DNA of 64,000 nucleotides from Gammaproteobacteria bacterium. Lineage in GTDB: Bacteria; Pseudomonadota; Gammaproteobacteria; Ga0077536. The notes below the pieces were generated by a model, which saw only the letters and a list, made by a program, of their open reading frames with translations, made no database searches and was not told the origin of the DNA. The position numbers and the translations under genes are program-made. The stretch is from NCBI GenBank assembly GCA_963662545.2, contig CAXXLL010000003.1, positions 2,752,001-2,816,000 of the forward strand. Reading direction: 5' to 3'. Below, piece by piece: positions 1-64,000 of this stretch (positions are counted from its first letter, which is position 1; every line of letters begins with the position of its first letter).

Positions 1-363
1 ATGCTCATCCCGCCGAACGCTATTGGATGACTGCTTCCGAGGGGATTGCAGACGTAATTCTTAGCACTTTTGCACTGCCGTGATTTGGCCGCTGACGACC
101 CTATATAGCTAGTCTGTCCCGCTTTCCGCGATCCTAGACGCAGCCGGCAGGTAGCTGTCGGTGAAGGCGGGACATGCACCCGCAGACTACGAATAAACGA
201 CCCAAACACACGATGTTTGCCGCTTTGATTTCGAGTCCGCGGGTGCGCTTGAGTTCGTCAACGAATACTCAGGGCTAGCCGTCGTACCGGCTCCTATATT
301 GGCTTCGCAGAACTCGAGCGCGCATGTCCCTTCATCAACAGGTAGCACCTCGGGAGGCACAAG

Positions 364-1491
364 ATGAACACCCACGATGATTTTGAGTTCACCGCCTACG
401 TCGGCATCGACTGGTCAGACACCAAACACGATATCTGCATTCAACCCGCCGGCCACCATGACCGGACGTTCGAGCAGATCGCGCATCAGCCTGCGCATAT
501 CGAACACTGGGCACAATCGATGCGTGAACGTTTCGGTGGACCCATCGCCGTCGTCCTTGAGTTGTCCAAAGGACCGATCGTTTCGGCCCTGCAGAAGTAC
601 GACTTCTTCGTGCTGTTTCCGGTCAATCCTTCGATGCTTGCGAAGTACCGCGAAGTCTTCAAACCATCCGGCGCCAAGGATGACCCGACCGACGCCGAGT
701 TGGCCGTCGATTTAGTCTTACGCCATCGCGAGCGCTTCAAACCCCTGCGACCGCAGAGCATCGAGATGCGCACCCTCGCGCACCTGGTCGAGAAACGACG
801 GCGCCTCGTCGAAGACCGCCTGCGATTCTCGAATCGCCTCACCAGTACCCTGAAAGCTTATTTCCCGCAAGCGGTCGAGTGGTTCTCCCATAAGAACACC
901 TTCGTCTTTTGTGCCTTCATCACCCGCTGGCCGACCCTCAAACAGGTCAAGCGCGCCCGGCAGACGACCCTGGAAAGCTTCTTTCGCGAACATCGTGTTC
1001 GGCGACCGCTTATCGTCCAGGCACGTATCCAGGCCATCAGAGACGCGACCCCGCTCACCGACGACCCCGCCGTCATCGAACCCTGCGTACTGGAAGCCGT
1101 TGCCCTCGCTGGGCAGCTCAGAACCACCCTCGAGATCATCAAACGCTTTGACGACGCCATCGCCGACCTGGCGCCATCCATGCCCGATTACAACGTGTTC
1201 GCGTCGCTGCCCGCTGCCGGCCCGGTCTTCACCTCCCGTCTCCTCGTCGCCTTCGGCGAAGACCGACAACGCTTCGGCAATGCCGATGAAGTCCAACGTT
1301 ACTCAGGCGTCGCTCGCGTCACCGAGCGCAGTGGCAAATCCTCCTGGGTGCATTGGCGCTGGGCGTGTCCCACCTTCGTGCGACAAACTTGCGTCGAATG
1401 GGCCGAAAAAACCGTCTTCGCGTATAAGCAGTATAAACAGGCTTTTCGTCCAGCAGCATCCCGTCGTCACGTTTGTCGGTGGCCGGTCTGA
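364..1491 (+). pseudogene. IS110-family recombinase/transposase, C-terminally truncated (homology ends ~1420)
   Basis: N-terminal YVGIDWSDTKHD, AKDDPTDAELA, and a C-terminal SLPAAGPV..YSGVARVTERSG Tnp domain; runs into IS91-derived DNA after ~1420. Confidence 0.85.
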
Positions 1492-1765
1492 CCCGCGAAC
1501 GCCCTCAAACCGGTATTCCGGCGCCCGAATCTACCCCGGCCGCGGGTTCGCCTGTGTACGGTTCGCCGTGGCACCGGCCCACAGGCCAGCCGCCACCGTG
1601 GCCGCGCCGCTGGTGTCGCAGCGTGAAAACCTTGCGGCCCTGTTGCGGTCCGACCGCGATGCGGTACGTGATTGACGAACCCAGGAGCTCATCCATCGGC
1701 CCAGCCTCGAGGCCATCGCCGGCCAGATAGCTGTTCTGCGCGTCCCGCGTAAGCCACCCCTGCGG
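1421..1765 (-). mobile_element. Internally deleted IS91/ISCR-like remnant with oriIS-like end
   Basis: Minus-strand peptide YLAGDGLEAGPMDELLGSSITYRIAVGPQQGRKVFTL is homologous to the IS91 Tnp at 7402-8139; end GCCTGTTTATACTGCTTATACG resembles oriIS. Confidence 0.65.
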
Positions 1766-2125
1766 TTCGAGATCGCAGACATCCTGCATGCCAATCCGCG
1801 ATGTCAGCATGTCCGCCGCTCGGACGAACTCCGCTGTCAGATCGAGACCGCTTACGCGACAGCCGAATTCCGCGGCCAGCGTGCGTGCAGGGCCGCTGAT
1901 ATCGCATCCGAGGTCGAGCACATGCATGTCCGCCCGCATACCGGCAAAAGCGGCGAGGTCACGGGTCGAGGCAATACCGCCGCCATGAAATTCGTCGAAT
2001 GGCGTCCGGTCGCGGCGTTCGAGTCGTTCCAAGTCACGCCCCGCCACCCGCAGGCTGGCGAGAATCCGGGCGCAACTATCGGCGCTGCCGTAATGCTGCT
2101 CGACGGCGTGCTCAGGCGACTCCAT
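1766..2125 (-). pseudogene. SAM-dependent methyltransferase, 3' truncated by the IS91 remnant
   Basis: DEFHGGGIAST..HVLDLGCDISGPAR (degenerate motif I); the ORF fuses into IS91 sequence. Confidence 0.7.
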
Positions 2126-2146
2126 CAGCCACCCGCCAGGCGTGGT

Positions 2147-2890
2147 TCAACGAAGGTAGTCATGCAGAACCTGGCCGTGTTCGAGCGCGCACGAGCTTTC
2201 GAAGAAGTAGCCCCCCTCAATGGATTTAATCGGAATGTCGGCCACGCGATCCGATGGCGATTCACCGAAGACGAGGGTGGCGGGGCCGCAATGCACATCT
2301 CCGATCTGCATGTTGGTCAGTGTGGTCGTGGTCAGTTGATCGACGTCAGGCGGGGCGCCGAGTGCGACGTTGGGGATGAACTTGCGCGTAACCCATTCGG
2401 TTGTGCCGCCCAGGTCTTCCGCAGGCATCATTGATTGCATGCGCATGGACGCGTCGATCACCGTGAACCCGCCGCGCTCAACCGTCGCGCGCACGACATC
2501 ATCGGTGGTGTCGAGCGTCAGGCGGCCAAGTTTCTTGGGATACCCCCAGATTTCGCGCCCAGCGCCCATCGCGACGTCGCTATCCAGTATCATATAAATA
2601 CTGAAGTTGACGAAGCGTCGATCGTAGGTTGCATGAGTGGAAATGTGCGCCTCGTAATAGCGGCCGACGCCAGAGCACAGGAAATCCACGACCTGGGCGA
2701 ACATCAGGCTATCCTTGTTTGGTGTTAGCGGGGGCGGAACCAGTTGGCGCAGAACCTTGGGGTCTGTTTTGAACGCCACAGTGATCTGACTCATTTCGCG
2801 ATAATGGAACGGCGGTTTGCCGTAAAGTTCGGACAATTCGGGCATGCTATAGCTGCGCGCACTCAAGCTGTCAGCGGGCTTCCGGGCCAT
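2147..2890 (-). CDS. Acetoacetate decarboxylase family protein
   Basis: AGREIWGYPKKLG Schiff-base Lys motif; RBS GGAG upstream. Confidence 0.85.
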   Translation of the reverse strand: MARKPADSLSARSYSMPELSELYGKPPFHYREMSQITVAFKTDPKVLRQLVPPPLTPNKDSLMFAQVVDFLCSGVGRYYEAHISTHATYDRRFVNFSIYMILDSDVAMGAGREIWGYPKKLGRLTLDTTDDVVRATVERGGFTVIDASMRMQSMMPAEDLGGTTEWVTRKFIPNVALGAPPDVDQLTTTTLTNMQIGDVHCGPATLVFGESPSDRVADIPIKSIEGGYFFESSCALEHGQVLHDYLR

Positions 2891-3164
2891 GGTCGTCTCC
2901 CCAGGGAACTGAAATGAAGGCGACTAGTATATCCGCAGGCGGTCACACGGCAGATTTCGACATGGATATAAGTAGCCTGAAATGCGCAGAAAACTGATTG
3001 TCGTCGTGTTCGCCGCGCTCGCCGCATTACGATGGCCCGGCGGGCACTCATTTCGATGGTGTGCACTTCCATAGACTAAAGTGCGGAGGTATGCATGATG
3101 CCACTTTGAGCGGCTGCGTCGGACGGCGGCGGCGATCCGGACCCGCCCCGCGTGCAGGCGGCGC

Positions 3165-4286
3165 TTACTCGAGTTTACCGAAATTGATCCGCATGTCGTC
3201 GGGCGTGATGTCGACCTTTACCCGCGTCGCGCGCTGGGGCACGCGTTCACCGTCGATGACGCGGGGCCTGAACCGCCATTTGCTCACCGCCGACAGCACT
3301 GCTTGGTCGAATACGCCTGCGGGAAAAGACTCCAGCACCCGGGCGCCGGTGGCGCGTCCGTCGGTAGTGATGTCGAGCTCAGCCAGCACCCATCCTTCGC
3401 GTTCGTTGATGCCCCTGGGAATGATCGGATACACCATGACCAGCGGCTTTGCTTCACCTTCCTCGTCCTTGATTAGTTCCACCAGCTTGTCGCCGTGATA
3501 TTTTTGTCGCTCGTCGTTTTTCAGAGCTTCGTACACTGCGGCCAGGCTGCCGTGCGCCCGCAAGATGCGCGTATCGTCTTCGGGGAGTTGTTCCTGAAAG
3601 ATCCGCAGCGCGTCCAGATAGTATTTTTCCGCCGATTCGAACTTGTTCAGGCGGTTTTCGATTGCACCGCGCTGGAGGATGATCTCGCCCACGGCGGGAT
3701 GACGTTCACCCATCGACTTTGCGATGATCTCCTGCGCGCGTATCAGTGAATTGTGTGCGTTCGGCCCCTCGCCGATATTAGCTTCGAAACTGGCGATATT
3801 GATCAGCAGCGCGGCGATCTCCGGATCGTCCGGTCCCTTGTTGGTCTTCAAGACGTTCAGCGTTTTGCTGTAATAAAGACGCGCTTTGCCGAATTCGCCC
3901 TGGGCCCAGCGCAGCACTGCGAGGTCCCGATACACGGTCAACAGATTCATGTCCGTCTCGCTGTTGATGCTCGACAGCATCTCCTGGGCGCGGAGCAGAT
4001 GAGCCTCCGCCTCCTCCAGGCGCCGAAGTTCGAACAACACGTGGCCGAGATTTATCTCGAGGACGGCAGTCTTTTCATGGTTGGGTCCCAGCTCGGCGAT
4101 GCCCAGCTCGAGCGCCCGGGCGGCCAGCTCCGCGGCCTCCTCATGCTCACCGTCGATGTAGGCCTTGTCATAACCCCGATAGGCCTCCATGAAGGCGTCT
4201 GACACATCCTGAGCCGCCGCCGGGAGGCAACCCAGCACCGCACACAAGCATGTTACGAGGGCGGGTTTGCGAATTCTCCTGTTCAT
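3165..4286 (-). CDS. Secreted TPR-repeat protein with C-terminal TonB_C domain
   Basis: Signal peptide, TPR repeats, C-terminal YP..EGWV..DITTDG..VFDQAVLSAVSKWRFRP; start uncertain (4286 or 4316). Confidence 0.8.
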   Translation of the reverse strand: MNRRIRKPALVTCLCAVLGCLPAAAQDVSDAFMEAYRGYDKAYIDGEHEEAAELAARALELGIAELGPNHEKTAVLEINLGHVLFELRRLEEAEAHLLRAQEMLSSINSETDMNLLTVYRDLAVLRWAQGEFGKARLYYSKTLNVLKTNKGPDDPEIAALLINIASFEANIGEGPNAHNSLIRAQEIIAKSMGERHPAVGEIILQRGAIENRLNKFESAEKYYLDALRIFQEQLPEDDTRILRAHGSLAAVYEALKNDERQKYHGDKLVELIKDEEGEAKPLVMVYPIIPRGINEREGWVLAELDITTDGRATGARVLESFPAGVFDQAVLSAVSKWRFRPRVIDGERVPQRATRVKVDITPDDMRINFGKLE

Positions 4287-4586
4287 CGTCCGTCGCGCGG
4301 GTGGCTGTGGGCGCAAAATATACCAGACCGACTTAGGCTACTATAGCCGTTGCCCGCCCGACGAATCATCCAGCGCTTGCACAAGGGTAGTTTTGTTCGA
4401 AAGAATCCGCCGGATGAACTCGGATCATTCACAGTGTGCGGCATACCCCGGGCACCCGGCGGAGCGGGGTTTCGTTCGCGACCGCGACCCTGATCCCGCG
4501 CCCGCGGCTGCGGTACCCTCTGCAGGCGGGACCGCCGAGCCGTCGCATGCCGGTATCGGCTGACGCCCGGCGCACTTACCGCACTG

Positions 4587-4730
4587 ATGTCCGTCGCTGT
4601 AATTATACCGACCCACAACCGCGCGCCGGTGCTGGCCCGCGCACTCGACTCGGTGCTGCGTCAGGAGCCGAAACCGGGTGAGATAATCGTGGTGGACGAC
4701 GGCTCGACGGACGACACGCCGGTTATGTGA
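4587..4730 (+). pseudogene. Glycosyltransferase family 2 N-terminal fragment
   Basis: Own translation: MSVAVIIPTHNRAPVLARALDSVLRQEPKPGEIIVVDDGSTDDTPVM*. Confidence 0.75.
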
Positions 4731-4761
4731 CAACGGCGATCCGTGCGGCTCGTGGCCTGAG

Positions 4762-5178
4762 TTGTCCGGACCGCCGGATCTCACTTTGGTGCGCGACACC
4801 ATTGCGACCTTACGCGCGTTGAACAAAGAAGAGGCGGTCGATCTGATCTGGTACGGTGGCGCTCGCTCGGGCACGGATGCGGCGAAGCTCATCGCCATGG
4901 GATGCAAGGCGGTGGTCTACGGCCTGCCGGTCGCTCTCGCGGTAGGCGGATCGATGTCCGCCGCGGGCCTCGACTTCACCGCCGACCGCAGCGCAGACGA
5001 GCGGTCGGACGCGACCGTCAACATCATGAAAGCATATGCGGCCGAAGCCTCCATGATGGCGCGATGCACCGGCAAGACCCGGCTGCACAACCTCGAGCCC
5101 GAGAACCTCCGCTCGATCACGATCGCCCCTGCGGACACGAGCGGGATACCGATGCCCGGCACACGCTTGGAGGCCTGA
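4762..5178 (+). pseudogene. FMN-binding glutamate synthase-like protein, C-terminal fragment
   Basis: GGARSGTDAAKLIAMG..MMARCTGKTRLHNLEPENLR; 5' part missing. Confidence 0.7.
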
Positions 5179-5221
5179 ACCGCTCTTTTCGCCCGCTCGA
5201 GGGCGAACAACTCCCGGTGAG

Positions 5222-6295
5222 CTAGCTCCCGCCCAATAGCTGCGCCTTGCGCACGTCTCCCTTGCGAATCGAGCGCCCGGAGGCCGCGAACGCCAGACCG
5301 ACGAGCAGCCGAATCACGGTACCGAGAACCGGCCATTTATATCGCGCCTGCATCGCCGCGTACGGCCGATCGCGCTCCCACGCCCGTTGAACGATCGCGA
5401 GGATCTCCGCAGGGTCCTCCCTGCGTCCGGGACGCTGGCGCGCAGTGGCCAGATCGGTCTCGGCGTTCTTCTTGAGGAGCATGTCCATCTCGGCAACCAG
5501 AAAGTTGCGGGGGTGCAGGAAGTCGGACGTTGCGAGCACGGGCCCCCGCTCGCGGACTGCCACGAGCTCGAATCCGGCCTTCTCGCAGAGCCCCGCGAGC
5601 GTCGTGCGCGAGAAGTAATACGTGTGTACCAGCTTGAAGTACTGAGGAATGCCGCGCCGCAGGACGAGGCCGCGCAGATCGGGCGTCTGTAGATAGAGAT
5701 AGCCACCGCTGCGCAAGACGCGATTCATCTCCACGAGCGCCGCGAGGGGATCGACGAAGTGCTCGATGATCGCGAGCCCGTTGACGAGATCGAAGGTGCC
5801 GGATGGCAGGCCGTTCTGCATGAAATCGGTTTGATGCACCTCGATACCGAACCGCTCCCCGGCAATCGTCGCGGCCTGCACCGACTGCTCGATGCCCAAT
5901 AACCGGTTCGAATCGTCGAAATTTTTCAGCCACGCGCCGTAGCCGCAGCCGATATCGAGAATGGACCAGCCCCCCACTTCGGGCAGGTGACCAATCAACC
6001 ATTGGAAAAGAACGTCGTGCCGCCATTCGCAGGCGTGCAGATGCTTGTCGATGTCGAAGCCGTCGGACGACTGGCCGACGTAGTACTCGCTGCCGTAGAA
6101 GCGGGCCAGGGCATCGCCTACAGGCTGCGGATTGAGAAACGACAGCCCGCATTTCGCACAGACGACCGCCTGCAGAGGCTGACCGAACAAGTGCCCCGGG
6201 TGCCTGACACGCGAGGACATGAGCGGCTCGTGATGTGTCGGATCGGCGCCGCATGCGACGCACGGCACGAGCTTGAAGCGCGGCGTGTCGCTCAT
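5222..6295 (-). CDS. Class I SAM-dependent methyltransferase with N-terminal CxxC Zn motifs
   Basis: CVAC..CAKC, ILDIGCGYG, IEHFVDP. Confidence 0.85.
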   Translation of the reverse strand: MSDTPRFKLVPCVACGADPTHHEPLMSSRVRHPGHLFGQPLQAVVCAKCGLSFLNPQPVGDALARFYGSEYYVGQSSDGFDIDKHLHACEWRHDVLFQWLIGHLPEVGGWSILDIGCGYGAWLKNFDDSNRLLGIEQSVQAATIAGERFGIEVHQTDFMQNGLPSGTFDLVNGLAIIEHFVDPLAALVEMNRVLRSGGYLYLQTPDLRGLVLRRGIPQYFKLVHTYYFSRTTLAGLCEKAGFELVAVRERGPVLATSDFLHPRNFLVAEMDMLLKKNAETDLATARQRPGRREDPAEILAIVQRAWERDRPYAAMQARYKWPVLGTVIRLLVGLAFAASGRSIRKGDVRKAQLLGGS

Positions 6296-6695
6296 CTCGA
6301 AAGGCCGGCCATGTCGAGAACCCTCGGGATATGCCGCTCCCAGCCGAGCGCCATGAAATGCACGCCGGCACAGACTCCGTCGAGCGCTCCGATGGTACGC
6401 GCCGCTATCTCGAAGCTCGTCATAACGACGTCCTCGGCGTCGCGAAGCGCTTCCATGATCGCGTCGGGGACGTTGATCCCGGGGACGTTGCCGCCCAGGT
6501 CCCGGTCCTGATTCAGGGACTGCACGGTCTTCAGCAGGCCGATCGCCTCGAGATTGAAGACGGCTTTCGCGTCCGGGTGGTCGCCCGCGGCGGGATCGTC
6601 ACCTGACATGCACACCACGTTGCGCAGCCCGAGCGCGTGCGCGGACAGCAGATCCGCCTGCAGGGCGATGCGGTTTCGATCGCGATCCGAGCTTG
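6292..6695 (-). pseudogene. Methylenetetrahydrofolate reductase fragment (5' truncated, internal deletion)
   Basis: RDRNRIALQADLL..GLRNVVCMSGD..GDHPDAKAVF..GVHFMALGWE. Confidence 0.75.
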
Positions 6696-6747
6696 CACAT
6701 GTTTTTACGCGGGATCCCCTTACTCCCGGCGCGCGCGGGTACCACAG

Positions 6748-8227
6748 GCATATAGGAAATATAACCCCCTTATATGGTGGGTTTCCAGGCTATCGGGTTA
6801 TTCATTGTGGCGGGACTGACGCTGTTCATGGCGTGATCAGGCGGTGGTTGCGGCGGAATTTGTGTGGAATTTAGGGCGAGATCGGGCGGACATGCGGGGT
6901 CAGGTTGAACAAGAGCCTGCCGCATCGGGGCACGGCATCTGTGGGGGAACGGGGCAGTTCAGGTTGTGTTGAACAGGCTGGCCTGAGGGGGTGCCCGGGG
7001 TTCGGGTAATGAATTGATCCGGGTGATGGGCTTGGTTCTGTCGAGGTGGTCGAGAATCTTGCGGATGACGAGGGGGTCTTCGATGCAGGCCATGACCTTC
7101 AGGGTGCCGTCACAGGCCTGGCAGGTGGTGATGTCGATGTGGCCTACAGGGATGTAGGTCAGGGGCATGAGCAGGACGCGGAAGCTTTGAAGACCCGCTT
7201 GAGGCGTTGCGCCCAGGTCGCCGCTCTTGCGCATCCCTGCGCCCGCGGCATTAGTGCATCCCTGCACGTCATGGCGGTATGGCGCTCGGCGGGGGTTCGG
7301 TCGTGTGTCTCGTCGGTGGCGCTCTTGCGGCCCTTGCCGCGCCTGGCCGGAGTGATCAGTGCCCGGTGTTTGCTGTTGGGGGCGAAGACACCGTGACAAA
7401 TTTATCTGGAATAAATTTGGACGACCGAAGGTCGCCCGAAGGGTGAGGAACAGGGATGTTCCTCATCAAAGCGGGTGAGGTTGACTCGGGGTTTGGGGAT
7501 CAGTGCGGCGAGGCGTGCAATGAAATCCAGCGGCTCGAAGATCACGTGGGTCGTTCCGTCACGCCAGGGGTTCTTGAGGGTGTATCGGACCTGGCTGTGT
7601 TCGGTCAGTGACAGGCGCTTTTCGGATACGGCGGGGCGGGTGATGGTGCGGCACAGGCGTTCGAGCTTGTCGCGTTCATGGGCTTTGGCCGCCACACCGG
7701 CATGCAGGGAGAATCCGGCGACATTGCCCATCCGGGTGGAGAACGGTTCGTCGCTGGCGGGGAGTGACTGCAGGGTTAGCACCTTGCGTCCCTGGCGGGG
7801 TCCGGTGGCGATGCGGTAGGTGACGGAATGCCCGGTCAGGGACGCCATGGGATCGTCACTTTCGGTGTCCATGCTCAGGTATGCGGTCTCGTCATCGCGC
7901 ACTAGCAGTCCCTGGCGTTCGAGAAAGCGGCTCACGCGATGGGCAATGGTGTGGGTCAGCCGGGTGAGTTCGTCGCTCGTGGGTGCAGTCACCCATCGAA
8001 ACCGCGTGCCGGCGCGGGTGTCATCCACATAGACGCCATCGAGGAACAGCATGTGACAAATCGGCAGGACAGCCGATTTGCACGACCGAAGGTCGCCCAA
8101 AGGGTGGCGCACACGGATGCGCGCCATGTAAGTGGACATTGAGGTTGAGTGCGCCGCCGAAGCGCTGAATGAGGGTGACGGCGCCGGTGCGCGCGGTGGT
8201 GGCGGTGTAGCCGGCCTTGCGAATCAA
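6748..8227 (-). mobile_element. IS91/ISCR-like rolling-circle element; transposase 5'-truncated and disrupted by four small insertions
   Basis: TGAVTLIQRFGGALNLNVH.HMLFLDG (HUH), GFSLHAGV, LERLCR.ITRP, PKPRVNLTRF.HGVFAPN, AMTWAQRLKRVF; oriIS-like GGGGTTATATTTCCTATATG at 6749-6768. Confidence 0.9.
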
Positions 8228-8357
8228 GTGGGCCTCGCGGGTCGGCTATTCAGATCTGGGCGTGAATCGCAAGCGCGTCGAAGCGTTGCGAGCGCAGCTT
8301 CCGACCGGCGCGCGATAACGCGAGCCACACAACCAAGAGGTGTCCGCGTTCTTTTCA

Positions 8358-10817
8358 TCAAGCTCTGATTCGTTTCATGTCCGGGTCGTACAACGGTTTT
8401 AGTGAACAACTGCAGGGATAGAGCTCGCCGGCAATCTCGATCGCCCAGATCCCCCCGCTTAAATAGGCCTGGTCTACCGACTCTGAGGCTTCGATCAGCG
8501 CGAGACCGACGGCGCCGCCGAGGGTGTGGCCGTAGCTGCCGGCGCGCACGTAGCCGACCGGCTGCCCGTTGCGCCTGATGACTTCGGCATGCCACAAGAG
8601 CGGCTCCGGATCTTCGACCAGGACTTGTACCAGGCGCCTTTTGTACGGTCCGGCCGCCATCTTGCGCGCGGCCGCTTCTTTACCGATGAAGCCATTCGCT
8701 TTGCCGAGGTCGACGGCAAATCCCAGACCCGTTTCGAAAGGATTATCCGTATTGTCAAGATCGTGACCGAAGTCCCGGTAGCCCTTTTCCAGCCTGAGAC
8801 TTCCCAGCGCCTTGAGCCCCGCGTGCAAGAGCCCATGTTTCTTGCCCTCTGACACGAGCTCTTCATAAACATGTATCGCCTGTTCGCTCGATATATAGAG
8901 CTCGTAACCCAGTTCGCCGACATAGGTGATGCGCACGCAGAGCACGCGTGCATAGCAGATTTCTATTTCACGCGCAGTTCGGAATGGAAAAGTCTCATTG
9001 CTCATGTCAATCGAGGTTAATCCTTGTAGCAACGCGCGACTCGATGGACCCTGAATGTTGATCTGTGTGTACGCCGAGGTTACGTCGGTCACAAAAACGT
9101 GGGAATCAGCCGGGATATTACGGCGCATCCATGTTTCCGTGTGACGGTGCATGGTGTCGCTGACGACAACAAGGAAGGTTTCTTCGTCAAGCTTGCTCAC
9201 GGTGAGATCGGCTTCGAGATTGCCCTTTGGGTTGAGCCATTGGGTATAGGTGATCACGCCGCAGTCGCCATCGACATTATTGGCGGAGATGTGGTTCAAC
9301 ACGCGACCGGCGTCGCGGCCCTGGACCAGGAATTTCGACATGAAGCTCATATCCATCAGGATCACGCCCTCGCGACAAGCCTTGTGCTCGGCCTGCCAGT
9401 AGGGCCACCAGTTCATCCGCCCCCAGCTCAATTTGTCGACTTGCTGCTCTACATCCCCGGCAGCGTACCAGTCAGCGGCCTCCCAACCGCTGACCTCGCG
9501 AAAATACGCGCCGGCCTCCGCGAGGCGATCATGGAGTACGGAGCGTTTTACCCCACGTGCGGTCTCTGGTGATCGGGTCGGGTAGTGGCACTGGTAAACC
9601 ATGCCAAGCGTTTCAACCGTCCGCGCACGACGATGCTCGGCATTGGACTGATAACGATGGAGTCTGTCTATATTGAAGCCGGTCACGTCGACATCCGGTG
9701 AACCGTTGATGATCCAATGAGCCATCACGCGACCTAGACCGCCGCCGGAGAGAATGCCGATCGAATTGAGTCCAGCCGCAACGAAATAGTTTTTCAATTC
9801 CGGCGCCTCACCAACGATCGGCTGCAGGTCCGGCGTGAAGCTTTCTGGCCCGCAGAAGAACTTCCTGATACCCGTTTCGATCGACACAGGCACTCGGCTC
9901 ATGGCCTTCTCCAGGTACGGACCCATCCGCTCCAGATCCGGCTCGAGTTCGGCAAAAGAAAAGTTTTCCGGAATGCGCCCGACATTCCACGGCGCGCACA
10001 CCGGCTCGAAGAGGCCGATCAGCAGTCCGCCCACTTCCTCACGAAAGTAACCGTAATGCGAAGGATCTTCGAGAACCGGCCAGTCGCGACTCAAGCCGTC
10101 AATGTCGTCGGTGATCACGTAGTAATGCTCCGCAGCCTGGTTGGGGATGCTCACACCATGCTCGGCGCCAAACTGGCGAGCCCACATCCCTGCGCAATTG
10201 ACAACGTACTCACACGCGATCGAGCCTTCCTCAGTAGTCACGCTGGTGACCCGTCTGTTTTTCTGCTTGACACCTGTTGCGGCGATACCGGTAAACAGCT
10301 TCGCACCCTGCATGCGGGCACCCTTTGCAAGCGCCATGGTCAGGTCAACGGGGTTCACGCGGCCGTCGTCCCTGACATAAAAACCGGCCAAAATGTCGTC
10401 GGTCCGCGCGATCGGAAACAAGTCGCGAACCTCTTTTGGCGATATTTCCTCTACTTCGATCCCACAATAACGATTGAATGCCGCGATCCGGCGGTACTCC
10501 TCCAGGCGATCGGCGTCGGTAGCCACTTCAATAAACCCGCATTGATGGAGTCCGGTGGCCTGTCCCGTTTCCTGCTCCAGACGCGCGTAAAGGTCACGGC
10601 TGTATTTGCGCATCTCCGTCGAGGTTTCGGATGTGCTACCGAACGTGACCACGAGCCCCGCAGCGTGCCATGTGGTACCGGAAGTGATCTCATCACGTTC
10701 CAGCAATACCACGTCTTTACAACCCATGTTAACCAAGTGGTAAGCAACTGAAGTGCCTATTATTCCGCCGCCGATGATGACCACTTGCGCGGTGTCAGGG
10801 AGTTGCATGGTCGCCAT
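8358..10817 (-). CDS. GcvT-family FAD oxidoreductase (dimethylglycine/sarcosine dehydrogenase-like)
   Basis: IIGGGIIG, SGTTWHAAG, GPESFTPD, TYVGELGYE, LRLEKGYR; 819 aa. Confidence 0.92.
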   Translation of the reverse strand: MATMQLPDTAQVVIIGGGIIGTSVAYHLVNMGCKDVVLLERDEITSGTTWHAAGLVVTFGSTSETSTEMRKYSRDLYARLEQETGQATGLHQCGFIEVATDADRLEEYRRIAAFNRYCGIEVEEISPKEVRDLFPIARTDDILAGFYVRDDGRVNPVDLTMALAKGARMQGAKLFTGIAATGVKQKNRRVTSVTTEEGSIACEYVVNCAGMWARQFGAEHGVSIPNQAAEHYYVITDDIDGLSRDWPVLEDPSHYGYFREEVGGLLIGLFEPVCAPWNVGRIPENFSFAELEPDLERMGPYLEKAMSRVPVSIETGIRKFFCGPESFTPDLQPIVGEAPELKNYFVAAGLNSIGILSGGGLGRVMAHWIINGSPDVDVTGFNIDRLHRYQSNAEHRRARTVETLGMVYQCHYPTRSPETARGVKRSVLHDRLAEAGAYFREVSGWEAADWYAAGDVEQQVDKLSWGRMNWWPYWQAEHKACREGVILMDMSFMSKFLVQGRDAGRVLNHISANNVDGDCGVITYTQWLNPKGNLEADLTVSKLDEETFLVVVSDTMHRHTETWMRRNIPADSHVFVTDVTSAYTQINIQGPSSRALLQGLTSIDMSNETFPFRTAREIEICYARVLCVRITYVGELGYELYISSEQAIHVYEELVSEGKKHGLLHAGLKALGSLRLEKGYRDFGHDLDNTDNPFETGLGFAVDLGKANGFIGKEAAARKMAAGPYKRRLVQVLVEDPEPLLWHAEVIRRNGQPVGYVRAGSYGHTLGGAVGLALIEASESVDQAYLSGGIWAIEIAGELYPCSCSLKPLYDPDMKRIRA

Positions 10818-10887
10818 TGAGTGGACCCCTGATGACGAACACCTTTATGCTAAACATCATCAATGTAGACCAAGAGAGCTAATATCA

Positions 10888-11577
10888 GTGGCTAGATTAT
10901 CTGACGCTACCATTGAAGGTGGCCAAATCACCCGCAATCGACCACTGAGGTCTATTCGCCATACCGGATTTCTGGTGATCGATGTCCAGTACTTTGTTGC
11001 GGCACCCGGTCACGGCGAATATAAGGATGTCGATTCAGAAAATATTCCTGATGATCTGCAATATTTTTTCTCCAGAATCGACAATTACATCGTTCCCAAT
11101 ATCAAGAGAATTCAGGACGCGTGCCGTCACGCCAGTATCGAGGTGATGTTCACGCTGGTAGAAAATCTTACTCTGGACGGGCGAGACAGGAGTTTGGACT
11201 ATAAGATTTCCGGTTTTAACGTTCCAAAGGGTTCACGTGAAGCGCAGGTGCTCGATGAGATAAAACCCGCCCATGATGAGATTGTCATTCCAAAAACATC
11301 CTCCAGTGTATTTAACTCAACCAATATCGATTATGTGCTTAGAAATCTGGAAGTCGATTACCTGATTGTTGCCGGCATGCTAACCGATCAATGCGTTGAA
11401 TCTGCGGTTCGGGATGCTTGCGATCACGGTTACCTGGTGAGCGTGGTCGAGGATGCCTGTGGCACTTATACGGAGGCGCGGCATAAAAACGCACTGGATA
11501 TGTACAGTGGTTATTGCCGAATCACGTCTACTGATCAGATTGTTGCCGAGATCGAGGCCATCGGCGGCGACAGCTGA
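10888..11577 (+). CDS. Isochorismatase-family cysteine hydrolase
   Basis: VIDVQ / PKTSSSVF / TDQCV catalytic D-K-C; GTG start chosen at 10888. Confidence 0.88.
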   Translation: MARLSDATIEGGQITRNRPLRSIRHTGFLVIDVQYFVAAPGHGEYKDVDSENIPDDLQYFFSRIDNYIVPNIKRIQDACRHASIEVMFTLVENLTLDGRDRSLDYKISGFNVPKGSREAQVLDEIKPAHDEIVIPKTSSSVFNSTNIDYVLRNLEVDYLIVAGMLTDQCVESAVRDACDHGYLVSVVEDACGTYTEARHKNALDMYSGYCRITSTDQIVAEIEAIGGDS

Positions 11578-11598
11578 TTGCCATTTGTTATGACTCTG

Positions 11599-14500
11599 TC
11601 AGAAAACCTGCCGATATTTTAACGTCAGCGCTTCGAGTGATTGCTCAGAAGCTGCGGCAATTTCAGCTTCACGCAGCAGTACATACGAAGCGAGCATATC
11701 CGCGCTGATCCAACTTACCACTGCGGATGCCTGCATCGTTACGAGCGCTGTTTTCGCTGTATCCGGCAAACGGACAACCTCTAATTTACTCAATTCGCTT
11801 TCGGACATTTCACTCGGATCGGTATTCACTAGGGCGGGTTGCGCCAATTGTTCTTCAATGCCCTGCATACCAGCCCGAATCAACGAGCCTAGAGCTAGAT
11901 AGTGTGCATCCCTAAACGCGATGCGGTTGAAATAAAAAGGAAAATTTGTCGCTTAAGGGATCGAAACCTCCGGTGGGTCGTGATCTAATGGAACTTCAAA
12001 CCTCTGATTTTCCACACAATCATCGACACCACAGGAGGGGGAATGCGTCAGAAACGCACGGCCCAAGCGAGTATATACGAGCTGTTTGCTGACCATGACC
12101 TGGGGCGAGAGCTGCAGGGCATGTCCGAGTGGCTCGATGCTCACCCCAAGGTCCTCACGCCGGTCATGAACGATCTGTGTCGGCGGGGTTTGAAGCCCAC
12201 CGGTCGACGCGGACTGTCGGCGGAGTCGGTGCTGCGCTGCGCGGTGCTCAAGCAGCACCGGCAATTGAGTTACGAGGAGCTGGCCTTTCACCTGCAGGAC
12301 TCGGCGAGCTTTCAGGCCTTCGCCCGGTTGCCGGGTAATGAACGTCCGAAGAAGTCTGCCTTACAGCGGGTGGTCTCGGCGATCCAGGTATCGACGTGGG
12401 AGTCTATTCATCGCGCCCTGCTGGCGACGGCGAAAGAGACGCGCATTGAGCCGGCACAGCGTGTACGGATTGATAGCACGGTAACGGACAGTGCCATCCA
12501 CGCGCCGAGCGACAGTCATCTGCTGTGGGATGGCGTGCGTGTTGTGGTTCGTCTGCTCGCACAGGCGCGCGAGTTGCCTGGCGCGCCGGAGTTGTGCTTC
12601 GTGAACCACACTCGATTGGCGAAGAAGCGTGCGCGGGCGCTGTGGTATGCGCGTGGTGCGAAGCAACGCCAACGTCTGTATCGCGATTTGATTGGGGCGA
12701 CGCGTTCAACCTTGGAAGCGGTAGCGAGGGTACGTGAGCAGCTGCTGAGCCCGGGCGTCACCGGCGTTGAACTGCCGGACTGGCTAGCGCAGGTAGCGCA
12801 CTACGAAACACTTGTTCTGCAGGTGATTTCGCAAACTGAGCGGCGGGTGTTCGGCGGTGAGAAGGTCCCCGCGAGCGAGAAGTGCGTGAGCTTGTTCGAG
12901 CCGCATACCGACATCATCATAAAGGGTGCGCGCGACGTTCAGTACGGACACAAAATCAATCTGGCTTCGGGGCGCAGTGGCCTCATCCTCGACGTGGTCA
13001 TCGAGCGAGGCAATCCGGTCGATAGTCAGCGCTTCATGCCGATGCTCGAACGGCATCGAACACACTACGGGACGATGCCACGACAGGTCGCCGCCGATGG
13101 CGGCTATGCGAGCCTCGACAATCTCCGGGCGGCGAAAGCAGAAGGCATCGAAGACGTTGCCTTCCACAAGAAGCGCGGGCTCGCGATCGCCGACATGGTC
13201 AAGAGTCAGTGGGTCTATCGACGCTTGCGCAACTTCCGCGCCGGCATCGAGGCCGGTATCTCCTGCCTGAAGCGTGCATACGGATTGGCACGTTGCACCT
13301 GGAAGAGCCTGCCGCACTTCGAAGCCTACGTGTGGTCTTCTGTGGTCGCCTACAACCTCAGCCTGCTCGCGCGCTATCAACTCGAATAGCGACGTTCACT
13401 CGCACTAACTGACCTCCTCGATATCGTCGAACGGGCGACTTTGGGTTGCAGCGCTCTGCGGCCGGCGAACGTACTCACAATTACGCTCGAAGAGCCCTTC
13501 GACCCCCACCGAACCGCCGCTACCGCTCCAACAACCTACTTTCAACACCTCGATTTCTCCGTGCCCATCGAAGAAAATGCCTGTTTATGGACGGACACTT
13601 GCTAGGGGTTGGCGGTTGCATCGCATGCACGGTATTCAAGATGCAATTGTTCATCGGGCCTGCGACCTGATGTCTCCACGGTCGGGCAGATACGCAGTGC
13701 GGCTTCACGGTTTCTTTCACCAAGACAGGCATAGGGGCCGCTCCATGAATGTGGGATGAGGCGCTCGTAAGAAAGGACGCTGGGCGCAGTGAAAGTCAGA
13801 ATAGAGGGCAGGTATTTAACGATCCCCGCTGAGAACTGGCCTGCAATTTCACTCAAGCGTCCGGGTCGGTTGGCATCATAGGTTCGCGATTTCCCTGCCT
13901 CGTCGAGCAGGCTGAAATGAATATGCACGCCACTTCCCAAGGTATCCGGTGTCAGCTTCGGTGAAAATGAAGCTTTTCGCCCATGCTGGCGGGCGGTTTC
14001 ATGAACGAGCTCGCGCATGATTACCGATCTGTCCGCAGCAGCCAGTGCCAGCGCCGGCTTGCAGCTGAGTTCGTATTGAGCCACGCCGAATTCAGCTAAA
14101 AATGTTTCCGGCTCCTGACCGGCTTGCCGCATTGCCCGTATCAAATGGGTACCAAATGGCTCGACAGCGCGCAGGCGGGCTAGTGAAAACCCTGGGTCTG
14201 CGGCCGGTTGCATATCGGTAAAGGCAAACTCGTGTTCAAACGCTGCACGCACGGAACACCCCGTGCGTTCCCTCAGGTCTTCCACTGTGTTTTTCAAAAA
14301 AGTCCTTGCGCATACGTCCCAAGGTGAGCCATCCAGATGCGTGATGTCACATAGAAAAAAATGTAAAGGCGTATACCCAAGCGCTAGATCAACTCGGACT
14401 TCTGTTGCGGGGTCAGGGAGGAGACGACGGTCGCCGTGCGAACCCCAAAGATCGGATTCCGGTATCTGGTCAAACGGCGAAATAGTCTGGTTAATCGGTA

Positions 14501-14630
14501 CCCAACCCACGCCGGTCTGCATCTTCTCTTGCAGATCAGCCAGTGGTATCGCCCTGCCACGGGTGATACTGCCAAGGTCGTTACATACAAAAACGACCAG
14601 CTCGTCTTCATTTGTATTTTTGTCGTTCAT
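11599..14630 (-). pseudogene. Glutamine synthetase-like (gamma-glutamyl ligase) gene split by an IS
   Basis: N-part 13602-14630 (EHEF, GSGVHIHFS, NREAALR, LEYRACDATANP) continues as YLALGSLIRAG.. at 11599-11900. Confidence 0.88.
11901..13602 (+). mobile_element. Complete ISNCY/IS5-like IS (copy 1); transposase 12043-13389
   Basis: 448-aa DDE Tnp (RIDST, ADGGYAS, RAGIEAGISCLKR); imperfect IRs AGTGTGCATCCCTAAAC / AGTGTCCGTCCATAAAC; inserted at a TAG in the GS gene. Confidence 0.88.
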
Positions 14631-14704
14631 TGCGGAAATACTCACGCTAGTTTTTGTCTCTTTGCTTCAAACTGGTCCAAACGCTAATCATGCGAGTAAA
14701 TAGA

Positions 14705-14885
14705 CTGAAGTATATAAGACAAACAAAGCCTGCTTTTCGAGTCTACGAGTCTAAAGCGGATCGAGGATGCGTGGGTGGTGCCATCGCGGTAGGGGTTTTT
14801 CAGTTCGTATCGGACCAGGCCGTTTGAGGTCAGCGAGAGGCGTTGTTCGGCAATCGCGGGCCGGGTGATGTAGTGGGATTGGCCG
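14705..14885 (-). mobile_element. IS91-like transposase fragment
   Basis: Minus-strand YITRPAIAEQRLSLTSNGLVRYELKNPYRDGTTH is homologous to the 7402-8139 Tnp. Confidence 0.7.
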
Positions 14886-14909
14886 CTTGCACATACGATA
14901 ACGCACGCC

Positions 14910-16105
14910 TGTCGGTGGCGAATTAATCGTCACGCCGCCGCCGGTAGCTGATAAAGGCCCCCGCAGTAGCCTTGCCATCGGTAGTCGTCGAGGCGAATGA
15001 GCCGATGTTTCGTTGCGAACGTGAGCGCATACGGTGTGGTACCATCCAACGCTCGGTGAACGCGCATGCGATTGTAATATGCCTAAAAATTTCGAAGCTT
15101 CTGTTGCAGATCATGGGCGTTCCAGAACGGTACGAAATCGAGGAATTCCCGCCGGATGGTGCCGACCAATCTCTCAATGAACGGATGAAACAAGGGGACG
15201 TAGGGGACGGTCTTAATCTCGATTACTTCCAGAACCCGAAGGTTCGCCTTCCAGCGATGGAATTCGAACAATGGATCGTTGTCACTGCTGAGATAGCGAG
15301 GTAGGATTCCTGATCCGGCAGTCACCTCGTTGAACATCCGGCAGGCCGCGGGTCCATCGACCACCCCGGCATGAACGGCGAAGCCAATAATCCGCCGAGT
15401 GAACTGGTCCATCACCACCATCACCCAATGGGTCTTGAGGATCAGCGATTCGCACCGAAACAGGTCGACGCTCCAGAGGCTGTCCTTTGTATGTCCGAGG
15501 AACGTCAGCCAACTCGGGCCACCAGAACCCGGCCCAGGATAGTAGTGCTTGGCGAGTACACGGCGCACTATGTCCTTGTCGATCTCCACGCCGAAGACAA
15601 ACGAAATTTGCTCGGCGATACGTCGGCAGCCGAAGCGTGGATTATTTCGTTTCATCCCAACGATCGCGGCAATCAGCTCGGGAGGAGGTCCATTCGGACC
15701 CGGCTTTCCACGGTGTTTAGGCGTAAACAGCAATCGGTATTTTCGCTTCATGAGTGCTCGGTGAAAGCCGATGATGGTAGACGGTTTTAGCACGATGGCG
15801 GAGCGTACGAGCCGGGCCGGGCGCATGAAGCTCGCACAGAGTCCAGCTATGAATCGGTCCATGGGGCGCAGGGCCGGCGCTCGCCTGCGCGGGCGATTGA
15901 GAACCAGCAGTTGATGTTTGACCAGCAGCGATTCCGCGACCACCGAGCGGACGCCGCCCGGACCCAGTAATTTGGCGACCGTCACAATGAAATGGATGAA
16001 TAGGAAAACCCCGTCTCGCATCCCACTATCGTATCCAGCACGGCGATGCTGACAAGACTAGGAAATTGCACTCTTTCTGTTCAAAATTGGAATTCGCCAC
16101 GCACA
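14910..16105 (-). mobile_element. IS with integrase-core (rve) transposase 14930-16021, premature stop at 15083
   Basis: WSVDLFRCES, YLSSDNDPLF, PFIERLVGTIRRE; reading resumes after TAG (AYYNRMRVHRALDG); IRs TGTCGGTGGCGAATT / TGTGCGTGGCGAATT. Confidence 0.8.
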
Positions 16106-16599
16106 CGTTCAAGGAACTGTTTCCCTTGACGGAAATGCGCGCCTTCGGTCGCGGTACTGCGAATCGCGACGCCTTGTGCTCGGCCGGAGAAGCCATGGGG
16201 CTTAACGCGATCAAAGCCGCTTCGGCACGCGAGGCCCTGGAAGGCGCCGATCTCATCGTGACGACGGTAACGTTTTCACCCGACGTCGAGCCGTTTCTAG
16301 ATGCGCGCTGGCTGTCCCCCGGTACCTTCGCCAGTATTACCGAATTCGCCGCGCCGTGGGAAGATGACGGCATGGTGGCTTTCGATCGCATCGTCGTCGA
16401 CGACATGGAGCAGGAGCTCAAAAGCGAAATGCCCCTCGTAAACAAGGCATTGACCGACGGAGACGTATCCGGCCTCGTACTAGGCGAGGTGCCTGTCCGG
16501 AAGGATCCGGAGGAACGCACCGCATTTGTATTTCGCGGGCTGGCCTTGGGTGATCTGGCGATGGCCGTGCTCGCCTATGAACGCGCCACCTCGGATTGA
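16106..16599 (+). pseudogene. Ornithine cyclodeaminase/mu-crystallin family C-terminal fragment
   Basis: ADLIVTT, IVVDD, FRGLALGDLA; 5' part removed by the IS. Confidence 0.8.
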
Positions 16600-16605
16600 A
16601 CTAGC

Positions 16606-17463
16606 ATGATTACCATTCGCCAAGTACATCCCCATATCGGCGCTGAAATCGAGGGTGTCGATCTGTCAAAGTTGTTGGACGACGCGACCTTCGCGACGAT
16701 CCTCGACGCCTTTAATCAACACTCCGTGCTCGTTTTCCGCAACCAGCAACTGACCGATGCCGAGCAAGTGGCGTTCAGCGAACGGTTTGGCGAACTCGAG
16801 AAAACATCCTTTGCGATCGGTGCGGACAATCCGTTTGTCTATAAGCTATCGAACATCGATGACACCGGGAATGTACTCGTAGAAGGCTCTGAGAAGCGCA
16901 ACTTTTTGCTGGTGAATAGGCGCTGGCATACCGACAGCTCGTTCCGCCCGATCCCGGCGATGGCTTCGATCCTGTCGGGACGGGAGATCCCCGCATACGA
17001 TGCCGGCGACACGGGCTTCGCATCGATGCGGATCGGTTACGAAACGCTGCCGGAATCACGCCGCACGGCGATCACGGGTCTTGTCGCCTATCATCATTTC
17101 GCCTATTCAGTCGGTTTGTTCGGCAAGACCGGCGTCACCGAGGAAGAACTTGCGGTCTTACCGCCGGTGCCGCATCCGCTCGTCCGCACGCACCCCGGAA
17201 CGGGGAAACCCAATTTGTATGTCAGCGGCCATATCGAACGGATCGAGGGCTTGGCCGTAGAAGAAGGCCGCGGATTAGCCGAAGACTTGGTTGCCTGGTG
17301 TACGCGACCCGAGTACGTCTACCAACACGTGTGGCGGCAGCACGATCTGGTCATGTGGGATAACCGCTGCGCACTGCACCGCGTCACACATATCCCGACG
17401 CATGAGCGCCGCATCATGCATCGCACGACGGTCGCGGGCGAAGGGCCGGTCGAATTAGCTTAA
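16606..17463 (+). CDS. TauD/TfdA family Fe(II)/2-oxoglutarate dioxygenase
   Basis: WHTDSSF, HPLVRTHP, DLVMWDNRCALH..RIMHRTT. Confidence 0.92.
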   Translation: MITIRQVHPHIGAEIEGVDLSKLLDDATFATILDAFNQHSVLVFRNQQLTDAEQVAFSERFGELEKTSFAIGADNPFVYKLSNIDDTGNVLVEGSEKRNFLLVNRRWHTDSSFRPIPAMASILSGREIPAYDAGDTGFASMRIGYETLPESRRTAITGLVAYHHFAYSVGLFGKTGVTEEELAVLPPVPHPLVRTHPGTGKPNLYVSGHIERIEGLAVEEGRGLAEDLVAWCTRPEYVYQHVWRQHDLVMWDNRCALHRVTHIPTHERRIMHRTTVAGEGPVELA

Positions 17464-17466
17464 GTT

Positions 17467-18675
17467 CTAGGCAGCGAACACAGGAAACGTTTCAAAGTGC
17501 CCCTTGAGGACGGTGTCCGCCGCACTGGTCTTTAGCCAGCCGTCGATCGCGGTCGCGTAGACGCGCCTGAAATCAGTGGTATAGATCAAGTTATCACCCT
17601 CATCGAGCTCGACGAGACTCGAGGGCTCACCGTAGTGCCCACCACGCACGGGTTGGCCGGCGAGCAGCATGAGATTGGCCGCGCCATGATCCGTGCCCAG
17701 GTTGGAATTTTCGGGCGCGCGTCGCCCAAACTCCGAATACATCAGCACCGCCACGCGTTCGGCTTGCCCAATGCGCTCCATATCGCGGACAAAACCATGC
17801 ACCGCGTCACCCGCATAACTCAGCAGCCGCCGGTGCAGATCAGGTTGTTGCACATGGGTATCGAACGCATTGTTCGGGAACGCGATGTAATAAAGCTGCG
17901 CGGGTAGCTGGGCTGCGATGCAGGCCGCGACCTTGCGGAACTGTGACGGTAGGACGCCGTAATCGATGGGCGAGTCGTAGTTCGCCCAGGCTTGACGCAC
18001 TAGCTCAGACGCTTCACGCGCACCGCGCGCGACGAGGTTCAAATAGTCGAGTGAGGCATTATCGCTCGGCTCGGCATCGACGTAATCGAGGATCGCCTTC
18101 TCTTGTAGCAGGCCGTTGCGTTTAAAGCGTTCCGGGTCATTGAACACGACCGGCGTATGCACGCGGCTCTTCACTGCCAGGGATTGCGCCGTGTCGATAT
18201 TGATCAGAAAATTCGCCCGCGGTTCGTGCGCCATCGCGTCGGCGAGACGCCCGTACCAACCGTATTCATCGCCGCTGTTGGGCGACGCGGTATGCCAGTA
18301 AGCCATCGAAGTAAAGTGTGAAAAGGAGGGCTGCTCATAACCACAACCGTGCATGACCGCGAGCTGGCCATCCTTCCATAAGCGCTCGAAACCCAGCAGG
18401 CCGGGGTTGAGCCCCCAGTCGTCGTCGAGCTTCAACAACTGATCCGGTTTGATCCCGATCGTCGGCCGCAAGCGATAGTAGGCGTCGTTGGAATACGGCA
18501 CCACGGTATTCAAGCCATCGTTGCCGCCGGAGAGTTCGAATACGACCAGTATCCGATCGTTCGGCGCATCAGCCGCCGCCGTGCGTATCCACGCGGAACT
18601 TAAGCCTCCTAAGTTCAAACTCAAGCTACCCAGCCCCGCGGCCGTTCCTTTGAGCAGTGTTCGTCTATCAATCAT
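17467..18675 (-). CDS. DUF1501 protein with Tat signal
   Basis: DRRTLLK, LSGGNDGLNTVVP, FDTH, SEFGRR..GTDHG. Confidence 0.9.
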   Translation of the reverse strand: MIDRRTLLKGTAAGLGSLSLNLGGLSSAWIRTAAADAPNDRILVVFELSGGNDGLNTVVPYSNDAYYRLRPTIGIKPDQLLKLDDDWGLNPGLLGFERLWKDGQLAVMHGCGYEQPSFSHFTSMAYWHTASPNSGDEYGWYGRLADAMAHEPRANFLINIDTAQSLAVKSRVHTPVVFNDPERFKRNGLLQEKAILDYVDAEPSDNASLDYLNLVARGAREASELVRQAWANYDSPIDYGVLPSQFRKVAACIAAQLPAQLYYIAFPNNAFDTHVQQPDLHRRLLSYAGDAVHGFVRDMERIGQAERVAVLMYSEFGRRAPENSNLGTDHGAANLMLLAGQPVRGGHYGEPSSLVELDEGDNLIYTTDFRRVYATAIDGWLKTSAADTVLKGHFETFPVFAA

Positions 18676-18681
18676 GGTTTA

Positions 18682-20442
18682 TCACCCTAGTTGATATTCG
18701 GGTCGGCTCAGCATCAGGTGCAATAGCACACGCAGCGGTTCTTCTAAATAGGTGCGGGCGGACAACACATCCTTCGTACCGAGTTCCCGTTCGAAAGCAT
18801 CGGCCAGCATCTTTAGTATCTCGTCGTCCGGCGCTACGGAGAAAAAACGCTCGATGAAATAATCGACCACCGCGGCAGGTGCCGCCAATTCCAGACTCAT
18901 GACCGAACGCGTTAAATCGAGGCGCGCAAGATGGCGGGGAATGGGTTTGACCCGTTCGATCGCCATCTGCCAGCCGCGGTAGCTGCCGTAGCGGGTATTA
19001 AAATCCTCTTCCCGGTCGACCATATTCGACATGGCCATCATGCCGTCGGTGTTTACTGCGTCAACCGGTCGGGTCGCGCTAGCCATGTCTTCGCCATCGC
19101 GCAAACGTCGGTGGACCGCGAGTATCTCAGCGCCGCTCGGGTATTCGGGATAGCGATCATTGGGTACGAACGCGATGTCAGGAAAGACCACATCGAGAAC
19201 GAAGTTGCCGCGCTCGATCAAGAGGCTCGGTGTGATCCAGCTGCGCCCGTAGCTCCAACCCGCCACCGTCGGCGGATGCATCAGGCGCTGCCCCAGGCTC
19301 TCGGTAAGCAGGTTGAAGTCGGGTGCGCCAGGAACTTCGGCCAAGCCAAATTTGCGGTAGGTTGAAATGACGAGTTCTACGGGGCTCTTGATCCGCGTAC
19401 CTATTGATCGCGAGGCGTAGAAGTCCCGTGACAAAAACAGTGTTTCAAGAAACGGTGTGATCTCGTAATTGAGTGCCTTGAGGCGCGCGCCCAGCACCAC
19501 TTTGAATGCCGGTGTTAGCTCATCGCTGACGAAGAATCGATACAGTTTGGCCGCGATGAATTCGGTCGTGGCGGTTTGGTCGAGGATGATATCGATCACT
19601 TCGACGCCGTCGAACCGCCCCGTGCGACCTAGGAATACTTTTTCATCGTCGTCGTGCTTGGCCGCGTCGATCTTGAATTCGAGACCCGCGTAGTTCCATC
19701 CGGTGAACGCGCGCGCGCCTTCACGTATATCTTGCTCCGAATAGTTACCGACGCCCATGGTGAACAGTTCCATGATCTCGCGCGCGAAGTTTTCATTCGG
19801 CGAGCCTTTGACGTTCACGCCCGCGTCGAGAAAAGCGAGCATCGCCGGATCCTGCGCGACGCCAAGCAGCAAGGTGCGAAAATTGCCGAGACCTGCGCTT
19901 TGAAACAATTCCAATTGCTTCAACATCTTCCGATAGTCGCGGACTTTATCCTCGTTGGTCGCGAAGTGCCCGTGCCAGAACAGCGCGACCTTCTCCTGCA
20001 AGGGGTAAGGCGTGGCCAGCATGCGTTGGGCCCACCAATAGGCCACCCGATCGGTTTCGAGACGACTGGCACGCAGCCAGTAAAAAAACTCGTTGACGAT
20101 CGCTTGCATGGGGCGATTGCCCGAGGTCTTGACTTCGATCCCGAGCGATTTACCCTGCTCGGCCGCGAGCGCCGTGGTGGCGGGACGGCTTGGCGGGAAG
20201 GGATCGAGCCCGTCGTTGAAGATGCCTGAGTGGTCGAACGGCGGGAGTGGATTTTCCGCGGCGTTGAACCGTACCAGCGTTTGCACCGCTTGCTGCGGTG
20301 ACATGCCCGCAAGGTGATCGATCTCAGCGGGGGTGCCGCCGAAGGCAGCGCGTTCCAACAGATGCCGGGCTTTGTCCCGGTCCCATTCTTTGGGGGCAAG
20401 AGGTGATAAGTCCAAGCGGATTCCTCCAGCGTTGATTCGCAT
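18682..20442 (-). CDS. DUF1800 protein (possibly 5' truncated)
   Basis: LFWHGHFAT, PNENFAREIMELFTMG, PPTVAGW, PEYQL; adjacent to DUF1501. Confidence 0.88.
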   Translation of the reverse strand: MRINAGGIRLDLSPLAPKEWDRDKARHLLERAAFGGTPAEIDHLAGMSPQQAVQTLVRFNAAENPLPPFDHSGIFNDGLDPFPPSRPATTALAAEQGKSLGIEVKTSGNRPMQAIVNEFFYWLRASRLETDRVAYWWAQRMLATPYPLQEKVALFWHGHFATNEDKVRDYRKMLKQLELFQSAGLGNFRTLLLGVAQDPAMLAFLDAGVNVKGSPNENFAREIMELFTMGVGNYSEQDIREGARAFTGWNYAGLEFKIDAAKHDDDEKVFLGRTGRFDGVEVIDIILDQTATTEFIAAKLYRFFVSDELTPAFKVVLGARLKALNYEITPFLETLFLSRDFYASRSIGTRIKSPVELVISTYRKFGLAEVPGAPDFNLLTESLGQRLMHPPTVAGWSYGRSWITPSLLIERGNFVLDVVFPDIAFVPNDRYPEYPSGAEILAVHRRLRDGEDMASATRPVDAVNTDGMMAMSNMVDREEDFNTRYGSYRGWQMAIERVKPIPRHLARLDLTRSVMSLELAAPAAVVDYFIERFFSVAPDDEILKMLADAFERELGTKDVLSARTYLEEPLRVLLHLMLSRPEYQLG

Positions 20443-21206
20443 ATAGGAAATATAACCCCCTTACATGGTGGGTTTCCAGGCTATCGGGTTATTCATTGTG
20501 GCGGGACTGACGCTGTTCATGGCGTGATCAGGCGGTGGTTGCGGCGGAATTTGTGTGGAATTTAGGGCGAGATCGGGCGGACATGCGGGGTCAGGTTGAA
20601 CAAGAGCCTGCCGCATCGGGGCACGGCATCTGTGGGGGAACGGGGCAGTTCAGGTTGTGTTGAACAGGCTGGCCTGAGGGGGTGCCCGGGGTTCGGGTAA
20701 TGAATTGATCCGGGTGATGGGCTTGGTTCTGTCGAGGTGGTCGAGAATCTTGCGGATGACGAGGGGGTCTTCGATGCAGGCCATGACCTTCAGGGTGCCG
20801 TCACAGGCCTGGCAGGTGGTGATGTCGATGTGGCCTACAGGGATGTAGGTCAGGGGCATGAGCAGGACGCGGAAGCTTTGAAGACCCGCTTGAGGCGTTG
20901 CGCCCAGGTCGCCGCTCTTGCGCATCCCTGCGCCCGCGGCATTAGTGCATCCCTGCACGTCATGGCGGTATGGCGCTCGGCGGGGGTTCGGTCGTGTGTC
21001 TCGTCGGTGGCGCTCTTGCGGCCCTTGCCGCGCCTGGCCGGAGTGATCAGTGCCCGGTGTTTGCTGTTGGGGGCGAAGACACCGTGACAAATTTATCTGG
21101 AATAAATTTGGACGACCGAAGGTCGCCCGAAGGGTGAGGAACAGGGATGTTCCTCATCAAAGCGGGTGAGGTTGACTCGGGGTTTGGGGATCAGTGCGGC
21201 GAGGCG
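20439..21206 (-). mobile_element. Second copy of the IS91/ISCR oriIS end (near-identical to 6748-7515)
   Basis: ~768-bp direct repeat including the same three small insertions. Confidence 0.92.
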
Positions 21207-21595
21207 CTGTTTGTGATGGGTGAAGTACAGTACCGTGAGTGGAAAGTGTGGACGCACCAGAACCTACTTCAGCGGAAAGATGATCTGCTCGAGGCCGAGT
21301 GTGAACAGCGGGAAACGGAGGTCCGGATGGCCCGGGAGCGCGAGGAGAAAATTCGGCGCGACTGATTCGATAAACTCCTCGACGACGCGGCCGCTTATCG
21401 GCAGGCGGAAGATATTCGCCAGTACGTCGAGCGCGTTCTAAGCGCCGTCTCGTACCAGTGTGTTAACGCTGCTCAAGAAGCAGTTGCAACATGGGCAGTG
21501 TGGGCGCGTGCACAGGCCGACGTGCTAGACCCGGTTAAATCTGGGCGGTTTTTGCTTCACGAAGAAGATACCGCGGGATCCGATGGTCAGTGAAT
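21207..21595 (+). pseudogene. Fragment of a hypothetical mobile-element protein
   Basis: Interrupted frame ..LLDDAAAYRQAEDIRQYVERV..WAVWARAQADVLDPVKS. Confidence 0.35.
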
Positions 21596-22243
21596 GCGGT
21601 ATCGGTGCCCGGGAGAGTCCGAACCAAAGGGCGTGGGGAGGTACTTTGAGGCCGAAAGAATTGACGTGGCTAATCGGCTCGCGCTTCGGCGACACTGCCG
21701 CACGCGCCGCCGGAAGCATCGCGCGAAAGCATACCCCGCGCTTTGTCGAGGTAAATGCATAGAACATAAACTTTGATCTAAAAGCATGGAGAGGTGCCAG
21801 AGTGATCGAATGGAGCTGACTCGAAAACAGGCATGCCTGAAGATTGTTCTTGGGGGGAACACGCGGGATATCTCGTTATCCACTTAGTCAAAGATTTCGC
21901 GAACTAGATCTAGTAACGTGCCTCTTTCGATTACCCCTTCCGTATCTTTGTTCGACGAGTTACAAACCGTTGATGCTTGAGCACCAACAAAAATACATCT
22001 GCGATTGCACTCGACACACATACTCATGCTCGTTCTCAACGGAGCTTACGGTTTGCAGGTTTTCGAACGCAAACCTTCGCTTGTTATCCGCGCCTGTAGT
22101 CCGGAGTGATTTGGTGTCATTGTTACGATGACGTGCTACCCGAATCGGCACGAGCTATCGCCGAATACCTGCCACCAAACCTGCCATCTAAATCAGCAAG
22201 TCGTCAAAGGAATTTACTGCTTCGGTGTTAACTTGTTGAATAT

Positions 22244-22292
22244 ATGGTGGCCAGGGGCAGAATCGAACTGCCGACACAGGGATTTTCAGTCC
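22244..22292 (-). repeat. att site: duplicated 3' part of tRNA-Phe
   Basis: 49 bp identical to 58917-58965. Confidence 0.93.
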
Positions 22293-22845
22293 TCGTGGGG
22301 TAGATTCTCAAAAAATCTTGGAAGTTCTTATAGGATTGAATAAACAAACAAACCAGGAAGCATTGACATCTTTTTAAATGCCAGACGTTCTGAGCTTTCG
22401 TGTAATTTTCTATGCTGAATTACACGAAATTTACCCTTGGTGAACGAAACCTTGTAGCACAAGATTGCGACAAGTCGGCGAACGATCCTGCTAGCCTACC
22501 GGCATCTGTCCGTGTCATAGAACCAGTTAGCCTTAGATGAAGCTCTCATGTGCGCCTGGGGGACCGACGACATCTGGGATAAGCATGACCAAAAGCTGTT
22601 GATGGCGATGGGCGAGAAAGAAGGACGCGAGGCTCGGAATGTACATCGTCAAAGTTTTTTCAGGGCAGAGTGCGCCTGGATCGAAGAGCGTATCCAGCTC
22701 ATCTGGTTTGCCAACCAAACTGCCCGTTGCTGGTAGCGTAGCCGACGACGCTGCTCCATCGCGCGCCGTTTGATTTTGTGATGCATGGACATAATTGTCT
22801 AGCCGCGCTCGCAGTACATGTCGCCGATAGCAGGTTATTAAGATC

Positions 22846-22887
22846 GTGCTCGTATACTTGACGCTATGGCGTCAAGTATACGAGCAC
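22846..22887. repeat. Perfect 19-bp inverted repeat with 4-nt loop
   Basis: GTGCTCGTATACTTGACGC-TATG-GCGTCAAGTATACGAGCAC. Confidence 0.9.
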
Positions 22888-22927
22888 CGAGCCGTCGTCG
22901 AGCTGTGATTTCTTCAAGGCCATATGA

Positions 22928-24133
22928 TTAGGACACCTTGTCGTCCAAGGTGTCTTCATAGCAAGATTCCAGTTTCCTCATCGCAAATGCAATATGTTCG
23001 CCATTCGCATGTGCGTAACGTTCCACCATAGCGAGTGTTCTGTGGCCACTAATTCGCTTTACCGTAGGAAGGTCGACACCGCTTTGCACCAAATGAGTGA
23101 TAGCGGTGTGGCGCAAAACGTGAGGCGTGACGATGTCGGGGTCAAGACCAGCAGCCCTCACGACACGTCGCATGCCTTTTCTAACAGTATTAGTGTGCCC
23201 TGTCTTTGCGCCTGAGGAAGGGAAAATCCAGATCGTGTCCTTGGGTAACGAATCGCAATACGGTTGGAGATAGCTCGCTAGTTTTGTGGTCATCGGCTGA
23301 TCTCGCTGCCCGGCTTTGGCTTTTGGGATATGTATGCGACGGCGCTCAAAATCGATGTCGGACTTCCTTATAGAGAGGATTTCGCTCAACCGCATGCCTG
23401 TTTCAAGACCTATTCTGATAAACGCATAGATTTGCGTGTTGGAATCCTCTTTCGCAGAGTCGAGAAGCGCCTTCGCTTGATTTGACGTCAAATACGTGAT
23501 GCGGCCACTGTCCTCCCGAAGTTTGCGGATGCGACAGGGTCGGCGATCAATCCAACCCCAATCGACGGCACTGTTCAGAAGGTGAGATAGCACGGCGAGT
23601 TCGCGATTTATCGTCGCCGCTTTAACAGTGGTTTCTTTGAGGCGCAAACGCTTGGCATCGGGCTTGCCATTGAGGGCCTTCTGAGATCTGCGCTTCTTCT
23701 TGTATCGCTCGACGTCGAAGTCGGTGATCTGCGACAGCGGCTTCGAGCCAAAGAAGGGGATGAGGTGAAGGGTTAAACGTTTCTCCTTGCGGTCAATTTC
23801 ATTTCCACCTGACTTCCGCAATTTCCAGATATACTCAGTTGCGGCCTCCCTGAACCCACGCAGAGTTTTTCGGCGTTTCGGCAAATTCAACCGGTCGTGC
23901 TTAGCATCAGTTCGAATCTGCGCGATGTAATCTTCTACCTGTTTTCGCGTTGTGCCATCGGATTCGTGGCCTACTACGCGATGGATGCGCTGTCCATCCA
24001 CCATGATGTTTATCGAGAACACACCGTCGCCATTGGACTTGCGCTCGAACGTAATGCCGTGTTCAGTGATGGACTGACGGGACGCTAACTTGCGCATTCG
24101 CGAACGCGTCAACTTGGAGAAAGATTTGGCCAT
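22928..24133 (-). CDS. Tyrosine recombinase/phage-type integrase
   Basis: TGMRLSE, KAK, HVLRHT, GHRTLAMVERYAH (R-K-H-R-H-Y). Confidence 0.93.
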   Translation of the reverse strand: MAKSFSKLTRSRMRKLASRQSITEHGITFERKSNGDGVFSINIMVDGQRIHRVVGHESDGTTRKQVEDYIAQIRTDAKHDRLNLPKRRKTLRGFREAATEYIWKLRKSGGNEIDRKEKRLTLHLIPFFGSKPLSQITDFDVERYKKKRRSQKALNGKPDAKRLRLKETTVKAATINRELAVLSHLLNSAVDWGWIDRRPCRIRKLREDSGRITYLTSNQAKALLDSAKEDSNTQIYAFIRIGLETGMRLSEILSIRKSDIDFERRRIHIPKAKAGQRDQPMTTKLASYLQPYCDSLPKDTIWIFPSSGAKTGHTNTVRKGMRRVVRAAGLDPDIVTPHVLRHTAITHLVQSGVDLPTVKRISGHRTLAMVERYAHANGEHIAFAMRKLESCYEDTLDDKVS

Positions 24134-24144
24134 GTTGGTTAGCT

Positions 24145-24812
24145 AGTGTGCATCCCTAAACGCGATGCGGTTGAAATAAAAAGGAAAATTTGTCGCTTAA
24201 GGGATCGAAACCTCCGGTGGGTCGTGATCTAATGGAACTTCAAACCTCTGATTTTCCACACAATCATCGACACCACAGGAGGGGGAATGCGTCAGAAACG
24301 CACGGCCCAAGCGAGTATATACGAGCTGTTTGCTGACCATGACCTGGGGCGAGAGCTGCAGGGCATGTCCGAGTGGCTCGATGCTCACCCCAAGGTCCTC
24401 ACGCCGGTCATGAACGATCTGTGTCGGCGGGGTTTGAAGCCCACCGGTCGACGCGGACTGTCGGCGGAGTCGGTGCTGCGCTGCGCGGTGCTCAAGCAGC
24501 ACCGGCAATTGAGTTACGAGGAGCTGGCCTTTCACCTGCAGGACTCGGCGAGCTTTCAGGCCTTCGCCCGGTTGCCGGGTAATGAACGTCCGAAGAAGTC
24601 TGCCTTACAGCGGGTGGTCTCGGCGATCCAGGTATCGACGTGGGAGTCTATTCATCGCGCCCTGCTGGCGACGGCGAAAGAGACGCGCATTGAGCCGGCA
24701 CAGCGTGTACGGATTGATAGCACGGTAACGGACAGTGCCATCCACGCGCCGAGCGACAGTCATCTGCTGTGGGATGGCGTGCGTGTTGTGGTTCGTCTGC
24801 TCGCACAGGCGC
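24145..24812 (+). mobile_element. ISNCY/IS5-like IS copy 2 (partial)
   Basis: Identical to the 5' part of copy 1 (11901 onward). Confidence 0.85.
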
Positions 24813-24862
24813 GCACGCGCCGGAGTTGTGCTTCGTGAGTTTTTCGTATGCGCGTGGTTCAA

Positions 24863-25129
24863 CGCAAATTCAACCGGTCGTGCTTAGCATCAGTTCGAAT
24901 CTGCGCGATGTAATCTTCTACCTGTTTTCGCGTTGTGCCATCGGATTCGTGGCCTACTACGCGATGGATTTCGCGCTGTCCATCCACCATGATGTTTATC
25001 GAGAACACACCGTCGCCATTGGACTTGCGCTCGAACGTAATGCCGTGTTCAGTGATGGACTGACGGGACGCTAACTTGCGCATTCGCGAACGCGTCAACT
25101 TGGAGAAAGATTTGGCCATGTTGGTTAGC
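24863..25129 (-). repeat. Duplicated 5' fragment of the integrase gene
   Basis: Near-identical to ~23882-24143; encodes MAKSFSKLTRSRM.. Confidence 0.85.
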
Positions 25130-25148
25130 ATCGATTACGTGGCCAATT

Positions 25149-25951
25149 GTGTGCATCCCTAAACGCGATGCGGTTGAAATAAAAAGGAAAATTTGTCGCT
25201 TAAGGGATCGAAACCTCCGGTGGGTCGTGATCTAATGGAACTTCAAACCTCTGATTTTCCACACAATCATCGACACCACAGGAGGGGGAATGCGTCAGAA
25301 ACGCACGGCCCAAGCGAGTATATACGAGCTGTTTGCTGACCATGACCTGGGGCGAGAGCTGCAGGGCATGTCCGAGTGGCTCGATGCTCACCCCAAGGTC
25401 CTCACGCCGGTCATGAACGATCTGTGTCGGCGGGGTTTGAAGCCCACCGGTCGACGCGGACTGTCGGCGGAGTCGGTGCTGCGCTGCGCGGTGCTCAAGC
25501 AGCACCGGCAATTGAGTTACGAGGAGCTGGCCTTTCACCTGCAGGACTCGGCGAGCTTTCAGGCCTTCGCCCGGTTGCCGGGTAATGAACGTCCGAAGAA
25601 GTCTGCCTTACAGCGGGTGGTCTCGGCGATCCAGGTATCGACGTGGGAGTCTATTCATCGCGCCCTGCTGGCGACGGCGAAAGAGACGCGCATTGAGCCG
25701 GCACAGCGTGTACGGATTGATAGCACGGTAACGGACAGTGCCATCCACGCGCCGAGCGACAGTCATCTGCTGTGGGATGGCGTGCGTGTTGTGGTTCGTC
25801 TGCTCGCACAGGCGCGCGAGTTGCCTGGCGCGCCGGAGTTGTGCTTCGTGAACCACACTCGATTGGCGAAGAAGCGTGCGCGGGCGCTGTGGTATGCGCG
25901 TGGTGCGAAGCAACGCCAACGTCTGTATCGCGATTTGATTGGGGCGACGCG
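25149..25951 (+). mobile_element. ISNCY/IS5-like IS copy 3, truncated by IS6
   Basis: Identical to copy 1 up to ..DLIGATR, then IS6 IR. Confidence 0.85.
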
Positions 25952-26749
25952 GGTTCTGTCAGGTTGGCGCCGGATCGCGGACAATTAACGCATGACAGAA
26001 GCTCCTAATTATCGCGGATATCGATTTCCGCCTGAAATCATCGCGCGGTCGGTGTGGTTGTACCCTCGTTTTACGCTCAGCTTTCGCGATATCGAAGACC
26101 TTTTAGCCGAGCGCGGCGTGACGGTTTCGTATGAAACTATCCGCCAGTGGTGTCTGACGTTTGGACCCGATTACGCTCGCCGAATTAGGAAACATCAGGG
26201 GCCTTGCGGCGACTGTTGGTTTCTCGATGAGGTCGTCGTCTCAATTCAAGGAAAGCGTCGTTACCTTTGGCGAGCCGTGGACCAAGACGGCGATCTGATG
26301 GAGATCCTCGTACAAAAACGCAAGGATACTAAAGCCGCTAAGCGCTTCTTTCGAAAGGCGCTACGCTCACAAACAGCCGTTCCTATCGAGATAACAACCG
26401 ATAAGCTCCGTAGTTACGCCTCAGCCAAACGCGAGGTAATGCCGTCCGTGCCACACTGCCAAGATCACTATGCGAATAACCGCGCGGAAGTTTCACACGA
26501 GCCGACGCGGGAACAAGAAAGGCAGATGCGCGGGTTTCGATCGGACGGACACGCGCAGCGCTTTCTAAGCGTCCACGGTCAAGTCAACAATCTGTTTCGC
26601 CTCGGTCGTCATCTCCTCAGAGCGAAGAACTATCGTGAACTACGCTCCAAGGCATTTCTCACTTGGTCGGAGGTGACATGCGCCTGCTGATTGACGATGA
26701 TTCTACTTGCTCGAAAGATCGGGCCTGCGCGCAACAACCTGACAAAACC
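25952..26749 (+). mobile_element. IS6-family element; transposase 25992-26690
   Basis: YRFPPEII, WFLDEV, LWRAVDQDG, TDKLRSY, NNRAEVSH; IRs GGTTCTGTCAGGTTG / GGTTTTGTCAGGTTG. Confidence 0.92.
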
Positions 26750-26792
26750 GCTACCACCACAAGGACGACCAACCGGACAGCCGTCACATTAC

Positions 26793-26885
26793 AAAAAATA
26801 AAAAGGGCCCGACGATGTCGGACCCTTTGGGTACAGCATTTTGCTTTATTGTAACAACGGCTCTCACCCCGGATTGCTGCAATAG
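26793..26885 (-). ncRNA. tracrRNA (type II-C)
   Basis: Anti-repeat: 22/23 match CTCTCACCCCGGATTGCTGCAAT to the repeat, then a bulge and further pairing (26848-26883); followed on minus by hairpin AAAGGGTCCGAC..GTCGGGCCCTTT and a U tract. Confidence 0.9.
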
Positions 26886-26908
26886 CGCTTAGTATTATCG
26901 GAGGTTTC

Positions 26909-29900
26909 GTGATGACGCGCAACAATCTCTCCCTAGGCCTCGACATAGGAATCGCATCAGTTGGTTGGGCTGTCCTGGATTCGGATCACATCATCGCTCT
27001 CGGCGTTCGAGCATTCAATAAGGCCGAAGTCGCTCAAACAGGGGAGTCACTCAATCTTCAACGACGTAGCGCACGACTTGCGAGGCGTACATTAAGACAC
27101 CGACGTCAAAGGCTCGCAAAGCTCGCGAAACTACTAGAAGCCTCGGGCGTTATCACAAAAGAGCGGCTTTACGCCACACCGACGCGAGAAAGTTATCCAT
27201 CGCCTTGGGCTCTTCGAGTCAAAGGTTTAGATGAATGTCTTGCGGGCGAGGAATGGGGCCGCGTTATCTATCACATTTGTAAGCACCGTGGTTTTCATTG
27301 GGTTAGCCGTGTGGAGGAAAAAAAGTCTGGCGAGAATGCGAAACAAGAAGGCGGAAAAGTGAAGCAGGCCCTCAAATCGACGAGAGGTCTATTTGCTTCT
27401 AAGAAATATCGCTCAGCTGCCGAGATGATTATCTCTGAATTTCCCGATGCCTATCGGAACAAGCATGGTGATTATGGAAAAGCGCTGTCTAGAACACTGT
27501 TAAGCGAGGAACTCGAACTCCTTTTCCAACGGCAAAGTTGCCTTAAGAATCCACATGCAACCGATTTTCTAAAAAATGCAGTGTTGGGTAAGGGGGACAA
27601 GAAGACAGGCCTTCTCTGGGAACAACACCCTGCACTGTCTGGGGATGCGCTGCTTGCCATGCTCGGGAAATGCACGTTTGAGCGTCAAGAGTACCGGGCA
27701 CCGCGAAAGAGCTTCACTGCCGAACGTCATGTTTTATTGACGCGGCTCAACAATCTTCGAATAACCATTGACGGTGCAAGAAGGCCACTGACCGACAATG
27801 AGCGCCGATGTGCTCTATCACTTTCTTATGAACGGGCGGCTGATATTAAGTATTCAAAACTTCGGTCAGCCTTAGAAAAGACTTGCGGAACACCTTCTGA
27901 GTTTGCATTCGTGGGGCTTGCCTATCCGAGTGAGTTTCAAAAACAAGAGGAGAAAGCAAAGAATCCCGAGGAGGCAGCCGTTTTTAAATTGCCGGGCTGG
28001 CACGAACTGAGAACTACGCTTAAAAAAGCCGGTCTCGAAGACGAATGGAAACAGCTTACGTGCCTCGCATTAAAAGGTGACCCCACATTATTGGACCAAG
28101 TGGCTTGGGTTTTAAGTGTCTACAAAGAAGACGAAGAAGTGGTGGCGGCTTTGGACGATTTACCCCTGCCAAATAAAGAGGCGGTAATAGATGCGCTCCT
28201 TAGCGTGCAGTTCTCGGAGTTTCATGCATTATCGTTGAAGGCGCTTCGAAATATCGTGCCAAAAATGGAGTTAGGGCTCCGATATGATGAGGCTTGTACA
28301 CAAAGTGGTTATGACCATAGTCAACCGTTCGATCCAGAACGACAGAAAAGCCAATCACTACCGCCGTTCTACTTAGGCCATGACCATTTATCGCGAATGC
28401 GTTTAAACGAAGACGTAGGCGATTTACCCCGAAACCCAGTTGTCATGCGCGCCCTCAATCAGGCTAGGAAAGTCGTTAATGCACTAGTGGGAAAACATGG
28501 AGCTCCCCACTCTGTACATATAGAAATGGCCCGCGACCTTTCACGTCCGCTAACCGAGCGTAGAAAGATTCAAAAAGAGCAAGATGACTACCGGGATAAA
28601 AATGACAAAAACCGCAGCTTCTTTATAGAGCAGTTTAACCGCGAACCCCGAGGGCAAGAGTTCCAGAAACTTCAACTTTATCGGGAACAATCCGGTAAAT
28701 GTCTTTACTCCCTTGCTCCACTCGATCTGTCAAGATTGTTAGAGATGGGTTACGTAGAAATCGATCATGTTTTGCCGTACTCAAGAAGCTATGACGATAG
28801 TAAAAATAACAAGGCCTTAGTTCTCACAAAGCAAAATAGAGACAAAAGCGATTTAACTCCGTACGAGTATCTTCAGGGCGCTCAAGATACTGAAGCGTGG
28901 ATAAAGTTCTCGGCCTTCGTCAAGTCCAACAAAAACTACCGCGCCGCGAAACGAAACCGTCTTCTAACGAAAGACTTCGACGAAGAGAATGCTAAAGACT
29001 TCCAGGAACGAAATCTAAATGACACGCGGTATATCTGCCGATATTTCAAGAGTTACTTAGAGGAATATTTAGAACTCTCCGACGAGAGCGAACACCGACG
29101 TTGCGTGGTGGTCAATGGCCGACTAACCGCATTTCTGCGTGCTCGCTGGGGGCTCCATAAAGAACGCTCTGAGAGTGACAGACATCATGCATTGGATGCC
29201 GCGGTCGTAGCGGCGTGCACTCGCGGCATGGTCAAACGCTTGGCCGATTACGCTAAGGGCCGAGAGCTACGTTATGTTCAGGCAGATTCCATTGACCGGG
29301 AAACCGGAGAGATTATTGATTTCGACAGGTATAAAAAACTAGAGAACGAATTTCCACAACCCTGGCAAGGCTTTCGGGGAGAGCTACTCGCGCGGTTAAA
29401 CACAGACGATGTGTCCACCCTGAGAGCATCATTGTCGAAACTCGGAACTTACAGTCGTGAGGAAATCGAAGCGGTAAAACCACTCTTCGTCTCACGGGCA
29501 CCCCAACGCCGGAACTCCGGCGCAGCGCATATGGACACAATTTATCAGCAAACAACAAGGCTTAAAGATGAGCGAAAAATCAGCCAAAAAATCAAGCTCG
29601 CCGGTCTGTCTTTTCGGCAAACCAAGAAAACGCCGAAACCCATAACCGAGCAAATAGAACAATTCGTGAAAAAATTGGCTGACCCACATAGAAACCAGAA
29701 ACTCTACGACGCTGTTTGTGATCGGTTGAAGGCATTCGCGGGCGACGGGAAAAAAGCGTTCAGTGCCGAGAACCCTCTCTACAAACCGGACAAGAACGGA
29801 AACCCGACAGGACCCATTGTCCGAACAGTGACAATGAGCGAGCGAATGTCCGGGATTCCAGTTCGGGGTGGATTGGCAAAGAACGAAACCATGCTTCGCG

Positions 29901-30295
29901 TGGACACATTTTCAAAAGGAGGCAAGCACTATCTTGTCCCGGTCTATGTACACCACAAGGTAACTGGTCTACCCAATCACGCTATCGTTAGCGGGAAGGA
30001 TGAGGCCGACTGGAGAGAGGTGGACGAGACATTTGAGTTTGAATTTTCCTTATATCCGAATGACTTGTTGCAAATTTGCCTCAAAAAACAGACGCACCTT
30101 GGGTATTTTGCTGGCTGTAATCGATCCAATGGGGCCATACATTTGTGGGCCCATGATCGATCGTCCAAAGTGGGCAAAAACGGCCTAATAAGCAGTATCG
30201 GTATTCAAAGGGCAAAGCACCTTAAAAAGTTTGAAGTTGATGTGCTCGGAAACCGTTTTCTCGCGAAAGCCGGTAAGCGAGATGGGCTGGCGTAG
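26909..30295 (+). CDS. cas9: Type II-C CRISPR effector Cas9, 1128 aa
   Basis: RuvC-I LGLDIGIASVG, Arg-rich bridge helix, RuvC-II HIEMAR, HNH EIDHVLPYSRSYDDSKNNK, RuvC-III RHHALDA; RBS GGAGG. Confidence 0.97.
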   Translation: MMTRNNLSLGLDIGIASVGWAVLDSDHIIALGVRAFNKAEVAQTGESLNLQRRSARLARRTLRHRRQRLAKLAKLLEASGVITKERLYATPTRESYPSPWALRVKGLDECLAGEEWGRVIYHICKHRGFHWVSRVEEKKSGENAKQEGGKVKQALKSTRGLFASKKYRSAAEMIISEFPDAYRNKHGDYGKALSRTLLSEELELLFQRQSCLKNPHATDFLKNAVLGKGDKKTGLLWEQHPALSGDALLAMLGKCTFERQEYRAPRKSFTAERHVLLTRLNNLRITIDGARRPLTDNERRCALSLSYERAADIKYSKLRSALEKTCGTPSEFAFVGLAYPSEFQKQEEKAKNPEEAAVFKLPGWHELRTTLKKAGLEDEWKQLTCLALKGDPTLLDQVAWVLSVYKEDEEVVAALDDLPLPNKEAVIDALLSVQFSEFHALSLKALRNIVPKMELGLRYDEACTQSGYDHSQPFDPERQKSQSLPPFYLGHDHLSRMRLNEDVGDLPRNPVVMRALNQARKVVNALVGKHGAPHSVHIEMARDLSRPLTERRKIQKEQDDYRDKNDKNRSFFIEQFNREPRGQEFQKLQLYREQSGKCLYSLAPLDLSRLLEMGYVEIDHVLPYSRSYDDSKNNKALVLTKQNRDKSDLTPYEYLQGAQDTEAWIKFSAFVKSNKNYRAAKRNRLLTKDFDEENAKDFQERNLNDTRYICRYFKSYLEEYLELSDESEHRRCVVVNGRLTAFLRARWGLHKERSESDRHHALDAAVVAACTRGMVKRLADYAKGRELRYVQADSIDRETGEIIDFDRYKKLENEFPQPWQGFRGELLARLNTDDVSTLRASLSKLGTYSREEIEAVKPLFVSRAPQRRNSGAAHMDTIYQQTTRLKDERKISQKIKLAGLSFRQTKKTPKPITEQIEQFVKKLADPHRNQKLYDAVCDRLKAFAGDGKKAFSAENPLYKPDKNGNPTGPIVRTVTMSERMSGIPVRGGLAKNETMLRVDTFSKGGKHYLVPVYVHHKVTGLPNHAIVSGKDEADWREVDETFEFEFSLYPNDLLQICLKKQTHLGYFAGCNRSNGAIHLWAHDRSSKVGKNGLISSIGIQRAKHLKKFEVDVLGNRFLAKAGKRDGLA

Positions 30296-31190
30296 CGTTG
30301 TCATTTCGTCCCCAGCAGTGCTTAAACGACGGCACAATTCTCTCGCGATTATTCAAGGCAACACGGCGCTCATACCGTTTGAAGATATCGCGGTTATCAT
30401 TTTAAACCACCGAGAAATTACGTTAACGCACCCGGTCTTAAGTTTCTGCTCTCAGCACGGAATAGCGCTCTTCGCAACAGGAGATGACCATCAGCCGTGC
30501 GGTGTTTTCGTTCCGTTCCTTACGCATACCAGGACTACCAAGTTACTACGACAACAGCTGTCAGCCCCGAAACCGTTAACTAAGCGGACTTGGGCTGCAA
30601 TCGTTCAATCGAAGATCCACAATCAATCCACTTGCCTGCGACTATCGGGTAAGCGGGGTGCGTCTCAATTGGAGTCCTATAGGCGCCGCGTCAGATCTGG
30701 TGACAGCACCAACATGGAAGGCCAAGCCGCCTGGGCATATTTCACCCAACTGTTCGGCGATAAGTTCCGACGGGGCGCAGACGATTGGAGAAACTCCGCT
30801 CTTAACTATGGATACGCTGTACTTAGGGGGGCGATCGCCCGCTCTTTGGTGGGGCATGGTTTTCATCCGAGTGTTGGCTTGTTTCATTCGAGCGAACGAA
30901 ATGCATTCAACTTAGCTGACGACATCATTGAGCCTTTCAGGCCTGTCGTAGACCTATCGGTCGTAAAACGCTATGGCAACAGTGACAAGATAGCGCTTAC
31001 AACCGAAGACAAGGCTTATTTAATATCGTTGCTCAACGTCGATGTCAGCTTGTCTAACGACAAAACATCCGTGCTGTCCGCAATCGATGATGTTGTCACC
31101 AGCATCATGCGAGTTTTTGAACAGCAAGACGAAGCTCTGCTCGTTCTTCCCATTTTGCTGGGGATGAATCAACACGTCGATAATGATTGA
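30282..31190 (+). CDS. cas1: Type II Cas1
   Basis: MGWRSVVI, IPFEDI, NMEGQAA, NSALNYGYAVLRG, NAFNLADDIIEPFRP. Confidence 0.95.
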   Translation: MGWRSVVISSPAVLKRRHNSLAIIQGNTALIPFEDIAVIILNHREITLTHPVLSFCSQHGIALFATGDDHQPCGVFVPFLTHTRTTKLLRQQLSAPKPLTKRTWAAIVQSKIHNQSTCLRLSGKRGASQLESYRRRVRSGDSTNMEGQAAWAYFTQLFGDKFRRGADDWRNSALNYGYAVLRGAIARSLVGHGFHPSVGLFHSSERNAFNLADDIIEPFRPVVDLSVVKRYGNSDKIALTTEDKAYLISLLNVDVSLSNDKTSVLSAIDDVVTSIMRVFEQQDEALLVLPILLGMNQHVDND

Positions 31191-31216
31191 CGGTGGGAAC
31201 GGAGACCCGCCGACAT

Positions 31217-33888
31217 ATGAGAATGCTGGTGTTATTTGATCTCCCGATGGTCACGAAGGAGCAAAAACGTACATATAGTCGATTCCGTCGATATCTCCTC
31301 TCAGACGTAACCGGTCAAACGGCGGCGTCTGGTAATTGATCTCGTGTTGCGGTAACGACGGCCAAGTTAGAACGCAGCGGTTGGGTAGCGAACAATGTCT
31401 TCCACACCCGAGGCGTGAGTTGTTCCACTGCGCTATCCGGATGGATCGCGATCCTCTGGAGTACATCAACCAGGTAGGTGTACGGATTAATGCCGTGTAT
31501 TCGGCAAGTACAGATCAAACTTTGTATGATCCCAACGTGTTCAGCGCCCACCTCAGTCCAACAGAACATCCAATTCTTTCGGCCCATCGGAATGGGTCTC
31601 AGAGCGCGCTCTAAATGATTCGTGTCGATCGCGACGCTCGCATCCGATAAGTAAACACGTAACGCGCCCTCACGCTCGGCTGCATAGGCCAGCGCCTTCG
31701 TAAACGGCTGACTCGGTAATAAACCCATGCACTGGCGTTGCTCGTCAAGCCAGGCAAAAAATGCATCAACCGCAGGCAAGGCGTACCGGCTGCGGTAGGT
31801 CTGGGTCGCCGCTTCATCCATTGCCTGGTCACGGATGGTGGCCTCAACGGCATACAGTGCCGCGATCAAATCAAGTGCCTGCGCCGCACTTTGTGGCCTA
31901 TCGGATAATGCCCTTTCGAACTGACGACGCGTGTGCGCCCAGCATTGCGCATGCACGACTTCATCGCCGCGATCGGCGGCAAAACGCGCATAAGCCGCGG
32001 CGCCATCGGTTAGTAAGGTGCCTTTAAAGTCCACCAACGTTTTGTCGATGTGCGACCGCGCCTTGGTTCGCGCAAACGTGAACGCAATCTCATCCGCTTC
32101 GCCATAAATTGGCCAATACCACGCCGCGTTCATCTTGCCCTTGCCCGAGCGACCCGCCTTAATCGGCGTTTCATCCATCGCCAGCGTCTTCGATAACAAG
32201 ATATGCCGCAACTGCGCCAGATAAATCGGCTTCAACAGGTCACTTGCCTTCTGCACCCAGTGCGTCAGACTCGACCGCGCCACGGTAATGCCGTTCAGCC
32301 CCATTCGTTGATGTTGACGGTACAGCGGCAGGTGATAAGCGAACTTATCAACCAGCATCCCCGCAACCACACTCACATCCGCCAATGAGCCGGACCACAG
32401 ACCATCGGGCGCCGGGATCGTGAAGATCTGACCGTCGCTTTTGCGCTTCACTACCGGTTGGATGTACTTCAAGACCACATAGGCCGCCGGCCGTTGCGCT
32501 AAACGATAGGTGATCTTTTCACTGCTCGCTTCAAACGCATCCGCGACATCTTCAGGTACCGACAATTGGATGCATTCAATCGGCACCGAGTCATCGAAAC
32601 GTAACCCTTGATCAGTCACACAATCATCGCCACGGCGCTTTCCTTTGCGCCGCTGATAAGTGATCGTTTCTTTCTCAACCGCCGCCGTCGATGACGACTC
32701 ATCCTCGAAGCCATTGAGTAACCGTTGATCGGGATTGGGATCAATCAGCCGCCGTTCAGACTTGCGACCGAACAGTTGGCGTTTGAACCAGTCGAGTTGT
32801 TGGGTGAGTGTGGCGACCTGCGTTTTGAGGGCTGTGTTTTCCGCTTGTAACACCGCCGCATCAAGTGATATTTCCGGCGTTGCATAACCCCCATTCATGG
32901 GTACGTATTGTACCGTTTACACTGCTGACCGTCGATCGTTTTCCGGTAATCGAAACCGTTTTAATCGACGCACTGAGCGTAGATCGATCCCTTCAATAAT
33001 GCACTGCCATTCGCTGCGTTGCAGCCGCTGTTTGACCTCGCTATTCCACCGAACCTGGAACTGACCGCGTTCGAGTTTCTTACTCCACAGACAATATCCG
33101 TCCGACTCAAAGTACAGCGCTTTTAATAACGTACGCCGGCGATTGACGAAAACGTACAGTGCCCCATCGAGGGGCTCCTCGTGTAACGCCTGCCGCACCA
33201 ACGCCGATAAACCATGGAACGATTGACGCATATCAGTCGGTGCCCGACATAACCATATACGCAAACCCGATGGGGGCGACCACATCAGTGCCGTGACACA
33301 CGTAGCACGATGTCATCACCGAGCGCTAACTCGATATCCCATTGTGCATTGGTTAATGGTTGTAACGGGGCCAACTCGACGAAACGTGTTTCCGCCTTCC
33401 CTATCTGAGCGTCCCTCGCTGACCTCGACTTCCTTTTACTGAACGTCGAATATCCAATTCCTCGCTCAGCACAGAATGCGCGGATCGATGAACCGCTTTG
33501 TGCCTGCTCCGCTAATAGGCCACGCCACTCATCCGCACTACGTCGTTTGTTCCGAGGTTTTCCGTGATCATTCATTTACCAAGCTCCCGATTGACTGGGA
33601 AACCTGGCAAACTAAACCATCTGCCCGAGACCGTGAATAACGGCCTGGATTGACCGGTTACTCTCAGACGGCTACGACATGATTCAGTATTCCGTTTATG
33701 GGCGCCTTTTGAACGGTAAAGACGCGCAAGCCAAACATTTTAAACGCTTGATAAATCACTTACCGCCCGAGGGATCGATTCGATGTCTTACGATAACCGA
33801 GAAGCAATTTGCGAGCATGAAGCTGCTTGTGGGTATGCCGCTTTTTCAGGAAAAAGCCGTCACATCCGAGCAAATGCTGCTTTTTTAG
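31217..33888 (+). pseudogene. cas2: Cas2 interrupted by IS66 (31217-31306 + 33670-33888)
   Basis: MRMLVLFDLPMVTKEQKRTYSRFRRYLLSD joins in frame with [25 protein letters not shown] after removing the IS and one TSD copy. Confidence 0.95.
31307..33661 (-). mobile_element. IS66 element 1 (tnpA 33285-33575, tnpB 32917-33285, tnpC 31315-32898)
   Basis: GTAACCGGTCAA..TTGACCGGTTAC IRs; 8-bp TSD TCTCAGAC; TnpC MDETP, CWAHTRR, DTNHLERALR. Confidence 0.95.
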
Positions 33889-33904
33889 TGGTTTTAAAGA
33901 AATC

Positions 33905-33935
33905 GCAACCCCGCCGGCCTATGCCTAGCGGGGCT
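33905..33935 (-). terminator. Hairpin between cas2 and the array (probable array terminator)
   Basis: CCCCGC..GCGGGG stem followed on minus by a T-rich tract. Confidence 0.45.
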
Positions 33936-33948
33936 TCTCGGCAAGTCT

Positions 33949-34528
33949 ATTGTAGCAATCCGGGGTGAGAGAGGGAGCTACAACAGAGCTGGACGCCAGC
34001 CCCATTCGTTGATGTTGACGGTACAGCGGCAGGTGATAAGCGAACTTATCAACCAGCATCCCCGCAACCACACTCACATCCGCCATTGACAGCGTGAGAT
34101 TGTAGCAATCCGGGGTGAGAGAGGGAGCTACAACCTGTATGAATGCGTGGCGATTGTCCAGACGATTGTAGCAATCCGGGGTGAGAGAGGGAGCTACAAC
34201 TTAGGCTCCTTTTCGGACACGACCTCGATCATTGTAGCAATCCGGGGTGAGAGAGGGAGCTACAACCGCTAATGCTCTGTGCCGCAATCCAAAATAATTG
34301 TAGCAATCCGGGGTGAGAGAGGGAGCTACAACCCATTGTCACGACACAATGAAGCGGCTACAGACAAGATTGTAGCAATCCGGGGTGAGAGAGGGAGCTA
34401 CAACACCTACGCCGTCTGCGCCTGTCGGACCTGTATTGTAGCAATCCGGGGTGAGAGAGGGAGCTACAACCCGGGCTAAGTCAGTGAAAACACCATCAAC
34501 ATTGTAGCAATCCGGGGTGAGAGAGGGA
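33949..34528 (-). CRISPR. CRISPR array: 7 full and 1 truncated 36-bp repeats; 7 spacers (114, 30, 30, 30, 36, 30, 30 bp)
   Basis: Minus-strand repeat GTTGTAGCTCCCTCTCTCACCCCGGATTGCTACAAT, Neisseria II-C-like; plus-strand starts 33949, 34099, 34165, 34231, 34297, 34369, 34435, 34501. Confidence 0.97.
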
Positions 34529-36878
34529 GTAACCGGTTAAACGGCGACGTCTTGAATTCGTTTCTGCGGTGTGTTGGTCACGGCCAAATCAGACCGTAGC
34601 GGGTTATCACTGAACATCGATTTCCATACCCGCGGCGTCAACTGCTCCACCGCACTATCCGGATGGATCGCGATCCGTTGCAGCACATCGACCAGGTAGG
34701 TATACGGGTTGATACCGTGCAAGCGACACGTGCAGAGCAAACTCTGGATGATCCCAACATGCTCGGCACCCACCTCCGTCCAGCAAAACAACCACGCCTT
34801 GCGCCCCATCGGGATAGGCCGAAGTGCACGCTCTAAGTGATTGGTATCAATGGCGACACTCGGATCTGATAGATAAATCCGCAATGCGCCCTCACGCTCA
34901 CTCGCATAACCGACAGCTTTAGTAAACGGTTGGCTGGGTAATAAGTCCAGCCGCTGGCGTTGCCCATGCAACCAAGCAAAGAACGCATCCACCGCCGGCA
35001 AAGCATGTAAACCGCGAGTCGCCTGCGTCGCCACTGCCTCCATTTGTTGCTTGCGGATAGTGGCCTCAACCGTATACAGCTGACCTATCAGTTCAAGCGC
35101 GGCATGGGCGCCTGGTGGGTCATCTGACAACGCCCGTTCGAATTGGCGTCTTGTATGGGCCCAGCATTGCGCGTGCACCACATCCTCGTGTTCAATCGCA
35201 TAGCGGGTATAAGCCGCCGCACCATCCGTTAACAGCGTGCCCTTAAAGTCCAACAAGGTCTTCTCGATATGCGTGCGCGCTTTACTCGGCGCAAAGGTAA
35301 ATGCGATTTCATCCGCCTCGCCATAGATCGGCCAATACCAGGCCGTTCTCATCTTGCCTTTACCTGCGCGGCCCGCCTTGACCGGCGTCTCGTCCATCGC
35401 CAGCGTCTTCGATTGCAAGATATGCCGTAACAGCGCCAGATAAATCGGTTGCAGTAAGCCGCTCGCTTTCTTCACCCATTGCGTCAAGCTAGCACGCGAT
35501 ACCGTAATGCCATTCATCGCCAGTCGCTGATGTTGGCGATACAACGGTAAGTGATAGGCGAATTTGTCGACCAGCATCCCAGCGACCACACTCACATCCA
35601 CCATGCTGCCGGGCCACAGACCTTCCGGCGCCGCAAGGGTAACGATTTGACCATCGCGCTTGCGCTTCACCACCGGCCGGATGTACTTCAATACCACATA
35701 CGCCCCCGGCCGTTGCGCTAACCGATAGGTCACCTTCTCGCTAATCGATTCAAAGTCACCCGCCAGGTCTGCCGGTACCGATAAGCGGATGGTTTGGATC
35801 GGCACCGAGTCATCAAACCGCAAGCCTTGCTCGGTCACACAATCCGCATCACGACGCTTACCTTTGCGCCGTTGATACGTAATGGTTTCTTTCTCAACTT
35901 GCGCTGCCTCAGGCCGCGCTACGTTAAAGCCATCCAGTTGCGGTTGGTCCGGATTGGGCTCGATTAAACGCCGTTCAGACTTGCGGCCGAACAGTTGGCG
36001 TTTGAACCAGTCGAGTTGATGGGTGAGTTGTGCGACTTGCGATTTAAGGGCGGTGATTTCTGCTTGTAACATCGTCGCATCGAGGGGAGTGCAGTGTGAC
36101 GCAGCCCTCTTTCATGAGCGTGAATTATAACGTTTGCACGCTTGAACGTCGATCGTTTTCAGGTAAATTAAAACGCCTTAATCGACGCACTGAACGTAAG
36201 TCGATGCCTTCAATAATGCATTGCCATTCGCTACGTTGGAGCCGCTGTTTGACGTCGCTGTCCCAACGTACTTGGAACTGACCGCGCTCTAATCGTTTAC
36301 TCCAGATACAATAACCATCTACTTCAAAGTACAACGCCTTCAGCAATGTCCGTCGGCGATTCACAAAAACGTACAACGCACCGTCGAGCGGGTCTTCGTT
36401 TAAGCCTTGGCGGACCAAAGCCGACAAGCCGTGAAAAGATTTACGCATGTCGGTCGGCGACCGGCACAACCAAATGCGCAAACCGCAAGGCGCTGACCAC
36501 ATCAGCGACGCGCCAACCGCAACACAATATCGGGGCCCAGGGTGACCTCGACATCCCAACCATCATTTGACGATGACCGTGGCGGTGATAACTCAATGAA
36601 GGGGATTGTTTGTGACGCGGTTTGCTCCGCCCCGGATAATGCCGACTTCCAGCGCGCAAAGGTTGAATAACCGATGCCGCGTTGCGCGCAAAAAGCTTTG
36701 ACCGAGAGCCCACTTTGGGCTTGCTCTGCGAACAATGCTCGCCACGCGGCGGGTGTACGGCGCTTCCAGCGGGATTTGCGTTGTGGTGTCATGTGCCAGG
36801 CTCCTAACGGGACGGAAAACCTGGCAAACTAACTCACTGCCATTTAAATCGGAATGACGGTCTGGTTTAACCGCTTAC
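34529..36878 (-). mobile_element. IS66 element 2 (tnpA 36502-36792, tnpB 36125-36502, tnpC 34537-36072), inserted in a CRISPR repeat
   Basis: GTAACCGGTTAAAC..GTTTAACCGCTTAC IRs; paralog of element 1; no TSD. Confidence 0.93.
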
Positions 36879-39000
36879 GTTCCTACGACCGGGTCGCCGC
36901 GTTCGCACGAGCTTGGCGGGCGCAGCAGCAAGAAGCAGTAAAAGCGAGCCGCGCCGCGTTTGTCCCGCTGGTGTTTGCACCAGGAGAAGCGTTTCAATTC
37001 GACTGGAGTGACGACTGCACGGATGCAGGAGGTAGAGCAATGCAGGAGCAATTGCCGAAGATTGGGCAGTGATCGGTGGCGAGCGCCGTAAGCTGATGGT
37101 CGCGCATTTCAAGCTGTCTTATAGCCGTGCGTTCATCCTCAGGGCCTACCCGTTGCAGACCCACGAGATGCTCTTCGACGCCCACAACCACGGGTTAGCG
37201 GTGCTCGGCGGTGTGCCGCAGCGCGGCATTTACGACAACATGAAGACGGCGGTGGATCGTGTCGGCCGAGGCAAAGCCCGAGCGGTCAACGCGCGTTTCC
37301 AAGCAATGGCCAGTCACTTCTTATTCGAGGCCACATTTTGTAACCCCGCCGCCGGCTGGGAGAAGGGCCAGGTCGAGAAAGGGGTGAGAGACTCACGGTC
37401 GCGACTGTGGCACGACGCGCCGAAGTTTGCCGACCTGGACGAACTCAACACCTGGTTGAGTGCGCGTTGTCAGACTCTATGGCACGAAGTCCGCCATCCG
37501 GAGCAGCCGACACAGACCATCGCTGAGGTCTGGGCGGATGAACGACCGGCGCTGATGCGGATGCCACCACCGTTTGATGGATTCATCGAACACACCAAAC
37601 GCGTCTCGCCAACGTGTTTGATCGCGTTCGAACGTAATCGTTACAGCGTACCCGCGGCTTTCGCGAACCATGCTGTGAGCTTACGGGTTTACGCGGACCG
37701 CCTCGTCGTTGCCGCCGAAGGTCATCCAGTCGTTGAACATCCTCGATTGTTTGCGCAAGGCCATGACCGTGTGGCGCAAGTGTTATACGACTGGCGTCAT
37801 TATCTGGCGGTGCTACAACGCAAACCGGGTGCATTGCGCAACGGTGCACCATTTGCGGAACTGCCAGCAGCCTTCAAACGCCTCCAGTCAATGCTGCTCA
37901 AACGTCCTGGAGGAGACCGCGAGATGGTCGACATCCTGGCGTTGGTGTTACACCACGACGAACAGACCGTGTTGTGTGCGGTAGAACTCGCGCTTGAAAC
38001 CGGCGCACCATCGAAGCAGCACGTTATAAATATTCTAAACCGGTTGCTCGCAGCAACCGCGCCGGCGCCTATCGACACGCCGGCTGGATTAAGTTTGACT
38101 GCAGAGCCGCAAGCCAATGTCGATCGCTACGATCACTTACGGGAGCGCATGCATGCCAGCTGAGGCCATGGTGACGACCTTAAAATCGTTAAAACTTCAC
38201 GGCATGGCTGACGCTATCGGTGAACTCGCTCAACAACAAGCGCCCGCTTATCACCAAGCCGAGCCGCTGCTAGAGTCACTGCTCAAAGCGGAAGTTGCAG
38301 AGCGTGAAGTGCGCTCGATCAACTATCAAATGAAAGTGGCTCGCTTCCCGGCATACCGTGACTTGGCTGGTTTCAACTGCGCCGAGAGCGCCGTTGACCA
38401 AACGCTGGTGAAGTCTCTCCATGCCGGTGATTTCATCGACGACGCACACCACGTCGTGTTCATCGGCGGACCTGGGACAGGCAAGACCCATTTAGCAACG
38501 GCGATTGGCGTCCATGCGATCAGACATCTTCATCTGCGCGTTCGCTGCTTCTCTACCATCGAACTTGTCAACCTGATCGAGCAAGAAAAGGCAGACGGCA
38601 AACCCGGACAAATGGCTAATCGTCTTGTCCATGCCGATCTCGTCATTCTCGATGAACTCGGTTATTTACCATTCTCGCGAGCGGGCGGCGCATTGCTCTT
38701 CCATTTACTGAGCAAGCTATACGAACGTACCAGCGTCGTCATCACGACGAATCTCAGTTTTTCTGAATGGTCGAGCGTGTTCGTCGACCCGAAAATGACG
38801 ACCGCACTTTTGGACCGATTCACGCATCACTGCCATATCGCTGAGACTGGCAATGATAGCTATCGATTCAAAAACAGTTCAATACGCGAGAAAAAGGAAA
38901 AGAAGACTAGAAAATTATCAAAGTAACGAGCCATACTGGCTCTTCCGGGTGGGTCAATTTTCAATGCAAATCCCGGATCACTTTTCGATGCAACTCAACA
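36879..39000 (+). mobile_element. IS21 element 1, 5' truncated (istA remnant 36879-38163 with frameshifting insertion; istB 38153-38926)
   Basis: GIYDNMKTAV, WEKGQVE; Ist[17 protein letters not shown]; end ..CAACTCAACA. Confidence 0.9.
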
Positions 39001-39414
39001 CATACACAAATGACTTGAGATAATGACAACGATTTAATATTGTTCTGATGCGCATTGGGATTGTTGTTAACCATCTTGTTACTCTCTCAAGTACTATGAT
39101 GATTCTCTTCCCAATGCGCTTCAACTATGCTTTTGTCATTTATCTACCCACAGATTCTGCGGAAGAGCCTTATTGTTTAAGCGGGTAGTCTTAGGTGCTC
39201 AATCCAGTGCCCACTTTTATCCTTCGGGGCGCGCCATTTTTTCGATTGTCACTTCGAGCAGTTGGCGTTTCTTCCGTTGACTGTTTTTTGTTTCAGCAAT
39301 ACCAGTGCCGGAGTATTGCCGGACTTTGTACAGTATTAGAATATTTATTCTAGTTCATTTCCGAATCGTGATATCTATATATTTATGATCATAGATTTCA
39401 TCGATCTATTAAAA

Positions 39415-40623
39415 CTACAGCAACCAATGAGTGGTGGGTTGTTTCAGCCGAACTCGGCCATACACTTCCTTGATGATCTCTTCATTCATGGCCTCGTGCA
39501 TGGTCATGGCGTTGATGTCACGATAGAAGCGTTGCATGGGACTTAGCTCATGCAGTGAAGAACCTCCAGAATCCTGGAACAGGATATTGACCACTTCCCG
39601 GCAGAGATGCATGGCATGTACCCCATATAATCTTATTCGAGCCCGTTCTTCCGCACCTAATACCTTCTCATTGTTTATTGCAGCGTCAAATGACAGATCA
39701 CAGGCATGGTCTGTCATCAATATAGCGGATTCCAGTTTCGCCGTGACATCACCCAAGTTGCGATGGGTTGATGACAAACGCTTTTTGGGAATGTCATCGG
39801 TATAAACCATTGGCCTGGCTGAACGGTTTTGAATCAAGTCCTCATAATGTTCCAATGCGCCGACTGCAGCGCCAACAGTTGTGCCTGAACCTAATGAAAC
39901 TGCAAGTAGTGCCCCGAACGGAGCACGATAGAGTAAAGGTCTTGAGGTACCACATTTGTGCACCAGGGCAGTTTCCGCTTTTAACATCCTGTGCTCAGGT
40001 ACAAAGTATTCGTCCTCCTTTAACCGCACACTGTTACTCCCACTCGCCTTGAGACCAGCCACATACCAATCGTCATTAATCGCGATTTCATCGGGTGGTA
40101 TCAGGAAAAACGCCTTGTTATGTCCCGGTGGCAATCCGGGTAATTGTGCGCCCAAAATAAACCAATCCGCATTATGGGAACCGGAGCAAAACGGCCAGAC
40201 GCTGTTCTTTAATATATAACCACCATTGACTTTAGTCGCCGTGGTTCGGTCGGGAAGAATACCGGATATACCAGCATTTGGATCGGTACCGAACACTTCT
40301 TCCTGAGCCTGTTCCGGAAACATCGCCATCACATAAGTATGACAGGACATCACACTGTAAACCCAACTGGAAGAGGGACAGGCCTTGGCAATTTCAGCTG
40401 CGATGCGCCAAAAATAACGGGGATGCAATTCATATCCACCAAAACGCACTGGCACATAGGCACGAAACAGATCAGCTTCTTTCATGGCTTTGAAAGAATC
40501 TGCATGGACATGTCGCTGTTGCTCTGCCTCTGCGGCACGTTCACGTAAATCCGGTGCCAACGCACTGGCCTTTTCGATAAGCGTTGTCGCTAATTCCCGT
40601 TGATCGCTGGCAGTTGTATTCAT
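39415..40623 (-). CDS. Acyl-CoA dehydrogenase-fold flavin-dependent monooxygenase (HsaA-like)
   Basis: VPVRFGGYE, WPFCSGS, DDWYVAGLKASGSNS, PMQRFYRD; start at MNTTAS. Confidence 0.85.
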   Translation of the reverse strand: MNTTASDQRELATTLIEKASALAPDLRERAAEAEQQRHVHADSFKAMKEADLFRAYVPVRFGGYELHPRYFWRIAAEIAKACPSSSWVYSVMSCHTYVMAMFPEQAQEEVFGTDPNAGISGILPDRTTATKVNGGYILKNSVWPFCSGSHNADWFILGAQLPGLPPGHNKAFFLIPPDEIAINDDWYVAGLKASGSNSVRLKEDEYFVPEHRMLKAETALVHKCGTSRPLLYRAPFGALLAVSLGSGTTVGAAVGALEHYEDLIQNRSARPMVYTDDIPKKRLSSTHRNLGDVTAKLESAILMTDHACDLSFDAAINNEKVLGAEERARIRLYGVHAMHLCREVVNILFQDSGGSSLHELSPMQRFYRDINAMTMHEAMNEEIIKEVYGRVRLKQPTTHWLL

Positions 40624-40633
40624 ACTTTCCTGC

Positions 40634-40870
40634 TCAAGTGTTTTTATGACTGCCGTCACAGAGGAATAATTTGCCACTACGTTTACAGCCACACAACCAT
40701 TTGGATTCCGTTGCCGTGAGTTCAAATTTCACCGGAGTAAAGTCACTACCTTGATGGGAACCATCACAAAAAGGTTGGTTAGAAGAACGACCACAGCTAC
40801 ACCAGAAATAAACACCCGCTTCGAGTTCCACCCCATAGGGACCACTTTGTGGACAATCCGGCTCGCTCAT
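40634..40870 (-). CDS. CDGSH iron-sulfur domain protein
   Basis: Two CxC..CDGSH motifs. Confidence 0.93.
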   Translation of the reverse strand: MSEPDCPQSGPYGVELEAGVYFWCSCGRSSNQPFCDGSHQGSDFTPVKFELTATESKWLCGCKRSGKLFLCDGSHKNT

Positions 40871-40949
40871 GACGTTTCCACATTAATTAATTTTGTTACT
40901 GCCAAATACTCCCACAGCACCTGAGTTTCGACAAGTTAAATAGAGAATA

Positions 40950-41724
40950 GCGTACTGACAACTTAACTCTCGAAAATGGATAATTCCGGAATGAATATCT
41001 ACAAACGTTACCGGTTCCCACCTGAGATCATCAGCTATGCAGTCTGGCTTTACTGCAGATTCAACCTCAGCCACCGTGATATCGAAGATTTGCTTGCTCA
41101 GCGAGGCATCACCGTCACCTACGAAACCATTCGGCTCTGGTGTATCAAGTTCGGTCCCAGGTTCGCCAGGCGACTGAAGCGAAAGCATCATGGCTACGGC
41201 GATACCTTCTGCATCGATGAAGTCTTCGTGCAGATCAATGGCAAACAGCATTATCTATGGCGGGCAGTCGATCAGGATGGTGAAGGGGTGGACGTGTTTC
41301 TCCAAAGCCGTAGAGATGGCGCGGCTGCAAAGCGTTTCTTCAAGCGCTTACTGAGAAGCCATGGCGGCGAACCCAGGCGGATCGTGACAGACAAATTGCG
41401 GAGTTATTGCGTGGCGCATCGGGAGATTATTCCTGAAGCGATACACGATACAGCGCAATATGCTAATAATCGAGCAGAGCAATCGCACGAACTAACCAGC
41501 GTGAGGGAGCGCGGGATGCGGAGATTCAAGTCACCAAGGCACGCGGGAAGATTCTTGACTGTTCACGCTGCCGTTTACAACTTGTTCAATCTGGGTCGTC
41601 ACTTAGTCAAAGCCGCACATTATCGAAATCTCAGGGAAGATGCGTTTAATAATTGGTCATCGGCAGTGGCGTAAAACTGGAGAGCAAAATTCTGCGGTCC
41701 AGGGACAATAACTTGTCAGTACGC
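40950..41724 (+). mobile_element. IS6-family element; transposase 40976-41674
   Basis: IS6 motifs; IRs GCGTACTGACAA / TTGTCAGTACGC. Confidence 0.9.
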
Positions 41725-41758
41725 TTGCGGGTGTTCTGCACACCCGCCTTCTTCAGAT

Positions 41759-43073
<1,315 letters not shown>

Positions 43074-43299
43074 GAGGTGCTCGGAAATATTTCTTTGTAT
43101 GTTATCTCTTTCGTCTTGATCCATCTAAACCGGAGTTTACAATGCGAGGGGGTACCCCCCAAATCAGTATTTGGGACTCCTATATGTACCTTTACATAGC
43201 AACCCGCACGTCCGATGGGGTTCCTTCCGAGTTAGCCCACGCACCGCGCTACGTTGCCTTCGTATGACAATCTAACGGCACGGGGTTTAACTGGCTTAG

Positions 43300-43484
43300 T
43301 GTGAGGAGTAAGCTGAGCGGGGCCGTTAAAGCCTCTGATGAGTGCACCCGAAGTGATCGCTGAAGCGATACTTGAATACGAGCAGGCAGGTATCTCACAT
43401 TTACAAGTGTGCCTGGAACCGACCGAGACCAAAACCATAGAAGCGTTTGCCGCGGTTCTTGAAGCGGTAGATAAAGCAAGTTAG
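43300..43484 (+). pseudogene. 3' remnant of an LLM-class flavin oxidoreductase
   Basis: ..PEVIAEAILEYEQAGISHLQVCLEP..IEAFAAVLE*. Confidence 0.5.
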
Positions 43485-43492
43485 GAGACACC

Positions 43493-44122
43493 ATGGAAAT
43501 CATTCAAGCGACCTCGGCACATGTCGATAAATTTATCGATGACTTACCAGAGCTGATGCATGCGACCGGTCCGGCCGCCTACGACTATCAATTTTTAAGC
43601 CGCAAATATTTGGACCCGATCGTGCGATCCTCCTGGGCCACCGAAGGTAGCTTGTTCGGATTTGACGGCTGTCGACTTGCGATCGAGGGTGACGAACTTC
43701 TCGGCATCGAGGTCGGGTGGCCCGGCCCGGAGTTCGAACTCCGTAAAAAAGCCTTGGCGCCGATATGGGGGACATTGATCGAAGACGGCACCGTACCGCA
43801 GGATGATTTGGCCGAGATGGGTAAGCGTACCTATTTGGCAAGTTATTTGAACGTCGCGATTCCAAAACCGGTGCATTACATTCATGCCTTAGCCGTTAAG
43901 CCCGAACATCGCGGAAAGGGCATCGGTGCAGCGCTAGTGCGCCATGCCATGCAGCTCGGTAAGGACGCGGGGCAACGCGGACTGCATCTGGACGTACTTT
44001 CAGATAATCCCGCGGTCGAATTTTACCGTGCGCTGGGTATGGAGTGTCTTGCGGAAACGCGCGCGCCGATTCCATTCGACCACGGTTGCCCGGTGGAAAT
44101 GCGGATGGCGATTGATTTTTGA
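43493..44122 (+). CDS. GNAT-family N-acetyltransferase
   Basis: LAVKPEHRGKGIG, NPAVEFYRALG. Confidence 0.9.
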   Translation: MEIIQATSAHVDKFIDDLPELMHATGPAAYDYQFLSRKYLDPIVRSSWATEGSLFGFDGCRLAIEGDELLGIEVGWPGPEFELRKKALAPIWGTLIEDGTVPQDDLAEMGKRTYLASYLNVAIPKPVHYIHALAVKPEHRGKGIGAALVRHAMQLGKDAGQRGLHLDVLSDNPAVEFYRALGMECLAETRAPIPFDHGCPVEMRMAIDF

Positions 44123-44365
44123 CTGCACGAGCCATTGTCATCGGCAAAGATATTTCTCACGCGTTTCGAACAACAATCATTTCTGCATAGCGTAGCGCTA
44201 CTGCTGGCTTCAAAGGCGCACAAATACGCGCAATGGGGGCGTCAAAATCCCGGTACTTCGGCTGAACAAATAGCCGTATTGTGCGATGCGCGGTATGATG
44301 GGGCCATCATCCTGATGTCGTCGCGCTTAGGCATTGGGCGTTTAGAGTAAACGGGAGAATGCCTC

Positions 44366-46279
44366 ATGAGTTCGGTGCTACCTGATACGGGTGTTGATAG
44401 CCGGCACGGCAGATTTCCACTATCGGCCGACGAGAACATGGACCCCATCACCTTCTCGGTGATCCTGAACCGCTTCAACGCCATCGCCAGGGAGATGACA
44501 CTGACCCTCGAGCGGACGTCGTGGACGTCGATCCTGGCGTTGTCGCGCGATTTCTCCTGTGCCATCTATGATGCCAAGGCGCGCCAAGTGTGCATGATGG
44601 ACGCGCTGCCGGTCCACACCAACTCACTGCACTTGATCCTGAGGTCGATGGTTAATGCGTTCGAAGGCAACGTCTATGATGGCGACGTCATAGTCAGTAA
44701 CGATCCGTATAGCGGCAATACTCACGTTGGTGACTTCGTTACGGCCTGCCCCATATTTTACGAAGGCGAACATCGTTTCTGGGCCGTGACCAAGGGGCAT
44801 CAGCTCGACTGCGGTGCCTACGAGGCTACGAGCGTCGCACCGAGTGCGAAAAACGTTTGGCAAGAAGCGTTGCAATTACCGCCGATCAAATTCTACGAAA
44901 AAGGTGAACCTCGCCAAGACGTGATCAATATGTACCTCGCCAACGTCCGCTACAAGGACTTGCTCTACGGTGATCTCAAAGCGCAATTGGGTTCTATTTG
45001 GACCGGTAAACGGCGTATGATCGAACTCATCGACGAATATGGCCCTGAAGAGCTAAACCACTACGTCGAAGCGATCTTGGATTATGCCGACCGCCGTACT
45101 AGTGAGGAGATCCGCACTATCCCCGATGGCACCTATGTCGGCGAATCGTGGATCGACTCCGACGGGATGGGGAATACCAACCTCACGGTGCACGCGGAAG
45201 TGACGATCAAAGACGACCACGTGCACGTCGATTATGCGGGCAGCTCGCCGCAGGGCGCGGGGGGAGCCAACGGCACGCAGGGCGTTATGGAGGCGTCGTC
45301 CGGCATTCCGATCCTGACTGCAATTGATCCGGAGATACCGCATAACGACGGTTGCCTGCGGCACATCAGTTGTGAGGCGCCGGAAGGTTCGATTGTGAAA
45401 GCCAAATATCCGGCGGCAACCGCGATGGCGACGCTGACACCGGCAACTCAGGAAATGGAAGCGGTATGGAAGGCCCTAGCACAGGCTACCCCCGACCGGA
45501 CGTCAGCAGGTTACGGCAGCTTTCAATGTGCACCCTCGATTTCGGGTATTGATAACCGCGGCGACGAACCGGCCGAGTGGGCTGCAGTGTTCTTCAATGG
45601 CGCGTCTGGCGGGGGTGCTTCGAAAAATGCTGATGGGTGGCCCTTGACGATGCTGTCATCGGCCTTGGGCGGTTTGAAGATTGGGAGCGTTGAGGTTCAT
45701 GAACTCCTCTACCCCTTAATGGTTGACTATTGTCAGATTGAGACCGATTCCATGGGACAAGGCAAGACCATGGGAGGGGCAGGTATTCGTGTTGGCGTGC
45801 AGCCCTATGGAGCGCCCATGCATTGCTACGGGTCGGGCGACGGCGCGGCGAACCCTCCGTTCGGCGTGTTCGGCGGTACCTGCGGGATCGGCGGTGGCAA
45901 CTACCGCGAAACCCTCGACACTGGGCACCGCGATTACTGTTCAGCTAAAGGTTACATGCAGATCGATCCCGGGCAGATCTGGGTGGGTGTATCCTCGGGT
46001 GGCGGCGGGTTCGGCGATCCTCTGGAGCGTCCCGCGGACAAGGTATGTGAGCACGTCCGCGACGAGTTCATCAGCTTCGCGACGGCGCGTGATGTCTACG
46101 GCGTGGTGCTCGATCCCGTGACGTTCCAGTTCGACGAACAGGGCACGGAAAAACTGCGCGCGAAGATCGCACAGGATCGCGGCGAAGTACCGCTGATTCA
46201 ACCGACCGCGCCAGACGCCGCGACCTGGTTGAAGGAAAACATGCGCGAGGGCGACGACTACCTGCTCGATCCGCAATAG
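44366..46279 (+). CDS. Hydantoinase B/oxoprolinase family protein
   Basis: DFSCAIYD, NDPYSGNTH..D, GGGGFGDP. Confidence 0.9.
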   Translation: MSSVLPDTGVDSRHGRFPLSADENMDPITFSVILNRFNAIAREMTLTLERTSWTSILALSRDFSCAIYDAKARQVCMMDALPVHTNSLHLILRSMVNAFEGNVYDGDVIVSNDPYSGNTHVGDFVTACPIFYEGEHRFWAVTKGHQLDCGAYEATSVAPSAKNVWQEALQLPPIKFYEKGEPRQDVINMYLANVRYKDLLYGDLKAQLGSIWTGKRRMIELIDEYGPEELNHYVEAILDYADRRTSEEIRTIPDGTYVGESWIDSDGMGNTNLTVHAEVTIKDDHVHVDYAGSSPQGAGGANGTQGVMEASSGIPILTAIDPEIPHNDGCLRHISCEAPEGSIVKAKYPAATAMATLTPATQEMEAVWKALAQATPDRTSAGYGSFQCAPSISGIDNRGDEPAEWAAVFFNGASGGGASKNADGWPLTMLSSALGGLKIGSVEVHELLYPLMVDYCQIETDSMGQGKTMGGAGIRVGVQPYGAPMHCYGSGDGAANPPFGVFGGTCGIGGGNYRETLDTGHRDYCSAKGYMQIDPGQIWVGVSSGGGGFGDPLERPADKVCEHVRDEFISFATARDVYGVVLDPVTFQFDEQGTEKLRAKIAQDRGEVPLIQPTAPDAATWLKENMREGDDYLLDPQ

Positions 46280-46444
46280 TCTTGTTGACGCCGTCGCCTG
46301 CCCGGGATGGGCTTAATTGCGTCCTGTGGATCCTGAGAACGGGTGCGCGCTGTAACGTGTCTGCTCCAGAGTAACAATTCTTCCTAATTTGGCGACATAT
46401 GAGTTTTTACTCTGACCCCGATTTTTCAAATGGATCGAACAACT

Positions 46445-48433
46445 CTAGATCTCGCATCCCACCTTTAATCCTTCGAGCACAGCCTCTTCGGCCGTGCGCG
46501 GTGACAGCGCATCGCCGATGACATGCACTTCCGTGCCAGAGTCTTCGAGACTGTTGAAGAGATCCATTTCGCTGTCGTGGCCATACGCGAGCACTAAAGT
46601 ATCGCATTCGAAATCCATCATATGCCCGCCACTCGCATGAACGAAATAGGCAGCGCTTTCGTCCGCACCGGCGAGACGGGCGTAATGGGTAAACTGGACA
46701 CCGAGTCGATCGATCTCGGCGATCATCGGATCGCGGGTATAGAATTGAAGGTTTACCCCAGCGCAATTCGCGACCGTCGCCAAGCGAACCTGATGTCCGG
46801 CTTTTATCAGTTTCATGGCTAAACCGAGGCCCACCCAGTCGCCGCGCCAATCGGCAATAACGATCCGAGACCCGCATTCGACTTCATCGTTAATGACTTG
46901 CCACGCGGTAACGACATGTGCGCTGTCGCTGATCTCGATGTCGGGGATATGCGGCGTGGCGCCAGAAGCGATGACTACGACATCAGCGTCGCTCGCACGA
47001 AGGGCTTCACCGGTTATTTTCGAACCGAGTTTTATGTCGACTCCCGCGGTACGTGCTTCGCGCTCGAGGTTAGTAACAATACCGCCAAACTCCCTGCGCT
47101 CGGGTAATAGTTGCGCGAGCAGTACTTGACCACCAAGGCGTTTGCTCTTTTCGTACAAAGTAACTTGGTGTCCGCGTTCCGCTGCAACAGCCGCCGCTTT
47201 TAGTCCTGCCGGGCCACCACCAACCACTAATACTTCACGTGACCTGTCGGCTGTAATGCGGTTACCATACTCCAGCTCGCGCCCAGATTCTGGAAACTGA
47301 ATACATGATATCGGTGCGCCCAAGGCGTAGTGCCCGATGCAGGCCTGGTTGCATGCGATACATACGCGAATATCATCCGCCCGTTGGCTCAATGCTTTGC
47401 GCGCCATCTCAGGATCGCAAATTTGCGCGCGAGTCATACCAACCATATCAACCTGTCCGGCCGCCAGCGCACGCTCGGCATCTTGCGGTTGATTAAAGCG
47501 TCCGGTTGCAAGAATTGTACGGCTGGTCGAACGTTTTACCTCTGCGGCGTAAGGAGCGACATAGGCCGGATCAATCGACATCGGCGGCACGATATGTACT
47601 GCGCCCTCGGTAGTCGACGACGAGCCCAAAGTAATATTGAAATAATCGAAACGGTCGGCTGTATCGAGCGCGGCGAGAACCTCAGAGACTTCATTCTGCG
47701 GGAACCCGCCAGCTTCGAGATCGTCGGCCGAGATACGCAACCCGACAATGGCGTCTTCGCCAACTTTGCCACGAATGCGGTCATGGATTTCGTTTAAAAA
47801 GCGTAACCGATTCTCAAAACTACCGCCGTAGTCGTCGGTGCGATGATTCAATCTTGGGTTACAGAACTGGATCGGCAGATAGCCATGACTTGCGAGTACT
47901 TCGACGCCGTCAAGTCCGGCGGAGATCATTCGCGCCGCAGTATCGGCGAAGCCTTGGATAACGTCTCGAATCATCGCGATCGGCATCGGCCTTGCGGTCA
48001 CTAGATAACGTTCCTGATGATGCGTGGACGGCGCCCACGCCGCCGGGCGACTGCCATCATCTAAGATCGCCGCAACTTCGGCACCGGGATGGAACAGTTG
48101 TCCGATCACCCCGCAGTCATGTGAGTGAAGCGCTTTGGCGAGTTGGCGAAAACCTGCGATCGACTCGTCTAGAAAAGCTGATGGTACGAACTCGTTAAAG
48201 TAGGCCGATTCGTGAGCAGATGCGGCCTCAGTAATGATCAAGCCGGCCCCACCGCGAGCGCGTGCTTCGTGGTAAGCGACGAACCGGTCGGTGATCAAAC
48301 CACCACGAGCAAGTAGGGTCTGATGGCCCGAGGAGAATATCCGGTTACGGAACGTCCGGCTGCGGATCGTGAGTGGCGAGGCGAGATTTTCGAACATCTG
48401 GTTGGCCTTTTTTGAAGTGCAAGAGTAGATCAC
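46445..48433 (-). CDS. NADH:flavin oxidoreductase (OYE-like plus FAD domain)
   Basis: RARGGAGL, GLDGVE..SHGYL, CIACNQAC, VGGGPAG. Confidence 0.9.
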   Translation of the reverse strand: MIYSCTSKKANQMFENLASPLTIRSRTFRNRIFSSGHQTLLARGGLITDRFVAYHEARARGGAGLIITEAASAHESAYFNEFVPSAFLDESIAGFRQLAKALHSHDCGVIGQLFHPGAEVAAILDDGSRPAAWAPSTHHQERYLVTARPMPIAMIRDVIQGFADTAARMISAGLDGVEVLASHGYLPIQFCNPRLNHRTDDYGGSFENRLRFLNEIHDRIRGKVGEDAIVGLRISADDLEAGGFPQNEVSEVLAALDTADRFDYFNITLGSSSTTEGAVHIVPPMSIDPAYVAPYAAEVKRSTSRTILATGRFNQPQDAERALAAGQVDMVGMTRAQICDPEMARKALSQRADDIRVCIACNQACIGHYALGAPISCIQFPESGRELEYGNRITADRSREVLVVGGGPAGLKAAAVAAERGHQVTLYEKSKRLGGQVLLAQLLPERREFGGIVTNLEREARTAGVDIKLGSKITGEALRASDADVVVIASGATPHIPDIEISDSAHVVTAWQVINDEVECGSRIVIADWRGDWVGLGLAMKLIKAGHQVRLATVANCAGVNLQFYTRDPMIAEIDRLGVQFTHYARLAGADESAAYFVHASGGHMMDFECDTLVLAYGHDSEMDLFNSLEDSGTEVHVIGDALSPRTAEEAVLEGLKVGCEI

Positions 48434-48522
48434 GCGAGCCAGTATCGATGGTCAACTTATCATTATCATGGGACAGTGTCGCGGATCAGGCGCTGGATAT
48501 CCGGATGTTAAAGGACGTCAAC

Positions 48523-50989
48523 TGTTGAGTTGCATCGAAAAGTGATCCGGGATTTGCATTGAAAATTGATCCACCCGGAAGAGCCAGTATGGCTCATTAT
48601 TTTGATGATTTTCTAGTCTTCTTTTCCTTTTTGTTTTGCATCGAACTGTTCTTGAAGCGGAAGCTATCATTTCCGGTCTCAGCGATGTGGCAATGATGCG
48701 TGAACCGGTCCAACAGCGCTGTTGTCATTTTTGGATCAACGAACACGCTGGACCACTCCGAGAAACTCAGATTAGTGGTAATGATGACGCTGGTGCGTTC
48801 ATAGAGCTTGCTGAGTAAATGGAAGAGCAACGCACCGCCGGCTTGCGAGAATGGCAGATATCCGAGTTCGTCAAGAATGACGAGGTCCGTATGAACTAAA
48901 CGCTTGGCCATTTTCCCAGGTTTTCTCTCTGCCTTTTCTTGTTCAAGCAGATTGACGAGTTCAATGGTAGAGAAGCAGCGAACCCGTAAATGATGATGCC
49001 TGATGGCATGGACGCCGATCGCGGTTGCCAAATGGGTTTTGCCGGTACCGGGTCCACCGATGAGGACGAGGTTATGTGCATCGTCGATGAAGTCGCCGGC
49101 ATGGAGCGTGCTGATCAAAGCCTGGTCAACGGTACTCTCGGTGAAGTCGAAACCGGCTAAATCGCGGTAAGCAGGGAAGCGAGCAACCTTCATTTGATAG
49201 TTGATCGACCGCACTTCGCGCTCGGCGACTTCGGCTTTAAGCAGTGACGCTAGAAGGGGCTCGGCTTGGCGGTAGGCCGGCGCCTGTTGTAGGGCGAGTT
49301 CACCGATAGCGTCAGCCATGCCGTGGAGTTTCAGCGACTTCAAGGTCGTTACCAGTGCGTCAGTCTGCATGGGTAACCTCCCGTAAATGATCGTAGCGAT
49401 CAACATTGGCTTGGGGCTCTTCAATCAAGCTCAGTCCGGCCGGTGCGTCGATGCGCGCTGGTGCGGTTGTTTCGAGCAACCGATTGAGGATATTGATAAC
49501 GTGTTGCTTCGAAGGCGCGCCAGTTTCAAGCGCGAGTTCGACGGCACACAGCACCGTCTGCTCGTCGTGGTGCAAGACCAACGCCAAAACCTCGACCATC
49601 TCGCGATCGCCACCAGGGCGCTTGAGTCGTGTTGATTGGAGACGTTTGAACCCGTCAGGGAGCTCGGCAAAGGGAGCCCCATTACGCAACGCGCCCGGCT
49701 TGCGTTGCACCACGGCCAAATAATGACGCCCGTCGTATAAGACTTGCGCGGTGCGGTCATGACCCTGCGAGAACAGCCTGGGATGTTCGACGACTTTGCT
49801 ACCTTCAGCGACAATCACGAGTCGATTCGCATAAACGCGTAGACTCACGGCGTGGTTCGCGAATGCAGCCGGCACACGGTAACGATTGCGCTCGAACGCG
49901 ATCAAACAGGTTGGCGACACCCGTTTAGTGTGCTCGATGAATCCATCGAACGGCGGCGGCATCCGCATCAGTGCTGTTTGCTCATCTACCCAGACCTCGG
50001 CGATGGTCCGCATCGGTTGCTCGGGGTGACGAACCTCATGCCACAGCATCTGACAACGAGCGGCCAACCAGGTATTAAGTTCGTCCAGGTCAACAAACTT
50101 CGGTGCATCGTGCCAGAACCGTGACCGCGAGTCCCTCACGTTCTTCTCGATCTGGCCCTTCTCCCAGCCGGCGGCGGGGCTGCAAAATGTCGCCTCGAGT
50201 AAGAAGTGGCTGGCCATCGCCTGGAAACGCGCGTTGACCTCGCGGATCTTACCCCGACCAACCCGGTTCACGGCCGTCTTCATGTTGTCGTAAATACCCC
50301 GCTGAGGCACACCGCCCAGCACGGCCAACGCGTGGTTGTGCGCATCGAATAACATCTCGTGCGTTTGCAGCGGGTAAGCACGTAGGACGAATGCGCGGCT
50401 GTAGGAGAGTTTGAAATGCGCGATCATGAGCTTGCGGCGCTCGCCGCCGATCACTGCCCAGTCTTCGGACCAATCAAACTGAAAAGCCTCTCCCGGCTCG
50501 AACACCAACGGGACAAACGTCCCACGGGCCGCCTTTACCCCCTCTTGGCGCCGCGTCCGCCACGCGCGCGCGAATGCTGCGACCCGGTCGTAGGAACCGC
50601 GATATCCCAGATGAACCAAGTCGCCGTAGAGTTGGCGTAAATTACGCCGTTGTTTGCGGCTACGACCCGATTCTCGCGTCAGCCACGACGCCAGCGTTTC
50701 CGCATCGTCATCTATTTTGCTGGGGGTCGTGCGCTTGGGATACGCAGGCTCCACCTCGCCGCTCGCCAAATACTTAGCAATCGTGTTCCTGGATAACTTC
50801 GTTCGACGGGATATCTCTCGGATCGACTGGCCTTCCCGAAAATGCCAGCGTCTAATAACACTCAATAAATCCACGTCCATCACTCCTTCTGTCTCCTGCT
50901 CGGTTCCGAGCAGGCAAGGGTCTATGAGTGGATCAAATTTGGATGCAAATACCTACCTTAAGTGGATCACTTTTAAGTGCAAATCAACA
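48523..50989 (-). mobile_element. IS21 element 2 (istA 49360-50883, istB 48597-49370)
   Basis: Full IstA/IstB, TGTTGA..TCAACA ends; closely related to element 1; no TSD. Confidence 0.93.
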
Positions 50990-51821
50990 GAAGGATGACA
51001 AAATGCACGGGCAAGGCACCTTTACCTTTGCCGATGGGCGCGTTCAAGAAGGTATCTTTGAGAACGATGAGTTTCTCTATGCACAAAAGGTTAGTCCAAA
51101 GAAATCCCCTCCCGTCATAGAAGATGACGGTAAGGCCATTGCTGCAGCGTCAGGTACAGGATTTGCGGTCACCCGCTCGGGACACATCGTCACCAACCAT
51201 CACGTTATCAATGGCTGCAATGAGGTCAAGGTCCACTACGAAGGGAAAATCATCCCGGCAACGGTCCTGTCAACAGATCCGCTAAACGATTTGGCGGTTC
51301 TAAAAGCTGACTTTAAGCCCACCACGGTTCTCCCGCTCAGCAAGAAAAATCCCGAATTGATGGAAGATGTGTTCGTTGCAGGGTTCCCCTTTGGAAAAAA
51401 CATCAGCTCCTCGGTGAAGATCACCAAAGGGATCATCAGCTCACTCACAGGGCTGGGCGATAACTACTCCAATATTCAGATAGACGCAGCACTCCAACCC
51501 GGCAACAGTGGCGGGCCTATTTTTAACGAGAAAGGCAATGTCGTGGCCGTTGCAGTTGCGAAGTTAGATTTGAAAAAAGTGATAGAGCACTTCGGCGTTA
51601 TCCCAGAGAACACGAACTTCGGTATCAAGGCGAACATCGTCTCCAATCTTCTAGCGAGCAATAACATCACCACGGGTGCACCCAACACCAAGGCTGTATC
51701 TAAATCTAAGTTAGGCAAGGCCGTCTCGAACGCAACGTATTACTTATCTTGTTGGATGACGATGGCACAGATACAGAAGATGCAATCGCAGAAAGTGATC
51801 TTTAGCGATCTGACTCAGTAA
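50990..51821 (+). pseudogene. MORN-repeat trypsin-like serine protease, 5' truncated by IS21
   Basis: HGQGTFTFADG MORN; VTNHHV, NDLAVL, PGNSGGP. Confidence 0.8.
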
Positions 51822-51845
51822 CGGATATGAAACACCTCGCGATCT

Positions 51846-52958
51846 GTGCGTAAAGTACGCCGCGTGATGCTGGATCCACCGATTCGAGTTGTCTATGCTC
51901 AAACAATGGGGGGACCGAACATAATTCGAAAAACCTTTCGTGTGCTTGTTTCGCTGATCGCCGTAACAGCATTTAGCAGCACCCCTGCTGAGACCATCCG
52001 TAGCATTCGTACACAAATCGGTGAGGCGTGGCACATACAGGATATGGCCAATTCAGCGTCAGGCTACGTAACCTTGAAAAGTTACAAATTATTTTCGAAG
52101 CCGATAAAAATCCGTTCTGATTTGACGCGAGTAATTCGAGACACTTTTGACAACATATCGAGAGCCGCTGAACTAGACGCCAGACTGTTGTTGATTCGTG
52201 GCAGTGAGCCAAACGCCTTTGCAGGTCCGATTAACGGAGTCAAAACTGTTGGGGTGAACTTCGCGATGGTGACGTTGGTTGGGTACAACTCCGACCAATG
52301 GGCAGCCCTGCTTGGGCACGAACTCGCACACCTCAAGCTTGAGCATGTTACGAAAAACCTCATGCGCAGAATCCCGATAGCGATATTGCAAGAAATCGTG
52401 CGCAGCAATACGGCAGATCCCACTACTCAACTTGGAGTGGATTTGCTTGCGCAGTTAGTCAATACCCATTTCTCTAGGGACCAAGAACGAGAGTCAGACT
52501 ACCTGGGTGCGATCTGGGCGATAGAAGCTGGCTACTCTGCATTTGGTGCTGCTGAGCTTCATCAGCGAATGTACGAAAAGCGTGGTGGTTCCCTCGTCCT
52601 TCCATTCCTCACATCGCATCCAACTGGCCCGGAAAGGATTGAAACGTTAAAAGCGCTCGCGGTACGTCTGACGCCTAGTGATGTTTTGCCCTATATCGAG
52701 CATCAGCCGAGCGCTTCAGACCTATCGAGAGCGGAACTAGTAAAGCTCGGTATGTATCCAGAAACTGCAACAGCATTGTTGGGAGATCCATACCATGTTG
52801 AAACGTTCGCTGGAGGCGAGTTCTGGTACTACTGTGAAGGTGGTGTATATGCGGACAAGATGTTGTCGCTACATTTCGTCGCGGGTCAGCTAGTCGATAA
52901 GCGGATTCACTCAGATGCGGGATCCGACTATTCCCAGAAAATAAATTGCGCTCAATAA
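51846..52958 (+). CDS. M48-family metalloprotease with C-terminal SmpA/OmlA-like domain
   Basis: PNAFA, LGHELAH, FSRDQERESD, TSHP..ERI; start uncertain. Confidence 0.82.
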   Translation: MRKVRRVMLDPPIRVVYAQTMGGPNIIRKTFRVLVSLIAVTAFSSTPAETIRSIRTQIGEAWHIQDMANSASGYVTLKSYKLFSKPIKIRSDLTRVIRDTFDNISRAAELDARLLLIRGSEPNAFAGPINGVKTVGVNFAMVTLVGYNSDQWAALLGHELAHLKLEHVTKNLMRRIPIAILQEIVRSNTADPTTQLGVDLLAQLVNTHFSRDQERESDYLGAIWAIEAGYSAFGAAELHQRMYEKRGGSLVLPFLTSHPTGPERIETLKALAVRLTPSDVLPYIEHQPSASDLSRAELVKLGMYPETATALLGDPYHVETFAGGEFWYYCEGGVYADKMLSLHFVAGQLVDKRIHSDAGSDYSQKINCAQ

Positions 52959-53113
52959 ATCCAAACGAATCGCGGATAGCAGGACAGCCTATCCAGCACC
53001 TCCCTACTCTAACTCGCCCGAGAGTGTGTTGCGAAGAACTACAAAGGGTGCTGATACTGACCGACTTTTGCTTGAACTTCCCCGATTTACCGTCCTGTGA
53101 TAAAACTTAGAAT

Positions 53114-56100
53114 ATGAACCGCTTAACGCTAATCCTTGTCCTAACGATGACCGTGCTTCTTGGAAGTTCGGGAGTGTGTTGGAGTGCAGATTTCCAGAAA
53201 GGGGTTGATGCTCACGAGAGAGGAGATTACGCAACTGCTCTCAAGGAGTTTACGCCTCTTGCTGAACAAGGGTATGCATCTGACCAGTACAATCTGGGTT
53301 TGATGTACCGCAAGGGACAAGGAGTTCCACAGGACGATAAGACTGCAGTGAAGTGGTACACCCTTGCTGCTGAACAAGGGCATGCATCTGCCCAGTACAA
53401 TCTGGGTTTTATGTACGTCGAGGGAGAAGGCGTCATACAGGACTATAAGACTGCAGTGAAGTGGTACACCCTTGCTGCTGAACAAGGGTATGCATCTGCC
53501 CAGTACAATCTGGGTTTTATGTACCGCAAGGGACAAGGAGTTCCACAGGACTGTAAATCGGCGTGCAAAAATGACCCACTTACGGGGGTGATCGGCGTGC
53601 AAAATTGACCCACCTTCAACCATGCTGTCTGACCTATTTTAGTCAGGGAGCATATGAAGGAGATGTTGACGGTGGAGACGATCAGGAAGATTCGATTAGC
53701 AGCACGTGATGGCAAGAAGTCTATTCGCCAGATAACAAAGGATTTCAACGTATCGCGCAATACGGTGCGTAAAGTTCTAAGGAGTGATCAGACGCACTTC
53801 GAGTATCACCGAGATACGGTGCACCGACCCAAGCTCGGTCCGTTTATCGATACATTGACGACGTTGTTGAAGCACGCTCAGCCTCTGCCGTTGAAGCAAC
53901 GGCGTACAGCGCAAGGTTACTACGAGGCACTGCAGGCCGAAGGTTACCGCGGTGCTTACGATAGCGTGCGTCGTTTTGTGAAGAACTGGCGGGCAGAACA
54001 TCAGGGAAGTCCTACCGACGCCTACATCCCACTCGTATTCGAGCCCGGCGAGGCCTTCCAGTTTGACTGGAGCCACGAGAAGATCGTCATTGCCGGGGCC
54101 ATGACCGACGTGAAGATTGCCCACCTCCGCTTGTGTCACAGCCGCCTGTTCCTGACCGTCGCTTATCTTCGCGAGTCACAGGAGATGGTGTTCGATGCCC
54201 ATCGCAGAGCCTTCGAGTTTTTCGGTGGCGTCACCCGGCGCGGCATTTACGACAACATGAAGACGGCCGTGTGCCGCATCCTGCGAGGCAAGGAACGCGA
54301 CTTCAACCGCCGCTTCGAGGAACTGGCCAGTCATTACCTTTTTGAGCCGGTGGCCTGTACGCCGGGCGCGGGCTGGGAGAAAGGTCAGGTGGAGAACCAG
54401 GTGCGCACGGTCCGACGGCGATTGTTCACGCCCACGCGCAAAGCCGCGAGCCTCGATGATCTCAACCACGCACTACGGGCGGAGTGCCTGCAGTGGGCGA
54501 AGAATCAGCGTCACCCAGTCCTCAAGGATCAGACAGTATGGTCCGTCTTTGTGTCTGAACGACCTTCGTTACTGACCTTGCCACGGGCCTTTGACGGTTA
54601 TGCCGAACGTACCGTGCGCGTCAGTTCAACCTCGCTGGTGAGTTTTGACCGCAATCGCTACAGCGTCGATTGCAAAGCGGCCGGTCGGACCGCTGAGCTC
54701 AGAAGCTATGCCGACAAGATCGTGGTGATGCACGGTGGCGAGTGCGTGGCCCAGCATTCACGCTGCTTCCAGCGCGATCAAATGATCTTCGACCCGTGGC
54801 ATTACCTGCCGGTGCTGCAGAAGAAGCCCGGAGCGTTACGCAACGGCGCACCGTTCAAGGACTGGGATCTGCCCCGATCCATTCATCGTACCTGGCAGCG
54901 GCTGAAGCATTATCCCGACTGGGATCGGCAACTGGTCGACATCCTCGCCTGCCTACCAGGCTATGGCCTGGATGCCGTTGCCGATGCTTGCAACGAGGCA
55001 CTGAGCAACGGCTCGGTGAGCCGCGACGTCATCATCAACCTGCTGGCCCGGCAACATGAGGAAGCCAGTCCCGAAATCGTCACCATCCCGGCCCACCTGG
55101 AACTCAACGAACCGCCGGTTGCAGACTGCGCCCGTTATGACCGCTTCAGGAAGGAGGGGGTCCATGTCGCGTGATTATGTGATGGGGCTGATGAAGTCCC
55201 TGAAGTTTGTGGCGATCCCGAAAGCCTATGATGAGGTCCTCGCCACCGCCCGCAAGCGTAAGCAAACGACCGAGACCGTCATCGAGCAACTCTTCGAGAT
55301 CGAGGTCAGTGAGCGTCAGGCACGATCGATTCGTTACCGCATGACGCAGGCACGATTCCCAGTGTCCAAAGATCTGGACAGCTTCGAGTTCGACAAGCTC
55401 TCCGTCGAAGAGACGCAGATCAAGAGCCTCTACGGTGGCGACTTTATCGAGGAACACCGCAACATTGTTTTTGTCGGCGGCACGGGTACCGGTAAAATGC
55501 ATTTGGCAACCGCCATCGCCTCGCAGGCTGTGCGATCCGGCTATCGGGCCAAGTTTTTCAACCGGGTTGATCTGGCCAACCCGCTCGAACAGGAAAAACT
55601 CAACGGCAAAGGCGGTCGTCTTGCCGATCGACTGGCTAAATACACCGAACTGGTGGTGCTCGATGAACTCGGTTATCTGCCATTTTCAAAGAATGGCGGC
55701 CAGCTCGTTTTCCACCGGCTCTCTCATCTTTATCAACGCACCTCGGTCATCATCACCACCCACCTGGCCTTCGGTGAATGGCCAGCGGTCTTTGGCGACA
55801 AGAAAATGACGACCGCACTGCTGGATCGAGTAACACATCACTGCGACATCATCGAAACAGGCAACGACAGTTGGAGAATCAAGCACAGAGATTAATGCAA
55901 AAAACCATTTCTGGGTGGGTCAATATTCGACGCCGATAGTGGGTCAGTTTTCGATGCCTATTTACACACAGGACGATAAGACTGCAGTGAAGTGGTACAC
56001 CCTTGCTGCTGAACAAGGGTATGCATCTGCCCAGTACAATCTGGGTTTGATGTACGTCGAGGGAGAAGGCGTCATACAGGACAATGTCTATGCCCATATG

Positions 56101-56253
56101 TGGTGGAACATCGCCGCATCATCTGGGGAAAGTGAGAGTGAGAAAGCATCTGCAAACAGAGACATTGTTGCGGAAGAGATGACCCCTGACCAAATCGCAG
56201 AAGCACAGAAACTCGCCCGAGAATGTGTTGCGAAGAACTACAAAGGGTGCTGA
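53114..56253 (+). pseudogene. Secreted Sel1-repeat protein split by IS21 (53114-53551 + 55975-56253)
   Basis: Signal peptide, 36-aa AQYNLG.MY..G.GV.QD repeats, ends ARECVAKNYKGC; rejoins in frame. Confidence 0.9.
53552..55966 (+). mobile_element. IS21 element 3 (istA 53654-55174, istB 55164-55895)
   Basis: TGTAAAT..ATTTACA ends; 8-bp TSD CACAGGAC. Confidence 0.94.
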
Positions 56254-56267
56254 GTAGAACTCCCCCT

Positions 56268-56368
56268 ATGAACCGTGTCCTCGCACCCATCCTCCTGCTG
56301 ACCCTCCTGTTTCCCACATTCGCAATCGGGGAGACGATGGACGACTTGGTGGAGCGGGACGGTATGAG
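56268..56368 (+). pseudogene. 5' fragment of a secreted protein truncated by IS3
   Basis: MNRVLAPILLLTLLFPTFAIGETMDDLVERDG. Confidence 0.55.
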
Positions 56369-56369
56369 A

Positions 56370-57640
56370 GAAGTGGACCCCGGATCTTGGACACTGTCTT
56401 AAGTGAAATCTCCACTGGGTCTTAGGCCGCTTGGGCGACCTCATCGAAGTACACCGCATCCGGGGTGCGTCGGTCCAGCGCCGTGTGGCGGCGCCGAGCA
56501 TTGTAGAAATCGAAATAGCGGGTGAGGCCGACACGCAGCGCGGCCGGCGTGTCATAGGCTCGCAGGTAGATATCCTCGTACTTCACGCTGCGCCACAGTC
56601 GCTCGACGAAAACGTTGTCGAGCCAGCGCCCCTTGCCATCCATGCTGATCGCCACGCCGTGTGTCTTGAGCACATCGGTGAACGCCTCGGAGGTGAATTG
56701 CGCGCCCTGGTCGGTGTTGAAGATCTCCGGCGCCCCGTACCGAGCCAACGCCTCCTCAAGTGCCTCGACACAGAACGCACTGTCCAACGTGTTCGATACC
56801 CGCCACGAGAGCACCCGCCGCGAGTACCAATCCATCGCCGCGACCAGATACATGAACCCCCGGGCCATCGGGATATAGCAGATGTCCGTTGCCCAGACCT
56901 GGTTCGCCCGCGCGACCGAAATGTCCCTGAGCAAGTACGGGTAGACCTTATGGCCACGACCCGCCACGCTTGTGCGAGGCTTCGGATAGAGCGCCGCCAG
57001 CCCCATCTGGCGCATCAGTCGCTGCACCCGCTTGCGATTGACCCAATGCCCGCGGGTCTCCAGTTCGTCGCGCATCCGACGACTGCCGTAGAACGGGCGT
57101 TCGAGATGAATCTCGTCGATCAGACGCATCAGCGCCAAGTCTGCCTCCGACACTGGGCTCGGGCGGTAGTACGCCGTCGAGCGCGCGACCTCGAGCAGCT
57201 CACAGCGCCGGGTGACCGGCAACGAATGTTCGCGCTGGACCATCTGTCTGCGCTCGCTCATCGGTCGCGACCGAGCGCTTTGGATAAAAAATCCTTCTCC
57301 ATTGTCAGTTGACCGATTTTGGCGTGGAGCTTCTCGGTCTCGCGTTCACCGTTCTCGCCTCCGTCCTTAGCGCCATTGCCAAAAAACTCCTCCGCATGCG
57401 ACAACAGCTTCTTCTTCCAGTCCTGGATTTGATTGGGGTGAATATCAAACTGCTCAGCGAGTTCAACCATCGTGCGGTCCTCTCGAACCGCCGCCAGAGC
57501 CACTTTCGCCTTGAAGCTTGCCGAATGATTGCGTCGTTTCCTCTTTGTCATCTTCTGCTCCTTCTCCGCCGAGTACTTTAATACAGAAGATTTCACTTAG
57601 CTCCGCCGTTCAGCTGTCCAATCGATGGGGTCCACCGCTG
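56370..57640 (-). mobile_element. IS3-family element (orfA ~57258-57551, orfB 56422-57261)
   Basis: WATDICY, FNTDQGAQF, DNVFVERLWRSVKYE; IRs GTGGACCCC..TTGGACA. Confidence 0.9.
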
Positions 57641-58075
57641 AGTGGCCCACCTTTTCGGACGATCTAGCGGCTGAGTTAAGGTGTATTCCGGTTGTTTCTC
57701 AGGTCGCCAGAATCCCCTCGGTTCGAGCTTCCTGTTGCTGTTGTTGCGCCTGTGGAGATGTGGGCAAGGCGCGGAGCGGCTTGTCCATCTTATCCACAGG
57801 CGGGTCGCCGCGGCCTGCCTCTGCCGGGGTTCTCCCGTCCAGCGCCGAGTGCGCTCTCTCGAGGTTATAAAAGCGGACCCAATCACCGATCAGGCGCCGG
57901 GCCTGGGAGCCGTCGGCGCTCTCGTGCAGCGTTCGATCCCCGCGAAGCGCCTTCAGCGCCACCTTCGCCTTCAACTCCCCCGAAAACCTGCGTCGCTTGC
58001 TGCTCATTCGCATTCCTCCGTCAGACGGTGGAATACACCTTAACGGCCTGTCCGGTTTTCCGGGGCCACCTTACA
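57641..58075 (-). mobile_element. Internally deleted IS3 (orfA start fused to orfB end)
   Basis: MSSKRRRFSGELKAKVAL.. fused to ..FYNLERAHSALDGRTP; IR-like ends. Confidence 0.75.
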
Positions 58076-58917
58076 GTACGGCGGCGTCAGGGTGTCAAAC
58101 CTTGGCGCCTCGCGCGCAGGCCCCAACAAGTGAGACACCGAGACCCATAGGTACTTAAGCCAAACGCCGACGTGGTTGGAGGACCCCCCTGGTGCTTCAA
58201 GCCAAAGGGTCCCATCGGCGACTCTTTCCACATGCGCGATAAACTTAATTATCGCGTATCGGGAACCTGGTTCAGCCATGATGTGAGCGTCCAGGACGTG
58301 AGCCGGGGCCCGCGTCGACCGAGACCGACAGGGGCCAGCAATACTGCGCACAGGGTGTCATCGAAGGGTCATGAGATTCTGCGCGCCAGGGTCGCCCGGG
58401 CCATCGCATGGGGCTATCGCCCCGCGGCCACCGGCACGCCTTGCTCGCGGATCACGCGCTATCGCCGTCCGCTGCGAGGGCGGCTACTCGTCAAGGCGGC
58501 GCGGGAATTGCGGGGCCGTCTAGCTATGACGGCTTTCAGCGAAGGGGTGTTGTCCGGCGTGTGCATCGACGCGTCGTTGAGAAACAGGAATGCGCGATAC
58601 GTCTTCCAGCTCAAGGCGCGCGACGAGGCGGCTCTCGTGATGGCTACGCGGCTTCACAACCCAAAACATTCATGCCTTGACCGGCCCCCCCACCAGAGGG
58701 CCAGTTTGGATGTGAATTTAAGCGCCAAGGTTTTAAATCTCCGAGATTTGTGTGGAGTACAAGAATCAGCGTGACACGACGGGGCGCGAACAAGAAGCTC
58801 GCGTTAATCGCGCTCAACAACGTTTAATCAATGCGAGTATCTCGACGCAACTACACTGGAATTACACATAGGTGATCCGAATGATTAGCAGGCCATGCTG
58901 TAACGCGCTGAATGAAA

Positions 58918-58993
58918 TGGTGGCCAGGGGCAGAATCGAACTGCCGACACAGGGATTTTCAGTCCCCTGCTCTACCGACTGAGCTACCTGGCC
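58918..58993 (-). tRNA. tRNA-Phe(GAA)
   Basis: GGCCAGGTAGCTCAGTCGGTAGAGCAGGGGACTGAAAATCCCTGTGTCGGCAGTTCGATTCTGCCCCTGGCCACCA, 76 nt with CCA. Confidence 0.97.
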
Positions 58994-59283
58994 ATTGAGA
59001 AGCGGAAAATTAGAGGCGGAAAGCCGAGAGTGGGACTGAAATCCGCCGATGTCGCGCTTGCAAGTGCGGCGGTATTAAATCGGGACTTAAGAGGCGAGTC
59101 AACCCGGTTAGGGCCGGTCGAATAGGCGGCGCCATTAGTGGAAATTATCCTGATTACGGGCGCTTGGAACCGATTGAGCCGGGCAAGGGGAAAGCGAAGA
59201 GTCTGAGGTGATGCCTTGACCTTTGATGCTGTAACGTCAAATATTGCTGGTCTAATTGCCATCATGAATCCGGGAGTCTAGCT

Positions 59284-59910
59284 ATGTCGACGAAGTGGTC
59301 AGCAAAAGGCGAATATATGGAAGCGTGCAGTTGCGATTTCCTCTGCCCCTGCATTGCGAAAAACATGACGACCCCCGCGACGCATGATTTCTGCAAGGTC
59401 GCGCTCGCTTTCGATATCGCATCCGGCCAGTTCGGCGACACCTCGCTCGACGGTGTGCGATTCGTGATGTTCGCCGAGTCCAAGGCCATTATGGGCGCGG
59501 GTGAGTGGATCGGCGGCGTGGTCATCGATTCTTCGGCGAGCGGTGAGCAGGCAGCGGCCGTCGGGGCGATTGCGGGAGGCGACGGCGGTGGGCCCCTGGC
59601 CATGTTCGCGCCCTTGATCAGCGACTTCCGCGGCGTCGAACGTCATTCGATAGAATTTCACAAGGACGGTAAGAACGTCAGCGTAAAAATCGAAGGTTTG
59701 TTGGACCAGGCGGTCGTTGGTGTCGACAGCATGTCGGCCGAGGGCGACTGCATTGCGCTCGACAATACAGCGCATCCGGTCAACAAGCGGCTCAACCTGG
59801 CCAGCGCTACGCGTAATGTCATCAATGCCTTCGGCATCGAGTGGCGGGAAGACTCGGATCGTACCAACGGTCATTTCGCATCGTTCGAATGGCAGGGCGA
59901 GGCGGCGTGA
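59284..59910 (+). CDS. DUF1326 protein
   Basis: GEYMEACSCDFLCPC..THDFC. Confidence 0.85.
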   Translation: MSTKWSAKGEYMEACSCDFLCPCIAKNMTTPATHDFCKVALAFDIASGQFGDTSLDGVRFVMFAESKAIMGAGEWIGGVVIDSSASGEQAAAVGAIAGGDGGGPLAMFAPLISDFRGVERHSIEFHKDGKNVSVKIEGLLDQAVVGVDSMSAEGDCIALDNTAHPVNKRLNLASATRNVINAFGIEWREDSDRTNGHFASFEWQGEAA

Positions 59911-60686
59911 ACTTAGGCCGCGCGCCGACTCTTTATTCAATACAACGAACGTCAAGCATCGCGGCGCTTTTGACCGTCGCGGCGGCGGCATGGTGGTTCC
60001 TGATCGCCAGCGAAGTCGCCATGAACCGCATGGCAGGCGACGGCCCCATCATGGAGCTCATGTGGCTCATGATGACCCCAGTCGATACGGTGCCCTACCT
60101 CTTGGCCGCATCGACGATGTGGATTGCCATGATGATCGCCATGATGATCCCGGCGGCCGTGCCCATGGCCTTGATCTATCGCCGCATGGATCGCGGCGCC
60201 TCATCGAATCTCGATACGTTCATTTTTTCCTGCGGCTATCTCGCGGGTTGGTCATTCTATTCGCTCGGCGCGGCAGGCTTGCAATGGTGGCTGCATTCGC
60301 GGGGAACGCTGCACGGCCATCTGCTCGTCACCGGCGCGAATCTGGCGGCTGCGATCTTGATTGCCGCGGGGGTCTACCAACTCACACCGCTCAAGGAGGC
60401 TTGTCTCAACCGTTGCCGCAGTCCGCTCGGATTTTTCATGGAGAACTGGAAGAACGGACGGCTCGGCGCATTCAAGATGGGCCTCCATCATGGGCTTTAC
60501 TGCGTCGGCTGCTGCTGGGTATTGATGTTGCTCATGTTCGCCGGCGGAGCGATGAGCGTCGCGACCATGGCGGCGCTCAGTATGTTCATACTCGCCGAGC
60601 GTCTGTTGCCGGCCGGGCCGTGGGTCTCGAAGATTCCGGGACTTATGATGATGGGGTGGGGTGGGGTGATATTTTGGAGTGCGTGA
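59907..60686 (+). CDS. DUF2182 metal-binding membrane protein
   Basis: MWIAMMIAMMIP, YQLTPLKEACLNRCRSP, YCVGCCW. Confidence 0.88.
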   Translation: MNLGRAPTLYSIQRTSSIAALLTVAAAAWWFLIASEVAMNRMAGDGPIMELMWLMMTPVDTVPYLLAASTMWIAMMIAMMIPAAVPMALIYRRMDRGASSNLDTFIFSCGYLAGWSFYSLGAAGLQWWLHSRGTLHGHLLVTGANLAAAILIAAGVYQLTPLKEACLNRCRSPLGFFMENWKNGRLGAFKMGLHHGLYCVGCCWVLMLLMFAGGAMSVATMAALSMFILAERLLPAGPWVSKIPGLMMMGWGGVIFWSA

Positions 60687-60809
60687 ACGGGAAGCCGATC
60701 TCGCCCGCAAGCGGGCGAATTAATTTTTCCGCCGAGGCTAACGCAAGCTTCCGACATGCTAAAGGATCGTTCTGATCCGTTTGCATAGTCGCGCTGAGCT
60801 TCATCCGTA

Positions 60810-61082
60810 TCAAGGATCCGGATCGACGTACTCCTTCGGTCTTTCCGATCCTTCACCGAAGAAAAACTTATCCATTTCCCCTTCCAGGAAAGCCCGATCT
60901 TTGGGATCGATGGGCGTCAGCCGATTTTCATTGATCAACATGGTCTGGTGCGCCAGCCACATCTGCCACGCTTCTTTGGAGACCTGTTCGAATATTCGCT
61001 GACCAAGTTCACCGGGATAGGGAGGCATTTGCAGGCCCTCGGCGTCGCGCCCGAGTTTGATGCATTGAACAATTCTCGACAT
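60810..61082 (-). CDS. yggX: Oxidative damage protection / Fe(II) trafficking protein
   Basis: [33 protein letters not shown]. Confidence 0.93.
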
Positions 61083-61092
61083 AGTGACTTTC

Positions 61093-62184
61093 TCAAAGCC
61101 TGTTTGATCGCAGTGTTTTCAGCAGCCGGCTGACCGGTGCGGGGAGTCCGATTTTGATCGAATCCTCGCCCGAATACCAGCACAGATCGTCCGCGTCGGC
61201 GACGTGTTCGAAAGCTGCGCCTGCATCCAGCAACAATGGCTGAATTTCGAGCCTGAAATGCGTGAATTTATGCGTCATCGATCGCAGACGTCCGCGGATG
61301 CAGGCGTTACGAAAACCGAGAGCGGTGACGCGCTCGACCAGCTTCATTTCGTCCGCCGCTTCGGGGAAGCTCCACAGTCCGCCCCATACGCCGGACGGCG
61401 GCCGCCGCTGCAGCAGCACCTGGCCTGCCTCGTTTTCGATGACGAGAAAACAGGTTTTCCGGTGCGGCAAATCGCGTCGGGGGCGCGGTTCCGGATAGGC
61501 CTCCACACGGCCGAGGCGCCGCGCTTTGCAATCATCGCGGAGCGGACAGCATTCGCAATCCGGTTTGCTGCGGGTGCAAACGGTAGCTCCGAGATCCATG
61601 ATCGCCTGCGTATAGTCGCGGGGATTGTCCTCTGGCACATAGCGCGCGGATAAGTCCCACAGCTTTTTCAGTACCGGAGTCCGCCCCGTCCAGCCTTCGA
61701 TAGCGTGGTAACGAGCGAGCACGCGTTTGACGTTGCCATCCAGGATCGCGACTGGGCGGTTGCCGGACAGCGCGAGGATAGCGCCGGCCGTCGAGCGGCC
61801 GATACCCGGCAGACCGATGAGCGCCTCGAGTGATTGGGGAAACCTACCGTCGTATTCGTCAACCAGGATGCGTGCCGCGGCGTGCAGATTACGCGCGCGG
61901 GTGTAATAGCCCAGTCCCGACCATAAGTGCAAGACGCCGTCGATTGATGCCGCCGCCAAGATGCTTACTTCGGGGAAAGCGAATACGAAGCGCTCGAAAT
62001 AGGGAATGACGGTCCTGACCTGGGTCTGCTGCAACATGATTTCCGACAGCCACACGCGATAATCCGTACGCTCCTGTTGCCACGGCAGGTCGTGGCGGCC
62101 GTGTTCCCGGTACCAGATGATGAGGCGTTCGCTGAACGCGTCGTCGTCAGCGCATTTCGCGCCGCCGGCTGGTCCGATGATCAT
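61093..62184 (-). CDS. mutY: A/G-specific adenine glycosylase
   Basis: [31 protein letters not shown], 4Fe-4S CxxxxxxCxxCxxxxxC. Confidence 0.96.
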
Positions 62185-62738
62185 GTGCCCTCGTATGCCT
62201 CGGACTGAACGATGCGCTCGATATTGTCACAGGAATCCCGTAATTCCTTGAGAAACACACGTTTTAAAATATAGGGTCCGATCACGGGCGGGATCCAGAA
62301 AGTCGGCGTTTGCCGGGCGCTGATGCTCATACGCGTGCGCCCGCCAGCAACGGTTTCTATGCGCCATTCGGCAACACCGTCTTCAAACGTACTTTCCTCG
62401 GGTACGATCGTGGTCACGATCTTATCGGGCATTTCCTCGACGGTCTCGACGAAATTCAAATCGAAGCAAAATAGGAGAATGCATCGACGCAATCGGAGCA
62501 CGCGTTTGAGGGAATGCGCGCCGTAGCGCTCGATGACGCGGCTTTCGACGATATGACTGTTGATTCGATCCAGACGATCGTAGTCGGTGACGATGGCGCG
62601 AACTGGGGCGGTTGCAGCGTCGATCACGAATATAAACGTATACGAGTAAGTTCCGCGATCAAACTCAATATCCGCGCGTTCTGTCTCGACGGCAGTTGCC
62701 GTCGCTGAAAGCAGGATCAGAGCGGCGGCGAGCTGCAT
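62181..62738 (-). CDS. Secreted SRPBCC/START-like hypothetical protein
   Basis: Signal peptide, IVTDYDRL, FWIPPVIGP. Confidence 0.65.
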   Translation of the reverse strand: MQLAAALILLSATATAVETERADIEFDRGTYSYTFIFVIDAATAPVRAIVTDYDRLDRINSHIVESRVIERYGAHSLKRVLRLRRCILLFCFDLNFVETVEEMPDKIVTTIVPEESTFEDGVAEWRIETVAGGRTRMSISARQTPTFWIPPVIGPYILKRVFLKELRDSCDNIERIVQSEAYEGT

Positions 62739-62859
62739 CTATCCTGCGATTCCAGCGTGTGAGACCGCTTTATCCAAAAATGCGTTCGTGCGGCGACAGC
62801 CTCTTACGCGAACGATGGATTCCAACAATACCAGCACGGTGTCGGAGCGGAATAAGCCA

Positions 62860-64000
62860 TTAGAACTTGAAGATCTTCTTGAGTGCTTCTCCAGCGTCGC
62901 CGCCGATGGCGTCTTGAAGCTTTTTCCCAATTTCTTTCGTTATTGCGCTCTTCGCAACCTGCTTGATGATGCTGCCGAAGTCGGGTAGACAGCTTGGGTT
63001 CTCAATGGCGCCGCGACATTTGATCGGCACGGAATAACCGCCAAGATTGTAATTGCCACCGTCCGCGCCCTTGCGCGCTTCGGATACGGCGAGCTCGAGA
63101 TTGTACTTAAGGGTGTTGTTGTGCAGATTAGCGAGCATCCCTTTACCGGTAATTGTGAAACCGTCGCCGGACAGCACGAGATCCTCGTTACGGATGACGC
63201 CGTTTTTAGCGGTCAGTGTACCGGCCAGCGTATTGAATCGGGTCTCGCCGCCCTTAGGCACCGACACCGGGCACTTGCATTCGATGATTTGTTCCACCGC
63301 GCGCAGCACGGCGACGGCATCGACGCCGCGGAACACGCCGTTCGTGGTTCCGAACTGGGCGGTTCCGTTCAAGGATTTCTTGATCCGATCGCCGTCACCG
63401 CCGACGGCCTTGAGCGCGGCATTGAAACTCACGATGCCGGACAGCATGTCGTTGCCGACGGTGTCCTTGATCAACGGCTCGACGCTGACGTTCTTGAGAT
63501 TGGTCTTCAGCACGAGCAGCGGTTGTTTGCCGGTCGCGTCGAGATCGATGACCCCGCCGTAGGTACCCTGATACAGCTCCGCGCCCAGGGGAGATAGCCT
63601 GATCTTGCCACCGTCGGCGCGAATGGAGAACTTGATGTTCTTCATTTTTGCACCGGACAGCACCAGGTCACCGATCAGCAGGTCGCCTTTGATCTTGAGC
63701 GCGCGCAGCATCTCCACCGGCAGTTCGCTGGCGGCGCCTGCTGCCGCGGCTTCCGGCGTTACGGGCCTGGATCTGCCCTTGGACGTCGGTTCCAGGTAAC
63801 GGTCGGCATTGATCTGATCGACGCCGATGGCGAAAGTGAGATCAGGACCTTCGAAGTTGGCGACATTCACGTTGCCTTGGATAGTGGTCTCATCGAGCGC
63901 GATCTCTAGGCCATCCAGCTTGATGCTGCCCGTGGTGCCGCTGAACCGGGTCTTCAGCCCGAGCCTGGTCAGGGCGCTGGGATCGGCAGTCTTCGGTACC
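62860..64000 (-). CDS. asmA: AsmA family protein (5' end beyond the window)
   Basis: DQINADRYL, LYQG, SLNG, TRFNTL; synteny with mutY-yggX. Confidence 0.82.
   Translation of the reverse strand, partial: VPKTADPSALTRLGLKTRFSGTTGSIKLDGLEIALDETTIQGNVNVANFEGPDLTFAIGVDQINADRYLEPTSKGRSRPVTPEAAAAGAASELPVEMLRALKIKGDLLIGDLVLSGAKMKNIKFSIRADGGKIRLSPLGAELYQGTYGGVIDLDATGKQPLLVLKTNLKNVSVEPLIKDTVGNDMLSGIVSFNAALKAVGGDGDRIKKSLNGTAQFGTTNGVFRGVDAVAVLRAVEQIIECKCPVSVPKGGETRFNTLAGTLTAKNGVIRNEDLVLSGDGFTITGKGMLANLHNNTLKYNLELAVSEARKGADGGNYNLGGYSVPIKCRGAIENPSCLPDFGSIIKQVAKSAITKEIGKKLQDAIGGDAGEALKKIFKF

Follow-up and report, generated by a model that had tools for sequence, protein, structure and literature searches.

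The insertion sequences of the IS91/ISCR group transpose by a rolling-circle process that exposes long single strands and, in the published model, displaces the strand that is antisense to the transposase gene. They mobilise genes on a large scale, among them resistance genes of clinical bacteria. Hairpin-guided transposition of a single strand is known from the IS200/IS605 and REP systems, whose insertion marks are similar to those reported here, and classic single-strand transposons show a replication-strand bias. Classical MITEs, Correia elements and Rickettsia palindromic elements are also small and non-autonomous and sometimes lie in genes or are nested, and hairpin-rich coding gaps of tens of nucleotides occur in gene 60 of phage T4 and as mitochondrial 'byps'. 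Here we describe a hairpin-rich repeat of 72-76 nt that interrupts the transposase genes of ISCR2-like elements and compare it with these systems. The window, by which we mean the whole 64,000-nt stretch of DNA that was analysed, contains the following features.

6965..8230, minus strand: remnant of an ISCR2/ISVsa3-like IS91-family transposase gene (Pfam Y2_Tnp; alignment to P0001 and ISVsa3)
6748..6964, minus strand: untranslated 3′ part of the ISCR copy, as far as its outer (ori-side) end at ~6748 (from the divergence of the window copies)
7396..7467, plus strand: element copy at site A, 72 nt, four hairpins (in-frame 24-codon gap relative to P0001)
8056..8128, plus strand: element copy at site B, 73 nt net (P0001 alignment, frame change)
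21087..21158, plus strand: third element copy, identical to 7396-7467, inside the duplicated 3′ ISCR fragment
7219..7269, minus strand: small insert of 51 nt, 17 codons, in frame, between AM and TWAQRLKRVF (boundaries approximate)
7142..7188, plus strand: small frame-shifting insert of ~47 nt, between RVF and IDI (boundaries approximate)

The host gene belongs to the IS91/ISCR group, as indicated by a Y2_Tnp domain (PF04986; Pfam E-value of 3.2e-22 for the central piece) with its HUH motif and by close full-length relatives. Its product is 92% identical to the 497-aa protein P0001 and 73% identical to the ISCR2-type transposase of ISVsa3, and the nearest full-length relatives have 494-500 residues. 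In the alignment to P0001, residues 155-189 correspond to 8230-8126, residues 189-437 to 8055-7189 and residues 436-496 to 7147-6965, with the first ~154 codons missing and interruptions at 8056-8128, 7396-7467, ~7219-7269 and ~7142-7188. The intact homologues P0001, P0005 and P0074 are uninterrupted at all four of these points, which bears out the view, taken in a first-pass annotation of the sequence, that the two larger segments are insertions rather than native parts of the gene. The window also holds a second ISCR copy, a 3′ fragment at 20440-21207 with 99.87% identity to 6748-7516, and we placed the outer end of the element at ~6748, where the likeness between the two copies ends. Read from its sequence, the window gene is a dead, truncated relic that has been hit four times.

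At site A the element separates the Phe codon from the His codon in the conserved NLTRF^HGVFAPN motif, and at site B it lies within the HUH motif itself (NLNVHLH^MLFLDG). The element's own 'top' strand at 7396..7467 is the plus strand of the window, antisense to the transposase gene. Both insertions disrupt the reading frame in the alignment to P0001, one by a stop and the other by a frameshift, as the first-pass annotation had it: site A adds 24 codons that include TAA, and at site B the element is 73 nt net with His 189 encoded on both sides (8128-8126 and 8055-8053, 70 nt between), and therefore shifts the frame. The same annotation was right that there are two such insertions, but the second is 73 nt net (8056-8128) and not 71; TG flanks it on both sides, and the alternative reading is a 71-nt element plus TG. 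Its rule that the units are inserted before a His codon is the reverse complement of the real one: on the strand of the element itself, insertion follows TG. Other insertion sites precede Ile or Met codons or hold the element in the opposite orientation. Among the small inserts, the one at 7219..7269 contains two short hairpins (7229-7242 and 7254-7267) with GGGAT loops on the minus strand, which belong to repeat family D4, the 72/73-nt pair being repeat family D1. In the 7142..7188 insert, the hairpin at 7143-7158 shares its loop with hairpin 1 of the 72-nt unit.

The segments at 7396-7467 and 8056-8128 are 661 nt apart and share 78% identity over 60 nt in register. Folding of the two segments on both strands gave z-scores of -5.10, -4.17, -4.91 and -4.86 for RNA, with none of 200 shuffles equal, and of -7.03, -5.13, -6.96 and -5.76 for DNA. 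Each unit consists of four consecutive hairpins: one of 9 bp, two G+C hairpins of 5 bp and 3 bp, and one of 8 bp. The loop of the first nearly always includes GGA, the middle hairpins have G-N-A-type loops (GAA, GGA, GCA or GTA), and the last has an invariant C-A-n-G-G-A-n-G loop, most commonly ACAGGGATGT. When the RNA role discussed below was considered, this invariant loop was assigned to 'hairpin-1'; elsewhere in our analysis it is that of the last hairpin. The stems vary but keep their pairing, and the loops and ends are fixed. We aligned 12 distinct copies from this genome (25 pairs, 300 cells) and found standard pairs in 98.0% of cells compared with 82.4% after shuffling, and changes on both sides in 15 of the 25 pairs, a result that none of 500 shuffles equalled; the shuffle control overstates significance because the rows of the alignment are related. 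A slide control, which is independent of kinship, gave 32-45% pairing when pair partners were moved by 1-3 columns. The shared architecture with differing stems that had been noticed in the first two copies thus holds, with its compensatory changes, across all 12, and the stems are structurally constrained, as had been proposed. We detected no pairing between the two ends of the element and no unpaired conserved cores.

To survey the family, we used a covariance model (R1) trained on ISCR-resident copies at a threshold of E<0.01, which identified 61 copies in this 5.58-Mb genome and matches in 24 of 41 related genomes, other families of the class among them. For public genomes, with one genome per species, we used a strict pattern for the TG-type lineages, in which TG was required, and obtained at least 106 loci, mostly in Gammaproteobacteria; hosts among the matches listed are Woeseiaceae, Microbulbifer, Thiohalobacter, Lysobacteraceae, Methylococcales and a few enterobacterial and Vibrio bins. 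The plasmid collection gave no match to a 101-nt query. Thirty-five of the 61 copies lie outside ISCR2-like DNA and represent other lineages built on the same plan, located between long ORFs and not inside them. Some of these non-ISCR copies stand in tandem, and some in this genome are passengers in a conventional MITE with 21-nt inverted ends. We considered tandem arrays as CsrB-like sRNA genes and rejected this candidate, the arrays being such passengers and the Rfam CsrB and RsmZ models matching no copy. The units are mobile, as shown by the empty sites in intact homologues, the number of copies and the occurrence of near-identical copies in diverged hosts, and they are non-autonomous: no longer copy with the same ends was found. 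Rfam reported no family at E up to 1 across window positions 6500-8600, so that the element is not catalogued there. The parts of the literature accessible to our search held no relevant description of hairpin repeats in IS91/ISCR elements or of CsrA-linked repeats, and within those parts the sequence strings of the element were absent save for one 11-mer in unrelated papers. The family is apparently widespread and undescribed.

The distribution of the copies shows the strong target preference that the first two had suggested. ISCR2-like loci and fragments in this genome number 40 and total 21.2 kb, or 0.38% of bases, and they contain 26 of the 61 element copies, these ~26 being the top-scoring ones; the nominal binomial P for the enrichment is ~1e-46, a figure that is inflated because the model was trained on ISCR-resident copies and because some copies arose by segmental duplication. 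In this genome the TG-type lineages have all of their copies within ISCR2-like DNA, and none is intergenic. Another IS91 subfamily of the same genome, comprising three identical 406-residue genes and their relatives, gave no element match. Residence in ISCR2-like genes was found for 26 of 82 (tblastn) or 29 of 82 (blastx) of the public matches listed. Insertion recurs at the same places, which in P0001 residues are 189/190 (HUH), 366-368 (DF^I/M), 383-385 (RF^H), 360-363 and 175, together with 441-442 (IDI^E) and 348-350, where the element lies in sense, as well as one or two sites near the N terminus, for a total of about eight codon positions. These recurrent sites are common to several genera. 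Each tends to have its own element lineage in several genera, site C always carrying the AAATCGGC-stem type and site D always its own type, with the exception of site A, where at least three lineages occur in this genome. Copies at the same site in different genomes differ by compensatory stem changes.

Six site-A copies of this genome have a mutual identity of 0.90-1.00, compared with 0.56-0.83 for their 100-nt coding flanks (15 pairs), and therefore represent independent, site-directed insertions. Some of the site-A flank identities are lowered further by other insertions. Empty sites are present in an intact ISCR2-like gene of this genome (C3:2499011-2500498), and 79 of the 80 best metagenome ISCR2-like loci are without the element, the remaining one carrying a match, in a set that is biased to intact genes because it was chosen for full-length matches. 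The element is antisense to the host gene in 21 of 27 ISCR-resident copies here and in 22 of 29 among those listed from public genomes.

Insertion is precise. On the element strand the junctions read TG | ACAAAT at the left and CAT(G/C) | A at the right, with no terminal inverted repeats, and at site A exactly the element is added. At sites B, C and D there is TG on both sides, so that a 2-nt duplication or a shared core is possible. The base after the junction is mostly A, several times C, once T and twice G (L101 and L104), and because it varies, the firm target is TG only, bearing in mind that TG before the element was required by the public-genome pattern; other lineages have different flanking letters. 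The two loci that read G led us to reject a rule that this base is never G, and with it the idea that the intact copy is 'immune' by virtue of its TTC codons. The 3′ end of the element mimics the target, which accounts for head-to-tail arrays (L084 and L056). Inspection by eye revealed nothing convincing in the way of complementarity between target flanks and element.

A cognate RAYT, which the first-pass annotation had suggested seeking, did not emerge from our search for the enzyme that moves the element. This genome has no canonical IS200/IS605 transposase but seven weakly matching Y1 (PF01797) genes, and none is flanked by element copies (best E-value of 0.4, with filters off, at six of the seven loci). 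The phyletic link between element and Y1 transposase is weak, Y1 being present in 18 of 24 element-bearing and 8 of 17 element-free genomes, and G019, a complete related genome, contains six copies but lacks Y1; we rejected this partner. The IS91-type transposase was rejected as well: 15 of 16 genomes with Y2_Tnp are positive for the element, but so are 9 of 25 without it, and the ISCR outer end, represented in the window by 6748..6964, has no resemblance to the hairpin element. No recurrent partner was evident among 120 ORFs flanking 49 non-ISCR public loci, in which the only transposases were one IS110 and one rve. No longer, autonomous element sharing the first hairpin emerged when we searched for one, and the 18 extra hairpins recovered are other repeats. 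The 35 non-ISCR copies of this genome show no replication-strand bias, being divided 15 to 20, but with a small sample and a weak skew this is a weak test.

The translation start is the usual place of CsrA control, and csrA is present in this genome. At five public loci (L049, L051, L070, L073 and L094) the element directly follows an apparent original start codon and re-supplies GGA(G/T)G and ATG, and the ORFs that begin at its last ATG encode FtsQ, a DNA methylase, an S49 peptidase, a CMD-family protein and a GTPase. Of the 35 copies outside ISCR DNA in this genome, none is arranged in this way, compared with 192 of 2000 random places. The SELEX consensus for CsrA is RUACARGGAUGU, with ACA and GGA fully conserved and GGA in a hairpin loop (PMC4347634), and the element presents GGA in hairpin loops in the manner of a CsrA/RsmA-type RNA as judged by that consensus. 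This suggests that the top strand of the element is a candidate CsrA-binding RNA.

On balance we think it probable that the copies constitute a family of 72-76-nt non-autonomous mobile elements that inserts precisely after TG, is specialised on ISCR2/IS91-like genes and is moved by a putative enzyme supplied in trans. On this reading, the hairpin-rich copies would all belong to one such family, inserted in one orientation after TG, usually followed by A, with a repeat of at most 2 nt. Certain lineages would have become specialists of ISCR2/IS91-like transposase genes, striking about eight codon positions, the HUH motif among them, and destroying the frame. The trans-acting enzyme would move the element as a folded single strand, and the marks of the element may, by analogy, be those of single-strand, hairpin-guided transposition. 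The single-stranded intermediates of rolling-circle transposition would make ISCR genes a preferred landing ground, and the element would be at once a parasite and a silencer of the insertion sequence, in other words a 'parasite of a parasite'. Such intermediates would leave the choice of about eight among many TG sites unaccounted for, and the displaced strand is not the whole story because sense-oriented copies occur (6 of 27 ISCR-resident copies here and 7 of 29 among those listed from public genomes). A more ambitious version, in which a structure-defined hyperparasite with no enzyme of its own homes to a few conserved ISCR/IS91 codons (HUH included) by way of single-stranded DNA intermediates, silences the insertion sequence and in addition serves as a mobile CsrA-type translation-control module, restoring ribosome-binding site and ATG where it lands behind start codons in other genomes, is put forward tentatively, and we would not expect all of its parts to hold.

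Other readings account for part of these observations. If the RNA were the main role, the top strand would be a two-site CsrA/RsmA-binding module spread as DNA and the ISCR copies would be by-products. This would be compatible with the preferred reading, and the fit of ACAGGGATGT to the SELEX consensus, the near-constant GGA of the first loop, the csrA gene and the five loci at which the last hairpin and ATG form the translation start of a real gene are all in its favour. As the main explanation it is doubtful, given that the GGA strand is antisense to the gene in most ISCR-resident copies and to the flanking genes in a ribosomal-protein operon (L038), that the CsrB and RsmZ models miss every copy, and that a DNA-binding enzyme could equally explain the conserved loops. 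It is unlikely that the ISCR genes are simply a safe haven, with insertion occurring anywhere after TG and dead genes passively collecting the harmless events. Against such passive accumulation, TG-type copies are all confined to 0.38% of the genome with none in the far larger intergenic share, the same nucleotide positions have been struck by several lineages in several genera, and the other IS91 subfamily of this genome is without copies. Moreover, genes that are otherwise intact have been hit just once: in L090 a single alignment spans residues 4-495 around one element, and in L019 and L068 residues 4-370 are open up to the element. The graveyard of 40 fragments in this genome, the truncated window copy with its four hits and the position of other lineages between long ORFs would nevertheless be expected of a safe haven, as would the five copies placed exactly, and harmlessly, on start codons, which show that the survivors are indeed filtered by selection.

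A different possibility is that the insertions are tolerated, being skipped at the RNA or translation level as a mini-intron or a bypass element, so that the transposase stays functional much as with inteins and homing introns. The position of sites in conserved motifs such as HUH would suit this, and ISCR copies with one element are multi-copy (at two contig ends in G006 and 2.9 kb apart in G011), three identical ISCR copies lie ~7.6 kb apart in this genome, and the codon before the element equals the last codon of the insert at sites B (His/His) and C (Met/Met). We consider skipping very unlikely nonetheless: there are no matching take-off and landing codons at site A or at site C of L068, some lineages are inserted in the opposite orientation, a unit of 72-76 nt without end pairing or unpaired conserved cores has no Rfam match, and most hosts in this genome have further breaks. 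Contigs assembled from four of the 23 public runs listed, none of which is recorded as RNA, contained no exact skip of either element; they end at the element borders, where gaps in depth and coverage are not evidence, and a lone skip at 7392-7472 has 7 other letters between its sides and comes from a diverged, uninterrupted relative. Finally, each site might have been hit only once, long ago, with the element diverging alongside its ISCR lineage. The association of lineage and site across genera (the AAATCGGC-stem type at C, the type peculiar to D) and the compensatory differences between site-A copies of different genomes are what such ancient insertions would leave behind, but the elements within this genome resemble one another much more closely than do their surrounding coding flanks, site A is shared by three lineages, and close intact homologues have empty sites, making this very improbable.

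If the preferred reading is true, the control of ISCR/IS91 insertion sequences would have a new level, exerted by a natural element that seeks and disrupts their transposase genes, and the element could serve to probe the single-stranded intermediates. In addition, covarying stems combined with constant loops, available here as a clean and large data set from throughout a bacterial class, are what recognition by an enzyme or an RNA-binding protein leaves behind. Should the loops bind CsrA and the start-codon copies function, sites of post-transcriptional control would be spreadable by transposition.

Comparison with known systems places the element near several of them. With the REP and BIME sequences of RAYT systems it shares a short, structure-defined, non-coding and high-copy form in which stems vary and motifs are fixed, a frequently extragenic position and the possibility of tandem arrays. 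It differs in having four hairpins in a unit of 72-76 nt rather than one 20-40-nt palindrome, in ending with ACAAAT and CAT(G/C) rather than a GTAG/CGTC tag, in the lack of a Y1 gene flanked by copies and in having lineages inside a protein-coding gene family. The description 'REP-like' in the first-pass annotation therefore suits the behaviour of the element but not the features that define REPs. The miniature elements of the IS200/IS605 group (PATEs), with their 'peel and paste' transposition, resemble it in lacking inverted ends and any clear target duplication, in having hairpins close to each end, in inserting in one orientation 3′ of a short fixed target and in possessing a 3′ end that resembles this target; the ends and target of the element are of this type, a TG repeat being possible at sites B, C and D and absent at A. 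Unlike PATEs, the element has no canonical IS200/IS605 transposase in this genome, where Y1 matches are weak, no autonomous relative with the same ends and no replication-strand bias, it persists in G019 without Y1, and its two end hairpins are unlike each other.

Classical, DDE-derived MITEs have terminal inverted repeats and a target duplication, both absent from the hairpin unit, which at site A adds nothing beyond itself. Homing introns, IStrons and inteins likewise recur at conserved and even catalytic codons in distant hosts and can be parasites of mobile DNA, but they splice as ribozymes or proteins, whereas the element has neither capacity, occurs in both orientations and leaves the frame broken. 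Bypass elements are also hairpin-rich gaps in coding sequence, and matching codons are present at sites B and C; they are absent at site A and at site C of L068, and some copies of the element are in the sense orientation and others non-coding. The CsrB/RsmZ sponges and CsrA-bound leaders have in common with it GGA in hairpin loops, two sites per unit and tandem units, and differ from it in that the element is dispersed, mobile, often antisense and outside the corresponding Rfam models. The element lacks what defines REPs, MITEs, introns and bypass elements, and on the evidence of its sequence it is a variant of the REP/MITE-like kind.

TG-type elements, the lineages of the 72-76-nt hairpin family that insert directly after TG, were found at the start codons of genes in the following public genome loci.

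L049, L051, L070, L073/L074 and L094, at about 1503-1576 of each locus: TG-type element

In each of these loci the element's own last ATG opens the ORF of a real gene, the products being FtsQ, a DNA methylase with ParB_N, an S49 peptidase (prophage), a CMD-family protein and a GTPase. Judging from the sequences, the gene should still be startable after insertion, and the element would place on the gene start a GGA hairpin, the loop letters of which fit the CsrA-binding hairpin consensus. An ATG is also present directly 5' of the element at all of these loci, with a ribosome-binding-like stretch upstream of it.

Further observations concern the neighbours of copies located outside ISCR2-like genes, both in the public loci and in the genome of the window (G000, contigs C2 and C3).

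L030, L047, L064, L096 and L102 (Woeseiaceae and related bins): copy between lon and a SurA/PpiD-like gene
C3:2532615-2532678, minus strand: weak partial match to the element covariance model (E 0.005)
L048, 1797-3044, minus strand: IS110-family transposase gene

The lon intergenic copy occupies one shared position in five different genomes and has apparently been inherited vertically and retained. The weak partial match lies ~130 nt downstream of csrA (C3:2532806-2532964, minus strand), on the same strand. The IS110-family gene, ~250 nt upstream of the element copy and on the same strand, was observed in L048 only, among 49 loci examined.

G000 contains a single intact ISCR2-like transposase gene amid 40 fragments, and no element is located within this intact gene.

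C3:2499011-2500498, minus strand: intact ISCR2-like gene, ~500 codons, 73% identity to ISVsa3
C3:2694825, 2702363 and 2710026: three identical ISCR2-like fragments with element
Window 7142-7188 (~47 nt) and 7219-7269 (~51 nt): two more small insertions, C-terminal part of the window transposase gene

The three identical element-bearing fragments follow one another at intervals of ~7.6 kb, which suggests that a C3 segment of this length is tandemly repeated. The two small insertions are composed of single short hairpins with a common GGGAT loop, one set per strand, which recur at the same positions in other ISCR2-like copies of G000.

Elements also insert into, or adjoin, one another, and multi-hairpin repeats of other kinds are present.

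C3:2213648-2213778, 2482413-2482574 and 1649384-1649603: nested or abutting elements
C2:1819350-1820000, C2:2528400-2528950, C3:876600-877150 and C2:2395000-2395500: conventional MITE carrying hairpin units
C2:1034172, 1095813, 1415719, 2408691, 2460911 and 392135: ~170-nt multi-hairpin repeat
C3:431779, 618539, 1093971, 1556493, 1962150 and 2028301: ~170-nt multi-hairpin repeat

The first set includes an element whose first hairpin holds another element, two adjoining lineages, and a cluster of three elements with chimeric junctions. The MITE has 21-nt terminal inverted repeats (TAGCAGCCTGTCGGACTTAGG) and carries as passengers 1-3 tandem hairpin units of 66-70 nt, which belong to the same superfamily as the element. 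The ~170-nt repeat (~12 occurrences) is distinct from this MITE; its ends are similar to those of the MITE, one internal hairpin bears a ACAGGGATGT loop, as in the element family, and a further hairpin bears a GGA loop.

Follow-up and report, generated by a model that had tools for sequence, protein, structure and literature searches.

A probably horizontally acquired Nme1Cas9-like type II-C CRISPR-Cas9 locus on a tRNA-Phe island, interrupted by IS66-family insertions

The type II-C CRISPR-Cas9 locus at positions 26793-34528 of the window (the whole stretch of 64,000 nucleotides analysed here) very likely represents a horizontally acquired, Nme1Cas9-like system carried on a tRNA-Phe island of about 36.6 kb and now frozen and decaying, such that it would probably still interfere and could no longer learn. 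This reading builds on the gene content, the breaks within it, the conservation of the RNAs and the polymorphism of the insertion in cas2. In kind, the locus is an ordinary Neisseria-type (II-C) defence system in which Cas9 and the guide RNAs are apparently intact. The preliminary description implied a complete, working cas9-cas1-cas2 module, which is wrong for this strain: one insertion sequence splits cas2 and another cuts the array.

Gene content and island context

The features of the locus and of the island are as follows.

22244..22292, no strand assigned: distal att copy, 49 nt repeated directly from the 3' portion of tRNA-Phe, left island edge
22928..24133, minus strand: tyrosine recombinase (island integrase), 401 aa, Pfam Phage_integrase 5.9e-36
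about 26891 to 26793, minus strand: predicted tracrRNA with anti-repeat, short stem-loop 1 and terminator, 5' end inferred
26912..30295, plus strand: cas9, 1127 aa from ATG 26912, open frame from GTG 26909
30282..31190, plus strand: cas1, about 302 aa from ATG 30282, open frame from 30231
31217..31306, plus strand: N-terminal piece of cas2, 30 codons, ended by IS66-1
31307..33661, minus strand: IS66-family element no. 1 (IS66-1), 2,355 bp, with tnpA-like, tnpB and tnpC genes
33670..33888, plus strand: C-terminal piece of cas2, 72 codons
33949..34528, minus strand in the crRNA sense: CRISPR array, seven exact 36-bp repeats and a truncated eighth
33997..34089, no strand assigned: 93-nt copy of an internal piece of the IS66-1 transposase gene, inside a 114-nt 'spacer' (33985-34098)
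34529..36878, minus strand: IS66-family element no. 2, which cuts the eighth repeat and is without target duplication
58918..58993, minus strand: tRNA-Phe (GAA), its 3' 48 nt being the proximal att copy, right island edge

In agreement with the placement of the locus on an att-bounded tRNA-Phe island in the preliminary description, the two copies of the 49-nt direct repeat (22244-22292 and 58917-58965) enclose roughly 36.6 kb. The match is exact over 33 nt, pairwise alignment extends the identical run to about 49 nt, and the tRNA end of a same-genus genome also matches 22244-22292. The integrase gene adjoins the distal att copy, and its product matches NCBIfam tyrosine-recombinase models, in every case with a score short of the equivalog cut-off. 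No empty att site was found; the only same-genus genome that has the tRNA-Phe flank carries unrelated DNA past the tRNA, and synteny with a same-genus genome begins exactly at the tRNA 3' end. The GC content is 0.48-0.52 over cas9-cas1 compared to 0.58-0.64 at the window ends. Matches to cas9 were found in neither of two same-genus genomes and in only two of 40 related ones, where they are only 35-44% identical. Taken together, the att repeat, the integrase, the lower GC content, the rarity of cas9 in relatives and the synteny edge point to a foreign origin. The island also carries several insertion elements or fragments thereof, namely IS5-like, IS6-family (two), IS66 (two), IS21 (three) and IS3-like (two).

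The Cas gene set is that of subtype II-C, i.e., cas9, cas1 and cas2 only, with a spacing that leaves no room for a further gene; the extra open reading frames in the locus are all IS66 genes. A search of the whole genome with a working control (8/14 controls positive) gave no Cas4, and the genome search for Csn2 gave no match, its control being likewise silent, so that the Csn2 search by itself says nothing. The reported lack of csn2 and cas4 holds for the locus, in which neither fits.

The cas9 open reading frame (26909-30295) encodes 1128 aa from GTG, but ATG 26912, located 7 nt after GGAGG, is the likelier start and yields 1127 aa, the same as the database copy. The description of the protein as an intact Cas9 with RuvC and HNH motifs is borne out by Pfam matches to HNH_4 and RuvC_III, by an NCBIfam TIGR01865 score of 739.6 bits (cut-off 100) and by a full-length alignment to PDB Cas9 chains (E 1.9e-217), in which D12 and H620 are aligned with D16 and H588 of chain 6JDQ. 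Furthermore, D12, E539, H620, N643, H760 and D763 are invariant in an alignment of 14 sequences, and hundreds of relatives cover 99-100% of the protein. A single large effector with split RuvC, HNH and the catalytic residues is one of the two marks of type II, the other being a tracrRNA that pairs with the repeat through its anti-repeat, as predicted below. The open frame and the presence of the RuvC and HNH catalytic residues are compatible with, rather than proof of, activity; no run recorded as RNA contains the locus, so that the activity of Cas9 and of the locus is entirely what we infer.

The start of cas1 overlaps the end of cas9. Its product belongs to the NMENI type (TIGR03639 cas1_NMENI, 278.1 bits with a cut-off of 120; Pfam Cas_Cas1, 6.3e-31) and is full length: its alignment reaches residue 315-316 of 319 in 73 of the 76 relatives' loci.

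Guide RNAs and relationship to known systems

The seven repeats of the array are exact over 36 bp, with none expected by chance, and match Rfam CRISPR-DR34 on the minus strand, so the 36-bp repeat of the preliminary description stands. The array contains five 30-nt spacers, one 36-nt spacer and the 114-nt unit. Each repeat ends in TGCTACAAT, and a TA...T-like end is kept in all 56 related arrays that yield a consensus; the TG of an extended -10 box is not conserved across the II-C clade. A crRNA promoter located inside the repeat has been described in Neisseria meningitidis (PMC5965381). By analogy, short minus-strand crRNAs would probably start from the -10-like box at the 3' end of each repeat.

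The tracrRNA was described as divergent from cas9 and pairing with the repeat, and several lines of evidence favour this prediction. The anti-repeat (about 26886-26849) was independently recovered through its similarity to the repeat (24 nt, 96%), and the duplex of the two is predicted at -48.9 kcal/mol, compared to a shuffle mean of -18.6, with none of 500 shuffles as low. An intrinsic terminator hairpin (26828-26802) is followed by a T-run. Of 80 relatives' loci, 75 have the tracrRNA ahead of cas9 and the remaining five lack upstream DNA, so that it is conserved in 75/75 testable loci, and compensatory changes occur in 10 of its 18 predicted pairs. A -10-like box lies at a conserved distance (among 76 sequences, 54 TANNNT starts at -27 to -24), and GATAAT, read by eye, occupies the corresponding place in the window. 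Stem-loop 1 is the shortest of the 76 (11 nt vs. a median of 23). With such conservation (75/75 relatives) and compensatory changes (10/18 pairs), the statement that an sgRNA can be designed holds in silico. The repeat part of the crRNA would pair with the anti-repeat of the divergently transcribed tracrRNA, and the resulting dual RNA would load Cas9, with its catalytic RuvC and HNH residues in place, which would cut DNA matching one of the six spacers beside a 3' PAM.

The label 'Neisseria-like II-C' is appropriate on several counts: 6JDQ and 6JDV are the best solved relatives, cas1 is of the NMENI type, the repeat is of the DR34 family and the crRNAs and cas genes lie on opposite strands. 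To Nme1Cas9 (6JDQ/6JDV, the latter identified as Nme1Cas9 in bioRxiv 10.64898/2026.08.17.745178), the Cas9 of the window is linked by the full-length best match among solved structures, the RuvC and HNH residues and the type of PAM-interacting domain. Nevertheless, it is far from identical and about 45 residues longer; near-identity to a characterised Cas9, named beforehand as evidence against the preliminary reading, was not found, the best PDB score being 728 bits compared to 2,583 bits for the self-match. With the II-C system of N. meningitidis, the locus shares the restriction to cas9, cas1 and cas2, a 36-bp repeat starting with GTTGTAGCTCCC and ending in GCTACAAT, and crRNAs read opposite to the cas genes, whereas it differs in a tracrRNA located upstream of cas9 and divergent from it, in the broken cas2 and cut array and in changed equivalents of four PAM-contact residues.

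By sequence, this Cas9 is a member of a II-C clade that is very large and mostly betaproteobacterial, its metagenome-assembled and isolate records carrying labels such as Nitrosomonas, Sideroxydans, Rhodocyclaceae, Methylobacillus, Thiobacillus and Azonexus. A single protein, from a metagenome, reaches 86% identity; no other exceeds 62%, and hundreds lie at about 60%. The clade as a whole shows 47-62% whole-protein identity to the window Cas9. The clade has the same gene order (cas9 is followed by the array after about 1.3 kb), the same tracrRNA and almost the same repeat in all 56 arrays yielding a consensus (identical in one locus). The window Cas9 is set apart from it by the identity gap, by the shortest stem-loop 1 and by the residue quartet discussed below. 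A literature search found no biochemical characterisation of any clade member and the repeat string in the main text of no paper; public data already contain hundreds of members that share this repeat and tracrRNA.

The PAM-interacting domain

The PAM-interacting region had been called divergent, with a PAM that may be new. The first part does not apply to the domain as a whole, which is clearly of Nme1 type (170.6 bits to Nme1 chains vs. 51.4 bits to 6JE3), with approximately 42% identical positions to Nme1 by hand count on the alignment. What stands is the difference in the contact residues. Of the four Nme1Cas9 residues named as PAM contacts by Wei et al. (2022, eLife; PMC9433092), Q981, H1024, T1027 and N1029 correspond here to S1028, N1071, N1074 and A1076, so that all four differ. 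This S/N/N/A quartet is unique among the 120 nearest homologues (1 of 120); the 86%-identical relative carries G/D/T/C at the same positions. A new PAM is plausible from the sequence.

The same study tested 29 Nme1Cas9 orthologues that are 59.6-70.4% identical to Nme1Cas9, 'closely related' being used there for more than 50% identity together with interchangeable guide RNAs. At the H1024-equivalent position, these orthologues have D, H or N, where a purine at PAM position 5 accompanies N or H, and C accompanies D (PMC9433092). The window protein shares with them the type of PAM domain and the variation at the H1024 equivalent, but is more distant from Nme1Cas9, and the available text of that paper does not report the S/N/N/A quartet among the 29. 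By analogy, the rule would give N4R... here, which is the sole prediction of the PAM. Searches for protospacers found no target for any of the six spacers, so none of them indicates a PAM.

As a lead for a tool, the locus adds another compact II-C Cas9 whose guide RNA can be read from the sequence; the value of this enzyme rests entirely on its PAM or activity, given that large-scale mining of such enzymes is now described as routine (bioRxiv 10.64898/2026.08.17.745178). We consider it improbable that a PAM not yet available among the characterised compact II-C enzymes, together with the smaller guide scaffold, would open a new targeting range.

Insertions in cas2 and the array

The presentation of cas2 as an intact gene has to be revised. 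The gene is split at 31306/33670 into two pieces, 2,363 nt apart, by IS66-1, which is flanked by a perfect 8-bp target duplication (TCTCAGAC, at 31299-31306 and 33662-33669), encodes DDE_Tnp_IS66 and TnpB_IS66 domains (Pfam) and is present in 13 copies in the genome. All 30 residues of the N-terminal piece are matched in 72 relatives' loci (tblastn), the C-terminal piece covers positions 28-74 of 74 in Pfam CRISPR_Cas2 and 29-96 of 96 in TIGR01573, and the two pieces are contiguous, with a gap of 0, in 71 of 71 relatives. The array is truncated as well, the eighth repeat stopping after 28-29 nt where the second IS66 element ends. No second cas1 or cas2 was found in the genome in searches with working controls, only the single cas1 and the single split cas2. 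Given the split gene and the lack of any other cas1 or cas2, this strain has probably lost spacer acquisition: the adaptation arm would have been disabled by an IS66 element in cas2, with no spare copy, and a second one cut the array.

The insertion is polymorphic. In samples X7 and X10, from two other studies, contigs join 31297 to 33661 with 198 letters on the shorter side, skipping 2,363 nt, i.e., the element plus one copy of the duplication. Sample X4 has the same joint, but with only 30 letters on one side. In sample X1, there is no such joint, and contigs run 27-28 letters into the element on both sides; this is less than the 31 letters asked for on the IS side, and X1 may be the source of the window's assembly, so its support for the insertion is not independent. 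The uninterrupted cas2 in contigs from other samples indicates that the break is recent and strain-specific, and that the locus is a broken member of II-C, not a different kind of system.

It could be argued that adaptive immunity is complete and fully working at this locus: cas9, cas1 and the tracrRNA look intact, and the uninterrupted cas2 of other strains implies that the system was complete very recently. Still, we regard this as very unlikely in the present strain, as the sequence contradicts it with a cas2 divided into pieces of 30 and 72 codons, a genome devoid of other cas1 or cas2 genes and an array that ends in a repeat cut by an insertion sequence.

Conversely, the whole locus might be a dead relic in which expression or activity of Cas9 or of the RNAs has ceased and the open frame is simply yet to decay. 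There are several IS elements or fragments on the island, two of which have already struck the locus; the end of an IS6-family transposase gene lies some 100 nt from the terminator of the tracrRNA; and no target is known for any of the six spacers. Yet Cas9 keeps its full length and every catalytic residue, the seven repeats do not differ from one another, the tracrRNA, terminator and -10-like box are intact, and the recent hit on cas2 left little time for silent decay. We accordingly assign a low probability to this possibility.

The least probable alternative, which we consider extremely unlikely, is that Cas9 and its RNAs have been kept for a role other than defence, e.g., gene regulation, after the loss of adaptation. 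Apart from the intact Cas9 next to a broken cas2, it draws on analogy only, with a II-C-associated small RNA that regulates a host operon in N. meningitidis (PMC13431127). The spacers and the tracrRNA have no match in the host genome besides the locus itself, and the cas2 break is too recent to reveal selection of any kind.

The favoured reading, a system that probably interferes after losing adaptation, would provide a snapshot of insertion sequences dismantling CRISPR-Cas9 shortly after the arrival of the island, with adaptation lost first and the effector and RNAs remaining. Pairs of broken and unbroken strains would lend themselves to the question of what a Cas9 system can still do once Cas2 is gone. 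Finally, the 114-nt unit with its 93-nt IS66 fragment could, although we regard this as improbable, be the trace of an unusual event within a II-C array, either the capture of an oversized spacer or templated repair.

Disruption of cas2 by an IS66-family element

The locus is incomplete, a recently IS-damaged, probably interference-only type II-C system that belongs to a heavily populated clade. The features on which this reading turns are the following.

26828–26802, minus strand: intrinsic terminator of the tracrRNA, preceded by the anti-repeat and then a short hairpin; the T-run ends at 26793
26909–30295, plus strand: called open reading frame of cas9
31217–31306: first 30 codons of cas2, abutting the end of IS66-1
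31307–33661: IS66-1, an IS66-family element whose genes tnpC and tnpB, with a small ORF upstream of them, are encoded by the minus strand
33670 onwards: the other 72 codons of cas2, matching positions 28–74 of the 74 in the Pfam Cas2 profile
34529–36878: IS66-2, a second IS66-family element, at the end of the array

The 8-bp sequence TCTCAGAC is present at both sides of IS66-1, an element with 13 copies in this genome, and the two pieces of cas2 are directly contiguous in all 71 relatives with matches to both. A search of the genome for another cas1 or cas2, in which the controls worked, returned none. The preliminary description, which had assumed a complete cas9-cas1-cas2 locus, was largely right with regard to cas9, the tracrRNA, the repeats, cas1 and the island, but not with regard to completeness, given that cas2 is split by IS66-1 and the eighth repeat is cut by IS66-2.

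Logan contigs from four sequencing runs were aligned to 31100–34600. In two of these, X7 and X10, which come from two studies, one contig each links 31297 to 33661 and omits 2,363 nt, which is exactly IS66-1 plus one copy of the duplication (the shorter side of the joint spans 198 letters). Because these contigs join across the IS66-1 site, closely related strains with an uninterrupted cas2 must occur in nature. An identical joint was found in X4, from a third study, where one of its sides spans just 30 letters, under the 31-letter threshold. The X1 run shows no joint, and its contigs extend from cas2 27–28 letters into IS66-1 on both sides; X1 is possibly the source sample and therefore is not independent support. 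The break in cas2 is recent, given that strains in other samples have the gene in one piece. A literature search for IS-disrupted II-C cas2 genes returned only papers on other organisms. Of 20 runs in 7 studies that contain the locus, none is recorded as RNA; some runs with a partial locus carry a sponge metagenome label.

The truncated array

The array contains seven exact 36-bp repeats, starting at 33949, 34099, 34165, 34231, 34297, 34369 and 34435, where none would be expected by chance, and one of the spacers is 36 nt long. The repeats are identified by Rfam as CRISPR-DR34 on the minus strand; in the crRNA sense, the repeat has GTTGTAGCTCCC at the 5' end and TGCTACAAT at the 3' end. The eighth repeat ends after 28–29 nt, where IS66-2 begins, and a genome search that tolerated up to 3 mismatches detected no further repeats elsewhere. 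IS66-2 is ~76% similar to IS66-1, has no target duplication and adjoins a truncated IS21 transposase gene (37069–38163). There are just two copies of IS66-2 in the genome, 99.9% identical, the second one being located on another contig (C2, region L120, 2307–4659). Reciprocal exchange between these copies was considered as the fate of the lost part of the array and found no support: both copies lack an 8-bp target duplication, and none of their four flanks, two of them on C2, is related to another.

At the opposite end of the array, a 114-nt unit (33985–34098) replaces a 30-nt spacer. It includes a 93-nt piece (33997–34089) that matches the interior of the IS66-1 transposase gene (32296–32388) at 99% identity and is flanked by 12 and 9 nt of unexplained sequence; all 13 copies of IS66-1 in the genome differ from this piece at one shared base. 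Oversized capture, templated repair and assembly error are all possible origins of the unit. The Logan contigs leave 34025–34375 uncovered in all four runs, X1 included, and the X10 contig continues 30 letters past 33984, mismatching the window. If crRNA maturation follows that of Neisseria, self-targeting by this unit would not be expected, since only half of the guide portion beside the downstream repeat would come from the IS.

Cas9, its guide RNAs and the PAM

The likely start of cas9 is the ATG at 26912, given the GGAGG at 26900–26904, 7 nt before it; the product would be 1127 aa, as in the identical database entry. The protein hits the Pfam families HNH_4 and RuvC_III and the NCBIfam model TIGR01865 (739.6 bits), and aligns over its full length with solved Cas9 chains, the top ones being 6JDQ and 6JDV (E = 1.9e-217). 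In the pairwise alignment to the solved chain, D12 corresponds to D16 and H620 to H588, the catalytic residues of Nme1Cas9. Six residues (D12, E539, H620, N643, H760 and D763) are unchanged in an alignment of this Cas9 with 13 relatives. The cas1 gene is full length, overlaps the end of cas9 and matches TIGR03639 (cas1_NMENI) at 278 bits; the Cas1 alignment extends to residue 315–316 of 319 in 73 of the loci of 76 relatives. The Neisseria-like II-C placement proposed from the sequence alone is borne out by the best structural matches and the cas1_NMENI score; 6JDV is identified as Nme1Cas9 in bioRxiv 10.64898/2026.08.17.745178.

The window Cas9 belongs to a very large II-C clade: 2,449 of the scored candidate proteins match at E ≤ 0.001. 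The nearest relative is a single metagenomic protein, 86% identical, followed by proteins of 58–62% identity with labels such as Betaproteobacteria, Thiobacillus, Azonexus and Novimethylophilus. The genome scan yielded 337 relatives and the metagenome scan 233; the 80 of the latter that were kept are all at most 62% identical. Gene order, repeat and tracrRNA are common to the clade. No paper was found with the repeat string in its main text, and a literature search by the names of the host genera returned nothing relevant.

The anti-repeat is located on the minus strand, upstream of cas9, and was independently recovered by a genome search with the array as the query (24 nt, 96%). The repeat:anti-repeat duplex has a predicted energy of –48.9 kcal/mol compared to –18.6 ± 2.8 for 500 shuffled sequences, none of which scored as low. 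Of the 80 loci of Cas9 relatives, 75 have the same tracrRNA at a matching position and in a matching orientation, the other five being those without DNA upstream of cas9. In an alignment of 76 sequences, 10 of the 18 predicted pairs are maintained by two-sided changes, among them every pair of stem-loop 1 (three) and of the terminator stem (seven); stem-loop 1 of the window tracrRNA, at 11 nt, is the shortest of the 76 (median, 23).

We infer the transcription starts of the tracrRNA and crRNAs from conserved motifs. Upstream of the anti-repeat, a –10-like box is found at a constant spacing (54 TANNNT starts at –27 to –24 among the 76 sequences); its counterpart in the window, read by eye, is GATAAT, and a simple promoter scan of the window left this box unflagged. 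Of the 60 related arrays found, 56 gave a consensus, and all of these retain the –10-like repeat end, in agreement with the promoters inside repeats that, according to PMC5965381, drive crRNAs in N. meningitidis. The TG of the extended –10 box is not conserved across the arrays of the clade.

The search for a PAM through the spacers, suggested in the preliminary description, came up empty: none of the six spacers could be matched to a protospacer, whether in the phage, plasmid and viral contig collections or in this genome. Comparison of the array by blastn with 50,697 phage records gave only 20–25-nt chance matches (E = 7), and with 72,556 plasmids nothing beyond chance matches (E = 4) and other CRISPR repeats, from Pasteurella and Acidovorax; exact 24-nt searches of the viral contig collection returned zero matches for each spacer, and none matched the genome itself.

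The C-terminal 246 residues score 170.6 bits against the Nme1-type PAM-interacting domain vs 51.4 bits against that of 6JE3 (Nme2Cas9), and identity to Nme1 in this domain is ~42% by hand count of identical letters in the alignment. The PAM contacts of Nme1 are Q981, H1024, T1027 and N1029, and among orthologues D at the 1024 position goes with C at PAM position 5, and H or N with a purine, as reported in PMC9433092. In place of these four residues, the window protein has S1028, N1071, N1074 and A1076. Given N1071 and this rule as it appears in PMC9433092, N4 followed by a purine would be our best guess for the PAM. The position equivalent to 1024 is occupied by D in 67 of the 120 nearest homologues, by H in 30 and by N in 23, and these proteins have 27 distinct contact quartets, with S/N/N/A occurring only in the window protein; that of the 86%-identical relative is G/D/T/C. 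The PAM is possibly unusual, and this possibility is the only claim of the locus beyond being one more member of the clade.

The tRNA-Phe island

A direct repeat at 22244–22292, the distal copy, reproduces the 3' 48 nt of the tRNA-Phe gene (58918–58993, minus strand) together with one additional base, and is adjoined by a tyrosine recombinase gene. The GC content is 0.48–0.52 across cas9-cas1 compared to 0.58–0.64 at the ends of the window. A cas9-like match is present in only two of 40 related genomes (35% and 41–44% identity) and in neither of the two genomes of the same genus. In one same-genus genome, G002, similarity to the window begins exactly at the 3' end of the tRNA and continues 3.3 kb rightward at 90%, which supports the island boundary. 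Beyond the tRNA, G002 carries unrelated DNA that is missing from the genome under study, and no clean empty site was identified.

IS elements are densely packed within the island. The cas locus is bracketed by two IS6-family (DDE_Tnp_IS240) transposase genes in the same orientation, each encoding 232 aa:

25992–26690: IS6-family transposase gene
40976–41674: IS6-family transposase gene

A composite transposon formed by this pair was rejected given that the two genes have no blastn-detectable DNA similarity. Other repeats include a 97.9% duplicated block (23881–24814 vs 24864–25817) that consists of the 5' end of the island integrase gene together with the beginning of an IS5-like element and leaves an ORF for a 90-aa N-terminal integrase fragment (24859–25131); the IS5-like element has additional copies, 99.9% identical, at 11896–12704. 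An Rfam ALIL pseudoknot (42087–42203, 84.3 bits) represents the frameshift signal of an IS3-family element and is followed by the transposase ORF of that element (42126–43034), and a 108-bp tandem repeat (53260–53556; 2.8 copies, 88% matches) lies within overlapping ORFs (53114–53608, plus strand; 53141–53623, minus strand).

Just left of the island, ~43 nt (21788–21830) are matched at 86–95% by most of the family's genomes, frequently in several nearby copies; ARAGORN detected no tRNA there. Also outside the island, a 768-nt sequence occurs twice (6748–7515 and 20439–21206, 99.9% identical) and is probably another mobile element, since its left part (the first 507 nt of the search query) recurs many times in the genome.

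Follow-up and report, generated by a model that had tools for sequence, protein, structure and literature searches.

The type II-C CRISPR-Cas locus of Neisseria meningitidis consists of cas9, cas1 and cas2 only, and its array is built from 36-nt repeats. Zhang et al. are said to have placed the leader end of Neisseria arrays, in 2013, on the cas2 side. In the accessible text of two further studies of Neisseria type II-C systems, each repeat is described as carrying a promoter (PMC5965381), and crRNAs are described as starting at the 6th nucleotide of each spacer, with new spacers being added at the leader end (PMC12477760). The crRNAs of Neisseria meningitidis are read towards the leader, from promoters that are embedded in the repeats. 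Besides functional loci, disrupted ones have been described, and insertion sequences inactivate CRISPR-Cas systems by landing in cas genes or in arrays, as stated in the accessible portion of PMC10359306.

Here, a related locus is described that is found in a window of 64,000 nucleotides (the whole stretch of DNA that was analysed, to which all positions refer unless a contig is named). The genome comprises 5,583,118 bases in three contigs and belongs, by run labels, to a marine bacterium. The locus and the two insertion sequences that interrupt it comprise the following features:

26793..26883, minus strand: tracrRNA candidate recognized from its sequence, with an anti-repeat (36 nt), a GC hairpin and a T-run
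26909..30295, plus strand: cas9, an ORF of 1128 aa (Pfam RuvC_III 2.6e-20, HNH_4 8e-18, Cas9_RuvC, Cas9_a)
30231..31190, plus strand: cas1, an ORF of 319 aa (Pfam Cas_Cas1 6.3e-31)
31217..31306, plus strand: 5' part of cas2, interrupted by IS-A after 30 codons; an open frame results when it is joined to the sequence from 33670 on
31307..33661, minus strand: IS-A, an IS66-family element of 2355 bp, its ends defined from 13 genomic copies, with inverted ends and an 8-bp target duplication, TCTCAGAC
31315-32898, 32917-33285 and 33285-33575, minus strand: IS-A genes tnpC (527-aa ORF), tnpB and a 96-aa ORF, respectively, from ORF and Pfam analysis
33662..33888, plus strand: 3' part of cas2; 33662-33669 is the other copy of the target duplication, 33886-33888 the stop codon
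33889..33948, no strand assigned: leader-side interval of 60 nt from cas2 to repeat 1, a putative leader on the Neisseria model (accessible text of PMC12477760)
33949..33984, minus strand: repeat 1, 36 nt, exact, a match to Rfam CRISPR-DR34
34099..34528, minus strand: repeats 2-7, spacers 2-7 (30, 30, 30, 36, 30 and 30 nt) and a 29-nt stump of repeat 8, from a repeat search
34529..36879, minus strand: IS-B, a second IS66-family element, approximately 76% identical to IS-A, which truncates repeat 8 without target duplication

The gene set is that of type II-C, with cas9, cas1 and cas2 and with no csn2 or cas4, and an array is present together with a matching tracrRNA anti-repeat, in which a 28-letter stretch (26848-26875, minus strand, just upstream of cas9) agrees with the repeat in 22 letters. 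From cas9 to the array no ORF of at least 70 aa was found besides the IS-A genes and short ORFs that overlap cas9, cas1 or IS-A. The IS-A insertion that splits cas2 is bordered by a clean duplication of 8 bp, and excision of the element with one copy of TCTCAGAC restores an open, Cas2-sized frame of 108 aa; the assignment to Cas2 is made by this restored frame and its size, the Pfam scan having covered Cas9, Cas1 and the IS ORFs. The array is the only one with its repeat in the genome, and contains seven exact 36-nt repeats, starting at 33949, 34099, 34165, 34231, 34297, 34369 and 34435, followed by the 29-nt stump at 34501. Its spacers measure 114, 30, 30, 30, 36, 30 and 30 nt. The 36-nt spacer 5 (34333-34368) deviates from the 30-nt norm, which reflects either lax length control in the array or a second small insertion. 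In addition, a GC-rich hairpin (CCCCGC...GCGGGG, 33908-33933) is located between the cas2 stop codon and repeat 1; it is followed by no T-run and was not reported by a terminator scan.

On the minus strand, the Rfam family CRISPR-DR34 is matched by all seven full repeats with 38.4 bits, above its gathering score of 35. In the crRNA sense the repeat ends in TGCTACAAT, a motif resembling an extended -10 element, which we take to be the Neisseria promoter motif; a two-hexamer sigma-70 scan returned 0 sites, as expected for a promoter that lacks a -35 box. The array orientation implied by an earlier, sequence-only reading of this DNA is supported: crRNAs are read on the minus strand, toward cas2, as indicated by the seven minus-strand repeat matches together with the tracrRNA-like anti-repeat upstream of cas9. 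The locus resembles that of Neisseria meningitidis in its cas gene content and its repeats, in the position of the tracrRNA-like gene upstream of cas9, in the location of its variable end next to cas2 and in the direction of its crRNAs, and the -10-like motif makes its repeats candidates for embedded promoters. It differs from the Neisseria meningitidis locus in its marine host with a 5.58-Mb genome, in the splitting of cas2 by IS-A, in the shortening of the array by IS-B, and in two spacers of 114 and 36 nt. With cas2 split and the end of the array removed by IS-B, this is a decaying Neisseria-like type II-C locus.

IS-A is represented by 13 genomic copies, six on contig C3 and seven on contig C2 (one of these interrupted), that are 99.96-100% identical, indicating what appears to be a recent and active expansion. 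Its 527-aa ORF and tnpB product match the Pfam families DDE_Tnp_IS66 (4.1e-77) and TnpB_IS66 (4.5e-33), respectively. The interrupted copy, at contig C2:1057759-1061508, contains an insert of approximately 1.4 kb with 8 nt of IS-A (nt 369-376) on both sides. IS-B cuts repeat 8 after 29 nt and is not flanked by an 8-bp target duplication (GAGAGGGA vs TTCCTACG); the flanks of its second copy, on contig C2, likewise do not match, and the array beyond IS-B is absent from the genome. The 270 nt that follow IS-B recur elsewhere in the genome, and directly after IS-B (37069-38926) there is a 364-aa ORF with only the C-terminal domain of a Mu transposase, accompanied by an IstB-like ATPase ORF (Pfam), a pair that resembles a truncated IS21-type element. 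Just beyond the tracrRNA candidate, at 25290-26690, lie two 232-aa transposase-like ORFs (DUF772; IS240/IS6-type DDE; Pfam), and with mobile elements on that side too the CRISPR locus is boxed in by them. The two IS66-family insertions, IS-A in cas2 with its 8-bp duplication and IS-B in the last repeat, are like the cases of CRISPR-Cas inactivation in the accessible portion of PMC10359306.

The spacer next to cas2 departs from those cases. Spacer 1 extends over 114 nt (33985-34098) between the exact 36-nt repeats at 33949-33984 and 34099-34134, and its central part is a copy of IS-A sequence:

33985..33996, minus strand: repeat-adjacent non-IS end of spacer 1, 12 nt, possibly reaching 33998 via a shared CA
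33997..34085, minus strand: inserted copy, 89 nt identical to IS-A (sequence match)
34086..34098, minus strand: distal non-IS end of spacer 1, 13 nt, of which 34087-34089 (TGA) match IS-A again
32296..32384, plus strand: stretch of IS-A identical to the insert, the nearest possible donor (sequence match)

The sequence-only reading had reported that 33997-34085 equals 32296-32384 within a spacer of 114 nt. Direct sequence comparison bears this out letter for letter over 89 nt on the same strand, and repeat finding gives a longer match of 93 nt with 99% identity (32296-32388 vs 33997-34089), the lone mismatch being a T at 34086 vs an A at 32385. Judged from the two sequences, an exact match of 89 nt cannot have arisen by chance. 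Non-IS ends of 12 nt (33985-33996) and 13 nt (34086-34098) separate the IS piece from the repeats. The matching 93 nt correspond to nt 990-1082 of the 2355 nt of IS-A and to approximately residues 172-201 of TnpC, with 989 nt of IS-A before the start of the match and 1273 nt after its end. The same reading had also identified the source as the IS66 element that disrupted cas2. IS-A does split cas2, and this copy is the nearest one, 1701 bp upstream of the insert and in direct orientation; the same 93 nt are present, at 99% identity to spacer 1, in 13 of 13 copies, which are identical there, and the sequence therefore does not identify the cas2 copy as the donor.

Neither IS ends nor an 8-bp duplication were found at the insert, the flanking direct repeat amounting to 5 nt that fall within the IS match. 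An internal piece of IS-A that lacks terminal inverted repeats and the 8-bp duplication is not a product of IS66 transposition, and the difference from the cases in the accessible portion of PMC10359306 lies in exactly this internal copy of 89-93 nt. Transposition of a whole IS-A into the spacer, followed by two deletions that removed both ends, would account for the internal piece, and IS-A is an active element that landed in cas2, as IS-B landed in the array. This course nevertheless needs three events, of which neither an IS end nor an 8-bp duplication is left, and the surviving piece lies 989 and 1273 nt from the two ends of the element; it is considered highly improbable.

At 114 nt, spacer 1 is far from the near-30-nt norm of canonical Cas1-Cas2 spacers, and it does not derive from a single contiguous protospacer in IS-A, as only its central 89-93 nt match the element. 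The non-IS ends gave no match of more than 17 nt to the IS-A copies, IS-B or the rest of the genome, and the two ends joined with a gap of 0-8 nt and at most 4 mismatches gave no genomic match either. The 114 nt are hence not one contiguous resident piece, which contradicts the earlier proposal that resident IS DNA was aberrantly acquired as a single piece.

The spacer and IS-A overlap by CA (2 nt) at the left junction and by CGCCA (5 nt) at the right junction, where they agree in 8 of 9 letters (CGCCA, one mismatch, TGA). The non-IS ends plus these overlaps total 27-30 nt, and five of the six other spacers measure 30 nt. An original spacer of 30 nt of which nothing was lost needs 5 nt of junction overlap, for which the probability by chance is p ~0.005. 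The IS match spans both overlaps, which is predicted by microhomology and not by a target-site duplication; a 5-bp target-site duplication was rejected, since the match covers both CGCCA and CA and would have to be a 7-nt coincidence. A fusion of two spacers through a lost repeat was likewise discarded, as 30+36+30 gives 96 and not 114, as was repair of a Cas9 self-cut, for which the junction would lie 3 nt from the repeat instead of the 12-14 nt observed.

Two particulars of the earlier account of the junctions need revision. Removal of 84 nt was said to leave a canonical 30-mer, which is arithmetic only: there are six equally valid ways to remove 84 nt while respecting the IS match, and they give four different 30-mers, of which the proposed one is a single example. 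CGCCA microhomology was said to be present at both junctions, and two copies indeed occur (33994-33998 and 34081-34085), both overlapping the IS match; these are, however, 87 nt apart, and removing one CGCCA with the intervening letters leaves a 27-mer, which is incompatible with the 84-nt cut in one event.

The reading preferred here, on which belief and doubt are about evenly balanced, is that the insert was written from IS-A into an ordinary short spacer, as a templated insertion that took place after acquisition. Microhomology-driven template switching encompasses replication slippage between nearby direct sequences as well as FoSTeS/MMBIR-type events. An identical donor elsewhere and short overlaps at both junctions, the hallmarks of templated insertion, are both seen (13 donors; CA and CGCCA). 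Spacer 1 would originally have been an ordinary spacer of 27-30 nt, of foreign origin, in the leader-adjacent slot, and 84-87 bp from the interior of the IS-A tnpC gene would subsequently have been written into its middle when replication or gap repair switched template, guided by microhomology. The growing 3' end would have left the spacer at approximately 33996-33998, resumed synthesis on IS-A at 32294-32297, with CA as the only shared letters, and continued to 32384, after which it would have returned to the spacer through CGCCA, where 8 of 9 letters agree if the following T/A-TGA is included. The IS-A copy in cas2, 1701 bp upstream, is the likeliest and most economical template, although sequence cannot single it out. 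The case is thereby like known template switching in that the inserted letters have a perfect match 1.7 kb away in the same orientation, with overlaps of 2 nt and 5 nt (8/9), and unlike it in that the event lies in a CRISPR spacer, with junctions that could be fixed only by a pre-insertion allele. In the genome, which is 96.85% complete, no Ku homologue was found; this speaks against capture by classical end joining, and Ku-type end joining was rejected on that ground. Against templated insertion it weighs that the spacer is seen in one assembly only, that its short, un-inserted form was met in none of the collections searched (see below), that the left junction shares just 2 nt, and that an original of 27 nt would be non-canonical. 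Moreover, the spacer 1 piece is the sole short high-identity fragment of IS-A in the 5.58-Mb genome, besides the 220-nt end of the interrupted copy, and it sits in the one spacer beside the site of Cas1-Cas2 action, which a general replication error does not predict.

This placement is what speaks for an adaptation-linked accident, in which the type II-C Cas1-Cas2 complex (with Cas9) would have integrated an over-long chimeric prespacer, or in which repair tied to integration at the leader-repeat junction would have drawn IS-A DNA into the newest spacer. The only short internal piece of IS-A lies in the leader-adjacent spacer, the slot that is filled last according to the accessible text of PMC12477760 and to contigs of relatives. 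Sequencing runs, of which X18, X20, X22 and X2 were compared with the array in the form of contigs only, provided these relatives. A 1324-nt contig of run X22 contains an uninterrupted cas2 with one copy of TCTCAGAC, repeat 1, and then 209 letters unlike spacer 1, whereas a 344-nt contig of run X20 has the IS-A end joined to the 3' part of cas2 and repeat 1, as in the studied genome. Runs X18 and X2 contain spacer 6 and its repeats with no differences, and runs X20 and X2 contain spacer 7 together with the truncated repeat, continuing into IS-B in X2. The slot on the cas2 side is variable and the far end is common to strains, which fits acquisition at the cas2 side; the earlier claim that the cas2-side end is the new end thus stands, with the first slot differing in X22 and the distal spacers 6 and 7 recurring in runs from three studies. 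Among the pieces listed for these four runs none covers 33985-33996 or 34090-34098 and none skips 33997-34085, and they carry no weight either way for the insertion itself; the depth bins of X18, X20 and X22 are accounted for by the listed contigs alone.

The 36-nt spacer in the same array also suits an accident of adaptation, as it shows that length control was not strict. Against it stands the separation of the IS piece from the two repeats by 12 and 13 nt of other sequence, and ends that sum to a normal spacer length are not predicted by it. We know of no Cas1-Cas2 chemistry that gives a three-part chimera, which counts against it further, and with cas2 now broken the event must predate the insertion of IS-A there. 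Taken together, such an accident is regarded as unlikely, and the stronger statement that the 114-nt unit preserves, as it happened in nature, an error of the type II-C adaptation machinery in processing DNA for the leader-adjacent slot, through an over-long chimeric prespacer or integration-coupled repair, as quite unlikely. If it were true, the placement of the stray IS-A fragment in the newest spacer would not be coincidental. A coincidence is involved in both readings, estimated at roughly 1% for each: a local template switch would have hit spacer 1, or an adaptation error would have occurred beside a copy of IS-A.

An artefact of assembly or polishing, in which the consensus step would have introduced IS-A letters into a spacer that is really short, was also weighed. 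The spacer comes from a single assembly, and none of 23 runs compared with sampled words of 33662-34528 contained half of these words (the best shares being 0.46, 0.45 and 0.43); IS-A is moreover a 13-copy repeat, with one copy 1.7 kb away. On the other hand, the resolution of 13 near-identical 2.4-kb IS copies in three contigs suggests that repeat-spanning long reads were used, misplacement of reads by a polisher requires shared sequence, of which a short spacer and IS-A have 5-9 nt at most, and the genome has no other stray piece of IS-A, with the flanking repeats and neighbouring spacers being clean. An artefact is therefore held to be decidedly unlikely.

The spacer was sought elsewhere in both forms. 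The array was found in 0 of 40 related genomes, two of which are of the same genus. The two ends of spacer 1 with a gap of 0-10 nt gave 0 matches in the viral_contigs, metagenome_contigs and genome_contigs collections, and the un-inserted short spacer of 27-30 nt, the allele from which a templated insertion would have started, was found neither in these three nor in a phage collection; the 114-nt version was likewise not found elsewhere. The 20-mer at 33977-33996, which joins the repeat end to the first 12 nt of spacer 1, had 0 matches in genome_contigs and 2 in metagenome_contigs (L017 1501-1520 and L018 1362-1381). Both of these lie in coding-looking sequence with no CRISPR repeat or IS-A sequence alongside, in a region that may encode an FtsK-type motif, and they are treated as chance matches.

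These searches bear on the possibility that spacer 1 is one contiguous prespacer of 114 nt, taken from a foreign element, such as a plasmid or phage, in which a remnant of IS-A was present. The length variation within the array (the 36-nt spacer) and the frequent occurrence of IS66-family genes on plasmids are in keeping with such an origin. Matches in the plasmid collection, in contrast, consisted only of repeat-like arrays and of IS66 genes at approximately 84% identity or less, none reaching the ends of the spacer (best 25 of 163 records). The phage collection gave no match to spacer 1, and the 20-mer over the left junction was encountered only in the two unrelated metagenome contigs. A contiguous foreign prespacer is accordingly judged very unlikely indeed, and templated insertion into a short spacer remains the preferred reading.

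The consequences for targeting follow from the orientation of the array. With crRNAs on the minus strand, the repeat-adjacent guide end of spacer 1 is formed by the 12 non-IS nt, and the 24 nt adjoining repeat 1 consist of these 12 and 12 nt of IS-A, with no other genomic match of more than 15 nt. Lethal self-targeting is hence not to be expected, in line with the sequence-only reading. By the Cas9 seed rule, cutting of IS-A is not expected, and neither is cutting of the old target, of which only 12-14 original letters would remain at the repeat. The crRNA of the spacer 1 unit would start at the promoter of repeat 2 and would carry the extra 84-87 nt on its 5' side, and the insertion would in this way have silenced the newest spacer of an already decaying locus. 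A call of a self-targeting spacer against IS66 would be wrong here, as the repeat-adjacent end of the guide is not derived from the IS, and this is a caution for spacer-based analyses.

In the literature searched (titles and abstracts), no report was found of a CRISPR spacer that contains an internal piece of an IS. The event is a variant of known processes, template switching and IS-driven CRISPR decay, and as one instance in one assembly it opens no new question by itself. Spacer 1 is most likely a one-off scar of DNA copying and not a novel form of immune memory. If real, it would be a clean case, arisen naturally in a bacterial genome, of a templated insertion flanked by microhomology, for which the original length is known within 3 nt, and it would represent a route to the silencing of a spacer other than IS insertion or repeat-repeat deletion.
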